Shown piece after piece: positions 1 to 64,000 of a stretch of DNA of 64,000 nt. Made by a program: the position numbers and the translations under genes. The stretch spans positions 214 through 64,213 of the forward strand of contig CAYZCL010000108.1 of assembly GCA_964476595.1 (NCBI GenBank). Reading direction: 5' to 3'. This DNA comes from an uncultured Desulfobacteraceae bacterium (GTDB lineage Bacteria; Desulfobacterota; Desulfobacteria; Desulfobacterales; JALSRD01). Each line of letters begins with the position of its first letter. The stretch's first letter is position 1. The notes under the pieces were generated by a model. That model was given only the letters and a program-made list of their open reading frames with translations. It made no database searches and was not told where the DNA came from.

Positions 1-84
1 CGTTTTGTCCCCATGTGACAAAGAGGTGTGGGAAAGGGATCCTGAAAAGAAAATCGACCCGAAACAAGAGGAGGCCTTCTTCAT

Positions 85-543
85 ATGTACAGACTCGTTG
101 CGACCCTCATCATCCTGCTGACGCTGGCCCCGCCGGCGGCGGCTGAAATCTACACCTGGAAAGACGCAAACGGCGTGCGGCACTACTCCAACGTGGCGGC
201 GCGTGGCCGCGCCCTGCCCGAAATCCCCTTCGACGCCGAGGCCCACGAGAAACGCGTGGCGGCCGAAGCCGCCCTGCGCGAGGTGGAAATGAAGGCCGAG
301 GCCCTGGCGGCCGAGCGCGCGGCCCTGCTGCGGGCCCTGCAGCCACCGCCGGCCCCGGTGACGGTGGTGCGCAACACCGTGGTGGTGCGCACGGAGGTCA
401 CCCGCCCCTACCCGGCCTACAACCGCTACCGCAGCGCTTTCCGGCACCCGGTGTTTTACCGGCCGCACTACCGCCCGCGGCCGCGCCCGGCGAAACACGT
501 TCCGTACTACAAGCGACACCTGGTGGTTCCGAAGATCCGGTAA
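85..543 (+). CDS. Secreted DUF4124-like protein with Arg/Tyr/Pro-rich C-terminal tail
   Basis: Signal peptide, then IYTWKDANGVRHYSN (DUF4124-type WxDxxGxxHYS); SD GAGGAGG upstream. Confidence 0.7.
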   Translation: MYRLVATLIILLTLAPPAAAEIYTWKDANGVRHYSNVAARGRALPEIPFDAEAHEKRVAAEAALREVEMKAEALAAERAALLRALQPPPAPVTVVRNTVVVRTEVTRPYPAYNRYRSAFRHPVFYRPHYRPRPRPAKHVPYYKRHLVVPKIR

Positions 544-636
544 AGCGGAGCGAAAGTCGGCGGGATTCGCACCGGCCGCCCCGGCAAGCGGTCTGCCTCC
601 GGGGGAAAGCCGCCGGAGGGTTGCCGAAAACGACAA

Positions 637-676
637 AAGGGATTACATTCGCTTATCGATGTAATCCCTTGTTTTT
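637..676. terminator. Probable bidirectional intrinsic terminator between CDS 85-543 and tRNA-Leu
   Basis: 12-bp inverted repeat AAGGGATTACAT (637-648) / ATGTAATCCCTT (659-670) flanked by A and T runs. Confidence 0.7.
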
Positions 677-679
677 ATT

Positions 680-768
680 TGGTGCCTGGGGCGGGAATCG
701 AACCCGCACACCGCTCAGCGATAAGGGATTTTAAGTCCCTTGCGTCTACCAGGTTCCGCCACCCAGGC
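680..768 (-). tRNA. tRNA-Leu(TAA)
   Basis: Reverse complement GCCTGGG...CCCAGGCACCA; anticodon loop CTTAAAA; long variable arm; GGTTCGATTCC T-loop; CCA encoded. Confidence 0.97.
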
Positions 769-795
769 AGGAAAAACCGTCTGTCGTTACAGGCT

Positions 796-824
796 GAAAT
801 ACTGCAACAGTGTTGAAATTGCAA
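796..824 (-). promoter_or_regulatory. sigma-70-type promoter of tRNA-Leu
   Basis: TTGCAA-N17-TATTTC on minus strand. Confidence 0.6.
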
Positions 825-996
825 GCGGTAAAGCCGGGAGGCCCAGGCACATACCGGTAACGTTAGGTAACGTTTTACGTGGTCCGAAACGGCGCCCGTA
901 GCGGTGCCGGGCGCCGTTTCCAGGGAACCGGCCGTGCATCGGTTTTTGCCGTAATTCCGGCGGGTAACCATTTCGCAAGCCTTTTGCCGCGCAAAC

Positions 997-1012
997 TGGC
1001 ACGCCTTTTGAT
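997..1012 (+). promoter_or_regulatory. sigma-54 (-24/-12) promoter of the Cys-rich microprotein
   Basis: TGGCACG-CCTT-TTGA: perfect -24, GG-N10-GA variant at -12; tandem GGTAACGTT repeats at 856-874 as candidate enhancer. Confidence 0.6.
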
Positions 1013-1088
1013 TATCCTTTCAGGCAGGAGAAGGATCCGGATCCACCGGGTCGAGCGCCTGCGTCTGCACGGGGAAAGGAGAACGGAC

Positions 1089-1346
1089 ATGGATCACCTG
1101 GACAGGAAACTGACACGCCGGCCTTGCGGCCACCCCTACACCTCTTCGGGGGAGTTCGTGGGCGACCTGTGCCCCGAGTGCGGCTGCACCTACTACAAGT
1201 GCTCCAACTGCGGCTTCCTGCTGACGGCCGAGCGGCCGCCGGAAGCCTGCCCGGAGTGCGGCGAAAAGTGCATGTTCATCGACGTCACCTGCTACACCCC
1301 GGACTGCGGCGGGCCGGGGCGGGTGGACCCCCGCCTGCTGGACTGA
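1089..1346 (+). CDS. 85-aa rubredoxin-like / zinc-ribbon protein with 11 Cys
   Basis: CGH..CPECGC, CSNC..CPEC, C-terminal [13 protein letters not shown]; SD GAAAGGAG upstream of ATG 1089. Confidence 0.75.
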
Positions 1347-1389
1347 CCGCTTCGCTGCGCCGCCCGGGCCCGTAACGGGACCAAAGCCC

Positions 1390-1418
1390 TTGAAGGCCGC
1401 CGCCGGCCCGGCTATAAC
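1390..1418 (+). promoter_or_regulatory. sigma-70-type promoter of the S8 protease
   Basis: TTGAAG-N17-TATAAC. Confidence 0.6.
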
Positions 1419-1459
1419 CGTGTGCGGAATACGGGGACTGTCACGGGAGGTGCGGCGAA

Positions 1460-2881
1460 ATGTCCGGCGGTGCGAAAACAAGATGGCGGGTGCTGGCATT
1501 AATGGGGGTAATGTGCGCCGTTTCGGCTGTGCCGGGCCGCTGCCTGGACCTGTCCGTCAGCGGCGGGCGCCTCACACTGCACGCCCGCAACACGCCGCTA
1601 CAGGACATCCTGCGCGCCTTCTCCCGCCTGGGGATCGCAGTGCAGGCCGACCCCGGGATCAACCCGCCGGTCAGCGCCTCTTTTGAAGACGCCGACATCC
1701 GCCGCGCCCTCAACACCATCATTCACCCCTACAGCTCCGTCCTGATATGGAAATCGGTGCCCGGGCCGCTGGGTCCCCTGACCGCGCTGGCCGGCATCCG
1801 CATCTTCGAGCCCGGCGGCGAGGGCCGCCTGCGCCTCCTGCCGTCCGGCGAAAAGTCGAAGGTGATACGCGACCCGCGCAGCGGCATGCTGTACGTAGCC
1901 GACGAACTGCTGGTGCAGGCGGGCCCCGGCGTCTCGCCGGAAGCCTTTCGTCGGCTGCTGGCACAGGTGCGCGGCACCCTGGTGGACGCCAACGCCGCCC
2001 TGGGCATCTACCGCGTGCGGGTGCCGTCCGGCAGCAACATCCTCTCGCTGGTCAGGGGCGTCAACGGGGGCCGGTCCGGCATGCGGGCCGAGCCCAACAC
2101 GGCCTGGCCGCTGGTGCCGTCCTACCGCTTTGCGGGCGACACGGCCGCGGCCGCACCGCCGCTTCCCGAAAACAGCACCGCCGCAGGCCGCGCGCCGGTG
2201 GCCGTCCTGGACAGCGGACTGCTGCCCGGCATGGGGGTCGACCCCTACGTGGTGGCCGCGCTGGACTCGGTGGACCCGGCGGACCCCATCTCGGACCCGC
2301 TGGGCCACGGCACCCAGATGGCCATGATCGCGGCGGGGCTGGTGTCGCCCTACGGCGCCCCCGCCGGCGCCGGCGAGCGGGCCGCGGCCGTGATTCCCGT
2401 GCGCATCTTCGACGAGCGCGGCCTCACCTCCAACTTCACCCTCATGCAGAGCCTGGACTTCGCCCTGGAGCGGGGGGCGCGCGTCATCAGCCTGAGCTGG
2501 GGCACGGAGACGCCCAGCGACTTCCTGGAACAGGCCGTGTCGCGGGCCGCCGGGGCCGGGGCCGTCGTGGTGGCCGCGGCCGGCAACCGGCCCACGGGCC
2601 GGCCGGTGTACCCGGCGGCTTTCGACACGGTCATCGGCGTGGGCGCGCTGGCGCCCGACGGCAGGCCCTGGGAGAAAACCAACCGCGGCGACTTCGTCAG
2701 CCTCTACGCCCCGGGCTTCGCCTCCTTCCCGGTGGGCTACAAGGGCGACCCCGGCGGTTACGCCGGCACCTCCATCTCCACGGCCTACGTGGCGCGGCGC
2801 ATCTCCGACTACCTGGCGGCGCACCCCACGGCCACGCGGGAAAAGATTTACCGCCACCTGGGCATCCGGCCCCCGAAGTAA
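1460..2881 (+). CDS. Secreted S8 (subtilase) serine peptidase with N-terminal STN/secretin-N0-like domain and prodomain
   Basis: Triad VAVLDSG / HGTQMA / GTSIST, oxyanion AAAGN; signal peptide; LTLHARNTPLQDIL..ADPGINPPVSASFEDADIRRAL resembles STN/N0. Confidence 0.85.
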   Translation: MSGGAKTRWRVLALMGVMCAVSAVPGRCLDLSVSGGRLTLHARNTPLQDILRAFSRLGIAVQADPGINPPVSASFEDADIRRALNTIIHPYSSVLIWKSVPGPLGPLTALAGIRIFEPGGEGRLRLLPSGEKSKVIRDPRSGMLYVADELLVQAGPGVSPEAFRRLLAQVRGTLVDANAALGIYRVRVPSGSNILSLVRGVNGGRSGMRAEPNTAWPLVPSYRFAGDTAAAAPPLPENSTAAGRAPVAVLDSGLLPGMGVDPYVVAALDSVDPADPISDPLGHGTQMAMIAAGLVSPYGAPAGAGERAAAVIPVRIFDERGLTSNFTLMQSLDFALERGARVISLSWGTETPSDFLEQAVSRAAGAGAVVVAAAGNRPTGRPVYPAAFDTVIGVGALAPDGRPWEKTNRGDFVSLYAPGFASFPVGYKGDPGGYAGTSISTAYVARRISDYLAAHPTATREKIYRHLGIRPPK

Positions 2882-2913
2882 AACCAACGGGGCCGTGTGC
2901 CGGTCGCGGTTTT

Positions 2914-3321
2914 TCAGATGCTGAACCCGGTCAGCCAGAAATCGTGCAGATTGCAGAAACTGGTGGCATACAGCCTGCCTCCGGCACCGGCGGGCAGCTC
3001 GAAGGTGGAGATCGGCTTGTCGGTGGGGTAGAAGGTCTTTGCCCCCAGCACCTTGCCGTCGGCGGACACCAGGGTGTGGCGCACGATGTAGTGCTTCTCG
3101 GACATGCCGTGTTTGGTCTCGATGGTCACCTTCTTGCCGTCGACGGTCACCACGGGGGCGTGGGATCCGACCTTGGTGGACCACTTTCCGGGGTCCTTGG
3201 CGGTGTAGACGATGCCCGGGGGCAGTCCGGCGGCCGAGGCCAGCGCGCGGCCGGAGCGGCTCAAGACCAGGCCGGCGGCGGCCAGCAGGGTTCCCTTCAG
3301 GAAGGTTCTGCGGTTTTTCAT
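2914..3321 (-). CDS. Tat-exported superoxide reductase-like (neelaredoxin-type Fe site only) protein
   Basis: NRRTFLK twin-arginine signal; SHAP, HGMSEKHYI and CNLH ligands; no N-terminal Fe(Cys)4 domain. Confidence 0.8.
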   Translation of the reverse strand: MKNRRTFLKGTLLAAAGLVLSRSGRALASAAGLPPGIVYTAKDPGKWSTKVGSHAPVVTVDGKKVTIETKHGMSEKHYIVRHTLVSADGKVLGAKTFYPTDKPISTFELPAGAGGRLYATSFCNLHDFWLTGFSI

Positions 3322-3353
3322 GGGGTTTTCCTCCTCCCGGTTTCTGGTTTCGG

Positions 3354-4001
3354 TCACGACAGGCGAAACACGTGCATCACGCCGTGGCAGCGGCAGGCGG
3401 TGGCCAGGGCCACGGTCCCCGGGGCGGAGCGCACCTGCGCCAGGGCCGCGAACAGGTCCCCGGGCCGGTAACCGCCCACGCCGGGCAGCAACTGGCGGCT
3501 GCGCACCACCACCGGCCGGACCCCGCCGACCCGCAGCGCAGCGATGTCCTTGTAGAGCGTGCCCGGGCGCGGCCGTCCGGTAACCGTGCAGTGGTCGGCG
3601 GGCTCGGGACAGTCGTCCGGACAGGTGAAATCGGCGTAGCTCAGGTAGAGCGCCCCGTCGGGCCCCTCGAAGGGGTGGGGCAGCGCTCGGCGCAGCTCAC
3701 CGGGCACGGGCGTCACCGCCGGGCGGTACGTGTCCCCCAGCCGGCGGCGGATCCAGGCGAAGGCCAGGTGCAGCGGCAGGCAGGGCACGATCCAGTCCGC
3801 ACGCTCCGGCCCGTCCAGCCGCGCGTCCAAGAAATCGACCCCGTCGGCGCAGACGGTCTGCGCGCCGGGAGTGTCGACGGCTTCCAGGGCGCCGGCGGCG
3901 ATGTCCACCACCCGGAAACGGTCCGCGGGCCGGCGGCGGTGAAGCCGCCCGAGGGCCATGCGGCCGAACCGGCCGGCGCCGATGATCCAGTATTCGGTCA
4001 T
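3354..4001 (-). CDS. Uncharacterised Rossmann-fold protein with Cys-rich C-terminal half
   Basis: IIGAGRFG dinucleotide-binding motif; CPDDCPEPADHC and TACRCHG. Confidence 0.65.
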   Translation of the reverse strand: MTEYWIIGAGRFGRMALGRLHRRRPADRFRVVDIAAGALEAVDTPGAQTVCADGVDFLDARLDGPERADWIVPCLPLHLAFAWIRRRLGDTYRPAVTPVPGELRRALPHPFEGPDGALYLSYADFTCPDDCPEPADHCTVTGRPRPGTLYKDIAALRVGGVRPVVVRSRQLLPGVGGYRPGDLFAALAQVRSAPGTVALATACRCHGVMHVFRLS

Positions 4002-4110
4002 GTGGCAAGCTGTTTTCGGCGGATCGAAAATCGGCCGCGAGGGGGTCCGCGTCCCGGCGGACCGCGGCGGCGGCCCCGTTCCTGCGTAAGGTAAGGCCCG
4101 CAGGCCGCGC

Positions 4111-4139
4111 TTGTCAAACAAAAACCCTTCTGGTATCTA
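4111..4139 (+). promoter_or_regulatory. sigma-70-type promoter of maf operon (possibly leaderless)
   Basis: TTGTCA-N17-TATCTA, 6 nt before ATG 4146. Confidence 0.55.
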
Positions 4140-4145
4140 GGCGCC

Positions 4146-4753
<608 letters not shown>

Positions 4754-4757
<4 letters not shown>

Positions 4758-5437
4758 AAGAACGACTGCAAGCCGTCCTGGATCGCATCCGGCGGGCCTG
4801 CGAGCGCTGCGGGCGCGACCCGCAGGACGTGCGCCTGGTGGCGGTCAGCAAGACCATGCCCGCCGAGCGCGTGCGCCGCGCCGTGGAGGCCGGGGTGCGA
4901 ATCCTGGGTGAAAACTACGTGCAGGAGGCACGCGACAAGTACGCCCAGCTGGCCGACCTTTCCGTCAGCTGGCACTTCATCGGCCACCTGCAAACCAACA
5001 AGGCCAAGTACGTGGTGCGCATGTTCGACCTGGTGCACTCGCTCGACAGCCTCAAGCTGGCCCGCGAGCTGGACCGCCGGGCCGCGCACCGCGGGCGCGT
5101 GCTGCCTGTGCTGATCCAGGTCAACATCAGCCGCGAGGAGAGCAAGTCGGGCATCGACGCCGGGCAGATCGAGCCCCTGGTGCGCGAGGTCGCCGCCCTC
5201 GAGCACCTCGAGCTGCAGGGGCTCATGACCATGCCGCCTTTCTTCGACCAGCCCGAGCGGGCGCGGCCGTATTTCCGGAAGCTCGCCGAGCTGGCGCGCC
5301 ACATCGAATCGCTGAACATCCCGCGCGTGTCCATGAGGGAGCTTTCGATGGGCATGAGCGGCGACTTCGAGGTGGCCATCGAGGAGGGCGCCACCTTGGT
5401 GCGCGTGGGCACGGCCATCTTCGGGGCGCGCCGGTGA
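4754..5437 (+). CDS. yggS: PLP homeostasis protein YggS/PLPBP
   Basis: LVAVSKT, GENYVQE, WHFIGHLQTNK, LSMGMSGDFEVAIEEGATLVRVGTAIFG; GTG start overlaps maf stop. Confidence 0.95.
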
Positions 5438-5967
5438 AGCTGCTGCTGCACATGTGCTGCGGCCCCTGCGCCGTCTACCCGGTGGAGCGCCTGCGCGGCG
5501 AGGGCGTGGAGGTGATGGGCTTTTTCTACCGCCACAACATCCACCCCTACACTGAGTGCCTGCGCCGCCAGGAGACCCTGGAGAAGTGGGCCGGCGACAT
5601 CGGCCTGCGGGTGATCGTCCAGAAGGGCTACGACCTGGAGGGGTTCCTGCGGCGCGTAGTCTTCCGCGAGGCCGACCGCTGCACCACCTGCTACTACGAC
5701 CGGCTGCGGTCCACGGCCCTGCTGGCCCGGCGGGGCAGGTTCGACGCCTTCAGCTCCACCCTTCTCTACAGCAAGTTCCAGAAGCACGGCCACATCCGCG
5801 AGATCGGCGAGGCCCTGGGCAGGCAGATCGGCGTGCCCTTCCACTACGTCGACTTCCGCGCGGGCTGGAAGGAAGGCATCGCCCGGTCGAAGGAACTGGG
5901 CATGTACCGCCAGTCCTACTGCGGGTGCATCTACAGCGAAAAGGAACGTTATTACAAGCCGTCCTGA
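5434..5967 (+). CDS. queH: Epoxyqueuosine reductase QueH (DUF208)
   Basis: LLHMCCGPC, NIHPYTE, RCTTCY, YRQSYCGCIYS. Confidence 0.9.
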   Translation: MKLLLHMCCGPCAVYPVERLRGEGVEVMGFFYRHNIHPYTECLRRQETLEKWAGDIGLRVIVQKGYDLEGFLRRVVFREADRCTTCYYDRLRSTALLARRGRFDAFSSTLLYSKFQKHGHIREIGEALGRQIGVPFHYVDFRAGWKEGIARSKELGMYRQSYCGCIYSEKERYYKPS

Positions 5968-6015
5968 AGCCCCCCGGCGGACCGTCCCGAGACCCCAACC
6001 CCGGAGCCCTGACCC

Positions 6016-7875
6016 GTGTTCGGCAACTTTTTCTACCTCATCATCGCCCTGCTGATCTACGTCACCTACCCGCCGTCGGACCGGCCCGGCCTGCCGGCCG
6101 GCGAGGCGCTGTTCTTTGCCGCCGCGCTGTTCGCCTTTTTCGCCTGGTTCACGCGCGCGCAGTTCCGCCGCATCGAGGTGCGCCTGGCCGAGGACCCCTA
6201 CGCGCGCCTGGACCACGTCTTCAACGCGCGCCTGACCCGGCAGTTCATCATGGCCATCGGCCTTTTCGCGGTGGATGTCTACGGCCTCAGCCTGCCGTCG
6301 TACATCACGGGCGTGGGGGTGCTGGAGCGCTTTCCGACCCTGGCGGCGCTGCTGTTCATCGGCCTGTTCCTGGCCTACCTGTCGGTGGTCTGGGCCCTGG
6401 CCTGGCCCTCCTACCGCGTGCTCTTCGACAGCTCGCTGACCCGCCGCGGCTACGTGCTGTCCAACATCTCCTTCAACGTGCCCATCCTGCTGCCCTGGTT
6501 CGCGCTGTCGGTGGTGGCCGACATCATCGATTCGCTGCCCTTCGAGCTGCCGCGCCGGCTGCTGGCCACCACCGGGGGCCAGGTGGTCTATTTCCTGGTG
6601 TTCCTGCTGGCCGTGGCCGTGCTGGGCCCCGTGCTGATCCAGAAGTTCTGGCGCTGCAAGCCGCTGGAGCCGGGCTACTTTCGCTCGCGCATCGAGGCCC
6701 TGTGCCGCCGGGCGGGCATGCGCTACAGCGACATCCTCTATTGGCCCATCTTCGGCGGGCGCATGATCACCGCAGGCGTTATGGGGTTGGTGGACCGCTT
6801 CCGCTACCTGCTGGTCACGCGCAGCCTGCTGCAGTTCCTGAACCCCGAGGAAATCGACGCCGTCATCGCCCACGAGATCGGCCACGTCAAGAAGCGCCAC
6901 CTGCAGTTCTACCTGCTGTTTTTCGCCGGCTACCTGCTGTTGTCCTTCGCCACCACCGACGCCATCATCTACTCGCTGATCTACGCCCGGCCGGTGCACA
7001 CTTTGATCAAGTTCGCCGGCATCGGCCGCACCACGGCCTTCTCGGTGGCCTTCAGCCTGGTGACCATCGCCCTGTTCCTGCTCTACTTCCGGTACATCTT
7101 CGGTTTTTTCATGCGCAACTTCGAGCGCCAGGCCGACACCTACGTCTTCTCGCTGTTCGACAGCGCCCTGCCGCTGATCACCACGCTCCACAAGATCGCC
7201 GTCACCAGCGGGCAGCCCGCCGACCGTCCCAACTGGCACCACTTCAGCATCGCCCAGCGCATCGCCTTCCTGCGGCGCTGCGAGAGCGACCGCGGCTGGA
7301 TCCAGCGCCACGACCGCAAGCTCAAGAAGAGCCTGGCGGTTTTCCTGGGCGCCATGAGCGTGGTGGCCGTCTTCGGCTGGCAGCTCAACTTCGGGGAGGC
7401 CGGGCGGCGCCTGAATCGCCACTTTTTCGAAAAGGCGCTGCTGCACGAGCTGCAGGCCGACCCCCACAACCCGGGTCTCTACAAGGTGCTGGGGGATCTG
7501 TACTACGGGGAGGAGAAATTCGAAAAGGCCATGAAGGCTTACGGGCGGGGGTTGACGCTGGCGCCGGACGACCCCGAACTGCTCAACAACCTGGCCTGGC
7601 TGCTGGCCACCTGCAGGGATGAAAAGCTGCGCGACCCGCGCGCGGCGCTGGAGCTGGCGCGGCGGGCGGCGGCCATCGACCCCGCCCCCCACATCCTCGA
7701 CACCCTGGCCGAGAGCTACTACCTCAACGGCATGTACGAGGAGGCGGTGGCCGCGGCCCGGGCGGCGCTGGCCGCCAGCAGCCGCAACCGCGAGTACTAC
7801 CGCAGGCAGCTGGAACGCTTCCGGCGGGCGGCCACCGGCAAGAGCGCCGCGCTCGGCGGCGCCGCGCTCACTTGA
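6016..7875 (+). CDS. Membrane M48 family zinc metalloprotease with C-terminal TPRs
   Basis: Multiple TM helices; AHEIGH; FERQAD; HFSIAQR; TPR-like NNLAWLLA / DTLAESYY. Confidence 0.85.
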   Translation: MFGNFFYLIIALLIYVTYPPSDRPGLPAGEALFFAAALFAFFAWFTRAQFRRIEVRLAEDPYARLDHVFNARLTRQFIMAIGLFAVDVYGLSLPSYITGVGVLERFPTLAALLFIGLFLAYLSVVWALAWPSYRVLFDSSLTRRGYVLSNISFNVPILLPWFALSVVADIIDSLPFELPRRLLATTGGQVVYFLVFLLAVAVLGPVLIQKFWRCKPLEPGYFRSRIEALCRRAGMRYSDILYWPIFGGRMITAGVMGLVDRFRYLLVTRSLLQFLNPEEIDAVIAHEIGHVKKRHLQFYLLFFAGYLLLSFATTDAIIYSLIYARPVHTLIKFAGIGRTTAFSVAFSLVTIALFLLYFRYIFGFFMRNFERQADTYVFSLFDSALPLITTLHKIAVTSGQPADRPNWHHFSIAQRIAFLRRCESDRGWIQRHDRKLKKSLAVFLGAMSVVAVFGWQLNFGEAGRRLNRHFFEKALLHELQADPHNPGLYKVLGDLYYGEEKFEKAMKAYGRGLTLAPDDPELLNNLAWLLATCRDEKLRDPRAALELARRAAAIDPAPHILDTLAESYYLNGMYEEAVAAARAALAASSRNREYYRRQLERFRRAATGKSAALGGAALT

Positions 7876-10261
7876 TGGTGACCTTGCGCACCTGCAGCAT
7901 GTCGGTGTGACCGGCGAAGATCTTCTCGATGCCGTCCTGCTTCAGGGTAGTCATGCCGTCCTCGATGGCCTGCTTGCGCAGTTCCTCCACGCGGGCCTTG
8001 TTCTGGATCATCTTCTTGATGACGTCGGTGCCCATCAGCAGCTCGTGCAGGCCCATGCGGCCGCGGTAGCCGGTGTTGTTGCAGTTCTCGCAGCCTTCCG
8101 GGGCGTAGAGGGTCAGGTCGTCGTTGTAGGCGATGGCCACGTTCTTCTCGAACAGCTCCGGGTCGTACTGCCGCACCAGATCGTCGTACTCCTCGCGCGA
8201 CGGGTGGTAGGGCCGCTTGCAGTCCGGGCACAGGGTCAGGACCAGGCGCTGGGCCAGGATGCACAGCACGGCGTCGGCGAAGTTGAAGGGATCCATGCCC
8301 ATGTCCAGCAGGCGGGTGATGCTCTCGGGCGCCGAGTTGGTGTGCAGGGTGGAGAGCACCAGGTGGCCGGTCAGCGAGGCCTCGATGCCGATGCGGGTGG
8401 TCTCCTGGTCGCGCATCTCGCCCACCATGATGACGTCCGGATCGGCGCGCAGGAAGGCGCGCATGGCGGCCGCAAAGTCGAACCCGATCTTGGACTTGAT
8501 CTGCACCTGGCGCAACCCCTTCTGGGTGATTTCCACGGGGTCCTCGGCCGTCCAGATCTTGGTCTCGGGTTTGTTGATGTAGCCCAGCGCCGAGTGCAGG
8601 GTGGTGGTCTTGCCGGAACCGGTGGGACCGCAGACGAAGATCAGGCCGTAAGGCTGGATGATGGCCTTGAGGAAGTTCTCGTAGTTGCGTTTGGAAAAGC
8701 CGATGCGGTCCAGCGGGATGGGGTCGCCGGACTGCAGGATACGCAGCACCACGTCCTCCAGCCCGCCCTGGGTGGGCACGGTGGCCACACGCAGTTCGAT
8801 GTCCCTGCCGCTGTACTTCTTGAACTTGATCTTGCCGTCCTGGGGCAGGCGCCGTTCGGCGATGTCGAGGTCCGACATGATCTTGATGCGCGAAATGACC
8901 GCATTCTTGTAGTTGTAGGGAATCGTCTGGTAGACGTAGCAGTTGCCGTCCACGCGAAAGCGTACCTGGGTGTTCTGGCGACCGGCGTAGGGCTCGATGT
9001 GGATGTCCGAGGCGCCGCGCGAAACGGCGTCCAGGATGATCTTGTTGACCAACTGGACCACGGCGCTGTCGCCCTCGTCGATGAAGTCGTCGCCCTCCTC
9101 GAACTCCTCGGCCTCGTCCTGCAGCTGCGAGAGGATGTCGTCGATCTCGGCGATCTCCTTCTCGTCCTGGGTGAAGAGCGAGATGGTGTCCAGGATGTCC
9201 TGTTTGAGGGCCACCTTGAAGGCCACGATCTTGCCGGGGAACAGGGCCTTGATCTCGTCGATCTTCTGCAGGTCGTAGGGGTTGTCGACGGCGATGATGA
9301 TCTTGCCGTCCTCGATGCCCAGGGGCACCCACACGTTCTTGCGCATGAAGGGCACCTTGAGCCCCACCAGCAGTTCGCCGGGGATGGGCATCTTGGCGTT
9401 GTACTCGATGTAGGGGACGCGGTAGTAGGTGCTCAAGGATTTGAGCACGTCCTTCTTGGGGATTTTGAGGTTCTTGATGAGGTGGCTCTCGATGGGCTGC
9501 CCGGCCTGGCGGGCGTAGCCGATGGCCTTGTTGAGCTCCTTTTGGGTCAGCAGGTGGTTTTCCAGCAGGTAGTCGAACTTGCTGGTTTTGTTCTTGGCCA
9601 TGCGCTTCTGGTTGAACAGCGCGATACCCAGGATCTCGGCCAGCTCGCGGATGGTGTCCTCGTCGGTCTTGTCGAAGGGCTCACCGTCCTTGCGGTTCAT
9701 CAGCTGCAGCACGCCCAGCAGGTAGCGACGGAAAACGATGGGGTAGACCAGCACCTGCCTCGTCCGGAACCCGGTGCGCACGTCCCAGTTCTTGTCGAAC
9801 TTGAGCACCGGGTCGATGGCCGCCAGTTCCTTTTCGTCGTAGACGTCCTTGATGTTGAGCAGCTGCTGCTTGAGGGCCGCGTATCCGGCGATGGACTCGG
9901 TGGAAATGGGCAGCCGGATCTCGGTGGTACCGGTGGCCGATGGAACCTGGGAGCTGAGCTCGCGCTTGATGCCGTCCACCTGGTAGACGGTCAGGCGCTC
10001 GGCGTTGAACAGGCCGGTGATCTCGTCGGACAGGTCGTTGATGATCTCCTGCACGCTGGAGGCGGCATAGACGTTGTTGGTGATATCCTTCAGCTTCTTG
10101 ATGCTGGCGACCTTGGTCTCCAGCTTGCGGTCCAGGGGGGCCTTGGTGGCCTTGAGGCCCTGAACGCCGGGTGCCGCACCGGCGCCCGTGCGGCCGCGGT
10201 GGGCCTTGAGGCCCTCTTGGCCGTTTCCCTGGCGGGCTTTACTCTCCGTGTTGCTGAGCAT
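7868..10261 (-). CDS. GspE/PulE/PilB-family secretion ATPase with N-terminal GAF domain
   Basis: GAF (GIAGYA-like ESIAGYA, LGVLQLMNRK); ASDIHIEP; Walker A GPTGSGKT; RADPDVIMVGEMRD; tetracysteine CPDC..CENC. Confidence 0.9.
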   Translation of the reverse strand: MLSNTESKARQGNGQEGLKAHRGRTGAGAAPGVQGLKATKAPLDRKLETKVASIKKLKDITNNVYAASSVQEIINDLSDEITGLFNAERLTVYQVDGIKRELSSQVPSATGTTEIRLPISTESIAGYAALKQQLLNIKDVYDEKELAAIDPVLKFDKNWDVRTGFRTRQVLVYPIVFRRYLLGVLQLMNRKDGEPFDKTDEDTIRELAEILGIALFNQKRMAKNKTSKFDYLLENHLLTQKELNKAIGYARQAGQPIESHLIKNLKIPKKDVLKSLSTYYRVPYIEYNAKMPIPGELLVGLKVPFMRKNVWVPLGIEDGKIIIAVDNPYDLQKIDEIKALFPGKIVAFKVALKQDILDTISLFTQDEKEIAEIDDILSQLQDEAEEFEEGDDFIDEGDSAVVQLVNKIILDAVSRGASDIHIEPYAGRQNTQVRFRVDGNCYVYQTIPYNYKNAVISRIKIMSDLDIAERRLPQDGKIKFKKYSGRDIELRVATVPTQGGLEDVVLRILQSGDPIPLDRIGFSKRNYENFLKAIIQPYGLIFVCGPTGSGKTTTLHSALGYINKPETKIWTAEDPVEITQKGLRQVQIKSKIGFDFAAAMRAFLRADPDVIMVGEMRDQETTRIGIEASLTGHLVLSTLHTNSAPESITRLLDMGMDPFNFADAVLCILAQRLVLTLCPDCKRPYHPSREEYDDLVRQYDPELFEKNVAIAYNDDLTLYAPEGCENCNNTGYRGRMGLHELLMGTDVIKKMIQNKARVEELRKQAIEDGMTTLKQDGIEKIFAGHTDMLQVRKVTIK

Positions 10262-10415
10262 GTTTCATCCCTGTTTCAGGCGGTGCGTGTCGAAGGTGAC
10301 CTGTCACCGGAAAGCGGTCGTGAAAATTTGGAAAAGCATCCGGCGGCCTCTGGTGGCTTCCGACCATCGTGAAGCGCGGCCGCCCGGCAGGCGGACGGCC
10401 GCCGTCTGTAGCCTA

Positions 10416-10442
10416 TTATCGGTCGTGCGACAGGCTTCTTTA
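10416..10442 (-). promoter_or_regulatory. sigma-28 (FliA/WhiG-type) promoter upstream of GAF-ATPase
   Basis: TAAA-N15-ACCGATAA on minus strand (consensus TAAA-N15-GCCGATAA). Confidence 0.6.
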
Positions 10443-10576
10443 ACCGAAGTTGGGGCCACGCGGGGACGGGTGAAACGGGGGGGGGAAACGGGTGTGCGGC
10501 AAGCGGAATCGTCCGGCTGCCAAAGGGGTGCGGCACCGGTTCGCGGGGGCGCTCCCGCGGCCGCGGGCGGAAGAGG

Positions 10577-10822
10577 TCAGCCGCGGCCTTCGCCGCCCCC
10601 GTCCCGCCGGCGGTAGAGGGCGATGAGTTTCTTCACGCCGCCGCCCACCAGCAGGATCCCCATGAGGTAGAAACAGAAGTAGATGAAGGGCATGATGCCG
10701 GAGAAATAGGCGATCTCACGCACGCGGGGCATCACCTGGGGAATGCGGTAGAAGACCCCCAGTCCGGCCAGGATGAGGGCCACGGCCCACATGAGCTGAA
10801 AGTTTTTTCCGGGTGCGGCCAT
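10577..10822 (-). CDS. Small two-TM membrane protein, unknown function
   Basis: Two hydrophobic segments; 24 nt downstream of crotonase stop, same strand. Confidence 0.65.
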   Translation of the reverse strand: MAAPGKNFQLMWAVALILAGLGVFYRIPQVMPRVREIAYFSGIMPFIYFCFYLMGILLVGGGVKKLIALYRRRDGGGEGRG

Positions 10823-10846
10823 GCACGCTTCCCTTCGGCGGCGCGC

Positions 10847-11638
10847 CTACTCGTTGAGGCGGCCCTTGAAGACGGGCTTGCGCTTCTCCAGGAAAGCCTG
10901 GGTGCCCTCGCGGCTGTCGGGGCTGGCCATGCACAGGGCGAAGGCGTCGGTTTCGATGTGGCAGCCGGTCTCCAGGTCGGTGTTCAGACCGCGGTTGACG
11001 GCCTGCTTTGCGGCGCGCAGCGAGGCCTTGCCCATGGCGGCGATGCGGCCGGCGGTCTTGGTCACCTCGTCCATGAGGGCGTCGGCGGCGCACACCCTGT
11101 TGGCGATGCCCAGGCGCAGGGCCTCCCGGGCATCGACCATCTTGCCGGTAAAGATCATCTCCTTGGCCACGTTGGGGCCCACCAGGCGCGGCAGCCGCTG
11201 GGTGCCGCCAAAGCCCGGGATGATGCCCAGGGTGATCTCGGGCAGGCCGAAAACGGCGTTTTCGGAGGCGTAGACGAAGTCGCAGGCCAGCGCCATCTCG
11301 GTGCCGCCGCCCAGGGCGTAGCCGTTGACCGCCGCGATGGCCGGGATGGGCAGCTGCTGCAGGGCTCCGATGGCGGTCTGGCCCTTCTGGGAGAAATACT
11401 TGGCCTGCAGGGCGTTGTAGGTGGCCAACTCGGAGATGTCGGCGCCGGCCACGAAGGCCTTGTCACCGCTGCCGGTGAGCACCAGCACGCGGATGTCCTC
11501 GTCGGCGGCCACGGCCGCCAGCGCCTGGTTGAACTCCTCCAGCAGCGCGGCGTTGAGCGCGTTCATGACCTTGGGCCGGTTGAAAGTGATCCGGGCGATG
11601 CCGCCCTCGACGTCGAATAGCAGGTGCTTGAAGTCCAT
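10847..11638 (-). CDS. Enoyl-CoA hydratase/isomerase (crotonase family)
   Basis: FVAGADI, AVNGYALGGG, FGLPEITLGIIPGFGGTQRLPRLVG; SD AAGGAGA before ATG 11638. Confidence 0.93.
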   Translation of the reverse strand: MDFKHLLFDVEGGIARITFNRPKVMNALNAALLEEFNQALAAVAADEDIRVLVLTGSGDKAFVAGADISELATYNALQAKYFSQKGQTAIGALQQLPIPAIAAVNGYALGGGTEMALACDFVYASENAVFGLPEITLGIIPGFGGTQRLPRLVGPNVAKEMIFTGKMVDAREALRLGIANRVCAADALMDEVTKTAGRIAAMGKASLRAAKQAVNRGLNTDLETGCHIETDAFALCMASPDSREGTQAFLEKRKPVFKGRLNE

Positions 11639-11787
11639 GATGGGTTCTCCTTTGGTTGGTGTTCGATCGCGTCTCCCGGGTTTCCGGCGGACACGGCGTT
11701 GCGCCTGCCTGCGCAGCCGGTCTGCAGAAAGCGCAGCGGCGCAACGTCCGGCATCACCGCCGCTTGCGCCGGTTCCGGGCACACCTG

Positions 11788-11816
11788 CATAAACCATTTA
11801 TGGCGCAATTTGTCAA
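11788..11816 (-). promoter_or_regulatory. Crotonase promoter with palindromic operator over -10
   Basis: TTGACA (11816-11811); CATAAA-N3-TTTATG palindrome at 11788-11802 covers the expected -10. Confidence 0.5.
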
Positions 11817-11992
11817 ATGCGCAGGACCGCATCTGTAGTGAACCTGCAGGCCGGCGCGGGCGTGTCCACCGCAACGCTCTCGGGTGTTTCGTCGCGCGGG
11901 TGCATCTGTGCGTGGGCAAGAGGTTTTCGCGGTGCGCAGTCCGGGAGCCGGCGTACTCCCGACGGGGTCTGCGCGGCGCGGACGACGGCGGC

Positions 11993-12889
11993 TCACTCCG
12001 CCGGCGCCTCGGCCCGGGCCGCCAGGTAGATGGAGACCAGCACGCAACCGCCGCCCATAACTTTCAGCAAGGTGAAGCCCTCGTCGAAGAGGAAGTAGGC
12101 GATGATGCTGCTGATGACCGGCTCGCCCAGCAAACTGACGGCGATCAGACCGGCACTGCACCACTTGAGCGCCCAGTTGTAGCTGGTGTGGCCCACCACC
12201 TGGGAGATCAGCGCCAGGCCCCCGAAGCTGGCCCAGGTGCCGGTGGAAAAACCGGTGACCGGCTGGCCCAGGGCCAGCACCAGGGCCCACAGGATGACGG
12301 CCGCCGCCCCGTAGCACACGGTCACGTAGGGCAGCAGCGACAGGTGCGCCCGCAGTCGCCGGCCCAGCAGCAGGTAGGCCGCAGCGCTGACCCCGCCGGC
12401 CAGTGCCAGGGCGTCGCCCCACAGGGCGCGCCCCCCGGCGGCGAAGTCCCCGGCCCCGATGAGCACACCGCCCACGACGCTGACCACGATGCTGACCACC
12501 ATCACCGGCCGCAGGCGGTCGCCGGTCACGAAGGGCGTCAGCAGGCCCACCCACAGCGGATTGGTGTCCACCAGCACCACCGAGCTGCTCACCGTGGTGT
12601 AGTCCAGCGAGGAGATCCAGAAGGCGAAATGCAGCGCCAGGAAGAGTCCCGAAAGCCCGGCCAACACCAGGTCCCGGCGGCCCAGGGACAGCAGCTCGCG
12701 GCGCGCCGTGAGCCACGCCGGCGGGGCCAGCAGCAGCACGGCCAGCCCCACGCGGTAGGCGGCGGTGACCAGGGCCGGGGCGTCGGCCAGGCGGGCGAAG
12801 ATGGCGCCGGTGGAAACCGCCAGAATGCCCACGCCCATGGCGGCGTACGGGTGTACGCGCGGCTGCGGGTCGGCGCCGGCCGGGTTCAT
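11993..12889 (-). CDS. DMT/EamA family transporter
   Basis: About 10 TM helices, two EamA repeats (LALHFAFWISSL, GEPVISSIIAYFLFDE); ATGA overlap with amidase stop. Confidence 0.9.
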   Translation of the reverse strand: MNPAGADPQPRVHPYAAMGVGILAVSTGAIFARLADAPALVTAAYRVGLAVLLLAPPAWLTARRELLSLGRRDLVLAGLSGLFLALHFAFWISSLDYTTVSSSVVLVDTNPLWVGLLTPFVTGDRLRPVMVVSIVVSVVGGVLIGAGDFAAGGRALWGDALALAGGVSAAAYLLLGRRLRAHLSLLPYVTVCYGAAAVILWALVLALGQPVTGFSTGTWASFGGLALISQVVGHTSYNWALKWCSAGLIAVSLLGEPVISSIIAYFLFDEGFTLLKVMGGGCVLVSIYLAARAEAPAE

Positions 12890-14538
12890 CGCAGGCGGCC
12901 GGCCCGGGTCAGCGACAGGGGGTTGACCTGCCGGATGTAGGCGCGGATGCCCTTGACAATGCCGCGGCACAGGTTCTCCTGGTACTTGGGGTCCGACAGC
13001 CGCCGGCACTCGCGGGGGTTGCTGATGAATGATGTCTCGATGAGGATGGCCGGCATCTGGGCGCCCAGCAGCACGTAGAAGGGCGCCTGCTTGACCCCCT
13101 TGCTCTTGATGCGCGAGTAGCGGCCCTGCAGATAGCCTACCGTCGAGCGCTGCACACTGGAGGCCAGGCGCGCCGACTCGTTGATCTTGGCGTTCTGCAT
13201 GAGGTCGTTCAAGATGCTCTGCAGGTCGCTGATGTTTTTGCGCGAGGTGGCGTTTTCACGCGCCGCCACCAGGATGGCGTCCTCGTCGGTGGCCAGGTTC
13301 AGGAAGTAGGTCTCCAGGCCGTAGGCCATGTGGTTGCGCGCGGCGTTGGTGTGGATGGAGATGAACAGGTCGGCGTTCTTGGTGTTGGCGATGGCCGTGC
13401 GCTCCTCCAGGGTCAGGTAGCGGTCGCGGTTGCGCGTCAGGATGACCTCGCAGCCCAGTTCCTTGCGAATGCGCTTGGCCAGCCGCCGTGCGATCTGCAG
13501 GGTGATGTTCTTCTCGTAGACGCCCTTGCAGTAGCCCGGCGCGCCGAAGTCGCGGCCGCCGTGGCCGGCGTCCACCACGATGCGCCGGACGCCCAGCGAA
13601 AACTGGCGCGCCAGATCACCGGTGGATTTCTTTCCCTTGCGGCTGCGGGGCTTGGCGATGATCACCGGCGACTGCATGATGCTGTTGGTACCCCAGACGT
13701 CGATGACGATGCGGAAGGGGTTGCGCAGCGAGAAGACCTTGTAGCGTTTGAAGGACTTGATGTCCACCACCACGCGTACCGAGTCTCTGGTGTGCTGCCC
13801 GGCGCGCACGCTGCTGAGCAGATCGTCGTTGATGGGGATCTGGCGCTGGATGGCCTTGGTCAGCACGCTCTTGTCCAGGTCGATGTACAGCCGCCGCGGC
13901 TTGTGCAGCGAGGGGTCCTTCCGCAGCAGCCGCGACGAATAGGAGGTCTCCTTGCTGGCGTCGATGACGATGCGCGTGTAGTTGGGGTTGGACCAGTAGC
14001 GCAGCCCGGTGACCAGGGCCGGCCCCGGGGGCGGCGGCGGGGACTTGCGCGGTGCGTAGTAGCTGTCGGAGCTGCGCTTGCGCACCTTGACCTTCTTCTT
14101 TTCGGGGGCTTTCTTTCTGGCCGAGGACTTGACCTGCGCGCGCCGGATCTCCACCCTGGCCTTGGCGGCGTAGCTGCTGCGGGGAAAACGTTTGACGATG
14201 CGCCGGAAGGCGTCGAGGGCCTCCAGGCGATCGGTCTCCAGGTAGGAACGTCGGTAGAGTTCCAGGTAAAGTTTGCCGGCCTTGTACAGCCCGGCGGCGG
14301 CCCAGGGGCCCTTGGGGGCCAGCTGGTAGACCCGTTCGTAGCCGGAAATGCACTTGAGCCAGTGGCTGCGGTACTTCTGGCGCGAGGGGCTCTTGCGCAG
14401 GGCGCTGTAGCACTTCTCGGCCGAGAGGTACTGGTCCTTGGGCGTGCGGGCCCACAGGTCCGGCGCCGTCAGCAGGGCCGCCAGGGCGCAGGCCAGCACG
14501 ACGAACCCCGCCGGGCGGTATGCCCTTGCAAGCTTCAC
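12886..14538 (-). CDS. N-acetylmuramoyl-L-alanine amidase (AmiC-like: helical N-domain, AMIN, Amidase_3)
   Basis: VVDAGHGG, EKNITL, FISIHTNA, AILIETSF; AMIN (YTRIVID); GTG start with GGAG SD. Confidence 0.9.
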   Translation of the reverse strand: MKLARAYRPAGFVVLACALAALLTAPDLWARTPKDQYLSAEKCYSALRKSPSRQKYRSHWLKCISGYERVYQLAPKGPWAAAGLYKAGKLYLELYRRSYLETDRLEALDAFRRIVKRFPRSSYAAKARVEIRRAQVKSSARKKAPEKKKVKVRKRSSDSYYAPRKSPPPPPGPALVTGLRYWSNPNYTRIVIDASKETSYSSRLLRKDPSLHKPRRLYIDLDKSVLTKAIQRQIPINDDLLSSVRAGQHTRDSVRVVVDIKSFKRYKVFSLRNPFRIVIDVWGTNSIMQSPVIIAKPRSRKGKKSTGDLARQFSLGVRRIVVDAGHGGRDFGAPGYCKGVYEKNITLQIARRLAKRIRKELGCEVILTRNRDRYLTLEERTAIANTKNADLFISIHTNAARNHMAYGLETYFLNLATDEDAILVAARENATSRKNISDLQSILNDLMQNAKINESARLASSVQRSTVGYLQGRYSRIKSKGVKQAPFYVLLGAQMPAILIETSFISNPRECRRLSDPKYQENLCRGIVKGIRAYIRQVNPLSLTRAGRLR

Positions 14539-14774
14539 TGGCGGAACTCCCGGGGCCGCGCCGGCGCCCGGGGCACCGCGGCCTGCGTGTGGGTTATGAA
14601 CATGTCCATGGCGTTTTCCTGCCGCTTGCCGCCCGCCGTCGTGGGGTGAAACGGCGGAATGGTACAGGGCTGAAACTCTGCCAGCATTTGGCGCAAATAG
14701 CAAGCCCGCCGCCGTAAAAAAGGTCGGCACACGCCCGTGCCCCCGGCCTGCCGGGGACACCGACCCGCGGCGGA

Positions 14775-17414
14775 TCACTCCAGTTCGCGGGCCTGTTCGT
14801 GCAGTTCGTTCAGGCGGTTGAGGGCCTCGAGGGGTGTCATGCGGGCGATGTCCAGCCGGCGCAGCCGGTCCAGCAGCGCCTTTTCGGGGGGTTCGAAGAG
14901 CTGCAGCTGCACCCCGCCCCGGGGGTCCGCCCCGCCGTCGCTTTTCCCGGCGCCGCGTGCGCCCAGGTGGTGGTCGCCGTTTTCCAGCGCCGCCAGCACC
15001 TTGCGCGCCTGCCGGATGACGTCGTCGGGGATGCCCGCCAGCCGGGCCACCTGGATGCCGTAGCTGCGGTTGGTACCGCCGGCCACCAGCTTGCGCAGAA
15101 AGATGATCTCGTCGTTCCACTCCTTGACGGCGATGTTGAAATTCTTCACGCGCGCCTTGGTGCGCGCCAGCTCGGTGAGCTCGTGGTAGTGGGTGGCGAA
15201 CAGAGTCTTGACGCCGCGGCCGTGCAGGTCGTGCAGGTAGGCGGCCACGGCCCAGGCGATGCTCAGCCCGTCGAAAGTGCTGGTGCCGCGCCCGATCTCG
15301 TCCATGATCACCAGGCTGCGGCCGGTGGCGTTGTTGAGAATGTTGGCCGTCTCCTGCATCTCCACCAGGAAGGTGCTCTGACCCGAGGACAGGTTGTCCA
15401 GGGCCCCCACGCGGGTGAAAATGCGGTCGGTGACCGCCAGAGAGGCCGCGGCGGCCGGCACGAAAGAGCCCATCTGGGCCAGCACCACGCTCAGGGCCAC
15501 CTGACGCAGCACGGTGGACTTGCCGGCCATGTTGGGGCCGGTGATGATAAGCACCTGGTTCTCGTCGTCGTCCAGGGTGATGGAATTGGGCACGAAACGC
15601 TCGCCGGCGATGAGCGTCTCGACCACCGGGTGGCGCCCGTCCTCGATGTGGATGCGCCCCTCGTCGTTGAGCCGCGGCCGGCAGTAGTCGCGGCGCTCGG
15701 CCACGAAGGCCAGGTTGAGCAGGCAGTCCAGGCGGGCCAGGAAGCCCGCCACGTCCTGCACCAGGTCATTGGCGGCCGCAGCCTGCTCGCGGACGGACGA
15801 GAAGATGCGGTACTCCAAGGCCGCACGGCGCTCCTCGGCGCCCAGCACCTTCATCTCGAATTTTTTGAGCTCGTCGGTGATGTAGCGCTCGGAGTTGACC
15901 AGCGTTTGCTTGCGCACGTAGTGGTCCGGCACGTCGGCGGCGCGCGACTTGGGCACCTCGATGTAGTAGCCGAAAACCTTGTTGAAGCGCACCTTGAGGG
16001 TGGTGATGCCGGTGCGCTGCTTCTCGCGGCTCTCCAGCGCCACCAGCCAGCCCTTGCCGTCGGAGCTGACGGCCATCAGTTCGTCGAGTTCGTCGTCGAA
16101 GCCCGGCCGGATGATGCCGCCCTCGTTGACCGTCAAGGGGGCGTCGTCGCGGATGGCCTCGGCGATCACCCGGGCCAGCTCGTCGAGCCGCGACAGGTCC
16201 CGGCGCCAGCGGAACAGCTCGCTGTCGAACTCCGCCAGCAGGGTCCACACCCGCGGCAGGCCCTCCAGCGAGCGCCGCAGGGCGAGAAGATCGCGGGCGT
16301 TGCACTGCCCCATGACGATCTTGCTGCCCAGGCGCTCCAGGTCGGCCACGGATTTCAGGGCCTCGCGCAGCTCGCCGGTGGTGTGGATCTTCTCCAGGGC
16401 TTCGGCCACGGCCGCCAGGCGGCGCTCGATGCGCTGCGCGTCGGTGAGCGGGTAGCGCAGCCAGTGGTTGAGCAGCCGGCCGCCCATGGCGGTCACGGTG
16501 CGGTCGATGACGCCGATGAGGGTGCCGCGCCGTGACCCGCTCTGCAGGTTGCGGAACAGCTCCAGGTTGCGCACCGAGACGTCGTCCAGCCACAGGTAGC
16601 TGTCCAGGCGGTAGGTCTCGATCCCCCGCAGGTGGGCCACGTCCTGTTTCTGGGTCCGGCGGATGTAGAACAGCAGCGCCCCGGCGGCGGCGATGCCGGC
16701 CCGGAGGCCCTCGCAGCCGAAACCCTCCAGGGAGACCGTGTTGAACTGCTCCAGCAGGCGGCGCCGGCCGCGTTCGGGGTGGAAGGCCTCGGCCTCCAGC
16801 CAGGTGACCGGCTTCTCGTCGAGCGCCCGCACCAGCTCCCGCAGGGCGGCGTCTTCCCGCAGGTCCTCGGGCAGCAGGGTCTCGCTGGGGCCCACGCGTC
16901 GCACCTCGTCGACCATGGCGGCGGTGTCGCGGGTCTGGCACAGCCGGAAGCCGCCCGTGGAGAGGTCCACCGTGGCCAGGCCGAAGTCGTCGCCCAGGCG
17001 GTGGACGGCCAGCAGGTAGTTGTTCTCTTTTTCGTTCAGAAACTCGTTTTCGACGATCATGCCGGGCGTGATCACCCGCACCACCTCGCGCTTGACCAGC
17101 CCCTTGGCCTTGGCGGGGTCCTCGACCTGGTCGCAGACGGCCACCTTGTAGCCGTGCTCGAGCAGCCGCGCGATGTAGCCCTGCACGGCGCGGTACGGCA
17201 CGCCGCACATGGGCACCGGCGATTCGTCGTTCTTGTTGCGGGAAGTCAGGGTGATGTCGAGCACGCGCGAGGCGGTCTCGGCATCCTCGAAGAACATCTC
17301 GTAGAAATCCCCCATGCGGTACATTAGGATGGCGTCGGCGTACCGGTCCTTGATGGACAGGTACTGCTGCATCATGGGGGTGACTTTAGCGGGACGCATA
17401 AGGAAAGCAGTCAC
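14775..17414 (-). CDS. mutS: DNA mismatch repair protein MutS (start may be ATG 17399)
   Basis: TPMMQQY, RMGDFYEMF, ITGPNMAGKST, DEIGRGTST, SYGIQVARLAG. Confidence 0.98.
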   Translation of the reverse strand: MTAFLMRPAKVTPMMQQYLSIKDRYADAILMYRMGDFYEMFFEDAETASRVLDITLTSRNKNDESPVPMCGVPYRAVQGYIARLLEHGYKVAVCDQVEDPAKAKGLVKREVVRVITPGMIVENEFLNEKENNYLLAVHRLGDDFGLATVDLSTGGFRLCQTRDTAAMVDEVRRVGPSETLLPEDLREDAALRELVRALDEKPVTWLEAEAFHPERGRRRLLEQFNTVSLEGFGCEGLRAGIAAAGALLFYIRRTQKQDVAHLRGIETYRLDSYLWLDDVSVRNLELFRNLQSGSRRGTLIGVIDRTVTAMGGRLLNHWLRYPLTDAQRIERRLAAVAEALEKIHTTGELREALKSVADLERLGSKIVMGQCNARDLLALRRSLEGLPRVWTLLAEFDSELFRWRRDLSRLDELARVIAEAIRDDAPLTVNEGGIIRPGFDDELDELMAVSSDGKGWLVALESREKQRTGITTLKVRFNKVFGYYIEVPKSRAADVPDHYVRKQTLVNSERYITDELKKFEMKVLGAEERRAALEYRIFSSVREQAAAANDLVQDVAGFLARLDCLLNLAFVAERRDYCRPRLNDEGRIHIEDGRHPVVETLIAGERFVPNSITLDDDENQVLIITGPNMAGKSTVLRQVALSVVLAQMGSFVPAAAASLAVTDRIFTRVGALDNLSSGQSTFLVEMQETANILNNATGRSLVIMDEIGRGTSTFDGLSIAWAVAAYLHDLHGRGVKTLFATHYHELTELARTKARVKNFNIAVKEWNDEIIFLRKLVAGGTNRSYGIQVARLAGIPDDVIRQARKVLAALENGDHHLGARGAGKSDGGADPRGGVQLQLFEPPEKALLDRLRRLDIARMTPLEALNRLNELHEQARELE

Positions 17415-17461
17415 GTCGGGCGCCGGCCCGGACGGGGATCAGGCTGCCTGTCCGGACCGTG

Positions 17462-17860
17462 TCAGGCCTTCTCCTGCGGCTGGGTTTCCGGTGCTTTGGA
17501 TGCGCTCTCGGCGGTCGGCGTGCCGGCGGCGGCCTCGACGGCCGGGGCCTTGTAGCTCTCCAGCTCCTTTTTCAGGGAAGCGATCATCTCAAGGTGGGAG
17601 TTGTTGGCGGCGTTGAGGGTTTTGATCTCCTTGCGCAGCCGCATGCGTGCGGGAAAACTGAAGATGTAGGCCAGGACGATACCGGCCACGAAACAGGAGA
17701 CAAACAGTATCCAGTTTTTGACTTCTCCCAGGTTGTACTCCTTGAACAGCAGGTTGAGGGTGTAGGCCTGCTTGTCGGTGAAAAATTCCTGGTTGGAGAA
17801 GATGAACACCGCGATGGCGGCGGCAATCAGGAACCAGATAAAATACTTAAATTTCTTCAT
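17462..17860 (-). CDS. LapA-domain small membrane protein
   Basis: Two TM segments (IAVFIFSNQE; WILFVSCFVAGIVL) then coiled coil. Confidence 0.7.
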   Translation of the reverse strand: MKKFKYFIWFLIAAAIAVFIFSNQEFFTDKQAYTLNLLFKEYNLGEVKNWILFVSCFVAGIVLAYIFSFPARMRLRKEIKTLNAANNSHLEMIASLKKELESYKAPAVEAAAGTPTAESASKAPETQPQEKA

Positions 17861-17878
17861 ACTGTTTCTCCTGTAAAA

Positions 17879-18364
17879 TCATTTAGATATTTCAAGCTTC
17901 CTGAAATGCGGCTTCAATTTGTCACGGGTGGCCTGCAGGTGTTCCGGAATGACCCGCACCTCTCCGAAGACGGTCAGCGCGTTGACATCGCCGAACCAGC
18001 GCGGCACCACGTGAAAGTGCAGGTGCTCCTCGATGCCGGCGCCCGCCACGCGACCCAGGTTGAGCCCCACGTTGAACCCGTCGGGGTTCATGACGCGCTT
18101 GAGGATGGTCACGCAGTGCCGCACGGTGGCCAGCAGGTCGCTCATCTCCTCGTCGCGCAGCTCCTCAAGCTGCGACAGGTGCCGGCGCGGGGCCGCCAGC
18201 AGGTGCCCGTTGATGTACGGGAACTTGTTCATGACCACCATGCTCAGAGGCCCGCGGTAGAGGGTGTAGTCGGCGTCATCGGCCAGGGCGTTGCAGAAAA
18301 CGCACCCCGCTTCCTTCTCGCCCAGGATGTACTCGATGCGCCATGGCGCCCACATGGTTTTCAC
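17879..18364 (-). CDS. HIT family protein (Ap4A phosphorylase-like)
   Basis: MWAPWR, CVFC, NKFPYINGHL, HLHFHVVPRW. Confidence 0.9.
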   Translation of the reverse strand: MKTMWAPWRIEYILGEKEAGCVFCNALADDADYTLYRGPLSMVVMNKFPYINGHLLAAPRRHLSQLEELRDEEMSDLLATVRHCVTILKRVMNPDGFNVGLNLGRVAGAGIEEHLHFHVVPRWFGDVNALTVFGEVRVIPEHLQATRDKLKPHFRKLEISK

Positions 18365-18430
18365 GACCGCTGTCTCCGTCGCCGGCAAGTGATATCAATT
18401 CGGTCAGTTTACTTTGTCGGGTGCCAAAAC

Positions 18431-19174
18431 TCAACCTTTTTTTCCCGCCAGCGGCACGACCCGCAGGTCGCCCCACATGCCGACGCGGTCGCCCACGACG
18501 ATCACCAGGCCCGTCAGGCCGGGGATGCGCCGGCCCTGCCGGATGGCCTCCGGGATGTCGGCGGCGGCCCGCACCCGGTTGCCGATGGCGGTTGCGGCGG
18601 CGTCGGCCAGCGCGCCCGAGGGCGACAGCACGCACACCGCGTCGGCGCGGCCCAGGCTCAGGGAGTGGCCCACGGTTCCCGAGGAGGTGCACACGCACAG
18701 GTCCCCGCCGCGGCAGTCGACCTCCAGGCCCAGCCGCATGCTCAGAGGCGAGCGCCCGGCGTACAGCGCCACGGTCAGGGGCCCGTCGGTGCGCACGAAC
18801 ACGTCACCGCCGTTTTCGACGATCACCCGGCGGCTGTGCGCCAGCAGGCCGCGGCCCACCCGGTGGGCGATGGCACCGGCCACGGCCGCCATGGGCCCCA
18901 CGCCGGCGGCGGCCCCGGCGGCGGCCATGTCGCGTACGATGGCCGGCGCCGGTCCGGGGGACTTCCAAGGCGCCAGGCTGGCGGCGAAATCCGGGAAGCG
19001 CCGGATGTAGCCCTCGATGTGGCCGCGGTAGTGCAGCACGAGGTCACGCGTGCGCTCGGCCAAGGGGCGCTCGGCCTGCACGTGCAGGTCGGTCTCCTGG
19101 ACCACCACGCGAAAGGCGGTCAGCTGCGGGTGGTGCACCCGCCGCCGGTAGGTGCGCTGGGTGCGTCTGGCCAT
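18431..19174 (-). CDS. UPF0280 family protein (ApbE superfamily)
   Basis: GVGPMAAVAGAIA, VENGGD, CTSSGTVGHSLSLGRADAV, ADAAATAIGN. Confidence 0.9.
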   Translation of the reverse strand: MARRTQRTYRRRVHHPQLTAFRVVVQETDLHVQAERPLAERTRDLVLHYRGHIEGYIRRFPDFAASLAPWKSPGPAPAIVRDMAAAGAAAGVGPMAAVAGAIAHRVGRGLLAHSRRVIVENGGDVFVRTDGPLTVALYAGRSPLSMRLGLEVDCRGGDLCVCTSSGTVGHSLSLGRADAVCVLSPSGALADAAATAIGNRVRAAADIPEAIRQGRRIPGLTGLVIVVGDRVGMWGDLRVVPLAGKKG

Positions 19175-19178
19175 GGCG

Positions 19179-20348
19179 TCACCGGCGCCGCAGCAGCGCC
19201 TCTCCCTCGGGACCGCACTGGCGCAGGAAGTAGCGGTCGGTCATGCCGGCGATGAAATCGCGCACGATCTCGGCCGGCGCGCGCCGACGGGTGTAGCCGG
19301 GCGACATGTTCCGGAGGAAACGCGTGAAGATGACCGAGTCGCGCCGGTCCCTGTCGATGTCTTCCAGGTAGGTCTCGAACAGCCTGCGGAAAAGCGCGCC
19401 GATAGCAGCGTGGTGGCGCTTGATCACGGGGCTCAGGTAGATGCGCTCGTAGTTGAACTGTTTCAGGGCCTGCAGGGCCGCCGAGACTTCCTGGCTGAAC
19501 CCCACGTCCCCGCGGCCGTAACTGTTCTCGATGATGTCGGTCACCAGGCGGTAGACGATGGTGCCGTTGCTGCGGCCCAGCACCCGGGCGCAGGCCGGCG
19601 GGATGTCCTCGCGCGGCACCAGCCCCAGGCGGATGGCGTCCTCCAGGTCGCGGCCGATGTAGCTGACGGTGTCGGCCAGGCGCATGACGCAGCCCTCCAG
19701 GGTCATGGGCGTGAAGTCGAGCCGCGGGCGGGCGGCGGCCTCGGCCACCTGGCGGTCCAGGTCTTCGAAAGTCTTGCCGCGCCGGGGCTTCAGCCGGCGG
19801 TCGTGCACCTCACCGTCGTGGCACAGGATGCCGTCCAGGGTCTGCAGGCACAGGTTCAGGCCGCGTCCCTTCTTCTCCACCCGTTCGAGGAACTCGACGC
19901 TCTGCACGTTGTGGTGGAACCAGCCGATGCCGTGCTCGCGGCACAGCTCCGAGAGCAGCGTCTCGCCGTCGTGGCCGAAGGGCACGTGGCCGATGTCGTG
20001 GCCCAGGGCCACGGCCTCGATGAGGTCCTCGTTGAGGCCCAGGAAACGGCCGATGGTGCGGCCGATCTTGGAGACCAGCTGCACGTGCAGCACGCGGTGG
20101 GTGATGTGGTCGTTGTCGATCAGGTAGAACACCTGGGTCTTGTCCACGTAGCGCGTGTAGGCCAGCGAGTGCAGGATGCGGTCCACGTCCACCGAGAAGC
20201 TCTGCCGGTAGCCGCTGTCCAGGTGCGCCTCGGGGCGCCGCCGCACGCCCGCCGCGCTGGGGGTGGCCCCGGCCGCGAAGCGCGCCTTCTCGGCGCGGTT
20301 CAGTTCCCGGTGGATGTCCGCCAGGCTGGGTCGTTCAGATTTTGCCAT
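19179..20348 (-). CDS. HD-domain dGTP triphosphohydrolase-like protein
   Basis: DVDRILHS, KTQVF, LGHDIGHVPFGHDGE, ADTVSYIGRDLEDA, DFIAGMTD. Confidence 0.88.
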   Translation of the reverse strand: MAKSERPSLADIHRELNRAEKARFAAGATPSAAGVRRRPEAHLDSGYRQSFSVDVDRILHSLAYTRYVDKTQVFYLIDNDHITHRVLHVQLVSKIGRTIGRFLGLNEDLIEAVALGHDIGHVPFGHDGETLLSELCREHGIGWFHHNVQSVEFLERVEKKGRGLNLCLQTLDGILCHDGEVHDRRLKPRRGKTFEDLDRQVAEAAARPRLDFTPMTLEGCVMRLADTVSYIGRDLEDAIRLGLVPREDIPPACARVLGRSNGTIVYRLVTDIIENSYGRGDVGFSQEVSAALQALKQFNYERIYLSPVIKRHHAAIGALFRRLFETYLEDIDRDRRDSVIFTRFLRNMSPGYTRRRAPAEIVRDFIAGMTDRYFLRQCGPEGEALLRRR

Positions 20349-21120
20349 CTTCGATCAGTGACTCCATCAGCCGGTCGTAGTCGATGCCGAAATGCCGGAA
20401 GCCCCGCTTGCCGTATTTCATGTTGCCCTCCAGCACCCAGTAGCGCCCCCGGCTGCAGCAGATGTCCACACCCACGTCGTCCCAGCGGCAGCGCAGGGCC
20501 GTCTCGCGGGCCAGCGCCAGGGCCTCCTGCGGCACGGGCTCGGTGCCGATGCGGCCGCCGGCCGACAGGTTGGTCAGGAAACCGCCCGCGGGCGCCAGGC
20601 GCCAGTAGGCGTGCACCACGCGCCCGCCGATGACCACCACGCGCATATCGCGGTCCACGGGCAGGTACTCCTGGATGTAGGCCGCGTGGCGCCCCCGGCA
20701 GTAGTCCGCCAGTTCCCGGGGGCCGCGGATCAGGTAGACGCCCCTGCCCATCGCCGACCCCCGCGCGGCCTTGGCCACGAAGGGGTAGTCGAAGTGCTCC
20801 GGGATGCGCTGCTGCTGCCGCCGTCCGTAGAAGACCCGCGTGCGCGGATGCGCGACGCCGGTCATCTGGAACAGCGCCGTCTGGCGGATCTTGTCCTGCA
20901 CGCAGCGGTAGGTGTGATGCCCCGGAAAGGTGCGCCGCCCGGCGGCCGCCAGCAGCCCGGCGTAGAAGCTGCTGGGATAGTAGACGCAGGGCGACGACAG
21001 GATCAGCCGCCGCTCCTCGGGGCTGTAGTCCATGAAATTGGGGCGCACCCCCAGCGTGCGCACGTTGCGGCAGTGCCGCAGGCGTCCCTCCAGGGCGATG
21101 ACCCGGCGTGCGGGTTTCAT
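20335..21120 (-). CDS. RimK-like ATP-grasp ligase
   Basis: DKIRQ, YPFVAK, GRGVYLI, YIQEYLP, DMRVVVIG, FLTNLSAGG, GVDI..VLEGN. Confidence 0.85.
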   Translation of the reverse strand: MKPARRVIALEGRLRHCRNVRTLGVRPNFMDYSPEERRLILSSPCVYYPSSFYAGLLAAAGRRTFPGHHTYRCVQDKIRQTALFQMTGVAHPRTRVFYGRRQQQRIPEHFDYPFVAKAARGSAMGRGVYLIRGPRELADYCRGRHAAYIQEYLPVDRDMRVVVIGGRVVHAYWRLAPAGGFLTNLSAGGRIGTEPVPQEALALARETALRCRWDDVGVDICCSRGRYWVLEGNMKYGKRGFRHFGIDYDRLMESLIEDGKI

Positions 21121-21623
21121 GGCGCGAAAAAGGCCTCCACGATTTCCTGCGCGCGCCGCAGGTGGCTTCCCGCCCAGTAGATGCGGCCGCAGTCCGGGCA
21201 GGTGGAAAACGAGGCCTGCGTCTGCCAGACATAGTCGGGGACCCGCCCCGCCGCGGCCTCGCGTGACATGGGTTCCACGGCGGTGTTGCATCGCAGGCAA
21301 CGCGAGAACAGCCGCACCCGGGCGCGCGGGATGCCCAACTGCCGGATCACCTGGCGCACCTGCTCCCGCGGCGCGTCGGGTTCGATCAGCAGCGCACGTC
21401 CGGCGGGCAGTCGAGCGGCCAGGCGCCGCGTGCGCGTCAGCAGCAGCCGGTCGCGGCCGGCCAGGCGCAGGAGTCCCTCCGGGTCCGGGCGCGCCAGGTA
21501 CAGGGTGTCGAAGCCCAGCGTGCGCAGCCAGCGGGCCAGTTTGCCGAGCGTGTTCTCGGCGGCGAAGCGAAGTTCGGCGTCACCGGCCGTTGCAAGTGGT
21601 TTCAAGAAAACCCCCGGGGTCAT
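21117..21623 (-). CDS. Mut7-C RNase (PIN-like) domain protein with Zn ribbon
   Basis: LGKLARWLRTLGFDT, RCLRCN, CPDCGRIYWAGSH. Confidence 0.85.
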   Translation of the reverse strand: MTPGVFLKPLATAGDAELRFAAENTLGKLARWLRTLGFDTLYLARPDPEGLLRLAGRDRLLLTRTRRLAARLPAGRALLIEPDAPREQVRQVIRQLGIPRARVRLFSRCLRCNTAVEPMSREAAAGRVPDYVWQTQASFSTCPDCGRIYWAGSHLRRAQEIVEAFFAP

Positions 21624-21672
21624 CCGTTCGGCACAGGGCCGCGTTCGGCCCCTTCCGCGACCCGCACGGTGT

Positions 21673-22452
21673 TCAGGCGCCGCCGGACGGCGCCAGTCTG
21701 AAGACACCCTCCGGCAGGGCCGGGTTGGCCCAGCAGCGGCTGACGACCAGGCGCAGGCGGCGCCCGTCTTCCGTGCTCAGCCGCAGTTCCTGCGGCAGCT
21801 CGTAGCCGTCCACCCGGCGTCGGGCCGTCAGCGTGACACGGTAGCGCAGTCCGCCCGCGGCGCCGAAATAGGCCGCCTCGCGTACTCGGCCCCGGGCGTC
21901 GAAGGTGATCTTCTGCCGGCTGCCCCAGAAACCGTCCAGCGACAGCACCAGGCCGCCGGACCCGCCGGCGTCCGGCACCACCCGGGTACGGGTGTGGTCG
22001 CGCAGGGGGATGCGGCCCATGAGAAGGCTCACCAGGTCGGACACGTGGATGGGAAAGCCGACCACCTTCTGCAGGTCGGGGTCGTCGGCGCGGCGGCTGT
22101 AGAACCGGCCGTCGGCCGCGGAGTGCAGGGTGATGCGCCGGCCGTCGGCGGCCAGGGTGAGCCGCCCCTGGCCCAGCAGGCCGAAAACGTGCAGGCGGAT
22201 GCGGTCGGGGGCCGCCGCGATCCAGGCCACCCGGGCGCTGCGCGACCCTTCCGGCAGCCTCAGGCTGAAAGACCCGACGCCTTTGACGGCCCACAGGCCG
22301 CGGTTGGTCTCTTCCAGGCGCGCCAGCAGCCGCCGACCCTCGTCGCCCCCGCCGGGGGTCCGCACGAACGGTCGGGCGCAGGCGGTCAGGCACAGGGCCA
22401 GCACCGCCGTCAGCAGGCACCGCAGAAGCCTGTCACGACTTCGGCTTGCCAC
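21673..22452 (-). CDS. LolB/DUF4292-like lipoprotein
   Basis: Lipobox LTAC; beta-rich LolA/LolB-like pattern; follows TPR lipoprotein. Confidence 0.6.
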   Translation of the reverse strand: MASRSRDRLLRCLLTAVLALCLTACARPFVRTPGGGDEGRRLLARLEETNRGLWAVKGVGSFSLRLPEGSRSARVAWIAAAPDRIRLHVFGLLGQGRLTLAADGRRITLHSAADGRFYSRRADDPDLQKVVGFPIHVSDLVSLLMGRIPLRDHTRTRVVPDAGGSGGLVLSLDGFWGSRQKITFDARGRVREAAYFGAAGGLRYRVTLTARRRVDGYELPQELRLSTEDGRRLRLVVSRCWANPALPEGVFRLAPSGGA

Positions 22453-24196
22453 TCAGCTCCTTGATCTTCTTTCGAATCTCTTCTTTCTCGGTCTTCTTGT
22501 GCTTCAGCGACCGCCGGTAATACTCCAGGGCCTTGTTCCGCTTGCCGACCTTGCGGTAGGCGTCCCCTAGGTGCTCCAGGATGGTGGGGTCGTCGCTGAC
22601 CAGCTCGGCGGCCCGGCGCAGGTGGCGGACGGCCTCGTCGTAGCGCCCCATCTTGTAGTACACCCAGCCCAGGCTGTCGGTGATGTAGCCGTCGTCGGGC
22701 TTGTACTTGAGCGCCTGCCGGATGAGTTTCTCGGCCTCCTCCAGGTGGGTCCCCAGATCGGCGTAGGTGTAGCCCAGGTAATTCAGGGCGCTGGCGTTGC
22801 GGGGATTGAGGCGCACGGCGGTCTTCATGGCCTCGATGGACATCTGCTTGCGCCCGGCCTTGTCGTAGACCACGCCCAGCCGAAAATAGAGCCGGTCGTT
22901 CTTGGGGTCTTTGGCGATGCCCTTCTTGAGCACCTCCTCGGCCTTGTCGTAAGCCTTCATGTCCTCATACAGGGTTCCCAGGTAGAGATAGAACTCCGGG
23001 TTGTCGGGGTGTCCGGCGATCACCGACTCGAGGTATTTCTCGGCCTCCCGGGGCCGCTTCTGCTTCTGGTACAGGTAGGCCGTGTGCTGCACGGCACTCT
23101 GGTAGAAGCGCGACGTGTCGGTCACCTTGCGGAAGTGCGCCACGGCCTTTGAAAAGCCCCCCGTCTGTTCGTAAAGGAAACCGGCCACGTAGTGCAGTTC
23201 GGGGCTGTCGGCCCCGCTCGCCAGCATGCCGTTGACGATCACCAGGCCGTCTTTGTAGTTCCCGCCGTCCAGGTAGTTCTGCACCAGCACCGAAACCACC
23301 TTGGGATCTTCCAGGCTGCGCTTGCCCAGATCCCTGAAGAGCGCCGCGGCCTTCTTGCGCTGCCCGATGTGCTGATAGTACAGCCCCAACCCCATGGCGG
23401 CGCGCACGTTCTCGGGGTTGCGCCGCAGGATCTCCTCGTACATGGCGATGATCTTCTTTGATGCGCCGGTGCGCCGGTAGATCTTGAGCAACTCGAAGCG
23501 CGGTTCCTCCAGGTCGGGCTCGATCTCCAGGCTCTTCTTGAAAGCCGCGGCCGCCTTACGCCGATCGCCCTTTTCGACGTAGATCTTGCCGATGAAAAAA
23601 TACCCTACGTAAGAGCCGGGAAACTGCCGCACCAGCCGCTGGTAGACCCCCAGCGCTTTGTCGGGCTGCTTGGCCTCGCGGTACAGGCTGCCCAGGTGCA
23701 GGTAGATGTCCTGGCGCTTGGGATCCAGGGAGATCACCTTCTCGTAGGTCTTGAGCGCCTCCTGCAGGTTGCCCGAGTCTTCCTGGATGCGGGCGTAGGT
23801 GATCAGCGCATTGATGTTTTCAGGGTTTTCGGCCAGGATTTCGCGGGTCAGGGCCAGGGCCCGATCCTTCTTCTGGCGGCTCATCATCAGGCGGGCCAGT
23901 TCCTCCTTGAGCAGCTGGGATTTGGGGTCCAGCGCCAGCGCCTTTTCCAGGTACTCGGAGGCCTTGACCATGTCACCCAACTTCTTGTAGTGCCGGGCCT
24001 CGGTGTAATAGAAAAACTTGTTCTCCTTGGGCGCGAACACCGGGATGGGCGGAGCCTTGGGGGCCGACGGCGCCTTCCTGGCTTCGGCTGCCTTCTTGGA
24101 AGCCCCGGACACGGCGCCCGGCTTACGGGCGGCGCACCCGGTCGTGCCCGCCACCGCCAGGGCGCAGGCCAGGATCATCAGGGATACGGTTCTCAT
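22433..24196 (-). CDS. Large TPR-repeat lipoprotein
   Basis: Lipobox TTGC; many TPRs (ALNYLGYTYAD, YITDSLGWVYYK, EHLGDAY). Confidence 0.9.
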   Translation of the reverse strand: MRTVSLMILACALAVAGTTGCAARKPGAVSGASKKAAEARKAPSAPKAPPIPVFAPKENKFFYYTEARHYKKLGDMVKASEYLEKALALDPKSQLLKEELARLMMSRQKKDRALALTREILAENPENINALITYARIQEDSGNLQEALKTYEKVISLDPKRQDIYLHLGSLYREAKQPDKALGVYQRLVRQFPGSYVGYFFIGKIYVEKGDRRKAAAAFKKSLEIEPDLEEPRFELLKIYRRTGASKKIIAMYEEILRRNPENVRAAMGLGLYYQHIGQRKKAAALFRDLGKRSLEDPKVVSVLVQNYLDGGNYKDGLVIVNGMLASGADSPELHYVAGFLYEQTGGFSKAVAHFRKVTDTSRFYQSAVQHTAYLYQKQKRPREAEKYLESVIAGHPDNPEFYLYLGTLYEDMKAYDKAEEVLKKGIAKDPKNDRLYFRLGVVYDKAGRKQMSIEAMKTAVRLNPRNASALNYLGYTYADLGTHLEEAEKLIRQALKYKPDDGYITDSLGWVYYKMGRYDEAVRHLRRAAELVSDDPTILEHLGDAYRKVGKRNKALEYYRRSLKHKKTEKEEIRKKIKELSGKPKS

Positions 24197-24479
24197 GTAC
24201 GAAAATCTTCCTGTTTCGACCGCCGAACTACGGCGGCCGGCTGTGATCGTTCAGAGGCTGTCATCGGGAAAAAGTTTCGGCCGGGCGTTGTGCCGCCGTA
24301 AGTGCTTTATCGGTTCAACCTCGTCGGAATACAATAAAATTTGTCGCGGCGTTCACGGGCACCGCGGCCCGCGCGGGTTTTCAGGCGCAGACCGCCGCCG
24401 TCCCCGGGGGGATTGCGGCCAGCGGCCCCCGAGGATCCGGAGACGCCCCGCCGGGCGTCCCGCACCGGCCTGCGCGGGG

Positions 24480-25463
24480 CTAATCGGACTGCCCCTCCTC
24501 GGTGTAGGCCGCGAAATCGGGGATCTCACGCTTGAGGTACTCTTTCATCTTCTTGAGGATGTTCTTCTCGATCTGGCGCACCCGTTCGCGGGAGATGCCG
24601 TAGCGGTCCCCGATCTCCTGGAGCGTGGCGGGGTTCTCGGAGAAGATGCGCATGTCGAAGATCTCCAGTTCCCGGGGGGTCATCTTCTTGCGGAACTCCG
24701 CGATCTTGGAGTGCAGCAGGGCCTCCATCTCCTTTTTGGCCATCTTGTCCTCGGCCGACTCGGCCTCGGTGCTCAGGAAATCGATGCGCTCGGTGTCCGA
24801 ATCTTCCTTGAGCGGCGCGTCCAGCGAGACGTCCCAGCCGTCCAGACGCAGGTCCATGTCGATGATCTCGCGCTCGGACACGCCCAGGCGCTCGGACAGC
24901 AGCTTGGGCTTGGGGTCGAACCCCTGGTCGATGAGCAGCTGCTTCTCCTTTTTCAGCTTGAAAAACAGCTTGCGCTGCCCCTGGGTGGTGCCGATCTTGA
25001 CCAGTCGCCAGTTGTCCATGATGAACTTCAGGATGTAGGCTTTGATCCAGAAGGAGGCATAATAGGAGAACTTGACGTTCTTGTACGGGTCGAACTTCTT
25101 GACGGCCTGCATCAGGCCGATGTTGCCCTCCTGAATGAGGTCCAGCAGGTTCTGCATCCACACGCGCTGGAACTCCAGGGCGATCTTGACCACCAGGCGC
25201 AGGTTGGAGGTCACCAGCTCGTAGGCCGCCTCGGGGTCGCCGTCCTCCTGCACGCGCATAGCCAGTTCGCGTTCGCGCTCGCGGGTCAGCAGCGGGTACC
25301 TGCTGATCTCGGTCAGGTAGCGCTGAAGCGGGTCGTATTTGACCAGCGCGTGCTCCTGAGCGCCAGCGGCCGCTTTCTTTTCGGCACGGGTTGCAGCCGG
25401 CTTGGACGCACGTCCGGCCTTGGTGGTCTTTTTCGCCTTTACGTTTTTTTTCTTGCTGCTCAT
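24480..25463 (-). CDS. rpoH: RNA polymerase sigma-32 family factor
   Basis: [20 protein letters not shown], RpoH box TTQGQRKLFFKL, SRERVRQIE; Lys/Ala-rich N-terminus. Confidence 0.88.
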   Translation of the reverse strand: MSSKKKNVKAKKTTKAGRASKPAATRAEKKAAAGAQEHALVKYDPLQRYLTEISRYPLLTRERERELAMRVQEDGDPEAAYELVTSNLRLVVKIALEFQRVWMQNLLDLIQEGNIGLMQAVKKFDPYKNVKFSYYASFWIKAYILKFIMDNWRLVKIGTTQGQRKLFFKLKKEKQLLIDQGFDPKPKLLSERLGVSEREIIDMDLRLDGWDVSLDAPLKEDSDTERIDFLSTEAESAEDKMAKKEMEALLHSKIAEFRKKMTPRELEIFDMRIFSENPATLQEIGDRYGISRERVRQIEKNILKKMKEYLKREIPDFAAYTEEGQSD

Positions 25464-25637
25464 CGCGGTTCTTTTCCGGGGTGTTGGCAATCCGTATGCG
25501 CTGCGGCTGTAAAACCGGCATCGACGGCCGCGGCGTTCATTCCTATCTCCACTTTCATCCGGCCGGCACGGCGGTCGGACGGGGCTCTCCGGCGCGGTCA
25601 CGCGGGCGCTCAGCCCGCTCGGGGCGCCATTTAGAGG

Positions 25638-25666
25638 TGGACTTTCGCACGCTCCTGTGCTAACTG
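25638..25666 (+). promoter_or_regulatory. sigma-70-type promoter of tRNA-Arg
   Basis: TGGACT-N17-TAACTG with TGn extension. Confidence 0.5.
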
Positions 25667-25682
25667 ATGGAATCTTGCATGT

Positions 25683-25759
<77 letters not shown>

Positions 25760-25827
25760 GACGGATCCGAAAAGCCGGACGGTGTGTCTGCAGTCCTCCT
25801 CTTTTCCGAGCAGTCAAACTTTTTTCC

Positions 25828-25856
25828 TGTATAGCCCATAAAGGATACACCGTCAA
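25828..25856 (-). promoter_or_regulatory. sigma-70-type promoter pointing antisense through tRNA-Arg toward rpoH
   Basis: TTGACG-N17-TATACA on minus strand. Confidence 0.5.
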
Positions 25857-25935
25857 TGCTTAGAAACGACCCACCGGCGGCGCCGGGCGGCCGGCGCCGC
25901 GCTTTCGGCCCCATCCGGGAGGTGCGCAACAGCCC

Positions 25936-26457
25936 ATGGAACTGACAGACGTACTGCCCATCGAAGAGTGGATCGAACTCGAAGACGACATCCGGCGGCG
26001 ATCGGGCCTGATGGCGTCTATCTACGACGTCGACGGCATCCGCATCACCGGCCGCCGGCACTGGCCCAACCGGCTGTGCCCGGCCATCAAGGGCACCGAC
26101 AAGGGGCAGGCCTTCATCTGCGCCGTGGCCCACATGAACCTGGCCATCATCGCCCGCAAGACCCGCGCGCCGGTCATCGAGGAATGCGACGCCGGCCTGC
26201 TCAAGCTGGTGGTGCCGATCTTCGTCGGCGACGAATTCCTGGGGGCCTTCGGCGGCTGCGGGATGGTGCTCGAAGACGGTGAAGTCGACAGCTTCATGAT
26301 CAACAGGACCACCGGCATCCCGGAAGAGGAGATCGAAGCGCTGGCCGCGGACATCCCCGCCATCGGCCGCGAAAAGGTCGAAGCGCTGGCCGGGTACATC
26401 CAGAAACGCCTGGCCGCCGTGACGGACGGCGCCGGCCCCGCCGCACCGGCCGGCTGA
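25936..26457 (+). CDS. Stand-alone PocR-type sensory domain protein
   Basis: LCPAIK, FICAVAH, ECDAGL, VVPIFVGDEFLG..GCG: PocR-like Cys pattern; no output domain. Confidence 0.8.
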   Translation: MELTDVLPIEEWIELEDDIRRRSGLMASIYDVDGIRITGRRHWPNRLCPAIKGTDKGQAFICAVAHMNLAIIARKTRAPVIEECDAGLLKLVVPIFVGDEFLGAFGGCGMVLEDGEVDSFMINRTTGIPEEEIEALAADIPAIGREKVEALAGYIQKRLAAVTDGAGPAAPAG

Positions 26458-26603
26458 TCCCCCCCCGGGGGCGGCGATCGGGTGACAAAAACCGTCAACG
26501 GATTGTCAATTCTCGTCGATCTGCGCCGCACCGGCCGCCGCCCGGCGCCCCCGGCGGCCGCGGCGGCCGGGCGGACGGCCCGCATCCTTCCATTTCCCAC
26601 CCA

Positions 26604-26620
26604 TTGGCTCATTTCTTGCA
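26604..26620 (+). promoter_or_regulatory. sigma-54 promoter of SPFH/zinc-ribbon pair
   Basis: TTGGCTCATTTCTTGCA = GG-N10-GC; TGACAA-N14-TTGTCA at 26483-26508 as candidate enhancer. Confidence 0.7.
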
Positions 26621-26723
26621 GGTTTCTCCGTTTCTGGAGGTTCAGCCGGGCTGAGGCCGGCGCCGGACCGGAACCGCCGGCCGCTTCAGCCGCCGACACA
26701 CCCGCACGAAAGGAGATCGTTCC

Positions 26724-27881
26724 ATGGGTACGGACAACGTGGTTTTCCTGGAGGTCCTGGAGTGGTTCGACGACACGGGCAAGGAGCTGGTGCACCGCAT
26801 CCCCGAGAAGGGCTCCGGTGAGATCAAGTGGGGCGCCCAACTCACGGTGCGTGAGAATCAGGCCGCCGTCTTTTTCTACCAGGGGCGCGCCCTGGACGCC
26901 TTCGCCGCCGGCCGCCACACCCTCAAGACCGCCAATATCCCCATTCTCACCAAGATCCTGAGCGCCCCCTGGGGCATGACCAGCCCACTGCGCGCCGAGG
27001 TCTACTTCGTCAATCTGAAGGTTTTCACCAACCTGAAGTGGGGCACCCGCGACCCGGTGGCCTTCAAGGACTCGGAACTGGGCCTCATCCGTCTGCGGGC
27101 TTTCGGTGTGCTCAACCTGCAGGTGGTCCAGCCGGTGTTGTTCATCAACAGCCTGGTGGGCACCCAGGGTAAATACACCACCGAGGAGATCGAGGAGTAC
27201 CTCAACCGCGTGGTGGTTTCGCGCTTCAACGACTACATGGGCGAAACCATCGACTCGGTGCTCAACCTGCCGGCCAAGTACGACGAGCTCTCGGAGGGGC
27301 TGGCCGCGCGGCTCAAGGACGATTTCAGCCGCTTCGGGCTGGGGCTGGACCACCTGTACATCAACGCCATCACGCCGCCGCCCGAGGTCCAGAAAGCCAT
27401 CGACGACCGCAGCCGCATGGGGGTCTTCCAGGACATGAACAAACTCATGCAGATGAAGGCCGCCATGGCCATGGAAAAGGCCGCCGAGGGCGAGAGCGGC
27501 GCCGGGGCCGGCATGGGTATGGGCACCGGGCTGGGTCTGATGATGCCGGCCATGTTCGCTCAGTTTTTCGGCGGCGCCGGCGCCGCCGCCGGGAGCGGGG
27601 GCGCACCGCCCGAGGCGCCCGCCGGGGACCTCGCCTGCCAGGAGTGTGGCCAGGCGATCACGCCGGACGCCAGATTCTGTCCCTACTGCGGACACCAGCA
27701 GCTGGTCTTCCGGCGCTGCGCCGAGTGCGGCAAGAATTTGCCCCCCACGGCTAAGTTCTGCCCGCGCTGCGGGCATCCCGCCGACCAGGACAAGGCGCCC
27801 TGGACGTGCGCCAAATGCGGCAGCGAGAACCTGCCCGAGGCCCTGTTCTGCAACCAGTGCGGAGAGAAGCACGAGAGCTGA
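26724..27881 (+). CDS. SPFH/Band-7 (YdjI-like) protein with C-terminal zinc ribbons
   Basis: IKWGAQLTVRENQAAVF, AEVYFVN, KWGTRDP, RLRAFG; Gly/Met-rich linker; six CxxC motifs. Confidence 0.88.
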   Translation: MGTDNVVFLEVLEWFDDTGKELVHRIPEKGSGEIKWGAQLTVRENQAAVFFYQGRALDAFAAGRHTLKTANIPILTKILSAPWGMTSPLRAEVYFVNLKVFTNLKWGTRDPVAFKDSELGLIRLRAFGVLNLQVVQPVLFINSLVGTQGKYTTEEIEEYLNRVVVSRFNDYMGETIDSVLNLPAKYDELSEGLAARLKDDFSRFGLGLDHLYINAITPPPEVQKAIDDRSRMGVFQDMNKLMQMKAAMAMEKAAEGESGAGAGMGMGTGLGLMMPAMFAQFFGGAGAAAGSGGAPPEAPAGDLACQECGQAITPDARFCPYCGHQQLVFRRCAECGKNLPPTAKFCPRCGHPADQDKAPWTCAKCGSENLPEALFCNQCGEKHES

Positions 27882-27935
27882 CGGATGAAAAGGCCGTGCG
27901 CCCCCACGGCCTGAACCCGCCCCGGACGCCTTATT

Positions 27936-29162
27936 GTGAAACTGCTCATCGAACACCAGTGCCCCCAGTGCGGGGCACCCGCCGTACTGGAAGAGACCGA
28001 CCGGCTGTTCAGCTGTGAATTCTGCCGGGTCAAGTCCATCCTGACGCGCGAGGACTACTTCCGCTACCTGCTGCCGGACCGCGCGCCGCGGGGCCGTGAG
28101 CTGATCTACGCCCCCTACTGGCGGCTACGCGGCACCCTGTTCTCCACCACCGCGCAGGGGGTGGTGCACCGCTTCGTGGACGTCAGCTGCCCGGCCGTGG
28201 ACCTGCGGGGCCTGCCGGTGTCGCTGGGACTGCGCAGCCAGGCCCTCAAGCTGCGTTTCGTCACGCCCGAATCGGACGGCCGTTTCCTGTCGCCGCGGCT
28301 GGGCCGCAAACGCGTCTCCGAGCAGTTCAAGGAGCAGTACGCCGCCGACCTCCCGGCGCCGCTCTACCACCAGGCGTACGTGGGCGACACGCTCAGCATG
28401 ATCTACGCCCCCTACTACGTCAACGGACGCGTCTACGACGCGGTGCTCGACGAGCCGCTGCCGGCGTCGGCCGTGGACGGCGAGGCCCTGCAGGCGGCCG
28501 AAGGCGACCGGGCCCGCTGGCCGCTGGAATTCATCCCGGCCCTGTGCCCCCGGTGCGGCTGGGACCTCGACGGCCGGCGCGACGCCCTGGCGCTGTTCTG
28601 CAGCAACTGCAGCAGCATGTGGCGCACCGAGGGCACGAAGCTCGAGCCGATGCGTTTCGCCACGCTGCAGTCCGACCTGTCCGACGCCGTCTACCTGCCC
28701 TTCTGGCGCATCCGCGCCGAAATCGAGGGCCTGCAACTGGACACCTATGCCGACCTGGCGCGGCTGGCCAACCTCCCGCAGGTGATCCGGGCGCAGTGGG
28801 CCGAAATGGGGTTCCGTTTCTGGACGCCGGCCTTCAAGCTGATGCCACGGGCCTTCTCGCGACTGTGCACCCATGCCACCCTGGCCCAGCCGCACACCGA
28901 TTTCAGGACCCGGCCGCCCGAGGGGCGCGTCCACGCCGTGACCCTACCGGTGGAAGAGGCCGTCGATAGCCTCAAGACGACCCTCTCGACCTTCATCAAG
29001 CCAGCCCGCACGCTGCTGCCCCAGCTGCCCGCCATCCGCATCCGCCCCCGGGCCTTCCTGCTGGTCTACCTGCCCTTCGCCGAAGGCCCCCACGACCTGA
29101 TCCAGCCGGATCTCAACTTGACGATCAACCGCAACCAGCTGCGCCAGTCGGCCGCCCTGTGA
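27936..29162 (+). CDS. Zinc-ribbon protein (YdjG-like), internally duplicated, no TM
   Basis: CPQCG..CEFC and CPRCG..CSNC, each followed by a Y(A/L)P(Y/F)WR motif. Confidence 0.7.
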   Translation: MKLLIEHQCPQCGAPAVLEETDRLFSCEFCRVKSILTREDYFRYLLPDRAPRGRELIYAPYWRLRGTLFSTTAQGVVHRFVDVSCPAVDLRGLPVSLGLRSQALKLRFVTPESDGRFLSPRLGRKRVSEQFKEQYAADLPAPLYHQAYVGDTLSMIYAPYYVNGRVYDAVLDEPLPASAVDGEALQAAEGDRARWPLEFIPALCPRCGWDLDGRRDALALFCSNCSSMWRTEGTKLEPMRFATLQSDLSDAVYLPFWRIRAEIEGLQLDTYADLARLANLPQVIRAQWAEMGFRFWTPAFKLMPRAFSRLCTHATLAQPHTDFRTRPPEGRVHAVTLPVEEAVDSLKTTLSTFIKPARTLLPQLPAIRIRPRAFLLVYLPFAEGPHDLIQPDLNLTINRNQLRQSAAL

Positions 29163-29174
29163 AAGCCGCAGGCG

Positions 29175-29203
29175 TTGACAGTCCGCCGCGGGGCGGCTAA
29201 AAA
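29175..29203 (+). promoter_or_regulatory. sigma-70-type promoter of pfkB kinase (possibly leaderless)
   Basis: TTGACA-N17-TAAAAA, 6 nt before ATG 29210. Confidence 0.6.
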
Positions 29204-29209
29204 GAGGGC

Positions 29210-30157
29210 ATGCCTGCAGACACCCCCCACGTGGACGTGCTGTGCGCCGGCCACGCCTGCTTCGACATGTTTTTCTCGCTGGACCACCACCCGGCACCCG
29301 ACGAGAAGGCCGTGGCATCGGCGCTGACGACCTGCGGCGGCGGCCCGGCCGCCAACGCCGCCGTAGGCGTCGCGCGCCTGGGCCTGCGGGCGGCTTTCGC
29401 CGGCTACCTGGGAGACGACCTCTTCGGCCGCCAGTGCCTGGCGGAGTTCCGGCGCGAGGGGGTCGACACCGCCCTGACGGTCACGGGCGGACACCCCACA
29501 CCGCTATCGGCCATCCTGGTCAAGCCCGACGGACGCCGCACGGTGGTCAACCACCACGGCGACACGCCGGACCTGGCGCGGCTGCCCGCCGGCCACCCCC
29601 TTCCCTCTGCCCGCGTGCTGCTCATGGACGGCCACCAGCCCGAAATATCCCTGGAACTCGTGGACCGCCTGCCCGGTGCCGTGACGGTGCTCGACGCCGG
29701 CTCACTGCACCGTGGCACGCGGCTGCTCATGGGACGCGTGGACCACGTCGTGGCCTCGCAAAAGTTCGCCCGCCAGTTCGGCGGGTGCCGGGACGACCGC
29801 GCGGCCCTGGAGCGCCTGGCGGCGGCCTGCCGCTCGGCGGTCGTCACGCTGGGGGAGAGGGGACTGATCTGGAAGGGCGAACACACGGGCAGCGGCCGCC
29901 TGGCGGCTTTCGAAGTCACGGCGGTGGACACCACCGGGGCCGGCGACGCGTTTCACGCCGCCTTCTGCGTCGGCATCGCGCGGGCACTGCCCTGGCCCGA
30001 CCTGCTGCGCTTCGCCAGTGCGGTAGGCGCCCTGGCCTGCAGCCAGACCGGCGCCCGCCCCGCCCTGCCGAACCTCGCGCAGGTGGCCGCTTTTCTCCAG
30101 AAAACCGGCCACGACGACGGGCTGGCGGGAAAACTCGCCGCCCTCACACAGGGCTGA
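29210..30157 (+). CDS. PfkB family carbohydrate kinase
   Basis: GGGPAANAAVG, VVTLGERG, VDTTGAGDAFHAA. Confidence 0.93.
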   Translation: MPADTPHVDVLCAGHACFDMFFSLDHHPAPDEKAVASALTTCGGGPAANAAVGVARLGLRAAFAGYLGDDLFGRQCLAEFRREGVDTALTVTGGHPTPLSAILVKPDGRRTVVNHHGDTPDLARLPAGHPLPSARVLLMDGHQPEISLELVDRLPGAVTVLDAGSLHRGTRLLMGRVDHVVASQKFARQFGGCRDDRAALERLAAACRSAVVTLGERGLIWKGEHTGSGRLAAFEVTAVDTTGAGDAFHAAFCVGIARALPWPDLLRFASAVGALACSQTGARPALPNLAQVAAFLQKTGHDDGLAGKLAALTQG

Positions 30158-30300
30158 ATCCACGCCTTCAGGACAAAGGGGGTGTTCTTGCGGGATTTCT
30201 CCATACGCCCCCTGCCGGTCTGGATTGGAGAAATTTTCGAAAACCCCCATGCCAACCTGGATGCCATTGACGGCCTGCCGGGGCGGGGCGGGCCGCCGCG

Positions 30301-31668
30301 TCAGGCGAGGTACTTGAGCTCCTTGGGCAGGGGCACGCCCTTGCCCATGCTGTCCTCGCCGTAGTTGACGCCGGCCAGGATCTCGATGTCCCGCAGGGCG
30401 CGCGTATCGCCCTCGAAGACCACCTGCTTGATGTTTTCCTTGCTGATCTTGCCGCCGGCCCACTGGATGTCCAGCACGCTGCTGGCGTCGAAGCGGTCCT
30501 CGCCCACCACCAGCTCGACCTGGCCGCCGTAGTGCTGCACGATCTTGGCCACCAACAGGCTGGGGCGGCTGTGGAAACCCAATTTCTCCGGGATCCCCAC
30601 CGTGATGCGCCCGCGCTCGATGTTCTCGTTGAGGATCTCGCGGGCCAGCTCCTTGCCGGTGTTGAGGAAGAAGCAGGCGTAGTACAGGCCGTAGTTGATG
30701 GTGTGGTCGAGCAGCTCGTGGGCGTCGATGATCTCCAGCAGTCGCTGCTGGGCCTCGCGGTAGACGTGCTTGTAGCCGGCCTCGTGTAGGTGACGCTCGT
30801 AGAAGTGAAGCAGGCGGCCGGTGGTCTGCAGCAGGTGGAAGACCACCGAGAAGAAGCTGCGCAGTTCCTTGAGCTTGCGGTCGCCGTAACGGTAACCGCC
30901 GTGGATGACGTAAGTGTCGAAGGACGACTGCAGGTTGTGCACCAGCATCTCGAAGCGCCGGATCTCGACCTCGTTGACCTTCCCGGGCACGATGGACAGG
31001 ATCTTTTCCAGGTCGAAGGGCTCGTAGAAACCCAACTGGTCGAAGTTGTCGGCGATGTTGAGAAAATCGCTGGCGATGCGCACGATGCTTTCTTTCTGTA
31101 GTTCCTTGCCCTCGTCGTCGATGTCGTAGGTGAGCATCTCGCCGGTGGTGATGGCCGGGAATTCGGCCGGATCGCAGGTGCTGGCCGGGATGGCGACGCC
31201 CAGCCGGCCGGCCTCGTGCAGGATGATGGGCGCTAGGTTGCGCAGGCAGTTCTTCAGGAACTCGTGGGCCTCCTCGCCCTGGCGGGCGAAGTCCTCGGTC
31301 TCGGGCAGGTCGTAGAAAACCAGGCGGTTGAGCACGTGCTTGAGCGAGTAAGCGCCCAGGCTGATGTGGCGCACAGCGGCCGTCAGTTCGCGGTAGAAGT
31401 ACCACGTCTGGTTGTTCTTGGCACCGTGGAAATCCAGGAAATCTTCCAGCACCTGGGAGGTGCCGATAAAGCGCGAGTAGAGCATCTTGGTGAAGGCCCG
31501 GATGGCCGTGTTGAAGTCGGCCACGTACATGCAGCACTTCAGGAAGTCGCGGGAGAAGATGTCGATCTTCTGGGCGAACGAGATTTCGCAGGCCTTCTTC
31601 CGGATGCCCGTTCCCTCCGGGCGGTCCTGCTGTCCGGGCGTGATCTGTCGGGGTTCGAACGTTCCCAC
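30301..31668 (-). CDS. Large helical N-domain fused to C-terminal HPr domain
   Basis: LGFHSRPSLLVAK (His15 motif), FDASSVLD (Ser46 motif); GTG start with GAGGAG SD. Confidence 0.75.
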   Translation of the reverse strand: MGTFEPRQITPGQQDRPEGTGIRKKACEISFAQKIDIFSRDFLKCCMYVADFNTAIRAFTKMLYSRFIGTSQVLEDFLDFHGAKNNQTWYFYRELTAAVRHISLGAYSLKHVLNRLVFYDLPETEDFARQGEEAHEFLKNCLRNLAPIILHEAGRLGVAIPASTCDPAEFPAITTGEMLTYDIDDEGKELQKESIVRIASDFLNIADNFDQLGFYEPFDLEKILSIVPGKVNEVEIRRFEMLVHNLQSSFDTYVIHGGYRYGDRKLKELRSFFSVVFHLLQTTGRLLHFYERHLHEAGYKHVYREAQQRLLEIIDAHELLDHTINYGLYYACFFLNTGKELAREILNENIERGRITVGIPEKLGFHSRPSLLVAKIVQHYGGQVELVVGEDRFDASSVLDIQWAGGKISKENIKQVVFEGDTRALRDIEILAGVNYGEDSMGKGVPLPKELKYLA

Positions 31669-31700
31669 GCTGACACTCCTCGCATGTAAAAAAACCGGCC

Positions 31701-32073
31701 GAAGCGGTCCGTAAGCCGAATTCTGTGCCCGCGGCGGGTTGCCCCGGCCGCGGGTGACGATCATTCATCTGCGGCCACCGGTTGCCCGGCGGCTCTTGCG
31801 ACCTACCCGGGAGCTCGGACGGGCCGCCCTCCAACGCTCCCCTATTTGGTCTTGCACCGGGTGGGGTTTACCGAGCTTCCCCGGTCACCCGGGGAACTGG
31901 TGCGCTCTTACCGCACCTTTTCACCCTTACCGCGCCGGAAACCCGGCACGGCGGTATCTTTTCTGTGGCACTTTCCTTCGCGTCACCGCGACTCCACGTT
32001 ATGGAGCACCCTGCCCTGTGGTGTTCGGACTTTCCTCCGGGGACACGCCCCCAGCGATCGCCTGAACCGCTTC
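31701..32073 (-). ncRNA. rnpB: RNase P RNA (type A)
   Basis: Minus strand GAGGAAAGTCC, AGTGCCACAGAAA, GGTGAAAAGGTGCGGTAAGAGC, ACAGAATTCGGCTTAC; P1 GAAGCGGTTC / GGACCGCTTC. Confidence 0.97.
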
Positions 32074-32091
32074 GGCCGGCAAAACCGGCCC

Positions 32092-32814
32092 TTACTCGAC
32101 TTCCTCTTCCTCCCGCCAGTAGATGATGCGCTGGCAGTTGGGGCAGAACTTCAGACTGTCGCCGCGCTGCAGCTCGTTGTACAGCTGGGGCGGAATGTTG
32201 ACGTTGCACCCCAGGCAGACGGCGTCACGCACCCGGGCGATGGCCAGGCCGTCCCCCTTCTTGGTGCGGATGAAATCGAACGTCTTCATCAGCTTGGCGT
32301 CGACCGAGGCGGCCAGTTTCGCTTTCTCCGCCTCCAGTTCCGCCATGGCCTTTTCACCCTCCTGCTTTTCGGCCAGCACCTGCCTGCGGTCGGCCTCAAC
32401 CTGCACCTGGAGTTTCTCGAAGGCATCGCGGGCCTCTGCCAGGGCCTGCTTTTCGCCCTCCACGGCGTCCAGGCACTGGATCATCTCGTCCTCGGCGCCG
32501 GAGTATTTTTTCTTGAGTTCGTCGATCTCCTTGAGCAGGGCCTGGTATTCCCGGTTGGTCTTCACCGAGCGCAGTTTGGCCTCGTCGCTCTTGATCTGGG
32601 TCTGGATGGCGCCGGCCTCGGACTCCAGGCCGCGGTAGCGTTTTTCGTCCTCCTCGATACGGGCCTGCATGCCGGCCAGGCGTTCCTGGAAGGCGGCCAG
32701 TTCCCCGTCGAGTTCCGCCAGCCGCCCGGCGGCCTGCTGGAGGGACAGTGCAATGCCGCGGCGGCGGTTCTCGGCCAGCTGCAGCTTCCGTAACAGGTAT
32801 AGCTGTTCTTTCAT
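32092..32814 (-). CDS. Coiled-coil protein with C4 zinc ribbon (DUF164 / CT398-like)
   Basis: Long coiled coil; NREYQAL; CLGCNVNIPPQ..CPNCQRII. Confidence 0.9.
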   Translation of the reverse strand: MKEQLYLLRKLQLAENRRRGIALSLQQAAGRLAELDGELAAFQERLAGMQARIEEDEKRYRGLESEAGAIQTQIKSDEAKLRSVKTNREYQALLKEIDELKKKYSGAEDEMIQCLDAVEGEKQALAEARDAFEKLQVQVEADRRQVLAEKQEGEKAMAELEAEKAKLAASVDAKLMKTFDFIRTKKGDGLAIARVRDAVCLGCNVNIPPQLYNELQRGDSLKFCPNCQRIIYWREEEEVE

Positions 32815-32889
32815 TCGGTATTCTCTCCCGTTTATGGCCCCCCACGCTTCCGAACCGCCCGGCATCCGCTGACCGCCGACACCCGACAG

Positions 32890-33717
32890 CTAAAATATAA
32901 GACGAAAGGGGTCCTTTTCAATGGCGCAGGCCCGCACTTCGGCCCGGATGCCGGCGTCGGACATCCTGCGGCGCAGCTCGTGCGCCAAGGTCTCGACCAC
33001 CAGGAATTCGGAGGCGAAGTGCCCCACGTCGATCAGTCCCCGCCCGGCGCCCGCAGCGTCCATGGCGTCGTGGTAGTGCAGGTCCCCGCTCACGTACGCC
33101 TGCGCGCCGCTGGCGAAAAAATCCTTCATCAGCCCCGATCCGCTGCCCGAACACACGGCCACCCGCTCCACCGCCAGGTGCGGGTCACCGCTGACCTTGA
33201 CCGCCTCCAGCCCCAGCCGCCGGCGAATGAGGGCCGCCAGAGCGACCAGTTCGACGGGCTGCGGCAGCCGACCCACGCGGCCCAGCCCCGACCCGGGGGT
33301 CGCCTTCGTCGTGCAGCCCTCCACGCCTTCGGTGCTCAGCGGCACCAGGTCTTCCAAGCCCAGGCGACGGGCCAGGATGTCGTTGACTCCGCCCACAGCC
33401 GCGTCCAGGTTGGTGTGGGCCGCAAAAACGGCCACCTTCGCGGACAGGGCCCGGGCGATGACGGCGCCCTGCGGGGACTGCAGGTCGATGCGTTTCAGGG
33501 GCCGAAAAATCAGCGGGTGGTGGGTGATCAGCAGGCCGCCCCCCGCGGCGGCGGCCTGCGCCAACACCTCGTGCGTGGCGTCCAGCGCCACCCACACCAC
33601 GGACACCGGCCAGCGCGTGTCGCCCACCTGCAGGCCCACGTTGTCCCACTGCTGCGCCAGGCAGGCGGGCGCCAGGGCCTCCATGATTTCCAGGATGTCG
33701 GCGACGGTCGCGCTCAT
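32890..33717 (-). CDS. Nif3-like dinuclear metal centre protein
   Basis: WDNVGL, ITHHPLIF, AHTNLD, GDLHYH, DVGHFASE. Confidence 0.93.
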   Translation of the reverse strand: MSATVADILEIMEALAPACLAQQWDNVGLQVGDTRWPVSVVWVALDATHEVLAQAAAAGGGLLITHHPLIFRPLKRIDLQSPQGAVIARALSAKVAVFAAHTNLDAAVGGVNDILARRLGLEDLVPLSTEGVEGCTTKATPGSGLGRVGRLPQPVELVALAALIRRRLGLEAVKVSGDPHLAVERVAVCSGSGSGLMKDFFASGAQAYVSGDLHYHDAMDAAGAGRGLIDVGHFASEFLVVETLAHELRRRMSDAGIRAEVRACAIEKDPFRLIF

Positions 33718-33811
33718 GGTTCACCGTTGCGGGTGCAGGTGGCTGCGGGCCGGGGTTTGCGTGCGGTGCCGCCCGGCGGTCCGGGCCGTTTTCGCGGGTG
33801 GTGGAAAAGTA

Positions 33812-33884
33812 TGGGCCCACCTGGATTCGAACCAGGGACCGACCGGTTATGAGCCGGTGGCTCTACCAACTGAGCTATGGGCCC
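33812..33884 (-). tRNA. tRNA with CAT anticodon, probably tRNA-Ile2 (lysidine); CCA not encoded
   Basis: GGGCCCATAGCTCAG..CCGGCTCATAACCGG..GGTTCGAATCC..GGGCCCA; typical position after rpoD. Confidence 0.93.
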
Positions 33885-33904
33885 GCACGATCTGAAAATG
33901 GCTC

Positions 33905-33933
33905 TTTCTACTGCCGGGACCCGTTTTTGTCAA
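33905..33933 (-). promoter_or_regulatory. sigma-70-type promoter of tRNA(CAT)
   Basis: TTGACA-N17-TAGAAA. Confidence 0.7.
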
Positions 33934-33956
33934 TAAATACCCTCCTCCGGCTCCCG

Positions 33957-33985
33957 AAAAAGGTGGGGCGGGGCCGCACCGCCCC
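33957..33985 (-). terminator. Intrinsic terminator after rpoD
   Basis: GGGGCGG-N7-CCGCCCC then ACCTTTTT. Confidence 0.55.
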
Positions 33986-34017
33986 GCCCGAAACACGCCC
34001 GCCGCCGGGGGCCGCCG

Positions 34018-35784
<1,767 letters not shown>

Positions 35785-35912
35785 TTACGCCAACCTCCCC
35801 CTGGACGTTTTGAAAAAGCGATCAGCCGGCGGCCGTCGGGTTCCGGTCGCCGGGTGTCCGGCATCGGCAATATGCTTCCGCCTCATTGGTTATCGGTCAA
35901 GCGCCGCCGGCC

Positions 35913-37715
35913 TCAGAACGGGACACTCTTCATTTCGGCCCGGCTCTGGCGCTCCTTGAGCAGTTTGAGCAGCAGTTCTTGGTCGCCACTGCTTTCGGCG
36001 GCCTCGATGCGCTTCTGCAAATCGTCGCGCCGCCGCTGGCAGGCGGCCTCGAACTGTTCCAGCAGGATGCGGCACGCCCGATCGTCCCAGGTTTCCGGTC
36101 CGACGATCATGGACGTCAGCATGCGCCGCAGCCGGTCGTCCGGCATCCGTTCGACCGCCGCCCCGGGATCGTCCTGCAGCAGGGCGGCGTTCTGCAGCAG
36201 AAAGGCGGCGGCCCGCTTCAGGTCGTCGTGCTCGAAGCGGTCCACCGCCTGCCGCCGCTCCACCTCGGCGATGGCGGCGGGGTGCTGCACCATCATGGCC
36301 ACGATCTGGCGTTCGATGCGGAAACGGCCCTCAGACGCGTCCTGCGCCGGGTCTTCGTCCGCGGTGGTGCTGCCCGCGGGCGGACCGGGTTCCGCAAACC
36401 CGGCTCTGGCGGCGCCGGACCTGACCGCCCCCCGGATCCTGTCCAGGATGTCCCTTTCGGGAACCTCCAGGCGGTCGGCCAGTTCGCGCACGTACAGCGA
36501 ACGGGCCACCCGGTCGTCGATCTGCGCCAGCACCGGCACCAGTTCCGCCACCACGCGGAGTCGGGCCGCGATGCCGTCGCCGTGCCGTGCGGCGGCCGCC
36601 TCAAGCAGAAACGAGAACATGCCCGGCGCCTCGGCCACCAGTTTCCGGAACGCCTCCGCACCGTGGCGCGCCACGAAGGAGTCCGGGTCGTGGCCCTCGG
36701 GCAGCAGGGCCACGCGGGCGTCGACGTTCTGCCGCCCAAAGATCTCGTGGCTGCGTTCGGCGGCCTTGCGGCCGGCCGCGTCGCCGTCGTAGACCAGCAC
36801 CATCCTCTGGGCGTGGCCCTTGAGCACCCGCACGTGATCCGGCGTCAGCGCCGTGCCCAGGGTGGCCACCACGTTCTCCACGCCGGCCTGGTCCAGGGCG
36901 ATGAGGTCGAAGTAGCCCTCGACGATGATCACCTCCCCGCTCTGCCGGCACCGCGTCCGCGCCCGCTGCAGGTTGAACAGCGTGCGGCGCTTGTTGAACA
37001 GCGGCGTCTCGGGCGAGTTCAGGTACTTGGGCTCGGCATCGTCCAGCACCCGCCCGCCGAAGGCGATCACCTCCCCGGCCAGGTTGAAGATCGGAATCAT
37101 CACCCGGTTGCGAAAGCGGTCGTAGTACCCGCCGCCCTGCCGCCGGGGCACCACCAGCCCGGCCGTCTGGGCCAGGTTCGGTGAAACGCCGCGGGCCGTC
37201 AGGTAGCGAAGCAGGTTGTCCCAGCCCGGAGGCGCATAGCCGATACCGAATTTTTCGACGGCCGGCGCCAGGATGCCGCGCTTTTCCAGGTAGGCCCGCA
37301 CCGCCTCTCCACGGTGTCCGTCGGCCAGGCTGCGCCTGTAAAACTGAAAGGCCTGCCGGTTGACGTTCAGCAGACGCTGACGCTCACTGGCGGCCTTTCT
37401 CTGTCGTCTGTCCGTGTACACCGGCAGGTCGATACCGTATCGCCCGGCCACCGCCCTGACCGCTTCGGGGAACGAAAGCCCCTGGTGCTTCATTAAAAAA
37501 CTGAAAACATTGCCGCCCTCCCCACACCCGAAACAGTGAAACATCTGCTTGTCGGGGCTCACCGTGAACGAAGGTGTCTTCTCGGAGTGGAAGGGGCACA
37601 GGCCGATGAAGTTCTGTCCGGCCCTTTTCAGCAGAACCGCTTCGGAAATAATATCAACGATATCGGCAGCATGTTTGATCTCCGAGATTTTCTCTTCAGG
37701 AATCAGAGACGACAA
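35913..37715 (-). CDS. dnaG: DNA primase
   Basis: CHC2 Zn finger CPFH..CFGC, KYLNSPET, VEGYFD, TOPRIM YDGDAAG. Confidence 0.97.
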   Translation of the reverse strand: MSSLIPEEKISEIKHAADIVDIISEAVLLKRAGQNFIGLCPFHSEKTPSFTVSPDKQMFHCFGCGEGGNVFSFLMKHQGLSFPEAVRAVAGRYGIDLPVYTDRRQRKAASERQRLLNVNRQAFQFYRRSLADGHRGEAVRAYLEKRGILAPAVEKFGIGYAPPGWDNLLRYLTARGVSPNLAQTAGLVVPRRQGGGYYDRFRNRVMIPIFNLAGEVIAFGGRVLDDAEPKYLNSPETPLFNKRRTLFNLQRARTRCRQSGEVIIVEGYFDLIALDQAGVENVVATLGTALTPDHVRVLKGHAQRMVLVYDGDAAGRKAAERSHEIFGRQNVDARVALLPEGHDPDSFVARHGAEAFRKLVAEAPGMFSFLLEAAAARHGDGIAARLRVVAELVPVLAQIDDRVARSLYVRELADRLEVPERDILDRIRGAVRSGAARAGFAEPGPPAGSTTADEDPAQDASEGRFRIERQIVAMMVQHPAAIAEVERRQAVDRFEHDDLKRAAAFLLQNAALLQDDPGAAVERMPDDRLRRMLTSMIVGPETWDDRACRILLEQFEAACQRRRDDLQKRIEAAESSGDQELLLKLLKERQSRAEMKSVPF

Positions 37716-37873
37716 GAAGTGCCCCCCACGCTTTTAACGAGCCTGATGGTTAAAAAATGGAAGGAACGGGCTTGAAAAGGCTTTTCGGGTTCCAAACAAC
37801 GGCTGCCCCCGTCTTCTACCGTATCGGGATGCTGTGATAAGGCCGCTCGGTTATGTCTTGGTCTTAACCTGTG

Positions 37874-37901
37874 AAAATAACTACGAAGCAATGTTTGTCA
37901 A
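37874..37901 (-). promoter_or_regulatory. sigma-70 promoter of dnaG-rpoD
   Basis: TTGACA-N16-TATTTT in an AT-rich intergenic stretch. Confidence 0.6.
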
Positions 37902-37946
37902 GCAGACAAGCGGCCGCGCCCGAAAAGACGCGCGGCGCCGGGAGAC

Positions 37947-38678
37947 TCAGGTGCCGCCGGCCGCCAGCGCGATGGCCGCGGCCAGGTCGAGGGTGCCGCT
38001 GTAGATGGCGCGGCCCGTGATGACGCCGGTCACCCCCAAGGGCTCCAGGGGCAGCAGGTTGCGGATGTCCTCCAGCGTGGACACCCCGCCCGAGGCCACG
38101 ATAGGAATCGACAGCGCCTCGGCCATGCGGCGCGTGGCCGCGATGTTGGGGCCGGTCTGCATGCCGTCGCGCGAAATGTCGGTGAAGTTGATGGCGGCCA
38201 CGCCGCAGTCTTCGAAGCGTTTTCCCAGTTCCACGGCCGTGACCCGCGTGGTGCGCGTCCAGCCCTCCACGGCCACCAGGCCGTCGCGGGCGTCGATGCC
38301 CACCACGATGCGGCCCGGGAAGCGTACGCAGGCCCGCTCCACCATCTGCGGGTTGCCGATGGCTTCGGTGCCGATGATCACGCGTGCAACCCCCATGTCG
38401 AGGTACATCTCGATGGTCTCTACGGTGCGGATGCCGCCGCCCACCTGGATGTCGGCCCCGACGCCGGCCAGGATCCCGCGGATGGCGTCCACGTTGCGCG
38501 GCGCTTTGTCGAAGGCGCCGTCCAGGTCGATGACATGGATCAGGCGCGCCCCGGCCGCCTCCCAGCGGGCGGCCATGGCGGTCGGATCGTCGGAAAACAC
38601 CGTCTCGGCGTCCTTGCGCCCCTGCAGCAGGCGCACGCACCTGCCGCCCCTGATGTCCACTGCCGGGATGACGATCAT
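37947..38678 (-). CDS. hisA: ProFAR isomerase HisA
   Basis: MIVIPAVDIRGGRCVRLLQG, IHVIDLDGA, QVGGGIR, TDISRDGMQTGPN. Confidence 0.96.
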   Translation of the reverse strand: MIVIPAVDIRGGRCVRLLQGRKDAETVFSDDPTAMAARWEAAGARLIHVIDLDGAFDKAPRNVDAIRGILAGVGADIQVGGGIRTVETIEMYLDMGVARVIIGTEAIGNPQMVERACVRFPGRIVVGIDARDGLVAVEGWTRTTRVTAVELGKRFEDCGVAAINFTDISRDGMQTGPNIAATRRMAEALSIPIVASGGVSTLEDIRNLLPLEPLGVTGVITGRAIYSGTLDLAAAIALAAGGT

Positions 38679-39367
38679 GATCCGGGAAGCTCGTCCACGA
38701 TTTCCTGCAGTCCATAGAGGGCCAACTGCTCGGCCGTCAGCCACTTGCCGCCCCGCTTGAAAAAAGTGCCGATGTTGAACAGGTTTTCCATGAGCGAGTG
38801 CTGGGTCTCGTCGAACACCGTGCTCCAGATGACGCTGCTGTCTTCCACGCGCACCATGGCCAGCGTGAAGGCCACCGACGCCGGCCGCTCGGCCCCGTAA
38901 TCGGAACCCACACGCTCGCGGAAGCGGTAGATGTTGCCCACCACGACCGCATCGGCGCCCAGACGGCGGCCGGTCTTGGCCACCACCCCCACCTCGGGAA
39001 ACAGCAGGCCCTCCTCGTTGAGCAGCGTGGTGTAAACCCCCTTGGCCCGCTCGGGTGGGATCACGTCGCTTTTCATCTTCCGGCGCACCAGCTGGCTGAG
39101 CTGTTCTGTCATGTAGCGATCGGCCCCCTCCGCGACCGGCCCGGTGACCATCATGGTACCGCACAGCGGGCAGCGCACGCTCTGCCCCTCTCCGTAGAGC
39201 GCACTCATGTTGGTGAACGGCAGCACGGCGATGCGGGTGGGCTTGAAGTTTTCGGCGGCCGGACCGGCCACCGGCACGGGGCGGGGCTGGCAGGCACCGG
39301 CCAGGAGCAGCACGACCGCCAGCAGCACGGCCGGGAAACGTCGGACACAGGGTTTCGGGGTGATCAT
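38675..39367 (-). CDS. Lipoprotein, CsgG/LpoB-like alpha/beta fold (inferred)
   Basis: Lipobox AGAC; RIAVLPF, LGADAVVVG, SVIWS..DETQ; internal CPLC. Confidence 0.6.
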   Translation of the reverse strand: MITPKPCVRRFPAVLLAVVLLLAGACQPRPVPVAGPAAENFKPTRIAVLPFTNMSALYGEGQSVRCPLCGTMMVTGPVAEGADRYMTEQLSQLVRRKMKSDVIPPERAKGVYTTLLNEEGLLFPEVGVVAKTGRRLGADAVVVGNIYRFRERVGSDYGAERPASVAFTLAMVRVEDSSVIWSTVFDETQHSLMENLFNIGTFFKRGGKWLTAEQLALYGLQEIVDELPGS

Positions 39368-39401
39368 GGGTAAGACTTCCTCCCTTTGGGTGCTTTGGGA
39401 A

Positions 39402-39989
39402 TCAGAGGGTTCCCTTGCTGGAACGAACGCCCCCGAAACGCGCGTCGGCGGCCGCCGCCTGGGCCAGGGAGCGGCCCGTCGACTTGAAGACCGCTTCGAT
39501 GACATGGTGCTCGTTTTCCCCGCAGGCGACGTGGATGTGCAGGTTCATTCCCCCACGGGTGGCGAAGGCGCGAAAAAACTCCTTGGCCAGGCTGCCGTCG
39601 AAGCGTGCGCCGCCGCCCAGCGGGATCGGCAGTTGAAAGACCAGGAAGGGACGCTTGGAGAGGTCCACGGTCACGGCCGCCAGGGCCTCGTCCATGGGGG
39701 TCACGGCGTGTCCATAGCGCCGGATGCCCTCGCGGGTGCCCAGCGCCTCGTCGAGGATGTCGCCCAGCACCAGTCCCACGTCCTCGACGGTGTGGTGCAG
39801 GTCTACGTGCAGGTCTCCGCGCGCCTGAACCCGGAGATCGAACCCGCCGTGGACGGCGAGCAGCGTCAGCATATGGTCGAAAAAGCCAATGCCGGTCTCG
39901 ATGTCCGCCTGTCCCGTCCCGTCGAGCACCAGCTCGGCCTGGATGTCCGTTTCCCGGGTCCTGCGACAGGCTTTGGCCGTTCGCTGCAT
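39402..39989 (-). CDS. hisB: Imidazoleglycerol-phosphate dehydratase
   Basis: RRTRETDI, TGIGFFDHML, HHTVEDVG, PMDEAL, NEHHVIEAVFK. Confidence 0.97.
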   Translation of the reverse strand: MQRTAKACRRTRETDIQAELVLDGTGQADIETGIGFFDHMLTLLAVHGGFDLRVQARGDLHVDLHHTVEDVGLVLGDILDEALGTREGIRRYGHAVTPMDEALAAVTVDLSKRPFLVFQLPIPLGGGARFDGSLAKEFFRAFATRGGMNLHIHVACGENEHHVIEAVFKSTGRSLAQAAAADARFGGVRSSKGTL

Positions 39990-40052
39990 GTCCCTCTCCG
40001 TGAGTCGTTCGCCCCCGGCCCCGCAGGCCGAAACGGGCCCTCGAAGCGCCTA

Positions 40053-40098
40053 CGCAAAAAAACGCAGAAGAACACGCGGTCATCTTGCGCTTTTTGCG
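40053..40098 (-). terminator. Terminator-like hairpin plus T7 about 60 nt upstream of hisB
   Basis: CGCAAAAAGCGCAAGA..TCTTCTGCGTTTTTTTGCG on minus strand. Confidence 0.5.
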
Positions 40099-40161
40099 GA
40101 CGCCCCCGGTCGGGGGATCTATTTTCTTTGGATTTCCGGGTGATCGACTGCGACAGGCTTT

Positions 40162-40190
40162 CCGGTACACCAAGGCGGGCTGGAAGTCAA
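40162..40190 (-). promoter_or_regulatory. sigma-70-type promoter upstream of hisB
   Basis: TTGACT-N17-TACCGG. Confidence 0.45.
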
Positions 40191-40301
40191 GGAGAACCTC
40201 CGGGGAAACTTCACCCCGGCCGGGAAACGACGGCGGCGCCCCGGTCGCGGGGCGGTGCCGTCGAAGGCAGCCCGGCGCCATCCACGCCGGGCTTCAGCGC
40301 T

Positions 40302-40487
40302 TCAGGCCGCTCTTTTCAGTACGGACCGGCGCTCCCCCTTTCGGGGAGTCATCGGTTTTTTTCGGCGGTCCTCTCCGCTGCGGCGGTCACGTCCCGACCG
40401 GCGCTCCGGTAGATGATTGGCATAGCTGAATTCACGCCGATCGATCCCCGAACGCCGACCGCCGTTATCAAAATAGGCGGTGTCCAC
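40302..40487 (-). CDS. 61-aa Arg-rich microprotein with RRSGxDRR repeats
   Basis: GTG start with strong SD GGAGGAGGGG; GGRRSGIDRR..ERRSGRDRRSGEDRR..GERRS. Confidence 0.75.
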   Translation of the reverse strand: MDTAYFDNGGRRSGIDRREFSYANHLPERRSGRDRRSGEDRRKKPMTPRKGERRSVLKRAA

Positions 40488-40653
40488 AGGTACTTCCCCT
40501 CCTCCCGCATCCTCCGGCGGTATCGGCCAAAATGAAACACATCCGGTCGGTATCACAGCGTCATGGGCATCGGCTGTTCCTGTTTCGATTCTGAAAGGTG
40601 TTCGTCAGATTCCGCCCGGCATAAAAACAAACCTTCTAATGAATTTTCTTTCA

Positions 40654-40670
40654 AGCAACAATGATGCCAA
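40654..40670 (-). promoter_or_regulatory. sigma-54 promoter with IHF-like site and palindromic enhancer
   Basis: TTGGCATCATTGTTGCT (GG-N10-GC); TAACAA-N4-TTG at 40698-40710; perfect 11-bp IR at 40760-40770 / 40784-40794. Confidence 0.75.
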
Positions 40671-40984
40671 TCCCCTTATGTGTTTTTTAACTATTAATAA
40701 CAACAGTTTGAAAACAAGGACCCAGGGGCCGTGTCGAAAAACGGGCCGCAACTGTTACGTTTATTACCGATCTTTATTACATTTCGGTAATAAATTGGGT
40801 GAATTAGGTTATAGACCCGGGCGCCCCGGCCGGACGCGGCGGGCAATCGCACCCCCGCCTGTCCCGGCGGAAAAAGCGCGACCGCGGCCGGAAGCGGATT
40901 AGGAATTGATTTACGGTGCGGGAAATGGCATATCACCGAGAGGCCCCGTGCCCCGGCCGGACGCGGGCCGCCTGAGACCGGACG

Positions 40985-41018
40985 AAAAAGAAAAGGCCTG
41001 CCGGATCCGGCAAGCCTT
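40985..41018 (-). terminator. Intrinsic terminator after tRNA-Ala
   Basis: AAGGCTTGCCGG-AT-CCGGCAGGCCTT then TTCTTTTT. Confidence 0.75.
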
Positions 41019-41027
41019 GTGTTTACA

Positions 41028-41103
41028 TGGTGGAGATGAGGGGGATCGAACCCCTGACCTCAGCGTTGCGAACGCTGCGCTCTCCCAGCTGAGCTACATC
41101 CCC
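41028..41103 (-). tRNA. tRNA-Ala(CGC)
   Basis: GGGGATG..CATCTCC-A-CCA with G3:U70; anticodon arm CAGCG-TTCGCAA-CGCTG. Confidence 0.97.
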
Positions 41104-41117
41104 GTGATTTTTCCCCG

Positions 41118-41146
41118 CTTGTACCAGACTTTTTCACACCGGTCAA
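41118..41146 (-). promoter_or_regulatory. sigma-70-type promoter of tRNA-Ala
   Basis: TTGACC-N17-TACAAG with TGn extension. Confidence 0.65.
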
Positions 41147-41222
41147 CACCGATTCCGGCACGACGACACGGCCCGGCCGCGGGTGCCCGGGCCGCCCGAT
41201 TTCGACGCAAGGAGCAACCGAC

Positions 41223-42956
41223 ATGCCGTATCCCATCGTACTCAAAGACGCCTTCAAGCGCTTCACGCTGGACCAGGACAAGATCCTGCCGCCCGGGGAG
41301 ACCGTGCGGCGTTTCCGGCGCAAGCTCGAAAAACTGGACCTGGACATTCTCCGCGAGACCCGGCGCATCGACAACGGGCGGCTGGGCATTCCGGTTTACT
41401 TCAGCATCTGCGGCCGGGACGCCGCCGCCCTGACCGGCACCCGTAAGCAGATGGGCAAGGGCGCCACGCCCGAGCAGGCCGAGGCCAGCGCCGTCATGGA
41501 GCTGGCCGAGCGTTTCTCCTTCTTCAGCTTCCGCAGCAACCCGGCCAACTTCCGGCGGGCCACCTACGCGCAGGTGCGCGACCGGGCCATGCCCTTCGAG
41601 CTGATCGCGGCCTCGGTGCACGACACCTCCGAGGACCTCGAGGCGGCCCGCGGCATCTTCGAGCAGCTGCCGCTGCAGTGGACCGCGGGCTACAGCCTGA
41701 CGCAGCAGCGAGAAGTGCTGATCCCCTTTTCGTGGTTCTTCGCCATCAACGAGTTCAACGGCCCCTCGGCCGGCAACTGCGTGGAGGAGGCCCTTTCCCA
41801 GGGCATCTGCGAGATCGTCGAGCGCCACGTGTCGGCCCTGGTCAGCCGCGGGCGCATACCGGTGCCGCTCATCGATCCCGATTCGGCCACGGACCCCATG
41901 GTGCGCGACATGATCGCCAAGTACCGCCGCGCCGGCATCGTGCTCTACCTCTCGGACTTCTCGCTGGACACGGGCATCCCCACCGTGGGGGCCGTGGCCT
42001 ACGACCCGGCCACCTTCCCGCGCCACAGTGAGATCGTGTGGACCGCCGGCACCACCCCCGACCCCGAAAAAGCCCTCAGCCGCACCCTGACCGAGGTCGC
42101 CCAGCTGGCCGGCGACTTCAACACCGGCTCCAACTACGTGGCCAGCGGGCTGCCCAAACCCGCGAGCATCGCCGAGCTGGATTTCATCACGCGGGCCTCC
42201 TCCCGGGTGCCCATCGGCAGCCTGCCCGACCTTTCCAGCAACAACATCCGCCTGGAAGTCGAGGCCCTGGTGCAGGCCCTCGCCCGCAAGGGTATGGAGG
42301 TCTTTGTGATCGATACCACCCACCCGGCGCTGGGCGTACCGGCCTTCTACACCATCGTGCCGGGAGCGCACTTCCGCGAACGGGCCGTGGGAACCGGGGT
42401 GGGCATGTTCGCCGCCAGGCTGATCGCCGAAAACACCGCGCCCCGCCGGGCCATCGCCCGGCTGGAAGAAATCGACCGACTCCTGCCGGGCAAGTATTAC
42501 GTCAGCTTCTACCTGGGCCGCTGCCGCCTGGAGCTGGGCGAGCCGGAAGAGGCCCGCCGCCACCTGGAACGGGCACTGGAACTGGACCCCGGCGACGAGG
42601 ACCGGGCCAGCATCTACTCCTACCTGGGCATCTGCCACAAAGAGCGCGGCCGCTACCGGGAAGCGCTGGCCGTGCTGGCGCAGGGCGAGCGCTGCGACCC
42701 GCAGCGCACCGACATCCTCAACCTGATGGGCTTCTGCCACTTCAAGCTCGGGGAACACGAAAAGGCCATCGCCTGTTTCCGGCGGGTCATCGAGCTGGAT
42801 CCCGGCTCGGCCATCGACTACGCCAACATCGCCTCCAACTACCGCGACATGGGCCGGCGCAAGGAGGCCGTGCGCTACTACCGCATGGCGCTGGAACTGG
42901 ACCCGGGCATCGACTTCGCACGCGAAAACCTGGAAAAGCTGACTTCCGGGGAGTGA
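41223..42956 (+). CDS. YcaO-family ATP-dependent backbone-activating enzyme fused to C-terminal TPRs
   Basis: MGKGATPEQAEASAVMELAERF, FNGPSAGNCVEEALSQGICEIVERH, RTLTEVAQ; about 5 TPRs at C-terminus. Confidence 0.88.
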   Translation: MPYPIVLKDAFKRFTLDQDKILPPGETVRRFRRKLEKLDLDILRETRRIDNGRLGIPVYFSICGRDAAALTGTRKQMGKGATPEQAEASAVMELAERFSFFSFRSNPANFRRATYAQVRDRAMPFELIAASVHDTSEDLEAARGIFEQLPLQWTAGYSLTQQREVLIPFSWFFAINEFNGPSAGNCVEEALSQGICEIVERHVSALVSRGRIPVPLIDPDSATDPMVRDMIAKYRRAGIVLYLSDFSLDTGIPTVGAVAYDPATFPRHSEIVWTAGTTPDPEKALSRTLTEVAQLAGDFNTGSNYVASGLPKPASIAELDFITRASSRVPIGSLPDLSSNNIRLEVEALVQALARKGMEVFVIDTTHPALGVPAFYTIVPGAHFRERAVGTGVGMFAARLIAENTAPRRAIARLEEIDRLLPGKYYVSFYLGRCRLELGEPEEARRHLERALELDPGDEDRASIYSYLGICHKERGRYREALAVLAQGERCDPQRTDILNLMGFCHFKLGEHEKAIACFRRVIELDPGSAIDYANIASNYRDMGRRKEAVRYYRMALELDPGIDFARENLEKLTSGE

Positions 42957-43037
42957 GGCGGAGACTTCTTCGGGGACCTGCGGGAGGTGCGGACGGCGGG
43001 CGCCGCGCCTGCGCCCGGTGTTGCGCAAGCCGGGCGG

Positions 43038-45284
43038 CTATCGCGAAGCGCTCTTCGACACGCGGCCCCTGAGCGCCGCGATGCGGGCCTCCACCGCATC
43101 GCAACCGGCCGCCATGCCGACCAGCGCCTCGGCAGCGCGGCGCCGGCTTTCGTGCGTGCCGGCGGCCAGGTCGGAAAGACGCGCCAGGTCCGCGTCGTAG
43201 GACTGGAAACGCCCGGCCAGCTCCTGGCGGATGCTCCCGGCGAAAGCGTCCAGCAGTTTGAGCAGGTACTGGAACTTGATGTTCTCGCGGTAGTCCAGGA
43301 ACGAGGCGCGCATGCTCTTCTCCATCTCGCGCTTGATGCGCCGCACGCTGTGTTCGAGGGCCCGCACCACCTCGCGGTTCCCGTCGGCGTCCCTGGAGCG
43401 CAGCAACCGGCGGGCCAGGCGCAGCAGCGAAAACACTCCGTAGTGGGCCACCACCTCGGCCCGGATGCGCGCCGAGTAGCGCATGGTCATGCGCGCGGCC
43501 GGCAGCCGGATGCCGGCCCGGCGGCGCACGATTTCCAGCTCGGGCAGCCGGAAGGGCTGCACGGCGGGCCGTTCGTCCGCCGGATCCGCGCCCCCCAGGT
43601 CGCGCTCGTAGGCCTGCAGGCTGTCACGCCCCATCTCGTCGAAGGGCGCCACCACCGCTTCCAGTTCATGCCGGATACGCTCCTCGCAGCGGCGGACGAA
43701 TTTCACCACCCGCGGGTGGATGGTTTCGGTGAGGTAGACATCCAGCGCCTGCCGGAAATCCTGGTAGACCAGGTAAAGGGTCTGGTTGAAGCCGGCCGAC
43801 GCGATCTGCTCCCGGTAGGCCCCGTAGGAGACCTCGTAGCCGCGGATGAAATCCAGCACGTCCCCCAGCAGTCCCCCGGCGCGGTCGTCGAAGAAGCGGT
43901 CGGTCTCGGTTTTCAGTTCCCGGCGCACCGGCTGCAGGGCGCCGTCCAGGGTGGTCTTCACCATGACGTGCAGATGGGTGATCTTCTTCTGGTGGCGGGC
44001 GATGCCGGAGACCAGTTCACGCACGCCGTCGGCGTCGCGCGTCAGCATCTGCCGGTGGATGTCCACCCACCGGCGCAGCGCGGCGGCCACCACGGCGATG
44101 CGCTCCAGGTGGTTGCCCAGCAGCAGGCGGCTGCGCTGGTGGGCCAGGTGGTGGCCGAAGACCGCCTCGAAACGCTCCCGCTGAGCGTCGCAGAAGGCCA
44201 CCAGTTCGGCGTCCGCCTCCCACTGGGCCAGGCGCAGGCGGTCTCTTTCGCCGAGTTGCGCGTCCGGGCGGCGCAACAGGTTGTAGAGCGCCGAGAAGGC
44301 GTACACCTCCGGCTCGGGCTTGATCACCGCCAGGTCCCGCCGGGTGCGCTCGACCAGCGCCTCCAGTTCGCGACGCGACTCGTGCTCGCCGAAATCGGTG
44401 TTGACCACGAAGATCATGTTGCCGATGATGCCCATCTCGCGGATCATCGACAGGAATCGGATGTCCGCCTGGCGCAAACCGGTGCGGCTGCTGATGAGGT
44501 AGACGATGAAGTGCGTCAGCAGCAGGTAGTCCTGGATCATGGACAGGTGCAGGGGATTGGGGGAATCGCTGCCCTGGCAGTCGGCCAGCTCCAAGTCGTC
44601 TTCCAGCAGCGGTGCCGGGATCTCCAGCAGGGCGTCCTGCAGGTAGACGGCCAGGGCGTCGGCGCTGACGAACTCCTGGTGCTGTGCGAAAACCTCCGCC
44701 TCCAGCACCCTGACGCCGGTCTCGGCGCCGAACAGCTCCGATACCCGCTCGTAGCCCTCCAGGTAGGCCGCCAGCAGGATGGCGTTCTCGTTTCTCCGCC
44801 CGTCGCGGATGAGCAGTTCCGGTCCCGCCTCCGCCAGTGCCCGTGCGAGGGCCTTGCGGTCCGCGGCGCGCCGGATGTCGAAAGATTCCCGCTCGCGGTC
44901 CCACAACGGGGCCGGGAACAGCACCAGGGCCTGTTCGATGTCGGCGTTGATCTCGTCCCAGGGCTTGAACGTCAGCGTGGCCCGGGGGCCGCGGCCGCCG
45001 CGGATACGCGTGACGATGGAGGTCATCACGCCCGCACCGCGGCGCAGGTGGTCGGCGCCCAGCAGCGCGTTGATGAAGGTGCTCTTGCCGGACTTGATGG
45101 CGCCCACCACGGCCACGCGCACCACGTCCTCGGACATCTGCTCCTCGACGGCGTCGCAGCTTCGGCGCCAGCGGGCAAAGACCGCCTCGGCCAGGTCGGG
45201 GACCGCGGCGGCGGTGTCGAACAGGCGGTCCAGTTCCCCTTTGACCTGCAGTATCTCGGCTTTGATGCTTTTGTATGCGTCCAT
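43038..45284 (-). CDS. Bacterial dynamin-like GTPase
   Basis: G1 VGAIKSGKSTFINALLG, G2 GVMTSIVT, G3 LADCQG, G4 region VVNTD; long helical stalk. Confidence 0.8.
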   Translation of the reverse strand: MDAYKSIKAEILQVKGELDRLFDTAAAVPDLAEAVFARWRRSCDAVEEQMSEDVVRVAVVGAIKSGKSTFINALLGADHLRRGAGVMTSIVTRIRGGRGPRATLTFKPWDEINADIEQALVLFPAPLWDRERESFDIRRAADRKALARALAEAGPELLIRDGRRNENAILLAAYLEGYERVSELFGAETGVRVLEAEVFAQHQEFVSADALAVYLQDALLEIPAPLLEDDLELADCQGSDSPNPLHLSMIQDYLLLTHFIVYLISSRTGLRQADIRFLSMIREMGIIGNMIFVVNTDFGEHESRRELEALVERTRRDLAVIKPEPEVYAFSALYNLLRRPDAQLGERDRLRLAQWEADAELVAFCDAQRERFEAVFGHHLAHQRSRLLLGNHLERIAVVAAALRRWVDIHRQMLTRDADGVRELVSGIARHQKKITHLHVMVKTTLDGALQPVRRELKTETDRFFDDRAGGLLGDVLDFIRGYEVSYGAYREQIASAGFNQTLYLVYQDFRQALDVYLTETIHPRVVKFVRRCEERIRHELEAVVAPFDEMGRDSLQAYERDLGGADPADERPAVQPFRLPELEIVRRRAGIRLPAARMTMRYSARIRAEVVAHYGVFSLLRLARRLLRSRDADGNREVVRALEHSVRRIKREMEKSMRASFLDYRENIKFQYLLKLLDAFAGSIRQELAGRFQSYDADLARLSDLAAGTHESRRRAAEALVGMAAGCDAVEARIAALRGRVSKSASR

Positions 45285-45386
45285 GCAGAGTCTTATTCCA
45301 GAAGGTTACGGACGAAATCGCCGGCGGCGGGGTCCGGCCGGCCGGCGGCGCCGAGGGCCGGTGTGGAGATGCACAGGGCTCCGATC

Positions 45387-45415
45387 TTGAAAAAAATTTC
45401 CCATTATGATAGAAG
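45387..45415 (+). promoter_or_regulatory. sigma-70-type promoter upstream of Cys4 microprotein
   Basis: TTGAAA-N17-TAGAAG in AT-rich patch. Confidence 0.45.
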
Positions 45416-45579
45416 AGATTTTATCTGCATTTTTAAAGGTACATCGATCCTGCAATCTTTGAGCACATTCACGGGCAGACTGCAGTAGGCGGCATTTCAG
45501 CGGTTTCCTGAAACAGGCGCCGATAGGAGGGGTGCTGCTACAAGGCGAACAGATTCGTGTCAAAGGAGAAACTTGGTCC

Positions 45580-45729
45580 ATGTCTGAAAAACACCCGGAG
45601 TGCCCGCTTTACAATCCGCTGAACTGCAAGGAGTATTACAACCCCAAGATCTGCGCCTTCGCCAGGAAAGACAAGGTGTGTCTCAAGAAGAAGAAGAACA
45701 CCAAGAAAGCGGCCAAGGCCTCGTCATGA
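45580..45729 (+). CDS. 49-aa microprotein with CX7CX8CX8C and Lys-rich tail
   Basis: MSEKHPECPLYNPLNCKEYYNPKICAFARKDKVCLKKKK; SD AAAGGAG; host-like codon usage. Confidence 0.65.
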   Translation: MSEKHPECPLYNPLNCKEYYNPKICAFARKDKVCLKKKKNTKKAAKASS

Positions 45730-45730
45730 C

Positions 45731-46300
45731 CTACGCGTGACCCGCCGCGTCCGAGAGCAGGGCGGGATCGACCCCCATCTTTTTCAGCGCCCCCCCCCAC
45801 CGCTCCTCCAGGGGCATCTCGAAGACGACGTCCTCGGAAATGGGACTGGTCAGCCAGGTGTTGGCCGCCAGTTCGGATTCCAACTGCCCCGGCCCCCACC
45901 CGGCGCAGCCGATGCTGATGAGGAAGGCCGCCGGGCCGCTGCCGGCGGCGATGGCGTGAATGATGTCGATGGTATTGCTCAGCGCCAGGCGCGGTGAGAT
46001 CACCAGGCAGCCGGTCCAGTCAAAGGGCGGCCCGTGCAGCACGAAGATCTCGTCCATGCGCACCGGCCCGCCGTAATGGATCGGCAGCGCCGCGGCCCTC
46101 TCGATGCACTCGATGCCCAGCTCCTCGAAGATATCCCCGGCCAGGATGCCCTCGTGCAGGCGGTTGACGACGATGCCCACCGCCCCCTGATCGGTGTGTT
46201 CGCAGATGCAGGTGACGGTCTGGGAAAAATTGGGGTCCAGCAGGCCGGGCATGGCCAGCAGGAAATGTCCCTTCAACGAAGCGTCCTTCTCGTTTTCCAT
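45731..46300 (-). CDS. YqgE/AlgH family protein
   Basis: GHFLLAMPGLLDPNFSQTV, YGGPV, GCAGWGPGQLESEL, SDAAGHA. Confidence 0.92.
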   Translation of the reverse strand: MENEKDASLKGHFLLAMPGLLDPNFSQTVTCICEHTDQGAVGIVVNRLHEGILAGDIFEELGIECIERAAALPIHYGGPVRMDEIFVLHGPPFDWTGCLVISPRLALSNTIDIIHAIAAGSGPAAFLISIGCAGWGPGQLESELAANTWLTSPISEDVVFEMPLEERWGGALKKMGVDPALLSDAAGHA

Positions 46301-46477
46301 GTTTTCGTCTCGCGGCACACTGAGCGGTTGACGTCACGGCTGCAGGGTCGCCCGTGCGCAACGGGCCTCCCGGTGGCTGCTCCGGAGGGTATTCGATTTG
46401 ACGGCCAAAGACAAGTCTTTTCGCTCCCGCGGCGCGGTGGACGGCGACGCCCCCGCCGGCGGGTTCCGCAATAAAAA

Positions 46478-46507
46478 TTGACAAGCGACCGTCGAAAACC
46501 GTAAAAG
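46478..46507 (+). promoter_or_regulatory. sigma-70-type promoter of methyltransferase (near-leaderless)
   Basis: TTGACA-N18-TAAAAG, 7 nt before ATG 46515. Confidence 0.5.
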
Positions 46508-46514
46508 AGGGGCC

Positions 46515-47606
46515 ATGAACGACGACGCACGCACCGAGACCTTCTCCCGGCGCATGACGAACATCCTCAACCACGCCGCCCTCAACGTGGCCATCGCCGT
46601 GGGATACCGCACGGGCCTGTTCGAAACCCTCAGCCGCCTGAAGGCGCCGCAGACGCCCGGCCGGATCGCCGACGCCGCCGGGTGCAGCGAGCGCTACGTG
46701 CGCGAGTGGCTGGCCGTCATGGGTACCGGCGGTATCGTCGAGATGAGCGCCGACGGCGACGGACGGGTCCGCTACCGCCTGCCTCCCGAGCACGCCGCCT
46801 TCCTGACCCGCGGCGGGGGCGGGGACAACCTGGCCGTCTACACCCAGGAGATCCCGCTGCTGACGACCCAGGTGCTGGAGGACATCGTGGCGGCGTTCGC
46901 CTCCGGCGAGGGGCTGCCCTACGAGAAGTACCCCCGCTTCCAGGCCTTCATGTCCGAGCTGGCCGACAACAAGCACGAGACCCTGCTGGTGGGCGATTTC
47001 CTGCCTTCCATCGAAAGCGGGACCCTGGTCTCGCGCCTGCAGGACGGCATACGGGTTTGCGACCTGGGCTGCGGCCAGGGCGTGGCCCTGGTGCTGATGG
47101 CGGCCGCCTTTCCGGCCAGCCGCTTCACGGGCATCGACATCTCCGGCCGGGCGCTGGCCGAGGCCCGGCGCCGGGCGGCCGAGCACAGGCTGGAAAACGC
47201 GGTCTTTCTGGAGGCCGACGCGGCCGACCCCGAGGCACTGGCGCACCTGGCGGGCGCCTTCGACTACATCACGGCCTTCGACGCCATCCACGATCAGCGG
47301 CGCCCCCTGGCGGCCCTGCGCAACGTGCGCCGCATGCTGGCGCCGGCGGGCCTTTTTTCGATGGTGGACATTGATGCCCACAGCAGCCCGGTGGACAACG
47401 CCGAACACCCCCTGGCACCGTTTCTCTACACCGTCAGCCTGATGCACTGCATGCCGGTGGGCCTCTACCGCGGCGGCCGGGGCCTGGGCATGATGTGGGG
47501 GCGCGAAACCGCGCAGGCCATGCTGCAGGAGGCGGGTTTTTCGCGGGTGGAAGTGCTGACCATGGACTTCGACCCCTTCAACATCCACTTTCTGTGCCGC
47601 CGCTGA
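46515..47606 (+). CDS. Class I SAM methyltransferase with N-terminal winged helix (Rv2258c-like)
   Basis: ERYVREWL, VCDLGCGQG, FTGIDIS, AFDAIHD, YTVSLMHCMPVGL, GLGMMWG. Confidence 0.85.
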   Translation: MNDDARTETFSRRMTNILNHAALNVAIAVGYRTGLFETLSRLKAPQTPGRIADAAGCSERYVREWLAVMGTGGIVEMSADGDGRVRYRLPPEHAAFLTRGGGGDNLAVYTQEIPLLTTQVLEDIVAAFASGEGLPYEKYPRFQAFMSELADNKHETLLVGDFLPSIESGTLVSRLQDGIRVCDLGCGQGVALVLMAAAFPASRFTGIDISGRALAEARRRAAEHRLENAVFLEADAADPEALAHLAGAFDYITAFDAIHDQRRPLAALRNVRRMLAPAGLFSMVDIDAHSSPVDNAEHPLAPFLYTVSLMHCMPVGLYRGGRGLGMMWGRETAQAMLQEAGFSRVEVLTMDFDPFNIHFLCRR

Positions 47607-47667
47607 GGGGCGGCCGCCGCCCACACCGGGGCGATGCCGCACGCGGCGCAACGGGAAACCGAAAAGC

Positions 47668-48156
47668 ATGAGCGACAAGGCGTTTCAAGACTACTACCGC
47701 GAGGAGGGCAGCTGGTGTTACGGCTGCGGGCGGCGCAACGAACACGGCCTGCACATCAAGAGCTACTGGCTGGACGAGGAGCAGAGCGTGTGCCGCTTCA
47801 CACCGCAGCCCTATCACATGGCCATGCCCGGCTACGTCTACGGCGGGCTGATCGCCTCGCTGGTCGACTGCCACGGCACCGGAACCGCGGCCGCGGCCGC
47901 CTACCGGGCGCAAAACCGCCCCATGGACAGCGACCCGCCGCTGCGGTTCGTCACGGCTTCGCTGCACGTGGACTACCTCGAGCCGACGCCCCTGGGCGTC
48001 ACACTGGAACTGCGCGGCCGGGTCGAAGAGATCCGGGGCCGCCGGGTGGTGGTGGCGGTTTCGGTGCTGGCCGGCGAGACCCTCTGTGCCCGGGGGCGGG
48101 TGGTGGCCGTGCAGATCCCCGAGCGCCTGCGGGAGAAAATCGCGCGGGAAAGATAG
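47668..48156 (+). CDS. PaaI/hotdog-fold thioesterase
   Basis: CYGCG, HGLHIKS, YGGLIASLVDCHG, VTASLHVDYL. Confidence 0.85.
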   Translation: MSDKAFQDYYREEGSWCYGCGRRNEHGLHIKSYWLDEEQSVCRFTPQPYHMAMPGYVYGGLIASLVDCHGTGTAAAAAYRAQNRPMDSDPPLRFVTASLHVDYLEPTPLGVTLELRGRVEEIRGRRVVVAVSVLAGETLCARGRVVAVQIPERLREKIARER

Positions 48157-48172
48157 AGGAGAAGCTGCCGGG

Positions 48173-49210
48173 ATGTATAAGAAATTCTTCGGCTTCAAGG
48201 AACGCCCCTTTCAGCTGGTTCCCAATCCCGAGTACCTGTTCCTGAGCAAGAGCCACGAGGAGGCCCTGGCCCACCTGACCTACGGGGAATACGAGGGCGA
48301 CGGCTTCGTGGAGATCACCGGCGAGGTGGGCACCGGCAAGACCACCCTGTGCCGTGTGTTCCTGGAGAATCTCAACAGCGACACGGTGGCGGCCTACATC
48401 TTCAACCCCAAGCTCGACGCCTTGCAGATGCTCAAGGCCATCAACGACGAATTCGGCCTGGATGCCCGCGCCGACAACACCAAGGACCTGATCGACACCC
48501 TCAACCGCTTCCTCATCGAGAAGAAAAAGAAGGGGCAGCGGGTGATCGTGATCATCGACGAGGCCCAGAACCTCTCCAAGCCGGTGCTGGAGCAGTTGCG
48601 CCTGCTGTCCAACCTGGAAACCACCACCAGCAAACTGCTGCAGATCTTCCTGGTGGGCCAGCCGGAGCTGGCCGAGATGCTGGACTCGGCCGAACTGCGC
48701 CAGCTGGGGCAGCGCATCAGCCTGAGCGCGCACCTCGTGCCGTTGTCCTTCCGGGAGACGTGCGAATACATCGAGCACCGCATCCACATCGCATCGGCCC
48801 AAAAGCCCAAGGCGAAGTTCACGCGCGCGGCCATGCGCCGCATCTACCGCTTTTCCGGCGGCATCCCCCGCCTGATCAACATCGCCTGCAACCGGGCGCT
48901 GCTCACAGCCTTCGGCCTCGGCCAGCACACCATCACCAGGCGCATCGCCGAGATCTCCATCCGCGAACTGACGGCCCGCGCCGGCTTCGGCAAGGGCACA
49001 CCGTCAACCTCGCCGCTGATGGTGCTGGCGCTGGCGTTTGTCTGCCTGGCGCTGGTCGTGGTGGTGCTCCTGCGCTTCGACATCATCAGGCTGCCGCAGT
49101 TTACCGATCAGCCGGCCGTGACCCGGCAGGTGCCGGCGGACAGCCCCGCCCACGGGGGGCCGGCCCCGGAAGCAGGCCGCCGCCCGACCGCCCCGGGGGC
49201 CAACCCGTGA
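48173..49210 (+). CDS. ExeA/GspA-family AAA ATPase, short form with TM but no peptidoglycan-binding domain
   Basis: MYKKFFGFKERPF, GEVGTGKTT, IIDEAQNL, LVGQPEL, GGIPRLIN. Confidence 0.9.
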   Translation: MYKKFFGFKERPFQLVPNPEYLFLSKSHEEALAHLTYGEYEGDGFVEITGEVGTGKTTLCRVFLENLNSDTVAAYIFNPKLDALQMLKAINDEFGLDARADNTKDLIDTLNRFLIEKKKKGQRVIVIIDEAQNLSKPVLEQLRLLSNLETTTSKLLQIFLVGQPELAEMLDSAELRQLGQRISLSAHLVPLSFRETCEYIEHRIHIASAQKPKAKFTRAAMRRIYRFSGGIPRLINIACNRALLTAFGLGQHTITRRIAEISIRELTARAGFGKGTPSTSPLMVLALAFVCLALVVVVLLRFDIIRLPQFTDQPAVTRQVPADSPAHGGPAPEAGRRPTAPGANP

Positions 49211-49267
49211 AAACGCCTGCACCCGTGCGCATCCGCAAACGAGACGGCCAATGAGAAAACGTCAGCC

Positions 49268-50020
49268 GTGAGTTCGATACTGGAGGCACTGAAAAAAGCC
49301 GAAGCCGAGTCCCCCTCGCGGGACCCCGTGCAGGTGCGCGCGGGCAAGCTGACGCTGGGCGTCCAGCGGACCCCGTCGCCCCGCCGGCGCCTGGGGTGGA
49401 TCGCACCGGCCGGGGTGCTGCTGCTGGCGGCCGCCGGCGCACTGTGGCTTTTCAGACCGCAGCACCGGGTGCAAAGCGCCGCCAACGTCCAGGCCTACCG
49501 CATCACGGCGCCGGACGGACCCCGGACGCCCCCCGCACGGACCGCCCCGAAGGCGACGGCCGGCGGCGGGAGCACGAACCAGGCCGGCGGGCCCGAAACC
49601 CGTGCCGCGGGGCACGCCGCGGCGCCGCCTTCCGCCCATTCGAACGCCGCGCGGACGGCGGCACCGGCAGTGCGCCGCCCGCAATCCCCGCCCCCGCAAC
49701 AGCGGACGCAGGTCCGGCGGGCGCCCGCCCCGGCCCGGCAGCCCCGCCCGGCCGCCGGCACCGCGCCGCGCACCACGGGAACCGCCCGGTCCGCACGCCG
49801 CGCCCCGGCCGAACCCGTCTACGAAACCAGTTCCTCCGGCCTCACGCTGCAGGCCATCGCCTGGGACCCCGACGCGCGCAAGCGCTTCGCGGTGGTTAAC
49901 AACCAGATCGTGCGCGAGGGGCAGAGCGTGAACGGCAAGCTGGTGGAGCGCATCGCCGAGGACCGGATCATCGTGGCGCGCGGGGGTCGACGCTGGAAGA
50001 TCGAATTCCGCATCGACTAG
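49268..50020 (+). CDS. GspB/ExeB-like protein
   Basis: MSSILEALKKAE, TM, Pro/Ala/Arg linker, LQAIAW..FAVVNNQIVREG..VERIAEDRI. Confidence 0.8.
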   Translation: MSSILEALKKAEAESPSRDPVQVRAGKLTLGVQRTPSPRRRLGWIAPAGVLLLAAAGALWLFRPQHRVQSAANVQAYRITAPDGPRTPPARTAPKATAGGGSTNQAGGPETRAAGHAAAPPSAHSNAARTAAPAVRRPQSPPPQQRTQVRRAPAPARQPRPAAGTAPRTTGTARSARRAPAEPVYETSSSGLTLQAIAWDPDARKRFAVVNNQIVREGQSVNGKLVERIAEDRIIVARGGRRWKIEFRID

Positions 50021-50106
50021 GGAACGGCGGTGGCTCAAGAAAAACCCGGAAAGTGCGGAAAAAAGCCAGGGGGCCAATGCGTGACCGCACGGAAGGATCG
50101 AGAATA

Positions 50107-51117
50107 ATGCTGCACGAGCGCCGACACCACATCCTGGTGGTCGATGACGAGGACCTGATACGCGACATCCTGCGCGAGGGCCTGGAGCAGGCCGGGTACG
50201 AATGCCGCACGGCCGCCGACGGCCTCGAGGCCCTGGAGATTCTCGAACACGAACCCGTCGACGTGGTCATCACCGACATTTCCATGCCGCGTCTGGACGG
50301 CATCCAACTGGCCGACCGCATCCACCGCAGCCACAGCGCCGACGTCATCGTGATGACCGGCTTCGCCGAAAACCTGAGCTACGAGGACATCATCGCGCGC
50401 GGCGCCAGCGACTTCATCCAGAAACCGGTGGGGGTGCGCGAAATCATCCTGCGCCTGGAACGGGTCATCCGCGAACGCACCATCTCTTCCGAGCAGCGGC
50501 GCACCGAGGAGGAACTGCGCAGCAGCCTGCAGAAACTGCGGCGGGTGCTCAGCCAGACGGTCAACGCGCTGGCCTCGTCGCTGGAAAAACGCGACCCCTA
50601 CACCGCCGGCCACCAGCAGCGCGTGGCGCGCCTGGCCCACGCCGTGGCGCTGGAGATGGGACTGCCCGAAGAACAGGCCGAGGGTATCCGCATCGCCGGC
50701 ATCCTGCACGACATCGGCAAGATCTCGGTGCCCACCGGCATCCTCACCAAGCCGGGGAGGTTGAGCGTCAACGAGTTCAACCTCATCAAGGAACACCCCC
50801 AGGTGGGTTACGACATCCTCAAGGACATCGAGTTCGACCCGCCCGTGGCCACCAGCATCATCCAGCACCACGAGCGCCTCGACGGCAGCGGCTATCCATC
50901 GGGGATGGCGGCCGGGGACATCATCATGGAGGCCCGCATCCTGGCCGTCACCGACGTGGTGGAGGCCATGGCCTCCCACCGCCCCTACCGCCCCAGCCTG
51001 GGCGTGGACCGCGCGCTGGCCGAAATCGCCGCCCACAGCGGCACCCTCTACGACCCGGATGTCGTAAAGGCCTGTCTCACGTTATTCGAGCAACACCGCG
51101 ATTTTTTTGATAAATAA
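50107..51117 (+). CDS. Response regulator with HD-GYP (c-di-GMP phosphodiesterase) domain
   Basis: LVVDDE, TDISMP, KP; TAGHQQRV, LHDIGK, HHERLDGSGYP, HRPYR. Confidence 0.93.
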   Translation: MLHERRHHILVVDDEDLIRDILREGLEQAGYECRTAADGLEALEILEHEPVDVVITDISMPRLDGIQLADRIHRSHSADVIVMTGFAENLSYEDIIARGASDFIQKPVGVREIILRLERVIRERTISSEQRRTEEELRSSLQKLRRVLSQTVNALASSLEKRDPYTAGHQQRVARLAHAVALEMGLPEEQAEGIRIAGILHDIGKISVPTGILTKPGRLSVNEFNLIKEHPQVGYDILKDIEFDPPVATSIIQHHERLDGSGYPSGMAAGDIIMEARILAVTDVVEAMASHRPYRPSLGVDRALAEIAAHSGTLYDPDVVKACLTLFEQHRDFFDK

Positions 51118-51161
51118 TCTTACACTGGGTATCGCACGGCATCCCCCTCGAGGGCGATTTC

Positions 51162-51986
51162 TCAGGCACCGTCCCGCAGGTATCGCACCGCGTTGCGGAA
51201 CAGCTGCACGCCGATACCCTCCGGGGGCGGCTCCGGTTCCCCGGCCCGCAGGCGGCGCCGGCGATCCAGGTTCCAGTCGGGGTGGTTGGCGAAGTGGTTG
51301 AAGGCCTCGGGGTGGGGCATCAGGCCGAACACGCGCCCGCTGGGGTCGCAGATGCCGGCGATGTCGCCCAGCGAACCGTTGGGGTTGTCGGGGAACCGGC
51401 CTTCGGCGGGGCGACCGTCACCGCCGGCGTACTGCATGACCACCTGGTTTTGCGCGAAGAGGCGCGTGACGACCTCCTCGTCAGCGGTGAACTTGCCCTC
51501 GCCGTGTCGCACCGGCAGCGCGATGCGCTCCAGGCCGCGGGTGAAGACGCAAGGCGACGCCGGGTTGACCTTCAGGTCGACCCACTGGTCCCGGAAATTA
51601 CCGCAGTCGTTGGCCGTCAGCGCCACGCAGCGCTCGCCGTAGCGCCCGTCGAAACCCGGCAGCAGGCCGAAGTTGGCCAGGGTCTGGAAGCCGTTGCAGA
51701 TGCCTATCACCAGGTTGCCGGCCTCGATGAAGGCCAGGATGCGCTCGCCGATGTGGGTCTTGAGCCGCACGGCCTGCAGCACCCCGGCGCCGTGGTCGTC
51801 GCCCCAGCTGAAGCCGCCGCCGAAGACCAGGATGCGGCAGTCGTCCAGGCGGTCCGGCTCGGCGATGAGGGCGTTGATGTGGGTGCGCCGCACCCGCGCG
51901 CCGGCCAGTTCCAAGGCGTAGGCCGTTTCCAGGTCGCAGTTGAGGCCGAAGCCCGTCAGCACCATTGCGTTGACGTCACGAGTCAT
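51162..51986 (-). CDS. purQ: FGAM synthase glutaminase subunit
   Basis: GLNCDLET, GGFSWGD, GICNGFQ, HGEG, GLMPHPE. Confidence 0.95.
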   Translation of the reverse strand: MTRDVNAMVLTGFGLNCDLETAYALELAGARVRRTHINALIAEPDRLDDCRILVFGGGFSWGDDHGAGVLQAVRLKTHIGERILAFIEAGNLVIGICNGFQTLANFGLLPGFDGRYGERCVALTANDCGNFRDQWVDLKVNPASPCVFTRGLERIALPVRHGEGKFTADEEVVTRLFAQNQVVMQYAGGDGRPAEGRFPDNPNGSLGDIAGICDPSGRVFGLMPHPEAFNHFANHPDWNLDRRRRLRAGEPEPPPEGIGVQLFRNAVRYLRDGA

Positions 51987-54979
51987 CACAGTTCTCCAAA
52001 CGGGGCCTTCCAGGCCCTTCTGAGGCCGTCCAGTCCCGCATCCACGATGGTTTCCCCCGCCAGCCCGGTAATGCGCAGCCGCCTGTCGGCGGTAACGCGG
52101 CCGACGTCGGCCAGCGGCAATCCCCTGAAGCGCTCCTCGAAGGCGCCGCGGTCGTCGGGTGCCACGGTGACGATGAAGCGGCCGGCCGACTCCGAAAACA
52201 GCAGGCGGTCGTCGCGCACACAGTCCTCGGCCGGCACGCGGCGCAGGTCCACGTCCATGCCCAGGTCGGCCGCCAGGGCCACCAGGGCCAGGTGCACGCC
52301 CAGGCCGCCGCTGTAGACGCCGTGCACCGAGGCGGCCAGGTCGGCGGCCACGGCCCCCGACAGCGCCCGGTACAGGGGCGCAAAATCGTCGGGGCGCACG
52401 CGCGGCACACGCAGCCCGGTGAAGCCCAGGTGGGCGAAATACTCGGACCCGCCCAGTTCGTCGCGCGTCGTGCCCAGCAGGTAAACCCGGTCGCCTTCGA
52501 ACTTGCTCTCCAGGGTGGTGCAGCGTGTGATGTCCTCGATCACCGCGACGGCCGAAAACTGCAGTGTCTCCAGGGCCGAGACCTTGCGCGTCTCGCCGTA
52601 GGGCCCGGCCAGGTGTCCGTCGACGTACATGCTGTCCTTTCCGGAGAGCAGCGGGATGCCGTAGGCCAGGCACAGGTCTTTGAGCGCGCGGCAGGAACGC
52701 ACCAGCTGCGCGGCCTTGAAGCGCCCGTCCGGGTTGCCCGCCGGGTCGTAGCCGATGCTCGGCCAGCAGAAATTGTCCACCCCGCCGATGTGTTCGGGGT
52801 CAGCGCCCACGGCCACCAGCCGTCGCACGGCCTCGTCGATGGTACAGGCCGTCATGTGGTAGGCGTCGATGGCCGAGTAGGCGGGCAGCAGCGCCTGGGA
52901 AAAGGCCAGCCCGCGGGGCGAGTCCAGCACCGGCCGGATAACGGCCGCATCCGAGGGCACGTCGCGCCGGCGGCCCACCAGGGGCTTGACGATGCTCGAG
53001 CCCTGCACCTCGTGGTCGTACTGGCGGGTGATCCACTCCTTGCTGCACAGGTTGGGGCGCGCCAGCATGTCGGCCAGCAGGCGATCGTAGTCACGGGGCG
53101 CCCCGATGACGGGTTCGCACAGGCCGCGGCTTTCGGGCGAACGCCAGTGGGCGTCGAACTCCCACTGCGGAAAGCCGGCCGTCAACAGGTCCAGGTCCAC
53201 GTAGGCGCAGGTCTCGCCTTTCCAGGTGACGTGCAGCTTGCCCGAGTCGGTGTAGCGGCCGATGACGGTGCTCTCGACGGCGTGCAGCCGCGAGAGCGCC
53301 ATGAAGCGCTCCAGGTCTTCGGGGGCGATGGCGACCGTCATGCGCTCCTGGGACTCGGACACCCAGATCTCCCACTGGTCCAGACCCTCGTACTTGAGCG
53401 GCACGCGGTCCAGCTCGACCTCGCAGCCGCCGGCGAAACGCGCCGACTCGCCGATGGACGAGGACAGTCCGCCGCCGCCGTTGTCGGTGATGAAGCGGAT
53501 CAGACCCTGGTCGCGGGCCTCTATCAGGAAGTCGTGCATCTTCTTCTGGGTGTAGGGGTCGCCGATCTGCACGTGTCCGGCGGGCGTGTTCTCGCTGAAG
53601 ACCTCGGATGAGGCCGTCACGCCGTGGATGCCGTCTTTTCCCACGCGGCCGCCGCACATGATGATCAGGTCTCCCGGGCGGGTGCGCTTCTCGTGCGAGG
53701 GGCGCCCGGCCACTTCGGCCGGCATCATGCCCACGGCGGTCACGAAGACCAGGGACTTTCCGATGTAGCCGGGGTCGAAGAGCACCTGTCCGAAGGTGGT
53801 CGGCACGCCGCTCTTATTGCCGCCGTCGCGCACACCCTCGATGACACCGTCCAGCAATCGGCGGGGGTGCAGGTGGGGCCTGAGGTCCCCGTCGTAGTCC
53901 CGCGGCCCCACGCAGAAGCCGTAGCTGCCCATCACCAGGCGGGCGCCCAGGCCGGTGCCCATGGGGTCGCGGTAGACGCCCACGATGCCGGTGATGGCGC
54001 CGCCGTAAGCCTCCATGTTGGACGGCGAGTTGTGGGTCTCGCCGGTGATGACGTAGAGGTTATCGTCGTCGAAGCGCCCCACGCCGGCATTGTCCCAGAG
54101 CACCGAGACCACCCAGTCCTTGCGCTTCTGCAGCGCCAGGGTGGGCGCCTCGATGCAGGTCTTGAAAAGACTGTCGACGGTCTCGCTCTCGCCGCTGTCC
54201 AGGTCACGGTAGCGGAAGAGACCGCGGAAGGTGTTGTGGTTGCAGTGGTCGCTGCGGGCCTGGGAGATGTACTCCAGCTCGAGATCGGTGGGGTCCGAGA
54301 GCCCCACCGCGGCGCGCGCCCGGCGCACCTCGGGGTCCAGGAAGTAGGCCCGGATGGTGGGGATGTCGGCCGGGTTGAGCGCCAGGTTGCGGCGGTCGCT
54401 GATGCGCCGCAGCTCCTCGTCGCTGCCGATGGAGATCACCTCCACCGTGGGCGTGTGGTCCAGCACCACCCTGGGCACGTTCGGCCCCACGCCCTGCCGC
54501 GGGTCCCAGCCGGCGGCGTCGATGACCTTCCAGCGCTGGATGATGTCGTTGGCCAGCAGTTCGGCGGCGATGCGGGCGGCGCCCTCGCGGTCCAGGTTTC
54601 CGCCGCGCACGCAGTAGCGCCGCGAGGTGTAGACGGCCTCGCCCTCGGCCAGGCGGATGCCCAGCACGTCTTCCAGGGCTTCGGCGGCCGTGCTGCCGGG
54701 GTTGTCGCGCACGCCGGGGCGGTACCCCACCCAAATGGTCCAGTCGAAGTCCACCGCCAGGGGGCGGTAGGAGGAGACCTGGGTGACGGGGTTGGTGAAG
54801 ACCTCCCGCCGGAGGATCTCGCGCTGTGCGTCCGTCAGGCGTACGTCGAAGGTGACGATGTGCACGGTGCGCACGGCGGACAGTTCGAAGCCGAAGTAGT
54901 CGCGGGCCTTGCGTCGGATGGCCTCGCCTTCGGCGTCCAGCAGGTGCGGTTTGAGGGTGATTTCCAGCTGAAAGGGCAT
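51986..54979 (-). CDS. purL: FGAM synthase subunit PurL with PurS-like N-terminal domains
   Basis: SDHCNHNTF, ETHNSPS, GGRVGKDGIHG, DNGGGGLSS, SESQERM, SGKDS. Confidence 0.95.
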   Translation of the reverse strand: MPFQLEITLKPHLLDAEGEAIRRKARDYFGFELSAVRTVHIVTFDVRLTDAQREILRREVFTNPVTQVSSYRPLAVDFDWTIWVGYRPGVRDNPGSTAAEALEDVLGIRLAEGEAVYTSRRYCVRGGNLDREGAARIAAELLANDIIQRWKVIDAAGWDPRQGVGPNVPRVVLDHTPTVEVISIGSDEELRRISDRRNLALNPADIPTIRAYFLDPEVRRARAAVGLSDPTDLELEYISQARSDHCNHNTFRGLFRYRDLDSGESETVDSLFKTCIEAPTLALQKRKDWVVSVLWDNAGVGRFDDDNLYVITGETHNSPSNMEAYGGAITGIVGVYRDPMGTGLGARLVMGSYGFCVGPRDYDGDLRPHLHPRRLLDGVIEGVRDGGNKSGVPTTFGQVLFDPGYIGKSLVFVTAVGMMPAEVAGRPSHEKRTRPGDLIIMCGGRVGKDGIHGVTASSEVFSENTPAGHVQIGDPYTQKKMHDFLIEARDQGLIRFITDNGGGGLSSSIGESARFAGGCEVELDRVPLKYEGLDQWEIWVSESQERMTVAIAPEDLERFMALSRLHAVESTVIGRYTDSGKLHVTWKGETCAYVDLDLLTAGFPQWEFDAHWRSPESRGLCEPVIGAPRDYDRLLADMLARPNLCSKEWITRQYDHEVQGSSIVKPLVGRRRDVPSDAAVIRPVLDSPRGLAFSQALLPAYSAIDAYHMTACTIDEAVRRLVAVGADPEHIGGVDNFCWPSIGYDPAGNPDGRFKAAQLVRSCRALKDLCLAYGIPLLSGKDSMYVDGHLAGPYGETRKVSALETLQFSAVAVIEDITRCTTLESKFEGDRVYLLGTTRDELGGSEYFAHLGFTGLRVPRVRPDDFAPLYRALSGAVAADLAASVHGVYSGGLGVHLALVALAADLGMDVDLRRVPAEDCVRDDRLLFSESAGRFIVTVAPDDRGAFEERFRGLPLADVGRVTADRRLRITGLAGETIVDAGLDGLRRAWKAPFGEL

Positions 54980-55067
54980 GGCGGCGGGCTCCGCGTTTTG
55001 GGGTTGGATTGCCGGCAGGGGGCCGTGCGCGGCGGCCCCGGTGCTGTCTTTCGGCGGCGTGGCCGGG

Positions 55068-56135
55068 CTAGCTGAAGAACATGCGCGTGATGTCATTGTA
55101 AAACACGAAAATCATCAGCAGAATCAGAATGAAAATGCCGGCCTGCTGGGCGATCTCGCGGGCGCGCAGGCTCAGCGGGCGCCGCAGGACGGCCTCGATG
55201 GTGAAAAACATCAGGTGGCCGCCGTCGAGCACCGGGATGGGCAGAAAGTTGAGGATCGCCAGGTTGATGCTCAGCAGCGCGATGAAGAAGGCCAGGTTGG
55301 AGGTCCCCTCCTTGGCCTGCTGCCCGGCCATTTCGGCGATCATCAGCGGCCCGCCCAGGGTCTTGGCCGACACGCTGCCCTGGATCAGCTTGACGACGCT
55401 GAGCACGGTCAGCCTGGTGATCTGCCAGGTCTGCACCACGCTCTGGCCCATGGCCTCCAGCGGTCCCAGCGTCACGGCGCGGGTGTCCCCGGCCGAGGTG
55501 ATACCGATCACGTAGCGCGAGATTTCCTCGCCGAAGATGTTGCGTGTCTTGGTCGGCTCGGGTGTCACCGTCAGCGCCAGCTCCTGCCCGTCGCGACGCA
55601 CGGTCAGCGTCAGCGGCCGGCCGCCGCTTCCCGTGATCACGCCGGCCATCTGCTCCCAGGTGTCCACCGGCCGTCCGTCGATGGCCACGATGCGGTCGCC
55701 GTTCTGCAGGCCGGCCCGCGCGGCCGGAGAGTCCGGCGTCACCTTGCCCACGGTGGGCTGCAGCACGAAGGTGCCGGAGACCAGGAAGAGCACGAAGAAG
55801 ATGACCACCGCCAGCAGGATGTTGAACACCGGTCCGGCGGCCACGATCAGGAAACGGCGGGTCAGGGATTTGTGGGTGAAAGACAGCGGCAGCAGCTCCG
55901 GGGGCACCTCGACGTCGGGCTCGTCGCCCACCATCTTGACGTAGCCGCCCAGCGGAATGGCGGAAATACGGTAGTCCGTCAGCCCGATCTTTTTGCCCAC
56001 GATGCGCGGGCCGAAGCCCAGGGAGAACTTCTCGACCCCCACGCCGCACAGGCGCGCCACGATGAAATGGCCGAACTCGTGCACGAAGATGAGCACACCC
56101 AGCACGATGATGAAGGCAAAGACACTGGTGGTCAT
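55068..56135 (-). CDS. rseP: RIP metalloprotease RseP
   Basis: HEFGH, GGYVKM, AGPVFN, PDZ, NFLPIPVLDGG. Confidence 0.97.
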   Translation of the reverse strand: MTTSVFAFIIVLGVLIFVHEFGHFIVARLCGVGVEKFSLGFGPRIVGKKIGLTDYRISAIPLGGYVKMVGDEPDVEVPPELLPLSFTHKSLTRRFLIVAAGPVFNILLAVVIFFVLFLVSGTFVLQPTVGKVTPDSPAARAGLQNGDRIVAIDGRPVDTWEQMAGVITGSGGRPLTLTVRRDGQELALTVTPEPTKTRNIFGEEISRYVIGITSAGDTRAVTLGPLEAMGQSVVQTWQITRLTVLSVVKLIQGSVSAKTLGGPLMIAEMAGQQAKEGTSNLAFFIALLSINLAILNFLPIPVLDGGHLMFFTIEAVLRRPLSLRAREIAQQAGIFILILLMIFVFYNDITRMFFS

Positions 56136-56139
56136 GAGG

Positions 56140-56955
56140 TCACAATCCTACAAGGGTACGGAACAGATAGGTCGCCGGCGCCACGAAAAGCAGAGCGTCG
56201 ATGCGGTCCAGGATGCCCCCGTGGCCGGGCAGCAGCCGCCCGGAGTCCTTGACCCCCGAGGTGCGCTTGAGAATCGACTCGAACAGGTCGCCCAGCTGCC
56301 CCAGGGCCGCGGCCGCGGCGCAGAAGAGCAGGACCTCGGGCCACGGCACGCCGGGCAGGCCCAGCAGTTTGACGAGTGCCCCGGCCGCCACGGAGCCGCC
56401 CACGCCGCCCAGCGCCCCGGCCACGGTCTTTCCGGGGCTGACGTTGGGTCGCAGCTTGCGACGGCCCCAGCGGCGCCCTGCGTAGAAGGCGGCCGTGTCA
56501 CCGGCGAAGGACACCGCCAGCACCAGGAACACCCAGGCCGCCCCGCGGTCGCCGGTTCGGTAGAGCAGCACCAAGCAGGCCAGCGACAGGGGCACGTAGA
56601 CCACACCGCAGACCTGGCGCACCACCAGCGAGACGGCCGGGAAACCTTCCCGGAAACGAAAAACGAGAAACAGCGCGCAGGCCGCCAGGTCGAGGAACAG
56701 GATCCCCGGGATGACGGTCGTCGCGCGCTGGTAGGCCGCCCACACGAGCCCCGCGGCGGCCGTCGCGGCCAGGGCCAGCAGCACGCGCACGTCGGTGTCG
56801 AAGCCCTCGGCGAAAACGATGCGGAAATACTCCCACAGGCCCAGCAGAGCCACCAGGCCGGCCAGCAGGGCCAGCAGAAACGGGGGGCCGAAGGCGATCA
56901 TCGCCAACAGCGGCGGCAGCAGGACGATTCCGGTGATCCAGCGGTTGCGGTGCAT
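56140..56955 (-). CDS. cdsA: Phosphatidate cytidylyltransferase
   Basis: GDTAAFYAGRRWG, VSPGKT, GDLFESILKR..VKDSG..PGHGGILDRID. Confidence 0.93.
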   Translation of the reverse strand: MHRNRWITGIVLLPPLLAMIAFGPPFLLALLAGLVALLGLWEYFRIVFAEGFDTDVRVLLALAATAAAGLVWAAYQRATTVIPGILFLDLAACALFLVFRFREGFPAVSLVVRQVCGVVYVPLSLACLVLLYRTGDRGAAWVFLVLAVSFAGDTAAFYAGRRWGRRKLRPNVSPGKTVAGALGGVGGSVAAGALVKLLGLPGVPWPEVLLFCAAAAALGQLGDLFESILKRTSGVKDSGRLLPGHGGILDRIDALLFVAPATYLFRTLVGL

Positions 56956-56966
56956 GCGGCACCTCC

Positions 56967-57716
56967 TCAGGAAGTCACCCGCCCGAAACGGCGGTCGCGC
57001 TTCTGGTACTCGCGGATGATGGCAAGATACTCCTCGCGGCTGAAGTCGGGCCACAGCGTCCGGGTGACGAAGATCTCGCTGTAGGCGATCTGCCAGAGCA
57101 GAAAGTTGCTCACGCGCATCTCCCCGCTGGTGCGGATCAGCAGGTCCGGGTCCGGCATGCCGCGGGTGTACAGGCGGTCGGCGACCACCTGCTGGGAGAC
57201 GTCCTCCGGTCGCAGCCGCCCGGCGGCCACGTCGGCGGCCACGGCGCGTACCATGGCGGTGATCTCGTCCCGGGCGCCGTAGCTCAGCGCCAGGTTGAGC
57301 AGCAGCCCGGTGTTTTCGCGGGTCACGTCCATGGTGTGGTCCACCGCCTGCCGGACGTCCTCGGGCAGGCGCTGCAGGTCACCGATGGCGTTGAAACGGA
57401 TGTTGTTCTCCAGCATGTCCGCCTTTTCGGACCGCAGGAAGCGCTTGAGCAGCGTCATGAGGGCCGAGATCTCGGTCTGGGGACGCTGCCAGTTTTCGGA
57501 GGAAAAGGCGTAGAGGGTCAACACCGGGATGCCGATCTCGCGGCTGGTGCGCACCACCATGCGCACGGTCTCGGCGCCCTGCTCGTGCCCCTTGATGCGG
57601 TTCAGGAGGCGGGACTTGGCCCAGCGGCCGTTGCCGTCCATGATGACGGCGACGTGGGCCGGGAGCCGGTCGCCGTCAAGGTCGAAACGCTGCAGGACGG
57701 TTTCATTAGAATTCAA
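56967..57716 (-). CDS. uppS: Undecaprenyl diphosphate synthase
   Basis: HVAVIMDGNGRWA, YAFSSENW, PDLLIRTSGEMRVSNFLLWQ. Confidence 0.97.
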   Translation of the reverse strand: MNSNETVLQRFDLDGDRLPAHVAVIMDGNGRWAKSRLLNRIKGHEQGAETVRMVVRTSREIGIPVLTLYAFSSENWQRPQTEISALMTLLKRFLRSEKADMLENNIRFNAIGDLQRLPEDVRQAVDHTMDVTRENTGLLLNLALSYGARDEITAMVRAVAADVAAGRLRPEDVSQQVVADRLYTRGMPDPDLLIRTSGEMRVSNFLLWQIAYSEIFVTRTLWPDFSREEYLAIIREYQKRDRRFGRVTS

Positions 57717-58263
57717 GGATTTCCTTCTCTTTTTCCGCGTAGAGTTCGTCGATCATCTTGATGAACTCGTCGGTGATCTTCTGGACTTCGTCCTGCCCCC
57801 GGAAGGCGTCGTCCTCGGAGACGTCGCCGTCTTTTTTCAGGCTCTTGATCATCTCGTTGGCGTCGCGGCGGATGTTGCGGATGCCGATCTTGTGGTCCTC
57901 GGCGATCTTGTGCACCACCTTGACCAGCTGCTTGCGCCGCTCCTCGGTCAGCGGCGGCACCGAGATGCGGATCAGCTTGCCGTCGCTCGAAGGGGTCAGG
58001 CCCAGATCGGACTTCAGGATGGCCTTCTCGATCTCCTTGATGGCCGAGACGTCCCAGGGCTGGATCACGATCAGGCGGCTTTCGGGAACCGACAGGGTGG
58101 CCATCTGGTTGAGCGGGGTGGGCGTTCCGTAGTAGTCGGCGCGGATGCCGTCCAGCAGCGACAGCGAGGCACGGCCGGTGCGCACCCGGTTGAGTTCGTT
58201 CTTCAGCGACGCGATGGTCTTCTCCATACTCTGCCGGGTGTCGTCGTAAATCTCCTGGAGCAT
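57706..58263 (-). CDS. frr: Ribosome recycling factor
   Basis: RTGRAS, YYGTPTPL, PPLTEERR, IRNIRRD. Confidence 0.97.
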   Translation of the reverse strand: MLQEIYDDTRQSMEKTIASLKNELNRVRTGRASLSLLDGIRADYYGTPTPLNQMATLSVPESRLIVIQPWDVSAIKEIEKAILKSDLGLTPSSDGKLIRISVPPLTEERRKQLVKVVHKIAEDHKIGIRNIRRDANEMIKSLKKDGDVSEDDAFRGQDEVQKITDEFIKMIDELYAEKEKEILEF

Positions 58264-58295
58264 GATCTCTCCCCTCTTCTACGGTTGCGCGGTTA

Positions 58296-59009
58296 TCAGC
58301 CTTCGATGCGGGTGCCCACGTTTTCACCGCAGACCACCCGCCGGATGTTGTCCTTGACGTCCAGTTTGAAAACGGTCAGCGGCAGGTTGTTGTCCATGGC
58401 CAGGGAGATGGCGGTGGCGTCCATGACGCGCAGCCGGTTCTCCAGCACGTTCATGTAAGTCGTCTGGCGGATGAAGCGGGCCGACTTGTCCGTGACCGGG
58501 TCGGCGTCGTAGAGCCCGTCCACCTTGGTGGCCTTGAGCAGGATCTCGGCGTGGATCTCCTGCCCGCGCAGCACGGCCGCCGTGTCGGTGGTGAAGTACG
58601 GGTTGCCGGTGCCGGCGGCGAAGATCACCACGCGGCCGCGCTCCAGGTGGCGGATGGCGCGCCGCAGGATGTAGGGCTCGGCCACCTCGTGCATGGAGAT
58701 GGCGGTCAGCACGCGGGTCTGCATGCCCATCTTCTCCAGGGCGTCCTGCAGGGCCAGGCTGTTCATCACCGTGGCCAGCATGCCCATGTGATCGGCCGAG
58801 GCACGGTCCATGCCGTGGGCCGTGCCCACCATGCCGCGGAAGATGTTGCCGCCGCCCACCACAATGGCGATCTGAACGCCCAGGTCGTAGACCGAGCGCA
58901 CCTCTCCGGCCACGTAGCGGATCATCTCCACGCTGATGCCGTACTCCTGCTCGCCCATCAGGGCCTCGCCGCTGAGTTTGAGCAGTATGCGCTTGTATCG
59001 GGGCTTCAT
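58296..59009 (-). CDS. pyrH: Uridylate kinase
   Basis: [30 protein letters not shown]. Confidence 0.97.
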
Positions 59010-59018
59010 GAGGGGTGT

Positions 59019-59615
59019 CTACCCTCCGATCTGGAAGCGCGCGAACCGCTTGATGGTGATGTTCTCGCCGATCTTGGCGATCATCTCGTTGATCAGGTCG
59101 GCGACCGTCTTGTCGGGGTCCTTGACGTACTGCTGGTTGAGCAGGCAGTTCTCCTGGTAGAACTTCTTGAGCTTGCCCTCGGCGATCTTGTCGACGATGT
59201 TGTCGGGCTTGCCCATCTCCCGGGCCTGGCCGCGGTAGATTTCCATCTCCTTCTCGACGGTCTCGGCCGGCACGTCCTCGGCGGAGATGGCCAGCGGATT
59301 GGTGGCCGCGATGTGCATGGCCACGTTGCGGGCGAATTCCACGAAGTCCTCGTTCTTGGCCACGAAGTCCGTCTCGCAGGTCACCTCGACCAGCACGCCG
59401 ATCTTGCCGCCCATGTGGATGTAGGACTGGATGGTGCCCTCGGTCATGGCGCGGCCGGCGCGCTTCTGGGCGGTGGCCAGGCCCTTCTTGCGCAGGAACT
59501 CGACGGCCTTGTCCATGTCGCCGTCGCACTCTCCGAGGGCCTGCTTGCAGTCCATTATACCGGCGCCGGTTTTGGCGCGGAGCTGTTTGACCATTTCTGC
59601 ACTGATTGCCGTCAT
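59019..59615 (-). CDS. tsf: Elongation factor Ts (short, about 200 aa)
   Basis: VKQLRAKTGAGIMDCK, CETDFVAK, KIGENI. Confidence 0.97.
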   Translation of the reverse strand: MTAISAEMVKQLRAKTGAGIMDCKQALGECDGDMDKAVEFLRKKGLATAQKRAGRAMTEGTIQSYIHMGGKIGVLVEVTCETDFVAKNEDFVEFARNVAMHIAATNPLAISAEDVPAETVEKEMEIYRGQAREMGKPDNIVDKIAEGKLKKFYQENCLLNQQYVKDPDKTVADLINEMIAKIGENITIKRFARFQIGG

Positions 59616-59746
59616 AGCGTTGTCTCCTGGTGATGATACTGAAAGGCGTCCGCCTTCAGGTGTCTGGTTTGCGGCGCTTGCCGGTCCGGCAAGCGCGTCC
59701 CTGTGCACGTCGATCGGCGGGGGCGACGCCCCGCGATCGGTGTCGT

Positions 59747-60718
59747 CTATTCCGCCGGTTCGGCCGGTGTAGGTTCCTCGGCCGTTGCGGGCGCAGCCGG
59801 CGTACTCTCCTCGGCCGGGGCACCCTCTTCGGCAGGCGCCGCCGCCGGGGCACTGTCTTCGGCCGGCGCGGCGGCCGGTTCGCTGGTGGCCCGCTTGATG
59901 ATCTCGATCACCGGCCCCTCGGTGCCGTCGGAGATCACCTTGCGTTCGCCGGGCTTGAGGTCGGCGGCCGCGGCCACGGTCTCGCTCTTCTCCTCCTCGC
60001 CGCCCTTGTCCGCCAAGGCCTGCTGCTTCTCCTCGTAGCGCTGGCGGCCGTCGATGCAGGCATCGGCGATGCGCGAGGTGATCAGCCGGATGGAGCGGAT
60101 GGCGTCGTCGTTGCCGGGGATGATATAGTCGATCTCGTCCGGGTCGCAGTTGGTGTCCACGATGGCCACGATAGGGATGTTCAGGCGCCGCCCCTCGCGC
60201 ACGGCGATGGCCTCGTTCTTGGGGTCCACCACGAAGAGCGCCCCGGGAAGCCCCTTCATGTTGCGGATACCGCCCAGGTTGGCGTCCAGCTTGCGACGCT
60301 CCTTGGCCATCTTCAGGCGCTCCTTCTTGGGGTACATGTTGATGGAGCCGTCGAGCTCGATGCCGTTGAGGTAGTTGAGGCGGTCGATGCTCTTGCGGAT
60401 GGTCTGGAAGTTGGTCAGCATGCCGCCCAGCCAGCGGTTGTGCACGTAAAACATCTCGCAGCGGTTGGCTTCCTCATAGATCGACTCGCGGGCCTGTTTC
60501 TTGGTGCCCACGAACAGGATCGAGCCCCCGTTGGCCACCGTGTCGGCCACGAAATCGTAGGCCGTGCGGAACATGCGCACGGTTTTCTGCAGATCGATGA
60601 TGTAGATGCCGTTGCGGGCCCCGAAGATGTACGGTTTCATCTTGGGGTTCCAGCGGCGGGTCTGGTGCCCGAAGTGGACACCGGCTTCCAGCAGTTCTTT
60701 CATGGTGATGTAAGCCAT
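59747..60718 (-). CDS. rpsB: 30S ribosomal protein S2 with acidic Ala/Pro-rich tail
   Basis: [35 protein letters not shown]. Confidence 0.98.
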
Positions 60719-60736
60719 TTCGTCTCCTTTTCTCTG

Positions 60737-60812
60737 GTTTTTTTCCTCCGCTCCCCTCATCCCGGCCCTTCCACCGTTTCCGGCACCGGAAAAGCGGTCC
60801 GGGAGCGTGCGA
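60737..60812 (-). promoter_or_regulatory. rpsB leader (S2 autoregulatory stem-loop)
   Basis: CGCTCCC..CCGG stem with GGTGC loop, closing GGGGAGCG then GGAGG-AAAA, resembling the conserved rpsB 5' UTR. Confidence 0.6.
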
Positions 60813-60932
60813 TTTATGGTAAACGGACTTCGTATCAGACCTTGGCGATGGGATCAACCGTTTTATTGATGTTTTTCCAAAATACCGGCGCGGGCGAATG
60901 GGTCGACGACCGGCGGCGCCCACCCGAACCGG

Positions 60933-61821
60933 TCACGGCACCGTGGCGGCCACTTTCAAGACGCGCCGATGTCCGCTGTAGTCCTTCAGAAAAGCCGGTT
61001 CGGCGTACCTCCCGGTCCGCCGGACGATGTCCGCCACGGCCGTGTGCTGCCCGGCGCCGATCTCCAGCAGCAGCCACCCGCCGGGCACGAGGTACGCCGG
61101 CGCCCGCGCCACGACTTCGCGGATGTCGGCCAGGCCGTCGGGGCCGCCGTCCAGGGCGCCGCGGGGCTCGTGGCGCCGGATCTCGACGGGCAGCGTCTCG
61201 ATATCGGCCGACGGGATGTAGGGCGGGTTGCAGACCACCAGGTCGAAAAGCGCGCGGCCCTCGGCCAGGGACCGGAACCAGTGCGAGCCGAAGAAGTACA
61301 CGGAGGTGTCTTTCAGGTGGCGGCGGGCGTTCCCGCGGGCCACGGCCAGGGCGCGCGGGCTGCGGTCGGCGGCGAAAAACAGGTGGCCGCCGGCATCGGC
61401 CGCCAGCGCCACCACCACGGCCCCGCTGCCGGTGCCCAGGTCCAGCACGCGGCGGCGCCGGCCGGACTCCCCGGGGGAGCGCAGCACCTCGAGGGCGGCT
61501 TCCACCAGGTGCTCGGTCTCGGGCCGCGGGATCAGCACGTCGGGTGTGACCGCCAGATCCTGGTTCCAGAAGGACCGCACCCCCAGGATGTATGCGGTGG
61601 GCTCCCCGGCGGTGCGCCGCCGGATGAGGGCCTTGAAGGCCGCCAGTTCCTCCGGCGAGAGGGGCTGGTCGAAACGCAGGTATAGGTCGATCTTGGCGAC
61701 GCCCAGGGCGTGGGCCAGCAGCAACTCGGCGGTGGTGCGGGGGGAGTCGATGTGCCGGTCGGTGAAATAGGCGGTGGTCCAGCGCAGGACGCTCAGGATG
61801 GTCCAGGCGGCCGGTTCGGTC

Positions 61822-61832
<11 letters not shown>
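60933..61832 (-). CDS. prmC: Release factor glutamine methyltransferase
   Basis: [28 protein letters not shown]. Confidence 0.96.
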
Positions 61833-62904
<1,072 letters not shown>

Positions 62905-63072
62905 GTCTGCTGCAGCTCCGGCGGGGCGGCCGCCCCGTCATTTCAGCCCCTGAAAAAAACCGGCCGGCCACGCGAAGGGTTCACGCGCGGCCGGCGGAAA
63001 GAAGCGGAGCGCCGGTTGCCGTCACGGGCCGGCGGCGCGGCCGCGGGCCTCCGTGGCCCCGGAAAGGGCGGA

Positions 63073-63300
63073 TCAGGACTCGGCCTGGTCCTGTTTCTTC
63101 TGAAATTTCTCGTATTTCTTGCGGAAACGCTCGATGCGCCCCGCAGTGTCCACCAGCTTCTGCTTGCCGGTGAAGAACGGGTGGCACTGGGAGCAGATTT
63201 CCACCCGAATGTCCTTTTTGGTCGATCCCACCTTCATGGTGTATCCGCAGGCGCACGTGATGGTGGTCTCTTCGTACGCCGGGTGAATGTCCGGTTTCAT
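63073..63300 (-). CDS. rpmE: 50S ribosomal protein L31 (Zn-binding type)
   Basis: [23 protein letters not shown]. Confidence 0.97.
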
Positions 63301-63328
63301 CTCGCATCTCTCCTTGCTTTTGAGGCTG

Positions 63329-63373
63329 TCGGGTTTCGGGAACCGGCCGCCGGGTAGCCGTCCCGAAAGCCGA
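63329..63373. other. GC-rich hairpin between rho stop and rpmE
   Basis: TCGGGTTTCGGGA / TCCCGAAAGCCGA, 13 bp with one G-U on the plus strand; no U tract. Confidence 0.45.

Positions 63374-64000
<627 letters not shown>

Follow-up and report, generated by a model that had tools for sequence, protein, structure and literature searches.

A YdjI-type SPFH gene and an adjoining duplicated zinc-ribbon gene in Desulfobacterales: a probable stress module distinct in design from the Psp-linked one already known

A stretch of 64,000 nt from assembly GCA_964476595.1 (contig CAYZCL010000108.1, positions 214 to 64,213, forward strand; hereafter the window) carries on its + strand a two-gene operon, in which an SPFH gene (26724-27881) is followed by a gene encoding a zinc-ribbon protein, here called P2 (27936-29162). 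The question raised by this locus is whether the operon is a PspA-less variant of the Psp-linked pspA-ydjGHI set of Bacillus subtilis (also named pspA-samGHI) placed under proteobacterial-type control, as the first-pass annotation had proposed, or a stress module in its own right. The sequence features on which that annotation relied were all present at the positions it gave. As the SPFH gene has a partner outside known families and folds and lies, at this locus, behind a conserved predicted sigma-54 promoter, the pair is probably a separate stress module, built differently from the Psp-linked one.

Relatives of P2 were present in 370 GTDB species genomes, and the pair was spread across the sulfate-reducing Desulfobacterales; nearly all of the best 80 P2 loci were labelled Desulfobacterales or related. 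Among the loci with enough upstream DNA, an SPFH gene lay directly upstream of P2 and on the same strand in all but 2-4, bearing out the anticipated co-conservation of the two genes, and the pair was found again in unrelated neighbourhoods. Complete genomes such as CP070746.1 and CP070694.1 are among those with the pair. The two genes overlapped or were separated by no more than 60 nt in about half of the loci. Between the SPFH and P2 genes of the window, no terminator was found, and the hairpin there was no better than in shuffled sequence (z -1.4). Co-transcription is not universal, since a gene on the opposite strand splits the pair in two loci (L002 and L005). The sequencing runs holding the window sequence consisted of DNA only, from hydrothermal-vent metagenomes, and a search for RNA runs that could give the transcript start returned none. 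No paper describing the SPFH-P2 pair was found in the literature search.

Directly upstream of the pair, the window encodes a stand-alone PocR sensory-domain protein of 173 aa (25936-26457, + strand; Pfam PF10114, E 8e-19). A PocR gene occupied this position in the window's own clade only, and was also present in L004 and L088.

The SPFH gene encodes a soluble protein of 385 aa, assigned to the YdjI/SamI type by Pfam and BLASTP. It matched the whole of the Pfam Band_7_1 profile (PF13421; E 3e-65, 220.2 bits against a cutoff of 24) over residues 24-234, as well as PF01145 (E 9.5e-11), and this core is followed by a Gly/Met-rich linker (about residues 250-300) and by three zinc ribbons (residues 302-382), where the C-terminus matched zinc-ribbon families in Pfam. 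Exactly six CxxC motifs were counted between residues 305 and 379, the number reported in the first-pass annotation. No transmembrane (TM)-like segment was detected by Kyte-Doolittle hydropathy, the maximum of 1.55 falling within the SPFH domain. In BLASTP the protein aligned with B. subtilis YdjI over 322 aa at 28% identity (E 2e-28), its zinc ribbon was matched as well, and the domains stand in the same order, so that it is a full-length homologue of YdjI/SamI, as had been suspected. Its identity among loci with a full-length match ranged from 68% to 94%. A PDB sequence search with this protein returned nothing significant.

The second protein, P2, possessed 408 aa arranged as a tandem duplication, each module of roughly 200 aa combining one zinc ribbon with a pair of Y-x-P-[FY] hairpins. 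The two modules are supported by the alignment, the AF2 model (pLDDT 87, pTM 0.85) and hhalign of the halves. Module 1 (residues 1-195; 27936-28520, + strand) contained a zinc ribbon (CPQC...CEFC), a long hairpin with YAPYWR, a helix, and a hairpin with IYAPYY, while module 2 (residues 196-408 and the stop codon; 28521-29162, + strand) contained a zinc ribbon (CPRCGWDL...CSNC), the YLPFWR hairpin, a helical insert, the LPVEEAVDSLK helix and the VYLPF hairpin. In addition to the YAPYW and YLPFW motifs at residues 58 and 253, two more Y-x-P-[YF] motifs were located at residues 157 and 378, beyond those originally listed. The duplication is statistically supported, as hhalign of one half against the other gave a probability of 96% (E 2.3e-9, 164 columns), and no TM-like segment was detected with a 19-residue Kyte-Doolittle window (maximum 1.04); P2 is accordingly the two-module zinc-ribbon protein without a TM helix that had been described.

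No Pfam or NCBIfam family matched P2, no fold match to its model was found in PDB or BFVD, and a PDB sequence search with its profile gave nothing significant. No catalytic or binding motif was detectable in the protein. Clustering of the family at 90% identity gave at least 1,924 clusters from the 8,000 candidates that were scored, and clustering at 50% identity gave 1,102. We lean, by a narrow measure, towards P2 belonging to an undescribed, pseudo-dimeric family whose module would combine one zinc ribbon with an alpha/beta domain.

The set of B. subtilis comprises PspA, YdjG (two zinc ribbons, a central domain and a TM segment), YdjH (a TPM domain and a TM segment) and YdjI (Band_7_1 and a zinc ribbon). 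The operon of the window resembles it in encoding a full-length YdjI homologue with the same domain order and no TM segment, in the zinc-ribbon partner gene that adjoins the SPFH gene, and in its apparent link to a stress-associated alternative sigma factor, which is sigma-W in Bacillus (PMC8581546). It differs in several respects: the gene order is reversed, with the SPFH gene first; the partner is a tandem duplication and lacks a TM segment; the SPFH protein carries three C-terminal zinc ribbons instead of one; the predicted control is by sigma-54 or is sigma-32-like instead of by sigma-W; and the host belongs to the Desulfobacterota, not the Firmicutes. As the first-pass annotation had stated of the window locus, pspA, TPM (ydjH) and membrane-anchor genes were missing there, and they were missing from the related loci examined as well; no pspA (PspA/IM30) was detected in the 38 window ORFs scanned or among the genes called at those loci, and the 64 kb window was also devoid of TPM genes, pspB, pspC, pspF and any gene for an enhancer-binding protein (EBP).

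P2 might still be a true YdjG/SamG homologue that diverged, lost its TM segment and duplicated its core, the operon then having derived from pspA-ydjGHI minus pspA and ydjH; we consider this origin possible but doubtful. Each of the two is a zinc-ribbon partner whose gene adjoins one for a Band_7_1 SPFH protein, each has two Y/L-x-P-[FV]-W hairpins, and the order of secondary structures (strand, helix, long hairpin) appears alike in their models. P2 module 2 aligned with the YdjG family in hhalign with a probability of 93% (E 2.5e-7) when the zinc ribbon was included, and the two shared a motif-level likeness (VxPxT[IL]xxxEA...YxPF[W]), 'VTLPVEEAVDSLK...LLVYLPF' in P2 being aligned with 'VIPFTISKQEAEQAFRKW...GMYIPFW' in YdjG. 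However, probabilities across the comparisons reached 72-93% only with the zinc ribbon, the full-profile comparisons aligned the ribbon only, and without it the probability fell below 10% (E 0.004-0.01). With Pfam hits admitted up to E 10, generic zinc ribbons were the only families common to YdjG and the P2 halves, and YdjG matched PF08271 (E 1.4e-11) whereas neither P2 half did. The hydropathy maximum of YdjG reached 1.56 (residues 315-333), above that of P2. The central domain of YdjG has been described as NTF2-like and YpeB-related (PMC11237479), but the P2 model had no NTF2-like match in PDB; the AF2 model of YdjG itself was too poor for a fold comparison (pLDDT 53). The YdjG homology initially assigned to P2 is significant only over the zinc ribbon.

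Concerning the control of the operon, an element of the sigma-54 -24/-12 type (TTGGCTCATTTCTTGCA, TTGGC-N7-TTGCA) occupies positions 26604-26620 on the + strand, with the GG at 26606-26607 and the GC at 26618-26619. The GG-N10-GC spacing is correct for sigma-54, and the element is intergenic, 104 nt before the ATG. A ribosome-binding site, AAGGAG (26710-26715, + strand), precedes the SPFH start codon by 8 nt, within a block (AAAGGAGA) that was invariant in the four aligned loci. Further upstream, a candidate enhancer (UAS; 26483-26510, + strand; GTGACAAAAACCGTCAACGGATTGTCAAT) combines the inverted repeat TGACAA-N14-TTGTCA (26483-26508), inside which TGAC-N7-GTCA is nested, with direct GTCAA half-sites 11 bp apart, and from its centre to the -24 GG downstream is about 110 bp, a typical distance between an enhancer and its promoter. 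The UAS pattern occurred once in the window against 0.03 occurrences expected from shuffles. A sigma-70 reading of the TTGACA-like repeat was discarded on inspection of the sequence, which offered no acceptable -10 on either strand.

Doubt about this assignment arises from the core pattern itself, which is not rare (three occurrences in the window against 1.2 expected), from the lack of an EBP gene nearby, and from pocR, an upstream gene of the same strand that no detected terminator separates from the SPFH gene. The element and the repeat might accordingly not be a promoter and its enhancer, the repeat being an operator bound by a repressor or some other factor and transcription of the operon starting at an unrecognised promoter or running on from pocR. 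We judge this unlikely. The weight of the sigma-54 core comes from its position (intergenic, on the correct strand, 104 nt from the start codon) together with its conservation at orthologous loci. In four related loci (the window, L004, L086 and L088), the promoter and the repeat were the only strongly conserved islands of an otherwise diverged spacer. The promoter was conserved as TTGGCTCAyTTyTTGCA in L086 and L088, and in L004 with CTGGCG at its 5' end, the -24 GG and -12 GC being invariant in all four; the UAS was near-invariant in L004, in L088 and in the portion held by L086, with diverged and indel-rich flanks. This near-invariance of both elements within diverged spacers speaks for a genuine sigma-54 promoter and enhancer in the window's clade, as predicted from sequence. 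Moreover, a second clade possessed an independent near-consensus sigma-54 element (TGGCATCGTTGTTGCA, at about -57 to -61) before the same gene, with TTGTCAAC further upstream in three loci, and no sigma-70-like promoter was found between 25800 and 29400. The TTGTCAA motif was present upstream in 7 of the 12 loci with a sigma-54-type promoter, compared with 4 of the 56 others. Six-frame translations of the window and of all sigma-54-type loci contained no EBP signature (GAFTGA or Walker-A), and the PspF-type control that had been suggested finds no counterpart here, neither a PspF-like nor any other EBP gene lying nearby.

Sigma-54 control, foreseen by the first-pass annotation and supported by footprinting in the window's clade, was not a trait of the module as a whole: a sigma-54-type promoter preceded the operon in only 12 of 68 loci, and a sigma-32-like one in at least 19 others. 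Being lineage-specific, it does not define the module as one under 'proteobacterial psp-type control'. The motif CTTAAG-N13-17-CCGATA occurred 15 times in 89 loci, always on the operon strand and directly upstream of the SPFH gene or, in L029, of an SPFH remnant. This motif is similar to the sigma-32 consensus that PMC545781 gives for delta-proteobacteria, with 4 of 7 positions matching at -35 and 4 of 6 at -10, so that the sigma-32 assignment is one of consensus similarity only. In the window, a gene of the sigma-32 family, rpoH (24480-25463, - strand; NCBIfam NF005143, 272.7 bits against a cutoff of 241), is divergent from the operon. Of about 49 loci with enough upstream DNA, 16 had rpoH at 0.9-2.5 kb upstream of the SPFH gene, and a seventeenth had it at 4.2 kb.

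These sigma-32-like promoters, the adjacency of rpoH in 17 loci and the solubility of both proteins, as judged from hydropathy, would fit a role in cytoplasmic protein quality control within the heat-shock regulon, the SPFH protein modulating a protease or chaperone and P2 serving as a zinc-dependent substrate adaptor. A partnership of SPFH proteins with a protease is established for HflK/C with FtsH. Such a role nevertheless seems improbable for the pair, because no protease or chaperone gene was linked to it in any locus examined, the promoter assignment has the limit given above, and the membrane is where YdjI, the closest homologue to have been characterised, acts together with PspA (PMC8581546).

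SPFH and zinc-ribbon proteins also occur in some defence contexts, and the phage-response role that had been proposed could make the pair an anti-phage or abortive-infection system. We reject this reading as very improbable, as its sole signal was a weak, sub-threshold PADLOC match of the P2 zinc ribbon to HEC-08 (E 0.0034, 31 residues), against which stand the lack of any significant PADLOC match for either protein (and of any match at all for the SPFH protein), the absence of relatives among 2.9 million viral contigs searched, the housekeeping genes that neighbour the pair (rpoH, tRNA, RNase P RNA, rpoD, dnaG and mutS), the absence of a flanking integrase or mobile element in the window, and a vertical-looking pattern with conserved rpoH synteny and an SPFH identity of about 70% or more across the order.

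Other known systems share part of this design. Like the psp operons that sigma-54 and PspF control in enterobacteria and Desulfovibrio, such control being reported in D. vulgaris (PMC4641369), the pair would be an operon associated with stress and preceded by a -24/-12 promoter and, further upstream, an enhancer-like repeat, but psp genes are missing from the 64 kb and the sigma-54 element is confined to the minority of loci noted above. The membrane-anchored SPFH cages, namely HflK/C, the flotillins FloA/FloT and the stomatin-NfeD pairs, share with it the SPFH fold family and a dedicated partner from the same operon. Unlike them, the SPFH protein of the window has no TM or hairpin anchor, no long coiled-coil and no flotillin domain; its C-terminus consists of zinc ribbons, and its partner is neither NfeD nor a protease. 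Archaeal ESCRT-linked SPFH proteins, which possess a coiled coil and a zinc ribbon (PMC10936438), likewise combine SPFH and zinc ribbon in a membrane remodelling or stress setting, but their partners are ESCRT and adaptin-like genes, whereas no ESCRT-III/PspA gene accompanies the pair.

The explanation that we favour, at slightly better than even confidence, is that SPFH-P2 is an autonomous, stress-regulated two-gene operon of Desulfobacterales in which P2 is a dedicated partner of the SPFH protein. In the window's clade, transcription would start at the predicted sigma-54 promoter (26604-26620) and would need an EBP encoded elsewhere, which may bind the TGACAA...TTGTCAA repeat some 110 bp further up; the gene pair of other clades would be expressed from the sigma-32-like promoter, often next to rpoH. 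In B. subtilis, YdjI/SamI is a soluble SPFH protein that is recruited by YdjG/YdjH, on which it depends, and that in turn recruits PspA (PMC8581546; bioRxiv 10.64898/2026.02.06.704340). By analogy with that SamGHI system, P2 most likely binds the SPFH oligomer and may act as its adaptor or regulator in envelope or proteotoxic stress, in place of the membrane proteins YdjG and YdjH. As neither protein of the pair has a membrane anchor, a membrane-linked role is drawn from this analogy alone.

A more far-reaching version, which we put forward only tentatively, is that P2 founds a new fold and family and that a YdjI-type SPFH protein can work with neither an integral-membrane anchor nor PspA in cis. 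P2 would then replace the YdjG/YdjH platform in a soluble or peripheral SPFH-P2 assembly, wired to sigma-54 or sigma-32 according to the Desulfobacterales lineage.

SPFH proteins are understood mainly as membrane-anchored cages, and to our knowledge work on the YdjI/SamI branch has been confined to Bacillus, in which this branch needs two membrane proteins and has PspA as a working partner. Here, this branch is kept across a whole order of sulfate reducers, with a different, soluble and duplicated zinc-ribbon partner, with no psp genes nearby, and with what seems to be an exchange of promoters between two stress sigma factors. The size of the P2 family (more than 1,000 clusters at 50% identity), together with its lack of a Pfam model or structural neighbour, makes P2 a clear target for structure determination, and the pair offers a way to ask what soluble SPFH scaffolds do. 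If the more far-reaching version is true, SPFH-P2 would be a distinct, order-wide stress system and not a degenerate psp operon.

The first gene of the pair (26724-27881, + strand) encoded a 385-aa SPFH protein (Pfam Band_7_1, 220 bits) with three C-terminal zinc ribbons, which account for the six CxxC motifs listed in the first-pass annotation. The B. subtilis pspA-ydjGHI locus (L085) was recovered from a metagenome via a primer sequence printed in PMC8581546. Its YdjI aligned with the window SPFH protein over 322 residues (28% identity, E 2e-28), and in both proteins a Band_7_1 core was followed by a Gly/Met-rich linker and a C-terminal zinc ribbon. Based on this alignment and the shared domain order, the product of gene 1 was classified as a YdjI/SamI-type soluble SPFH protein.

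The second gene, P2 (27936-29162, +), encoded a 408-aa protein in which two zinc ribbons are accompanied by four Y-x-P-[YF] motifs; it matched no Pfam or NCBIfam family. No TM-like segment was found in either product, and the earlier description of P2 as two zinc-ribbon modules lacking a TM helix was borne out. Its two halves were homologous (hhalign probability 96%, E 2.3e-9, 164 columns), which identifies P2, at the sequence level, as a tandem duplication of a ~200-aa module; in each copy a zinc ribbon is followed by a long YxP[FY]WR hairpin, then a helix and another YxPF hairpin. The AlphaFold2 model based on 25 homologues was confident (pLDDT 87, pTM 0.85), and its fold had no structural neighbour. 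The invariant positions were chiefly aromatic residues, Pro, Gly or Arg, and no catalytic signature was apparent, which makes P2 more likely to act as a structural protein or adaptor than as an enzyme.

Among the 38 window ORFs scanned, and at the related places examined, no pspA, pspF, TPM (YdjH domain) or sigma-54 enhancer-binding protein (EBP) genes were found, in agreement with the proposed absence of PspA and TPM. The kinship with YdjG proposed at the same time stood only in part. In Bacillus, YdjG is described as combining a pair of zinc ribbons with an NTF2-like, YpeB-related domain and a TM segment (PMC11237479), and is a membrane protein required for recruiting YdjI and PspA (PMC8581546). 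That P2 is a true YdjG homologue was considered: P2 also adjoins an SPFH gene, its module 2 matched YdjG with a probability of 93% (E 2.5e-7) in an alignment that also paired 'VTLPVEEAVDSLK...LLVYLPF' of P2 with 'VIPFTISKQEAEQAFRKW...GMYIPFW' of YdjG, and both models seemed to run in like manner from strand to helix to a long YxPFW hairpin, the YdjG model (pLDDT 53) being too poor to compare folds. Against this, significance towards the YdjG family profile was confined to the zinc ribbon (probability 72-77%), the module 2 match fell below 10% probability once the ribbon was removed, and P2 possessed neither the TM segment nor the PF08271 signature. Because profile significance needs the zinc ribbon, P2 is analogous to YdjG in position and may be distantly homologous to it; its membership of the YdjG family is not demonstrated by these comparisons.

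The P2 homologues among the 8,000 candidates scored made up no fewer than 1,924 clusters at 90% identity; at 50% identity, 1,102 clusters were obtained. Most of the homologues listed were ~410 aa long, and the shorter ones covered the profile incompletely. When GTDB species genomes were scanned, relatives turned up in 370 species, and the best 80 loci were labelled nearly all as Desulfobacterales or related. In the loci examined with enough upstream DNA (L059 has just ~1.2 kb, and L009 a masked gap), the SPFH gene lay directly upstream of P2 on the same strand, the clear exceptions being L049 and L039; roughly half of the loci had the two genes overlapping or at most 60 nt apart. The SPFH protein was the better conserved (~70-76% identity across loci vs ~50% for P2). 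As the pair was found repeatedly in otherwise unrelated neighbourhoods, it is an autonomous unit. Two loci (L002, L005) had an opposite-strand DUF4124 gene between SPFH and P2, and L029 (196-400) had the operon promoter, then only the last SPFH zinc ribbon (FCPNCGNENLADADFCNECGEKLG*), then an intact P2; there, either a natural deletion seems to have removed the body of the SPFH gene or the contig is misassembled.

Both upstream elements of the first-pass annotation were present: the inverted repeat TGACAA-N14-TTGTCA (26483-26508), enclosing TGAC-N7-GTCA, and TTGGC-N7-TTGCA (26604-26620), whose GG-N10-GC spacing is that of sigma-54 promoters. The repeat also includes a pair of direct GTCAA half-sites, 11 bp apart, and its pattern occurred once in the window vs 0.03 times expected from shuffles. 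The bare sigma-54 core was not rare (3 matches vs 1.2 expected) and therefore requires supporting evidence. In an intergenic alignment of the window with three loci whose P2 was 77-87% identical (L004, L086, L088), two near-invariant islands, GGGTGACAAAAACyGTCAACnnATTGTCAATTCyCGTC and TTGGCTCAyTTyTTGCA, stood within diverged, indel-rich DNA, the ribosome-binding site being likewise conserved. These islands are the footprint expected of a functional enhancer and -24/-12 promoter. Neither a sigma-70-like promoter nor a terminator was found in 25800-29400. As neither the window nor any of the sigma-54-type loci showed an EBP signature, the activator is probably encoded elsewhere.

Just upstream of the enhancer candidate lay a gene for a stand-alone PocR sensory-domain protein of 173 aa (25936-26457, +); its conservation at this place was confined to the window's clade (L004, L088), and it might pass a signal to the activator. 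Elsewhere in the window, a gene-poor stretch contained another near-consensus sigma-54-type element, TGGCATCATTGTTGCT (40654-40669, -), with a small Arg-rich ORF (40302-40556, -) on its downstream side and tRNA-Ala (41028-41103) on its upstream side.

The sigma-54-type promoter footprinted in the window's clade did not extend family-wide, as any sigma-54-type element was present in just 12 of 68 loci. Six of the loci (L032, L033, L040, L042, L045, L052) showed TGGCAyyGTTGTTGCA, close to the consensus, between about -57 and -65; in L032, L033 and L045, CTTTGTCAAC lay ~200 bp further upstream. An upstream TTGTCAA was found in 7/12 sigma-54-type loci vs 4/56 others, counts that are phylogenetically non-independent. 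At least 19 other loci (L001, L012, L015, L018, L019, L021, L024-L026, L041, L051, L056, L061, L064, L066, L069, L075, L079, L080) carried CTTAAGTTT-N13/14-GrCCGATAT, mostly ~140 nt before the SPFH start codon. The 89 loci contained 15 occurrences of a stricter version, each in the operon's orientation and directly before the SPFH gene, or its remnant in L029, and none elsewhere. This conserved motif resembles the delta-proteobacterial sigma-32 consensus, CTTGAAA-N11/16-CCCCAT with aCCgAT as a variant (PMC545781), and forms a sigma-32-like promoter standing in place of the sigma-54 one at the same operon. The sigma gene next to the operon in the window (24480-25463, -) belonged to the RpoH family, and a divergent rpoH lay 0.9-2.5 kb upstream of SPFH in 16 of ~49 loci with enough upstream DNA (17 including one at 4.2 kb). 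Given both promoter types and the rpoH adjacency, the module appears tied to stress sigma factors, which one differing by lineage.

In the window, tRNA-Arg(TCT) (25683-25759, +) lay alongside the divergent rpoH. Three loci (L020, L031, L047) had a third type of upstream element, three tandem copies of (T/A)AATCTG(T/C)G directly before the SPFH ribosome-binding site, and in L020 and L031 a sigma-54 EBP gene was convergent, downstream of P2.

On the most likely reading, the pair would form a stress-inducible soluble SPFH scaffold with P2 as its dedicated pseudo-dimeric zinc-ribbon adaptor. In the window's clade it would be switched on through sigma-54 and an EBP, and in other clades from a sigma-32-like promoter. 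The SPFH-P2 interaction, the stress signal and any membrane association are inferred from co-conservation and from the Bacillus SamGHI work. A part in cytoplasmic proteostasis was also considered for the pair, as was the possibility that the conserved DNA elements serve as something other than a promoter; both are less likely. Phage defence, the response role proposed earlier, had essentially no support.

The window (G+C 66.6%) also contained the housekeeping genes mutS, rpoD, dnaG, purL, rseP, rpsB, tsf and prfA. Its nearest relatives were uncultured Desulfobacteraceae MAGs, and two runs, one of them from a hydrothermal-vent metagenome, contained nearly the entire window (0.98 of sampled words). 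Another membrane-remodelling candidate, a bacterial dynamin-like protein (748 aa; 43038-45284, -), adjoined a YcaO-TPR fusion gene (41223-42956, +), and a GAF-MshEN-T2SSE secretion ATPase (797 aa; 7868-10261, -) carried its GAF sensor domain N-terminally. The class A RNase P RNA (302 bits; 31696-32074, -) overlapped a 487-aa ORF (30301-31764, -) at its 5' end; translation of this ORF must really begin downstream of the RNA gene. The ORF is kept in relatives as an unannotated ~456-aa gene, and its only match was a weak C-terminal HPr-like one.

Literature searches led to work on the Bacillus system and to wide-ranging Psp surveys, and to nothing on the SPFH-P2 pair. Analogy is the basis of the function proposed here, and the SPFH half comes as no surprise. 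The operon represents a known SPFH branch, but with an undescribed partner family, which is real, large and conserved, and with different wiring, the promoter turnover at the SPFH-P2 operon being a clear observation.

What the first reader, a model, noticed from the sequence alone, without database searches (positions are those of the whole stretch)
40302..40794. Complete enhancer-IHF-sigma-54 cassette devoted to a 61-aa RRSGxDRR-repeat microprotein (candidate c-di-GMP sponge)
Seen: perfect 11-bp inverted repeat TTTATTACCGA-N13-TCGGTAATAAA (40760-40794, third TTTATTAC in the spacer); IHF-like TAACAA-CAGT-TTG (40698-40710); near-perfect TTGGCATCATTGTTGCT (40670-40654); about 155-nt leader; strong SD; then MDTAYFDNGGRRSGIDRREFSYANHLPERRSGRDRRSGEDRRKKPMTPRKGERRSVLKRAA. 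About 350 nt of AT-rich regulatory DNA serves a 186-nt ORF. Established: RxxxR and D/E-R-R motifs bind c-di-GMP in PilZ domains and in the arginine-rich region of Caulobacter Cle proteins. Inference: an inducible, disordered multi-site c-di-GMP (or RNA) sequestering peptide, a second-messenger buffer switched on by a two-component/bEBP input. An HD-GYP phosphodiesterase lies 10 kb away. Standard annotation would likely miss both gene and cassette.
Basis: partly seen in the sequence, partly recalled or inferred. Interest (0 to 1): 0.75.

Follow-up and report, generated by a model that had tools for sequence, protein, structure and literature searches.

The report
Sigma-54-driven arginine-rich microprotein family
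This is a real 61-residue arginine-rich protein gene with its own sigma-54 promoter; it belongs to a very large, unnamed family of small proteins in sulfate-reducing Desulfobacterota that sits beside sigma-54 activators at pilus and exopolysaccharide loci and has a core resembling a known c-di-GMP-binding peptide, which makes it a testable candidate for a new stand-alone second-messenger receptor.

Summary
The 61-aa ORF (40487-40302, minus strand, GTG start) is a real gene: pN/pS is 0.12 against an orthologue, and it has thousands of relatives. These share a fixed 30-residue signature, DNGGRRSG[IV][DE]RRx[FY]SYxx[HY][IL]PERRSGx[DE]RR. There is no Pfam, NCBIfam, PDB, PHROG or PADLOC match. The -24/-12 promoter is the only such match in 64 kb. 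It is conserved in the orthologues and strongly enriched upstream of family members. At least 29 of 76 related loci carry a sigma-54 activator within 3 kb, usually a 345-aa form with no sensor domain, next to type IV pilus or PEP-CTERM/exopolysaccharide genes. The window itself has no activator.

c-di-GMP binding is untested but has indirect support. The core resembles the Caulobacter CleD arginine-rich c-di-GMP-binding peptide, with one-residue spacing differences (p about 0.01 against shuffles). Two relatives are fused after a PilZ domain. One lineage lies behind a c-di-GMP-I riboswitch. AlphaFold predicts disorder. The "sponge" role is speculation; an adaptor or feedback role on sensor-less activators is equally open. 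Verdict: a new, widespread family and a plausible new variant of a linear c-di-GMP-binding module.

The parts
40760..40794 (.). Candidate upstream activator sequence. It has three GTAATAAA-type sites arranged as a perfect 11-bp inverted repeat (N13) with a third copy in the spacer, centred about 133 bp upstream of the predicted transcription start.
   Evidence: unique in the window, and 0 of 100 shuffles reached 2 copies; nearly identical in L007; in L006 only the central and right sites are kept.
40698..40710 (.). IHF-like site TAACAACAGTTTG between the repeat and the promoter.
   Evidence: one mismatch to WATCAANNNNTTR. The consensus positions are kept in L006 and L007 while the N4 varies.
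40654..40669 (-). Sigma-54 (-24/-12) promoter TGGCATCATTGTTGCT, with GG at 40668-40667 and GC at 40656-40655.
   Evidence: the only match in 64 kb; conserved in the orthologues and enriched across the family.
40488..40643 (-). Predicted 5' untranslated leader of about 156 nt. The start near 40643 is inferred from the -12 element, not measured. It includes the Shine-Dalgarno GGGAGGAGGGG at 40506-40496.
   Evidence: long blocks identical in three orthologues, and a frame-breaking indel in L006 shows it is non-coding; no Rfam match, and it folds no better than shuffles (z = +2.0).
40302..40487 (-). Gene for the 61-aa arginine-rich protein (GTG start). The family signature spans residues 7-36. The protein has 15 R, 4 K, 5 D and 4 E.
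40269..40293 (-). GC-rich hairpin AGCCCGGCG-N7-CGCCGGGCT, 9 nt after the stop codon. It may mark the transcript end, but it has no U-tract.
   Evidence: I13. The terminator scan did not call it.
40550..40850 (.). AT-rich regulatory island (GC 35-49%) in a genome of about 65-70% GC.

Best explanation
The locus is a single-gene, enhancer-dependent transcription unit.

Regulation. An activator (bEBP) encoded outside this 64-kb window binds the GTAATAAA-type repeats at about -133. DNA bending at the IHF-like site brings it to sigma-54 RNA polymerase at the -24/-12 promoter. A roughly 156-nt leader and a strong ribosome-binding site then give the 61-aa protein.

The protein. It belongs to a very large, unnamed family of small (about 50-130 aa), intrinsically disordered, arginine-rich proteins of Desulfobacterota. 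The family is defined by a fixed 30-residue core, DNGGRRSG[IV][DE]RRx[FY]SYxx[HY][IL]PERRSGx[DE]RR, followed by a variable number of SGx[DE]RR units.

Proposed mechanism. The core most likely acts as a linear, fold-upon-binding receptor for c-di-GMP. This would be analogous to the arginine-rich region of Caulobacter CleD, where D-R-R and R-R-x-x-D triads plus aromatic residues clamp an intercalated c-di-GMP dimer. Such a receptor would link the second messenger to the sigma-54 circuits that control type IV pili and PEP-CTERM/exopolysaccharide genes.

Shown here:
- the sequence elements;
- the coding status and the family;
- promoter conservation;
- linkage to sensor-less activators and to pilus/EPS loci;
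- the PilZ fusions;
- the riboswitch case.

Inferred:
- the transcription start;
- which protein binds the repeat;
- IHF use;
- ligand identity;
- whether the bound protein buffers c-di-GMP or signals to a partner such as the activator.

My rough probabilities are: gene real 0.95, sigma-54 dependence 0.85, c-di-GMP binding about 0.4.
For: Gene and family:
- pN/pS is 0.12 against L006, with 21 synonymous and 7 non-synonymous changes.
- 35 relatives were found with the single sequence.
- 2,710 clusters at 90% identity have E <= 1e-3.
- 1,759 clusters at 50% identity have E <= 1e-3, of which 706 have E <= 1e-10.
- The DRR-x8-PERR spacing is fixed in 251 of 254 members, and R, P, E, Y and G positions are near-invariant.

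Promoter:
- It is unique in the window.
- It is conserved in L006, L007 and L010.
- 28 of 73 loci score >= 9 of 11 on the sense strand upstream. The controls were 3 of 73 on the antisense strand and 6 of 70 in a downstream window.

Activator linkage:
- Sigma54_activat is the top neighbour family, at 11 of 148 and 19 of 127 ORFs within 3 kb.
- At least 29 of 76 loci carry one, and 23 of these are 300-360 aa.
- The 345-346-aa forms begin directly with the AAA+ domain and end in HTH_8, so they have no sensor domain.
- They lie next to PilM/secretin genes or Poly_export/Wzz/PEP-CTERM genes.
- L003/L010 has a GAF-type activator convergent with the small gene.

c-di-GMP link:
- The minimal CleD peptide DRRRFNSADYKGPRRRKAD binds a c-di-GMP dimer. 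D154, R155, R156, Y163, G165, R168, R169 and D172 are critical, and the free peptide is unfolded (PMC7382256).
- The ARR consensus is [Y/F]xGP[D/E][R/K]R in tandem (PMC5677366).
- The family core reads xGx[DE]RR-x-F-x-Y-xx-[HY]-x-PERR-xxx-[DE].
- hhalign aligns SGIDRREFSYANHL with VGPDRRRFNSADYK.
- The family HMM scores the CleD peptide above 98.9% of 20,000 composition-matched shuffles, and the higher-affinity K168R variant above 99.7%.
- P0038 and P0049 carry a PilZ domain above Pfam threshold, followed by two tandem copies of the module.
- In L009 and L017 a c-di-GMP-I riboswitch precedes a PEP-CTERM gene that is followed about 120 nt later by the small gene. These were the only riboswitch hits in about 637 kb of related loci.
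- AlphaFold2 gives pTM 0.16 and no secondary structure.
Against: - No binding, expression or transcription-start data exist. The runs examined showed no usable transcript signal.
- The CleD motif is not met exactly. The DRR-to-RR gap is 10 residues, not 11. The acidic residue is at RR+4, not RR+3. The glycine essential in CleD (G165) is absent. In the CleD peptide, single-residue deletions in the loop cost 2- to 11-fold in affinity.
- Homology is not established: hhalign probability is 3.9% and the shuffle p-value is only about 0.01.
- GGDEF, EAL, HD-GYP and PilZ genes are not enriched next to family members.
- The two riboswitch loci are one lineage, and a terminator-like hairpin lies between the PEP-CTERM gene and the small gene.
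- Many family loci, mostly of the SGIDRR type, show no recognisable -24/-12 element.
- The window has no activator gene.
- The repeat is only partly kept in L006.
Confidence: 0.4

Rival explanations
1. The small protein is a trans-acting partner (anti-activator or co-activator) of sensor-less sigma-54 activators. In a PspA-PspF or HrpV-HrpS style feedback loop, the activator turns on the small gene and the small protein then modulates the activator's ATPase, without any nucleotide ligand.
For: - A conserved two-gene unit recurs across many species while the outer neighbours change: a 345-aa activator without a sensor domain, then a sigma-54 promoter, then the small gene.
- In PEP-CTERM loci the small gene directly precedes the short activator.
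- About one third of members end in a [DE]RR-x-x-hydrophobic tail that could be a docking motif.
Against: - There is no sequence similarity to PspA, HrpV, FliX or NifL.
- Many members, including this window's, have no activator nearby.
- The strict conservation of acidic-Arg-Arg triads and aromatic residues looks more like a ligand site than a protein interface (inference).
- This rival is not exclusive of c-di-GMP binding.
Confidence: 0.2
2. It is a general nucleic-acid-binding arginine-rich protein, such as an RNA chaperone, a ribosome-associated or nucleoid-associated factor, or a condensate-forming mixed-charge protein, induced under a sigma-54-controlled stress or nutrient condition.
For: - The protein has about +10 net charge and 25% arginine.
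- It is predicted to be disordered.
- Arginine-rich motifs commonly bind RNA (general knowledge).
- The genomic contexts are varied.
Against: - The fixed spacing and the invariant P, E, Y and G positions are unusual for non-specific polyelectrolyte binding.
- An acidic residue is conserved before every RR pair.
- The PilZ fusions and the pilus/EPS/activator linkage point to signalling rather than housekeeping.
Confidence: 0.2
3. It is a precursor peptide (RiPP) for the neighbouring YcaO-TPR enzyme at 41223-42956.
For: A YcaO-domain protein is encoded divergently about 740 bp upstream, and this arrangement is kept in the close relatives L001/L006 and L007.
Against: - A tRNA-Ala gene with its own terminator lies between the two genes.
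- YcaO is not among the recurrent neighbours in the other loci.
- The peptide is poor in Cys/Ser/Thr core residues: the family mean for Cys is 0.8%.
- The conserved part is the whole 30-residue core rather than a leader.
Confidence: 0.02
4. The ORF is not translated, and the locus is a sigma-54-dependent non-coding RNA or a chance ORF in GC-rich DNA.
For: High-GC genomes carry many spurious ORFs, and the leader is long and conserved.
Against: - pN/pS is 0.10-0.12, with substitutions concentrated at synonymous sites.
- Thousands of protein-level homologues have very different DNA.
- There is a strong Shine-Dalgarno sequence.
- There is no Rfam match and no excess RNA structure.
Confidence: 0.02

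Closest known systems
Arginine-rich region (ARR) of Caulobacter CheY-like Cle proteins, and the derived c-di-GMP-sequestering peptides CSP1-CSP4 (PMC5677366, PMC7382256)
   Same: - It is a short, linear, arginine-rich module that is unfolded when free.
- It has tandem units of the form small-G-x-[DE]-R-R and aromatic-x-P-[DE]-R-R.
- A Phe follows the first DRR, and an aromatic residue lies 2-3 residues before the Pro.
- An acidic residue follows the second RR.
- Like ARR after a receiver domain, it can be appended C-terminally to a signalling domain (here PilZ).
   Different: - It is stand-alone rather than attached to a CheY-like receiver.
- It occurs in Desulfobacterota rather than alphaproteobacteria.
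- The repeat period is 12, not 13.
- The motif is RRxxxD, not RRxxD.
- It has no Gly before the Pro.
- It has an extra invariant DNGGRR head and 1-8 further SGx[DE]RR units.
- Statistical similarity is weak, and binding is untested.
PspF-PspA and HrpS-HrpV: sigma-54 activators without a sensor domain, controlled in trans by a protein whose own gene they activate
   Same: A roughly 345-aa activator made only of an AAA+ domain plus HTH lies directly beside a sigma-54-dependent gene for a small protein.
   Different: - The small protein has no similarity to PspA or HrpV.
- No interaction has been shown.
- In this window the activator is not adjacent.
PEP-CTERM cis-regulatory module of Proteobacteria: PrsR/PrsK, an upstream motif plus a sigma-54 promoter in front of single-gene operons (Haft et al. 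2006, PMC1569441)
   Same: - It is a single small gene with a long AT-rich upstream region that holds an upstream site and a -24/-12 promoter.
- Family members often lie directly after PEP-CTERM genes and next to EPS export genes.
   Different: - The product has no PEP-CTERM signal or signal peptide.
- The upstream repeat here (GTAATAAA type) is not the described TTTACA motif.
- The adjacent activators lack the receiver domain of PrsR.
PilZ-domain c-di-GMP receptors
   Same: Both are arginine-based candidates for guanine recognition, and two relatives (P0038, P0049) carry a true PilZ domain immediately before two copies of the module.
   Different: The window protein has no PilZ fold, no RxxxR...[DN]xSxxG signature and no Pfam match.

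Membership tests
Sigma-54 (enhancer-dependent) transcription unit | -24 GG and -12 GC elements with canonical spacing (TGGCAC-N5-TTGCW) | tested here: met
   TGGCATCATTGTTGCT scores 10 of 11 consensus positions and is the only match in 64 kb.
Sigma-54 (enhancer-dependent) transcription unit | Promoter conserved in orthologues and relatives | tested here: met
   L006, L007, L010 and L042 keep it. 28 of 73 loci score well on the sense strand, against 3 of 73 on the antisense strand.
Sigma-54 (enhancer-dependent) transcription unit | Upstream activator binding site about 80-150 bp upstream | tested here: inconclusive
   A unique perfect inverted repeat lies at about -133. It is conserved in L007 and only partly in L006. 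The binding protein is unknown.
Sigma-54 (enhancer-dependent) transcription unit | Cognate bEBP | tested here: inconclusive
   No GAFTGA-type ORF occurs in the window. At least 29 of 76 related loci have one within 3 kb.
Sigma-54 (enhancer-dependent) transcription unit | Transcription start 11-13 nt after the -12 GC; dependence on rpoN | not testable with these tools
   The runs examined showed no usable transcript signal for this locus.
Cle-type ARR / CSP c-di-GMP-binding peptide | Tandem [Y/F]xGP[D/E][R/K]R units | tested here: inconclusive
   The family has SG[IV][DE]RR and [HY][IL]PERR. Each unit matches 4-5 of 7 positions, and the second unit lacks the Gly.
Cle-type ARR / CSP c-di-GMP-binding peptide | DRR and [R/K]RxxD separated by 11 residues | tested here: not met
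   The separation is 10 residues and the motif is RRxxxD, fixed in 251 of 254 members.
Cle-type ARR / CSP c-di-GMP-binding peptide | Detectable sequence homology to the ARR | tested here: inconclusive
   hhalign probability is 3.9% and pairwise E is 0.011. The HMM score exceeds 98.9% of composition-matched shuffles.
Cle-type ARR / CSP c-di-GMP-binding peptide | C-terminal extension of a CheY-like receiver domain | tested here: not met
   The protein is stand-alone. The rare fusions are to PilZ, not to a receiver domain.
Cle-type ARR / CSP c-di-GMP-binding peptide | Disordered when free, folds on binding a c-di-GMP dimer with nM-uM affinity | not testable with these tools
   Only the first half could be addressed: AlphaFold2 gives pTM 0.16 and no secondary structure.
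PilZ domain | RxxxR plus [D/N]xSxxG on a beta-barrel; PF07238 match | tested here: not met
   There is no Pfam hit at E <= 10, and the motifs are absent from the 61-aa sequence.
RiPP precursor of a YcaO enzyme | Conserved co-location with the YcaO gene across the family | tested here: not met
   Co-location is seen only in the closest relatives. YcaO is not among the recurrent neighbour families.

The most novel reading that the evidence does not exclude
The family is the missing sensory subunit of sensor-less sigma-54 activators. In this reading it is a stand-alone, fold-upon-binding c-di-GMP receptor of only 50-100 residues. When loaded with c-di-GMP dimers it docks on, or releases, the 345-aa AAA+ activator. 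That would put type IV pilus and PEP-CTERM/exopolysaccharide transcription in Desulfobacterota under second-messenger control, with the receptor's own sigma-54 promoter closing a feedback loop.
Probability: 0.15. Interest if true: 0.85.

Novelty: new variant of a known kind. Interest (0 to 1): 0.65.

Why it matters
If the core binds c-di-GMP, this would be the first natural stand-alone version of the linear arginine-rich binding module. Until now that module is known only as a tail on alphaproteobacterial CheY-like proteins and as engineered sequestering peptides.

It would also add thousands of receptors to the c-di-GMP networks of sulfate-reducing and hydrocarbon-degrading sediment bacteria, where effectors are poorly known.

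Independently of the ligand, one pairing is conserved and undescribed: an activator without a sensor domain, a sigma-54 promoter, and a microprotein, at pilus and exopolysaccharide loci. It offers a direct way to ask how such activators are controlled.

The 30-residue core is small enough for peptide synthesis, so the key experiment is cheap.

Tried and rejected
- Family libraries: Pfam, NCBIfam, PHROGs and PADLOC gave no hit for the protein, and a profile search of PDB sequences found nothing.
- Structure: the AlphaFold2 model was disordered, so no fold search was run.
- Leader RNA: there is no Rfam match and no excess stability (z = +2.0). Three sequences gave essentially no covariation. A riboswitch or structured-leader reading was dropped.
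- Expression: all runs holding the window are metagenome contigs. Runs for Desulfosarcina alkanivorans gave flat, low, fragmentary coverage. No transcript ends could be read.
I did not write the full CleD sequence from memory.
- Locus search: the search for related loci with the full alignment failed for lack of a conserved stretch. A narrower alignment worked.
- Shared upstream site: hexamers enriched far upstream in activator-adjacent paralogues (TTCACA, TGGGTA/TACCCA, GGTATT) define a different site from the window's GTAATAAA repeats. Only a loose GTAAT core is shared, so I make no claim of a common activator.
- YcaO/RiPP idea: rejected on synteny.
- HD-GYP gene 10 kb away: it is real, but it is not evidence of linkage.
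Full report
**1.

Read on the minus strand, the region runs in this order:
- a tRNA-Ala gene (41103-41028) with its own terminator at 41018-40993;
- a GC-rich spacer;
- an AT-rich island of 35-49% GC in a 65-70% GC background.

Inside the island are three elements:
- a perfect 11-bp inverted repeat, TTTATTACCGA-N13-TCGGTAATAAA (40760-40794), with a third TTTATTAC in the spacer;
- TAACAACAGTTTG at 40698-40710, one mismatch from the IHF consensus;
- TGGCATCATTGTTGCT at 40669-40654.

The 11-mer occurs nowhere else in 64 kb, and 0 of 100 shuffles gave two copies. The -24/-12 pattern is the only match in the window, against 0.07 expected.

A Shine-Dalgarno sequence, GGGAGGAGGGG, lies 8 nt before a GTG at 40487. 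The ORF ends at 40302 and is followed by a GC-rich hairpin at 40293-40269.

**2. It is a real gene**

- Against the orthologue in L006 there are 21 synonymous and 7 non-synonymous differences, giving pN/pS = 0.12.
- A frame-breaking indel just upstream of the GTG in L006 shows that the longer 84-aa reading is not conserved.
- A single-sequence search found 35 small relatives.
- A profile search found 2,710 clusters at 90% identity.
- An exhaustive HMMER search found 1,759 clusters at 50% identity with E <= 1e-3, of which 706 have E <= 1e-10.
- All are unnamed or 'hypothetical protein', and none has a Pfam domain.
- Pfam, NCBIfam, PHROGs, PADLOC and PDB give nothing for the window protein.

**3. 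What defines the family**

This is a fixed module, not just arginine-rich low complexity. Across 241 members in register the sequence reads D-N-G-G-R-R-S-G-[IV]-[DE]-R-R-x-[FY]-S-Y-x-x-[HY]-[IL]-P-E-R-R-S-G-x-[DE]-R-R.
- The R, P and E positions are 98-100% conserved, and Y is 97% conserved.
- Exactly eight residues separate DRR from PERR in 251 of 254 members.
- After the core come one to eight further [DE]RR units. About a third of members end in a [DE]RR-x-x-hydrophobic tail.
- Median length is 76 aa.
- In one genome per species, 76 loci were recovered. Nearly all are from Desulfobacterales or Desulfatiglandales MAGs. One is from the cultured Desulfosarcina alkanivorans PL12, and several genomes hold two copies.
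- The window's own DNA is found in hydrothermal-vent metagenomes.

**4. The sigma-54 reading is supported by comparison**

- The two orthologous loci keep the promoter (TGGCACCGTTGTTGCT and TGGCACCATTGTTGCT), the IHF-like positions (TWACAA-N4-TTR, with varying N4) and most of the repeat. The DNA further upstream is not alignable.
- A distant relative, L003/L010, has TGGCACAGTAAATGCA about 110 nt before its start codon, and a GAF-domain sigma-54 activator convergent with it.
- I scanned 400 nt upstream of 73 family genes. 28 have a match of at least 9 of 11 consensus positions on the sense strand. The controls were 3 of 73 on the antisense strand and 6 of 70 in a downstream window.
- The 'SGGDRR' subfamily carries the promoter almost without exception. 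Many 'SGIDRR' members do not, so sigma-54 control is common in the family but not universal.
- The loci are phylogenetically related, so these counts are not independent events.

**5. Genomic context**

I clustered neighbouring ORFs and scanned them against Pfam. Sigma54_activat is the most frequent neighbour family, at 11 of 148 and 19 of 127 ORFs within 3 kb.

By signature motifs, at least 29 of 76 loci have an activator within 3 kb. 23 of these are 300-360 aa, and 24 directly flank the small gene on the same strand. This is an undercount, because many contigs are truncated.

The short activators begin with the AAA+ sigma-54 interaction domain at residue 5-19 and end with an HTH_8 domain. 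They therefore lack any sensory domain.

Two arrangements recur:
- short activator, sigma-54 promoter, small gene, and then either pilM/N-pilO-pilP-secretin genes or a PAS hybrid histidine kinase;
- PEP-CTERM protein gene, small gene, short activator, and then Poly_export/Wzz exopolysaccharide genes.

PEP-CTERM genes are themselves known as single-gene sigma-54 units with long upstream regions (PMC1569441).

The window copy is an 'orphan'. No activator-type ORF exists in the 64 kb. Its neighbours (tRNA-Ala, YcaO-TPR, hisB) are shared only with its closest relatives.

**6. The link to c-di-GMP**

The published work on CleD establishes the following:
- A 19-residue peptide, DRRRFNSADYKGPRRRKAD, binds an intercalated c-di-GMP dimer.
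- Binding goes through D154/R155/R156, Y163, R168/R169 and D172, with G165 needed for a turn.
- The free peptide is unfolded (PMC7382256).
- The natural ARR consensus is [Y/F]xGP[D/E][R/K]R in tandem, flanked by an Arg and an Asp. It was found almost only on alphaproteobacterial CheY-like proteins (PMC5677366).

The family core can be laid on this as G-x-[DE]-R-R-x-F...[HY]-x-P-E-R-R...[DE]. The order of features is the same, but three things differ:
- the gap between the units is one residue shorter;
- the gap before the final acidic residue is one residue longer;
- there is no glycine before the proline.

Statistically the resemblance is modest:
- hhalign pairs SGIDRREFSYANHL with VGPDRRRFNSADYK at low probability.
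- The family HMM scores the CleD peptide above 98.9% of 20,000 composition-matched shuffles, and the K168R high-affinity variant above 99.7%.

Three independent hints point the same way:
- Two diverged proteins, P0038 and P0049, have pentapeptide repeats, a PilZ domain above Pfam's threshold, and then two tandem copies of the module.
- In L009 and L017 a c-di-GMP-I riboswitch precedes a PEP-CTERM gene, followed about 120 nt later by the small gene. These were the only riboswitch hits in about 637 kb of related loci, but they represent one lineage and a hairpin intervenes.
- Pili and exopolysaccharide are classic c-di-GMP outputs (established knowledge).

AlphaFold2 predicts no structure (pTM 0.16), as expected for a fold-upon-binding peptide. 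This is equally expected for any disordered protein.

Against the idea, genes for c-di-GMP synthesis or breakdown and PilZ genes are not enriched nearby.

**7. Most likely mechanism**

An activator encoded elsewhere binds the GTAATAAA-type repeats. IHF-type bending then delivers it to sigma-54 holoenzyme at 40669-40654. The monocistronic transcript yields a disordered, strongly basic 61-aa protein.

The DRR/PERR core, and perhaps the two further SGxDRR units, clamp c-di-GMP.

The tight pairing with sensor-less activators elsewhere in the family makes a PspA-like or adaptor role at least as attractive.

My estimates are: gene real 0.95, sigma-54 dependence 0.85, c-di-GMP binding about 0.4.

**8. 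Rivals**

- A ligand-independent modulator of the activators.
- A general RNA- or DNA-binding arginine-rich protein.
- A YcaO-modified precursor, rejected on synteny.
- A non-coding locus, rejected on pN/pS and family size.

**9. Novelty**

I found no paper describing this family in five full-text literature searches. It is best described as a new, very widespread family and a probable new variant of a known kind of module: a linear arginine-rich c-di-GMP binder under enhancer-dependent control. Membership of the Cle ARR family itself is not claimed, because the defining spacing is not met.

Noticed in passing
P0038 (477 aa) and P0049 (472 aa): Two diverged proteins combine pentapeptide repeats, a canonical PilZ domain and two tandem copies of the small-protein module at the C-terminus. 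P0129 (186 aa) has an unassigned, PilZ-like N-terminal domain before one copy.
   Followed up: partly
L009:4218-4314 and L017:4160-4242: A c-di-GMP-I riboswitch (57 and 40 bits) lies in front of a PEP-CTERM protein gene that is followed, after a terminator-like hairpin, by a family member. These were the only riboswitch hits in all related loci.
   Followed up: yes
L056-L081, e.g. L063:3643-4683 and L035:5412-6449: Sigma-54 activators of about 345 aa consist only of an AAA+ domain and HTH_8, with no sensor domain. They are conserved next to the small gene at pilMNOPQ-type or PEP-CTERM/EPS export loci. How they are controlled is unknown.
   Followed up: partly
window 40823-40839 and 40950-40966: A perfect 17-nt direct repeat, GCCCCGGCCGGACGCGG, brackets a GC-rich stretch between the tRNA-Ala terminator and the AT-rich island. 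Most of this stretch is absent from the orthologous loci L006 and L007, which suggests a small insertion or duplication.
   Followed up: no
window 40488-40643 (minus strand): The leader of about 156 nt has long blocks identical in three orthologues, for example GAACAGCCGA...CGCTGTGATACC...TTTTGG.CGATACCGC. It folds no better than shuffled sequence and has no Rfam match, so the reason for its conservation is unexplained.
   Followed up: partly
window 41223-42956 (+) and 43038-45284 (-): A YcaO-domain protein fused to TPR repeats lies next to a dynamin-like GTPase of 748 aa. The pair is conserved in the related contig L001.
   Followed up: no
window 50053-51117 (+): A response-regulator receiver domain is fused to an HD-GYP domain (HDIGK ... 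GSGYP), making it a likely c-di-GMP phosphodiesterase.
   Followed up: partly
window 38675-39505 (-): An ORF with no Pfam family lies between hisB and hisA. Its N-terminus looks like a lipoprotein signal, and the homologous gene in L001 (7123-7815) is 230 aa. It interrupts the his genes in both genomes.
   Followed up: no
window 31696-32074 (-): An RNase P RNA gene (class A, 302 bits).
   Followed up: no
family-wide: About one third of family members end in a [DE]RR-x-x-hydrophobic tail, such as DRRDFTIY or ERRAAF. The window protein ends in ERRSVLKRAA. This may be a docking or degradation signal.
   Followed up: partly

What the first reader, a model, noticed from the sequence alone, without database searches (positions are those of the whole stretch)
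41223..42956. Stand-alone YcaO-TPR fusion with no RiPP precursor or TfuA nearby
Seen: intact ATP/Mg motifs (GKG, ELAERF, NGPSAG, EIVERH); about 180 aa of TPRs replace the PxP C-terminus of azoline-forming YcaOs; neighbours are a tRNA and a dynamin-like gene. Established: YcaOs phosphorylate backbone amides to form azolines, amidines or thioamides, including on a folded protein (methyl-coenzyme M reductase, with TfuA). Inference: the TPRs recruit a folded protein substrate, implying an unknown backbone modification in a sulfide-rich organism where free sulfide could replace TfuA.
Basis: partly seen in the sequence, partly recalled or inferred. Interest (0 to 1): 0.7.

Follow-up and report, generated by a model that had tools for sequence, protein, structure and literature searches.

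The report
Orphan YcaO–TPR enzyme of sulfate reducers
This is an intact, single-gene ATP-dependent "YcaO" enzyme fused to a TPR protein-binding domain. It belongs to a family conserved across sulfate-reducing bacteria that has already been reported (DVU2210 of Desulfovibrio vulgaris), whose target is still unknown and which most likely puts sulfur into the backbone of a cellular protein.

Summary
Window 41223-42956 (+) encodes a 577-aa protein with a full YcaO domain, all ATP/Mg motifs and about 5.5 TPR repeats. It has no PxPxP tail. No TfuA, E1-like partner or precursor ORF was found among about 50 window ORFs scanned.

It is 43% identical over its full length, TPRs included, to the Miyazaki F counterpart of D. 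vulgaris DVU2210. That "YcaO-like, TPR domain protein" was published in 2020 for a molybdate-sensitivity phenotype, with its target unknown. In 2026 E. coli YcaO, also YcaO plus a TPR-like domain without TfuA, was shown to thioamidate folded ribosomal protein uL16. The window protein fails every curated subfamily model (E. coli, McrA, TOMM) and is not acidic like the uL16 enzymes.

New here: relatives carry lineage-specific, co-oriented adjacent partner genes.
- DsrC/TusE sulfur-relay protein: all 7 testable loci in four deep clades.
- Three-cysteine LarE-type sulfurtransferase: about 20% of the window's own clade.
- METTL21-like protein methyltransferase: 6 of 8 Desulfovibrio-type loci.

These partners favour TfuA-independent thioamidation of a protein. 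The target remains unidentified.

The parts
41223..42956 (+). ycaO-TPR gene, 577 aa, apparently monocistronic
   Evidence: ORF and translation. GC3 is 0.91. Full-length homologues are 64-92% identical. All conserved neighbours lie on the opposite strand.
41210..41214 (+). Shine-Dalgarno AGGAG, 8 nt before the ATG
   Evidence: Read from the sequence.
41223..42377 (+). YcaO catalytic domain (aa 1-385; Pfam match aa 77-382)
   Evidence: Pfam E 8e-81. AF2 model. Best Foldseek hits are M. jannaschii YcaO 6peu/6pe3 and LynD 4v1t.
41454..41516 (+). GKG (aa 78-80) to ELAERF (aa 93-98): N-terminal ATP/Mg-binding residues
   Evidence: G78, G80, S89 and E96 are invariant across 58 family members.
41766..41825 (+). 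ATP-binding motif SAGNCVEEALSQGICEIVER (aa 182-201; Sx6Ex3Qx3ExxER)
   Evidence: G184, N185, E189, E197 and R201 are invariant in 58 sequences; E200 is invariant in the 28-sequence set and at least 90% conserved in the 58. The molybdate-resistance mutation S195R of DVU2210 lies in this motif (PMC7774982).
42399..42947 (+). C-terminal TPR domain (aa 393-575; eleven helices, about 5.5 repeats)
   Evidence: Pfam TPR_1/2/8/12 and others. DSSP helices of the model. Matches to consensus-TPR crystal structures.
41028..41103 (-). tRNA-Ala(cgc), divergent upstream neighbour; context only, with a terminator-like hairpin at 41018-40993
   Evidence: ARAGORN; terminator scan.
43038..45284 (-). Dynamin-like GTPase, convergent downstream neighbour; syntenic context, no functional link shown
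   Evidence: Pfam Dynamin_N. Adjacent in 32 of the 118 loci of the window's clade, of which 99 have at least 500 nt of downstream sequence.

Best explanation
The gene encodes a catalytically competent, housekeeping YcaO-TPR enzyme. It is the Desulfobacterales counterpart of Desulfovibrio vulgaris DVU2210.

Proposed mechanism, by inference from YcaO enzymology: the YcaO domain binds ATP/Mg. A sulfur nucleophile attacks one backbone amide carbonyl of a genome-encoded protein that is specified elsewhere in the chromosome and is not a RiPP precursor. The resulting oxyanion is phosphorylated and phosphate is eliminated, leaving a thioamide. The C-terminal TPR domain serves as a docking or dimerisation module for the folded partner.

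In this genome the gene stands alone, so sulfur would come from ambient sulfide or from a carrier encoded elsewhere. In related lineages the adjacent DsrC/TusE sulfur-relay protein or the three-cysteine LarE-type sulfurtransferase probably delivers it. In Desulfovibrio a METTL21-like methyltransferase probably co-modifies the same target.

Shown: the identity, intactness and conservation of the gene, the absence of a RiPP context, and the partner genes in relatives. Inferred: the chemistry (thioamide), a protein as substrate, and the role of the TPR domain.
For: Intact enzyme:
- Full-length YcaO domain with invariant ATP/Mg residues.
- Confident two-domain model, pLDDT 94.
- The best structural match is the thioamide-forming, TfuA-independent M. 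jannaschii YcaO, with TM 0.75-0.79 on the target. E. coli YcaO aligns over about 600 columns, that is across both domains.
- The highest-scoring specific NCBIfam model is the McrA-thioamidation YcaO.

Housekeeping and vertically inherited:
- Relatives were found in at least 581 species genomes, at 62-72% identity in the best 80.
- About 22 clusters at 50% identity keep the full architecture, down to 35% identity.
- 43% identity over aa 5-573 to the N. vulgaris Miyazaki F protein, which carries 19 of the 20 residues of the DVU2210 motif.
- Remnant synteny with NIF3/CT398 genes is seen both in the window and in the distant locus L081.

Not a RiPP cluster:
- No precursor room, TfuA, E1-like protein or dehydrogenase.
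- All conserved neighbours in 81 loci lie on the opposite strand.

Sulfur and protein-modification context in relatives:
- DsrC/TusE, with both cysteines kept, lies directly downstream and co-oriented in all 7 loci that have downstream sequence, spread over four clades separated at the 55% identity level.
- A LarE-family gene (305 bits against a cut-off of 150; PP-loop plus three cysteines) lies directly upstream and co-oriented in 19 of 95 loci of the window's own clade and in one further clade. The outer flanks vary.
- A Methyltransf_16 gene abuts ycaO in 6 of 8 Desulfovibrio-type loci, including N. vulgaris Miyazaki F. Its best solved relative is the protein-lysine methyltransferase METTL21A.

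Precedent: E. coli YcaO, which has a TPR-like domain and no TfuA, thioamidates folded uL16 (PMC13063428).

Genetics: loss of DVU2210, or a change in its ATP motif, alters physiology (molybdate resistance in a delta-sat background; higher fermentative yield), so the enzyme is active in vivo (PMC7774982).
Against: - No modification, substrate or sulfur dependence has been demonstrated for any member of the family.
- The protein falls below the curated cut-off of every functional YcaO subfamily.
- Sequence and fold do not reliably separate thioamide-forming from azoline- or amidine-forming YcaOs.
- The window itself holds none of the partner genes, so their relevance to this genome is extrapolated.
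- The partners differ between clades, and a 15-locus clade has only RNase D upstream. This could reflect local synteny rather than function.
- A DVU2210 deletion mutant grows like wild type on sulfate, so any target is not essential for sulfate respiration.
Confidence: 0.5

Rival explanations
1. Functional equivalent of E. coli YcaO. The enzyme thioamidates ribosomal protein uL16, or another protein of the translation machinery, near the peptidyl-transferase centre. This is a specific sub-case of the best explanation.
For: - Same two-domain layout, and no TfuA, as in E. coli YcaO.
- Neighbours in relatives are often translation-related. lepA overlaps the ycaO start by 4 nt in L081. prmA lies divergently adjacent in L084, L089 and L085. 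There is a METTL21-like methyltransferase operon, mnmA and gatB in L082, RNase D upstream in 15-17 loci, and a MiaB/RimO-type methylthiotransferase two genes downstream in L093/L094.
Against: - NF040716 (the E. coli YcaO equivalog) scores 64.7 bits against a cut-off of 700 and covers only aa 161-294.
- Identity is 27% and confined to the YcaO domain; the TPR regions do not align even profile-to-sequence.
- pI is 6.1, and the median is 5.4 over the 158 retrieved proteins of 560-625 aa. The uL16-modifying group is defined by strong acidity, about 4.4.
- Each translation-related neighbour is specific to one lineage.
Confidence: 0.15
2. DsrC itself is the substrate. The TPR domain clamps the conserved flexible C-terminal arm of DsrC (...GLPKPTGCV), and the YcaO domain modifies a backbone amide in it, tuning the sulfite-reduction sulfur relay.
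For: - DsrC is the immediate co-oriented downstream gene in all 7 loci with downstream sequence, across four deep clades. Its C-terminal arm and both cysteines are conserved.
- TPR domains classically bind C-terminal peptides (established knowledge).
- DVU2210 mutations arise in the same syntrophy-evolution lines as sulfate-respiration mutations (PMC8319347; discussion).
Against: - The DVU2210 deletion mutant respires sulfate like wild type.
- To my knowledge, no backbone modification has been reported in solved DsrAB-DsrC structures.
- Adjacency fits DsrC as sulfur donor equally well.
- dsrC is not adjacent in the window, in Desulfovibrio, or in most Desulfobacterales loci.
Confidence: 0.12
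3. RiPP maturase (azoline, amidine or thioamide) whose precursor peptide and partners are encoded elsewhere in the genome.
For: Most characterised YcaOs are RiPP enzymes. The cyanobactin cyclodehydratases LynD, TruD and MusD are among the best sequence and fold matches.
Against: - No precursor, E1-like/RRE partner, dehydrogenase, protease or transporter was found in 64 kb.
- TOMM model 126 bits against a cut-off of 219; no PxPxP tail.
- A single-copy core-genome pattern with 62-72% identity across hundreds of species and old synteny is unlike the patchy distribution of RiPP clusters.
Confidence: 0.08
4. The enzyme acts on a non-protein substrate. One version is ATP-dependent activation of an oxyanion such as molybdate (the futile-cycle idea of Zane et al.). 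Another is a small-molecule or cofactor thio-modification made together with LarE.
For: - Molybdate resistance on loss of DVU2210 in a delta-sat background; the authors propose an unstable adenosine 5'-molybdophosphate.
- LarE normally thiolates a nicotinic-acid-derived cofactor precursor (established knowledge), and it is the operon partner in about 20 loci.
Against: - To my knowledge, all characterised YcaOs phosphorylate peptide or protein backbone amides; none is known to adenylate oxyanions.
- DVU2210 expressed in E. coli did not confer molybdate sensitivity.
- No larB or larC was seen beside the larE-ycaO pairs.
- A TPR domain and a protein methyltransferase partner point to a protein.
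- The molybdate phenotype is also explained if molybdate or thiomolybdate perturbs the sulfur nucleophile of a protein-directed reaction (inference).
Confidence: 0.1

Closest known systems
DVU2210 of Desulfovibrio (Nitratidesulfovibrio) vulgaris Hildenborough, 'YcaO-like, TPR domain protein' (Zane, Wall & De Leon 2020, PMC7774982)
   Same: Same architecture and length. The window protein is 43% identical over aa 5-573, TPRs included, to the Miyazaki F counterpart, which carries 19 of the 20 residues of the quoted DVU2210 ATP motif. The same ATP motif is intact.
   Different: Different order (Desulfobacterales-like rather than Desulfovibrionales). The Desulfovibrio genes sit in a two-gene operon with a METTL21-like methyltransferase, which is absent from the window. 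The biochemical function of DVU2210 is itself unknown; only the molybdate and syntrophy-evolution phenotypes are known.
E. coli YcaO, the uL16 Met82 backbone thioamidase (Rice et al. 2026, PMC13063428; PDB 4Q84-86)
   Same: A stand-alone YcaO domain followed by a 150-180 aa helical-repeat (TPR-type) domain. No TfuA and no precursor nearby. It acts on a folded protein. Foldseek aligns about 600 columns across both domains.
   Different: Only 27% identity, and only in the YcaO domain. The NF040716 score is 64.7 against 700. pI is 6.1 against 4.4. The TPRs here are canonical consensus-like repeats detected by Pfam. The domain orientation differs (rmsd about 13 A).
Methanogen McrA-glycine thioamidation YcaO (TIGR03266; M. 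jannaschii 6PE3/6PEU, M. kandleri 6CI7)
   Same: Best fold matches and the best specific HMM. It is protein-directed thioamidation. The M. jannaschii enzyme works without TfuA, using sulfide (established knowledge; Rice et al. discussion).
   Different: 131.9 bits against a cut-off of 365. The methanogen enzymes are about 380 aa and have no TPR domain. The host is bacterial, and no MCR is seen in the window.
Azoline-forming cyclodehydratases (TOMM SagD family TIGR03604; LynD, TruD)
   Same: Same YcaO fold and ATP site, with comparable sequence scores.
   Different: Below cut-off (126 against 219). No C-terminal PxPxP, no fused or adjacent E1-like/RRE domain, and no precursor or dehydrogenase.

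Membership tests
YcaO superfamily (PF02624 / TIGR00702) | Full-length YcaO domain above the curated cut-off | tested here: met
   PF02624 272 bits against 25.7, profile positions 1-324 of 325. TIGR00702 129 bits against 75.65.
YcaO superfamily (PF02624 / TIGR00702) | ATP/Mg-binding motif Sx6-7Ex3Qx3ExxER and the N-terminal Glu residues | tested here: met
   S182, E189, Q193, E197, E200, R201, plus E93 and E96, are present and conserved family-wide.
DVU2210-type YcaO-TPR family of Thermodesulfobacteriota | End-to-end similarity to DVU2210-type proteins with the same YcaO + C-terminal TPR architecture | tested here: met
   43% identity, E 2e-150, aa 5-573 against 2-579 of P0344 (N. vulgaris Miyazaki F). 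P0344 matches the published DVU2210 motif at 19 of 20 residues.
DVU2210-type YcaO-TPR family of Thermodesulfobacteriota | Orthology (one copy per genome, reciprocal best hit) | not testable with these tools
   Only a 64-kb window of the genome is available. Supporting but indirect: graded identity series from 92% to 35%, and shared NIF3/CT398 vicinity in the window and L081.
E. coli-type uL16-thioamidating YcaO (NF040716 'YcaO_for_S12') | Score above the equivalog cut-off | tested here: not met
   64.7 bits against 700; only aa 161-294 match.
E. coli-type uL16-thioamidating YcaO (NF040716 'YcaO_for_S12') | Strongly acidic protein (pI about 4.4), complementary to basic uL16 | tested here: not met
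   pI 6.11 for the full protein, 6.06 for the YcaO domain and 6.18 for the TPR domain. The median over the 158 retrieved proteins of 560-625 aa is 5.4. The criterion comes from PMC13063428.
E. coli-type uL16-thioamidating YcaO (NF040716 'YcaO_for_S12') | C-terminal TPR-like domain; no TfuA or precursor nearby | tested here: met
   Foldseek alignment of about 600 columns to 4q84/85/86. No TfuA in the window. The TPR regions are not alignable by sequence.
E. coli-type uL16-thioamidating YcaO (NF040716 'YcaO_for_S12') | Thioamidation of uL16 Met82 | not testable with these tools
   Needs mass spectrometry or complex prediction.
McrA-glycine thioamidation YcaO (TIGR03266) | Score above the equivalog cut-off | tested here: not met
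   131.9 bits against 365.
McrA-glycine thioamidation YcaO (TIGR03266) | Adjacent tfuA and/or a host encoding MCR | tested here: not met
   No TfuA in the window ORFs, and no recurrent TfuA-like neighbour cluster in 171 related loci. The hosts are bacteria.
TOMM / azoline-forming cyclodehydratase (TIGR03604 SagD family) | Score above the cut-off | tested here: not met
   126 bits against 219.25.
TOMM / azoline-forming cyclodehydratase (TIGR03604 SagD family) | C-terminal PxPxP motif | tested here: not met
   No P.P.P anywhere in the protein; the C-terminus is a TPR helix ending ...LEKLTSGE.
TOMM / azoline-forming cyclodehydratase (TIGR03604 SagD family) | Clustered precursor peptide, E1-like/RRE partner and dehydrogenase | tested here: not met
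   None in the window. The flanking gaps are 119 nt and 81 nt.
Anti-phage defence systems (PADLOC) | Match to a defence-protein model | tested here: not met
   No PADLOC hit for the YcaO-TPR protein. The dynamin-like neighbour has only a weak N-terminal LeoA match.

The most novel reading that the evidence does not exclude
The YcaO-TPR family is a housekeeping backbone-thioamidation system of Thermodesulfobacteriota that is plugged into the dissimilatory sulfur relay. A DsrC/TusE persulfide, or a three-cysteine LarE-type sulfurtransferase, would replace TfuA/ThiS as sulfur donor. Alternatively, the C-terminal arm of DsrC is itself the TPR-docked substrate. The target protein would be co-methylated by a METTL21-like enzyme in Desulfovibrio. 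This reading would also explain the DVU2210-dependent molybdate sensitivity as interference with the sulfur nucleophile of the reaction.
Probability: 0.2. Interest if true: 0.85.

Novelty: new member of a known kind. Interest (0 to 1): 0.55.

Why it matters
Backbone thioamides are known in only two proteins, McrA and uL16. Both lie close to a catalytic centre, and both are made by YcaO enzymes.

A third protein-directed YcaO family, conserved across sulfate-reducing Thermodesulfobacteriota, would point to another hidden modification in organisms that drive the global sulfur cycle. It would also clarify how molybdate, a widely used inhibitor of sulfate reducers, acts.

The question is directly testable. 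A clean DVU2210 deletion already exists. The partner genes found here (dsrC/tusE, larE, a METTL21-like methyltransferase) narrow the search for the sulfur donor and the target.

For the window gene itself the result is more modest: it is an ordinary, intact member of a family that has been published but not characterised.

Tried and rejected
- **Recovering DVU2210 by sequence.** I queried with the 20-aa motif printed in PMC7774982. A padded 45-mer chimera found nothing and cost one search. I solved it instead by searching with a Desulfovibrio-type representative, which returned the N. vulgaris Miyazaki F protein.
- **Precursor search.** All ORFs of at least 20 aa between hisB and ycaO were listed. 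None is plausible or conserved.
- **Rfam at E <= 1 over 39-46 kb.** It returned only the tRNA (scored as a sub-threshold tmRNA tRNA-like domain) and chance hits. There is no riboswitch or leader RNA.
- **Promoter and terminator scan.** No convincing sigma-70 promoter for ycaO. Only the tRNA terminator was found.
- **PADLOC.** No defence-system affiliation.
- **Conserved neighbours in 80 Desulfobacterales loci.** hisB, a lipoprotein, hisA, dnaG, rpoD, ParA-like, dynamin-like and AlgH are all on the opposite strand. I read this as core-genome synteny, not an operon.
- **Cluster names.** These were sparse: only Desulfatiglandales and Thermodesulfobacterium.
- **RNA-seq.** No RNA runs hold the sequence; it appears only in DNA metagenome contigs, so transcription could not be checked.
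- **Model coordinates.** These are not exposed to scripts, so I could not analyse electrostatics or how the TPR groove faces the active site.
- **Complex prediction.** Predicting YcaO with DsrC, uL16 or the methyltransferase is not possible with the tools given.
Full report
**1. Observation**

The ORF at 41223-42956 (+) is real. It starts with ATG, has AGGAG 8 nt upstream, and has a GC3 of 0.91, like the other genes of this 66% G+C window. Pfam finds a complete YcaO domain at aa 77-382 (E 8e-81, profile positions 1-324 of 325), followed by TPRs that pass more than ten TPR models over aa ~400-575.

The published YcaO ATP motif Sx6Ex3Qx3ExxER is intact as S182/E189/Q193/E197/E200/R201. There is no PxPxP motif; the chain ends in a TPR helix.

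AlphaFold2, run on a 58-sequence alignment, gives pLDDT 94 and pTM 0.89. The model shows a YcaO fold at aa 1-385 and eleven helices (about 5.5 TPRs) at aa 393-575.

The neighbours are as described: tRNA-Ala(cgc) at 41028-41103 (-) and a Dynamin_N protein at 43038-45284 (-).

**2. "Stand-alone" status in the window**

The gaps beside the gene are 119 nt and 81 nt. No plausible small ORF lies in the 1.2 kb upstream. Pfam scans of about 50 ORFs over 0-59 kb found housekeeping genes:
- rpoD, dnaG, hisA, hisB, NIF3, a CT398-like gene and mutS;
- purL, rseP, cdsA, uppS, frr, pyrH and others.

No TfuA, ThiF/E1-like, dehydrogenase, transporter or other RiPP-type gene appeared. Rfam found nothing near the gene except the tRNA, and PADLOC found nothing.

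**3. Family**

The protein has thousands of database relatives. The best 120 all share the architecture, are 570-614 aa long and are 64-92% identical. Where named, they come from Desulfonema, Desulfobacteraceae and "Thermodesulfobacteriota".

In a one-genome-per-species collection, at least 581 species encode a close relative. The best 80 are nearly all labelled Desulfobacterales, Desulfobacteria or "delta proteobacterium" MAGs at 62-72% identity; one MAG is labelled Nitrospinaceae.

An exhaustive search of 50%-identity representatives shows about 22 clusters that keep the full architecture down to 35% identity. Two of them carry taxon names, Desulfatiglandales and Thermodesulfobacterium.

A search seeded with one representative at 40% identity to the window protein (P0134) returned Desulfovibrio species and the N. 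vulgaris Miyazaki F protein.

The window sequence itself occurs in hydrothermal-vent metagenomes.

**4. What is already published**

(a) Zane, Wall and De Leon 2020 (PMC7774982) described DVU2210 of D. vulgaris Hildenborough as a "YcaO-like, TPR domain protein". An S195R change in its ATP motif, or deletion of the gene, makes a delta-sat strain molybdate-resistant. The deletion mutant respires sulfate normally and ferments to a higher yield. The native target is stated to be unknown. DVU2210 is also a high-G-score mutated gene in D. vulgaris / Methanococcus syntrophy evolution (PMC8319347).

The Miyazaki F protein carries 19 of the 20 residues of the quoted DVU2210 motif. It is 43% identical to the window protein over aa 5-573, TPRs included. 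The window gene is therefore a member of the DVU2210 family.

(b) Rice et al. 2026 (PMC13063428) showed that E. coli YcaO thioamidates Met82 of folded ribosomal protein uL16. That enzyme is a YcaO domain plus a 150-residue TPR domain that mediates dimerisation and may help bind uL16. It has no TfuA and a pI of 4.4. About 1,200 mostly acidic relatives are predicted to do the same.

I found no paper linking YcaO with DsrC, and only one review that mentions both LarE and YcaO.

**5. Relation to characterised YcaOs**

The protein falls below every curated subfamily cut-off:
- McrA-thioamidation: 131.9 against 365.
- TOMM SagD: 126 against 219.
- E. coli YcaO: 64.7 against 700.

Against E. coli YcaO, only the YcaO domain aligns (27% identity by BLASTP; profile alignment covers 19-407 only).

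By fold, the best matches are the thioamide-forming M. jannaschii YcaO (TM 0.75-0.79 on the target), then LynD, and then E. coli YcaO. The E. coli enzyme aligns over about 600 columns, that is both domains, but with rmsd about 13 A.

The pI is 6.1, and the median over the 158 retrieved proteins of 560-625 aa is 5.4. This is not the extreme acidity used to define the uL16-modifying group.

The protein therefore works like a protein-directed, TfuA-independent YcaO. It is not a member of the E. coli, methanogen or TOMM families.

**6. Genomic context in relatives (the new information)**

*Window's own clade.* This clade holds 118 loci at the 55% identity level. All conserved neighbours are on the opposite strand: hisB, a lipoprotein, hisA, dnaG and rpoD upstream; a ParA-like gene, the dynamin-like gene and AlgH downstream. 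This is core-genome synteny rather than an operon.

However, 19 of the 95 loci with enough upstream sequence carry a different upstream gene. It is co-oriented and lies between 11 nt of overlap and a 336-nt gap in the 13 metagenome loci where the gap could be measured; the GTDB loci show similar spacing. It belongs to the LarE sulfurtransferase family:
- TIGR00268 scores 305 bits against a cut-off of 150.
- It has a PP-loop SGGxDS.
- It has a CxxC motif plus C[LM]A[ST]R. By my reading, this three-cysteine pattern marks the iron-sulfur type of LarE.
- The outer flanks vary between loci.

*DsrC/TusE.* Four separate deep clades have YcaO proteins only 42-46% identical to one another. In these, all 7 loci with downstream sequence carry a co-oriented DsrC/TusE gene 2-209 nt after ycaO. 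The gene scores 111 bits against 53.5 on TIGR03342, and both functional cysteines are kept (...GACKMAGLPKPTGCV). In two of these loci a MiaB/RimO-type radical-SAM methylthiotransferase follows two genes later.

*Desulfovibrio-type loci.* In 6 of 8 loci, including N. vulgaris Miyazaki F, a 232-273 aa Methyltransf_16 gene abuts or overlaps the ycaO start. Its best solved relatives are the protein methyltransferases METTL21A, PRMT7 and PrmA. prmA itself lies divergently next door in three loci.

*Other lineages.*
- RNase D lies upstream in 15-17 loci.
- lepA overlaps the ycaO start by 4 nt in one locus.
- A NIL-4Fe4S ferredoxin lies downstream and mnmA divergently upstream in a Thermodesulfobacterium-like contig.

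None of these partners is present in the window.

**7. Mechanism**

*Shown:* an intact ATP site; a conserved two-domain protein; in vivo activity of the Desulfovibrio member of the family (from the cited genetics); absence of a RiPP context; and recurrent adjacency to sulfur-relay and protein-methylating genes in relatives.

*Inferred:* the enzyme phosphorylates the tetrahedral adduct formed when a sulfur nucleophile attacks a backbone amide of a folded protein, giving a thioamide. The TPR domain docks the partner and/or dimerises the enzyme.

Sulfur would come from ambient sulfide in genomes such as this one. Where they are encoded alongside, a DsrC/TusE persulfide or the LarE-type enzyme would supply it. 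The first route would be analogous to the TusE-to-MnmA sulfur relay.

The molybdate phenotype can be reread as interference by molybdate or thiomolybdate with that nucleophile, causing futile ATP use or a dead-end adduct. This is inference only.

The target is unknown. Candidates are a component of the translation machinery (uL16-like) and DsrC itself.

**8. Rivals**

- uL16 thioamidation, as in E. coli. Context hints favour it; the failed membership tests and the pI argue against it.
- DsrC as substrate rather than donor.
- A RiPP maturase with a distal precursor. This is unlikely given the core-genome behaviour and the lack of cluster genes.
- A non-protein substrate, either molybdate adenylation or a LarE-linked cofactor. 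This goes against what I know of YcaO chemistry, and DVU2210 did not sensitise E. coli to molybdate.

**9. Verdict**

The fusion itself is not new: DVU2210 was described in 2020, and the concept was shown for E. coli YcaO in 2026. The window copy carries no partner gene.

What remains interesting is the family-level question of which protein is modified and how sulfur is delivered.

**10. Limits**

- Only 64 kb of the genome is available.
- Neighbour calling used simple ORF finding and BLAST clustering.
- Metagenomic loci lack taxonomy.
- No complex prediction, transcript data or model coordinates were available.
- One protein search was wasted.

Noticed in passing
window 39990-41027: A non-coding gap of about 1 kb lies between hisB and tRNA-Ala in an otherwise tightly packed window. 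It includes a sharply AT-rich patch at about 40560-40810 (for example ...ttttttaactattaataacaacagtttgaaaac...) in a 66% G+C genome. There was no Rfam hit, only one weak promoter-like site, and no credible ORF. It could be a regulatory region or a remnant of an insertion next to the tRNA.
   Followed up: partly
window 41028-41103 (-): ARAGORN calls this tRNA-Ala(cgc). Rfam scores it as the tRNA-like part of tmRNA (43.3 bits, below the gathering score of 47), and that hit outranks the tRNA model within the clan. It is most likely just a tRNA-Ala, since no tag-peptide region follows.
   Followed up: partly
window 43038-45284 (-): A 748-aa bacterial dynamin-like GTPase lies convergent with ycaO. 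It is adjacent in 32 of the 118 loci of the window's clade (99 have at least 500 nt of downstream sequence). It has a weak N-terminal match to PADLOC LeoA. Its function here is unknown.
   Followed up: partly
window 32092-33717 (-) and L081 10197-11786: The gene pair NIF3 (DUF34) and CT398-like zinc-ribbon lies 8 kb from ycaO in the window and directly downstream of ycaO in the distant locus L081. This looks like old synteny of the ycaO-TPR gene with the rpoD/dnaG/NIF3 region.
   Followed up: partly
L093 2854-4455, L094 5314-7095, L097 8294-10003, L098 2068-3753: A conserved protein of 533-593 aa with no Pfam match follows ycaO-TPR and dsrC in four loci. In L093 and L094 it is followed by a UPF0004 + radical-SAM methylthiotransferase. 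It may be a further member of that gene cluster.
   Followed up: no
L082 1-1398 and 9756-10190: The Thermodesulfobacterium-like contig carries a second, TPR-less YcaO (485 aa, cut by the locus end) 6.6 kb upstream of the YcaO-TPR gene. A NIL-domain 4Fe-4S ferredoxin lies 13 nt downstream of the YcaO-TPR gene.
   Followed up: no
window 24480-25856 (-) and 25683-25759 (+): The longest ORF for a sigma-70-family protein overlaps tRNA-Arg(tct) on the other strand. The true start codon is probably further downstream, since the Pfam sigma regions begin at aa 175.
   Followed up: no
window 51986-55096 (-): A single 1036-aa ORF combines PurS, a FGAR-AT linker and PurL (AIRS/AIRS_C) domains. This is a fused PurS-PurL FGAM synthase.
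   Followed up: no
window 20335-21707 (-): A RimK-like ATP-grasp gene (RimK glutamylates ribosomal protein S6 in E. coli) overlaps the ORF of a Mut7-C RNase-domain protein. No link to the YcaO gene was examined.
   Followed up: no
L102, L106, L107, L108, L130 (about 60-170 nt downstream of ycaO): In five loci of the RNase D-linked clade, a co-oriented protein of about 229 aa with a CxxCxxCC domain (PF03692, a putative Fe/Zn-binding domain) directly follows ycaO-TPR.
   Followed up: no
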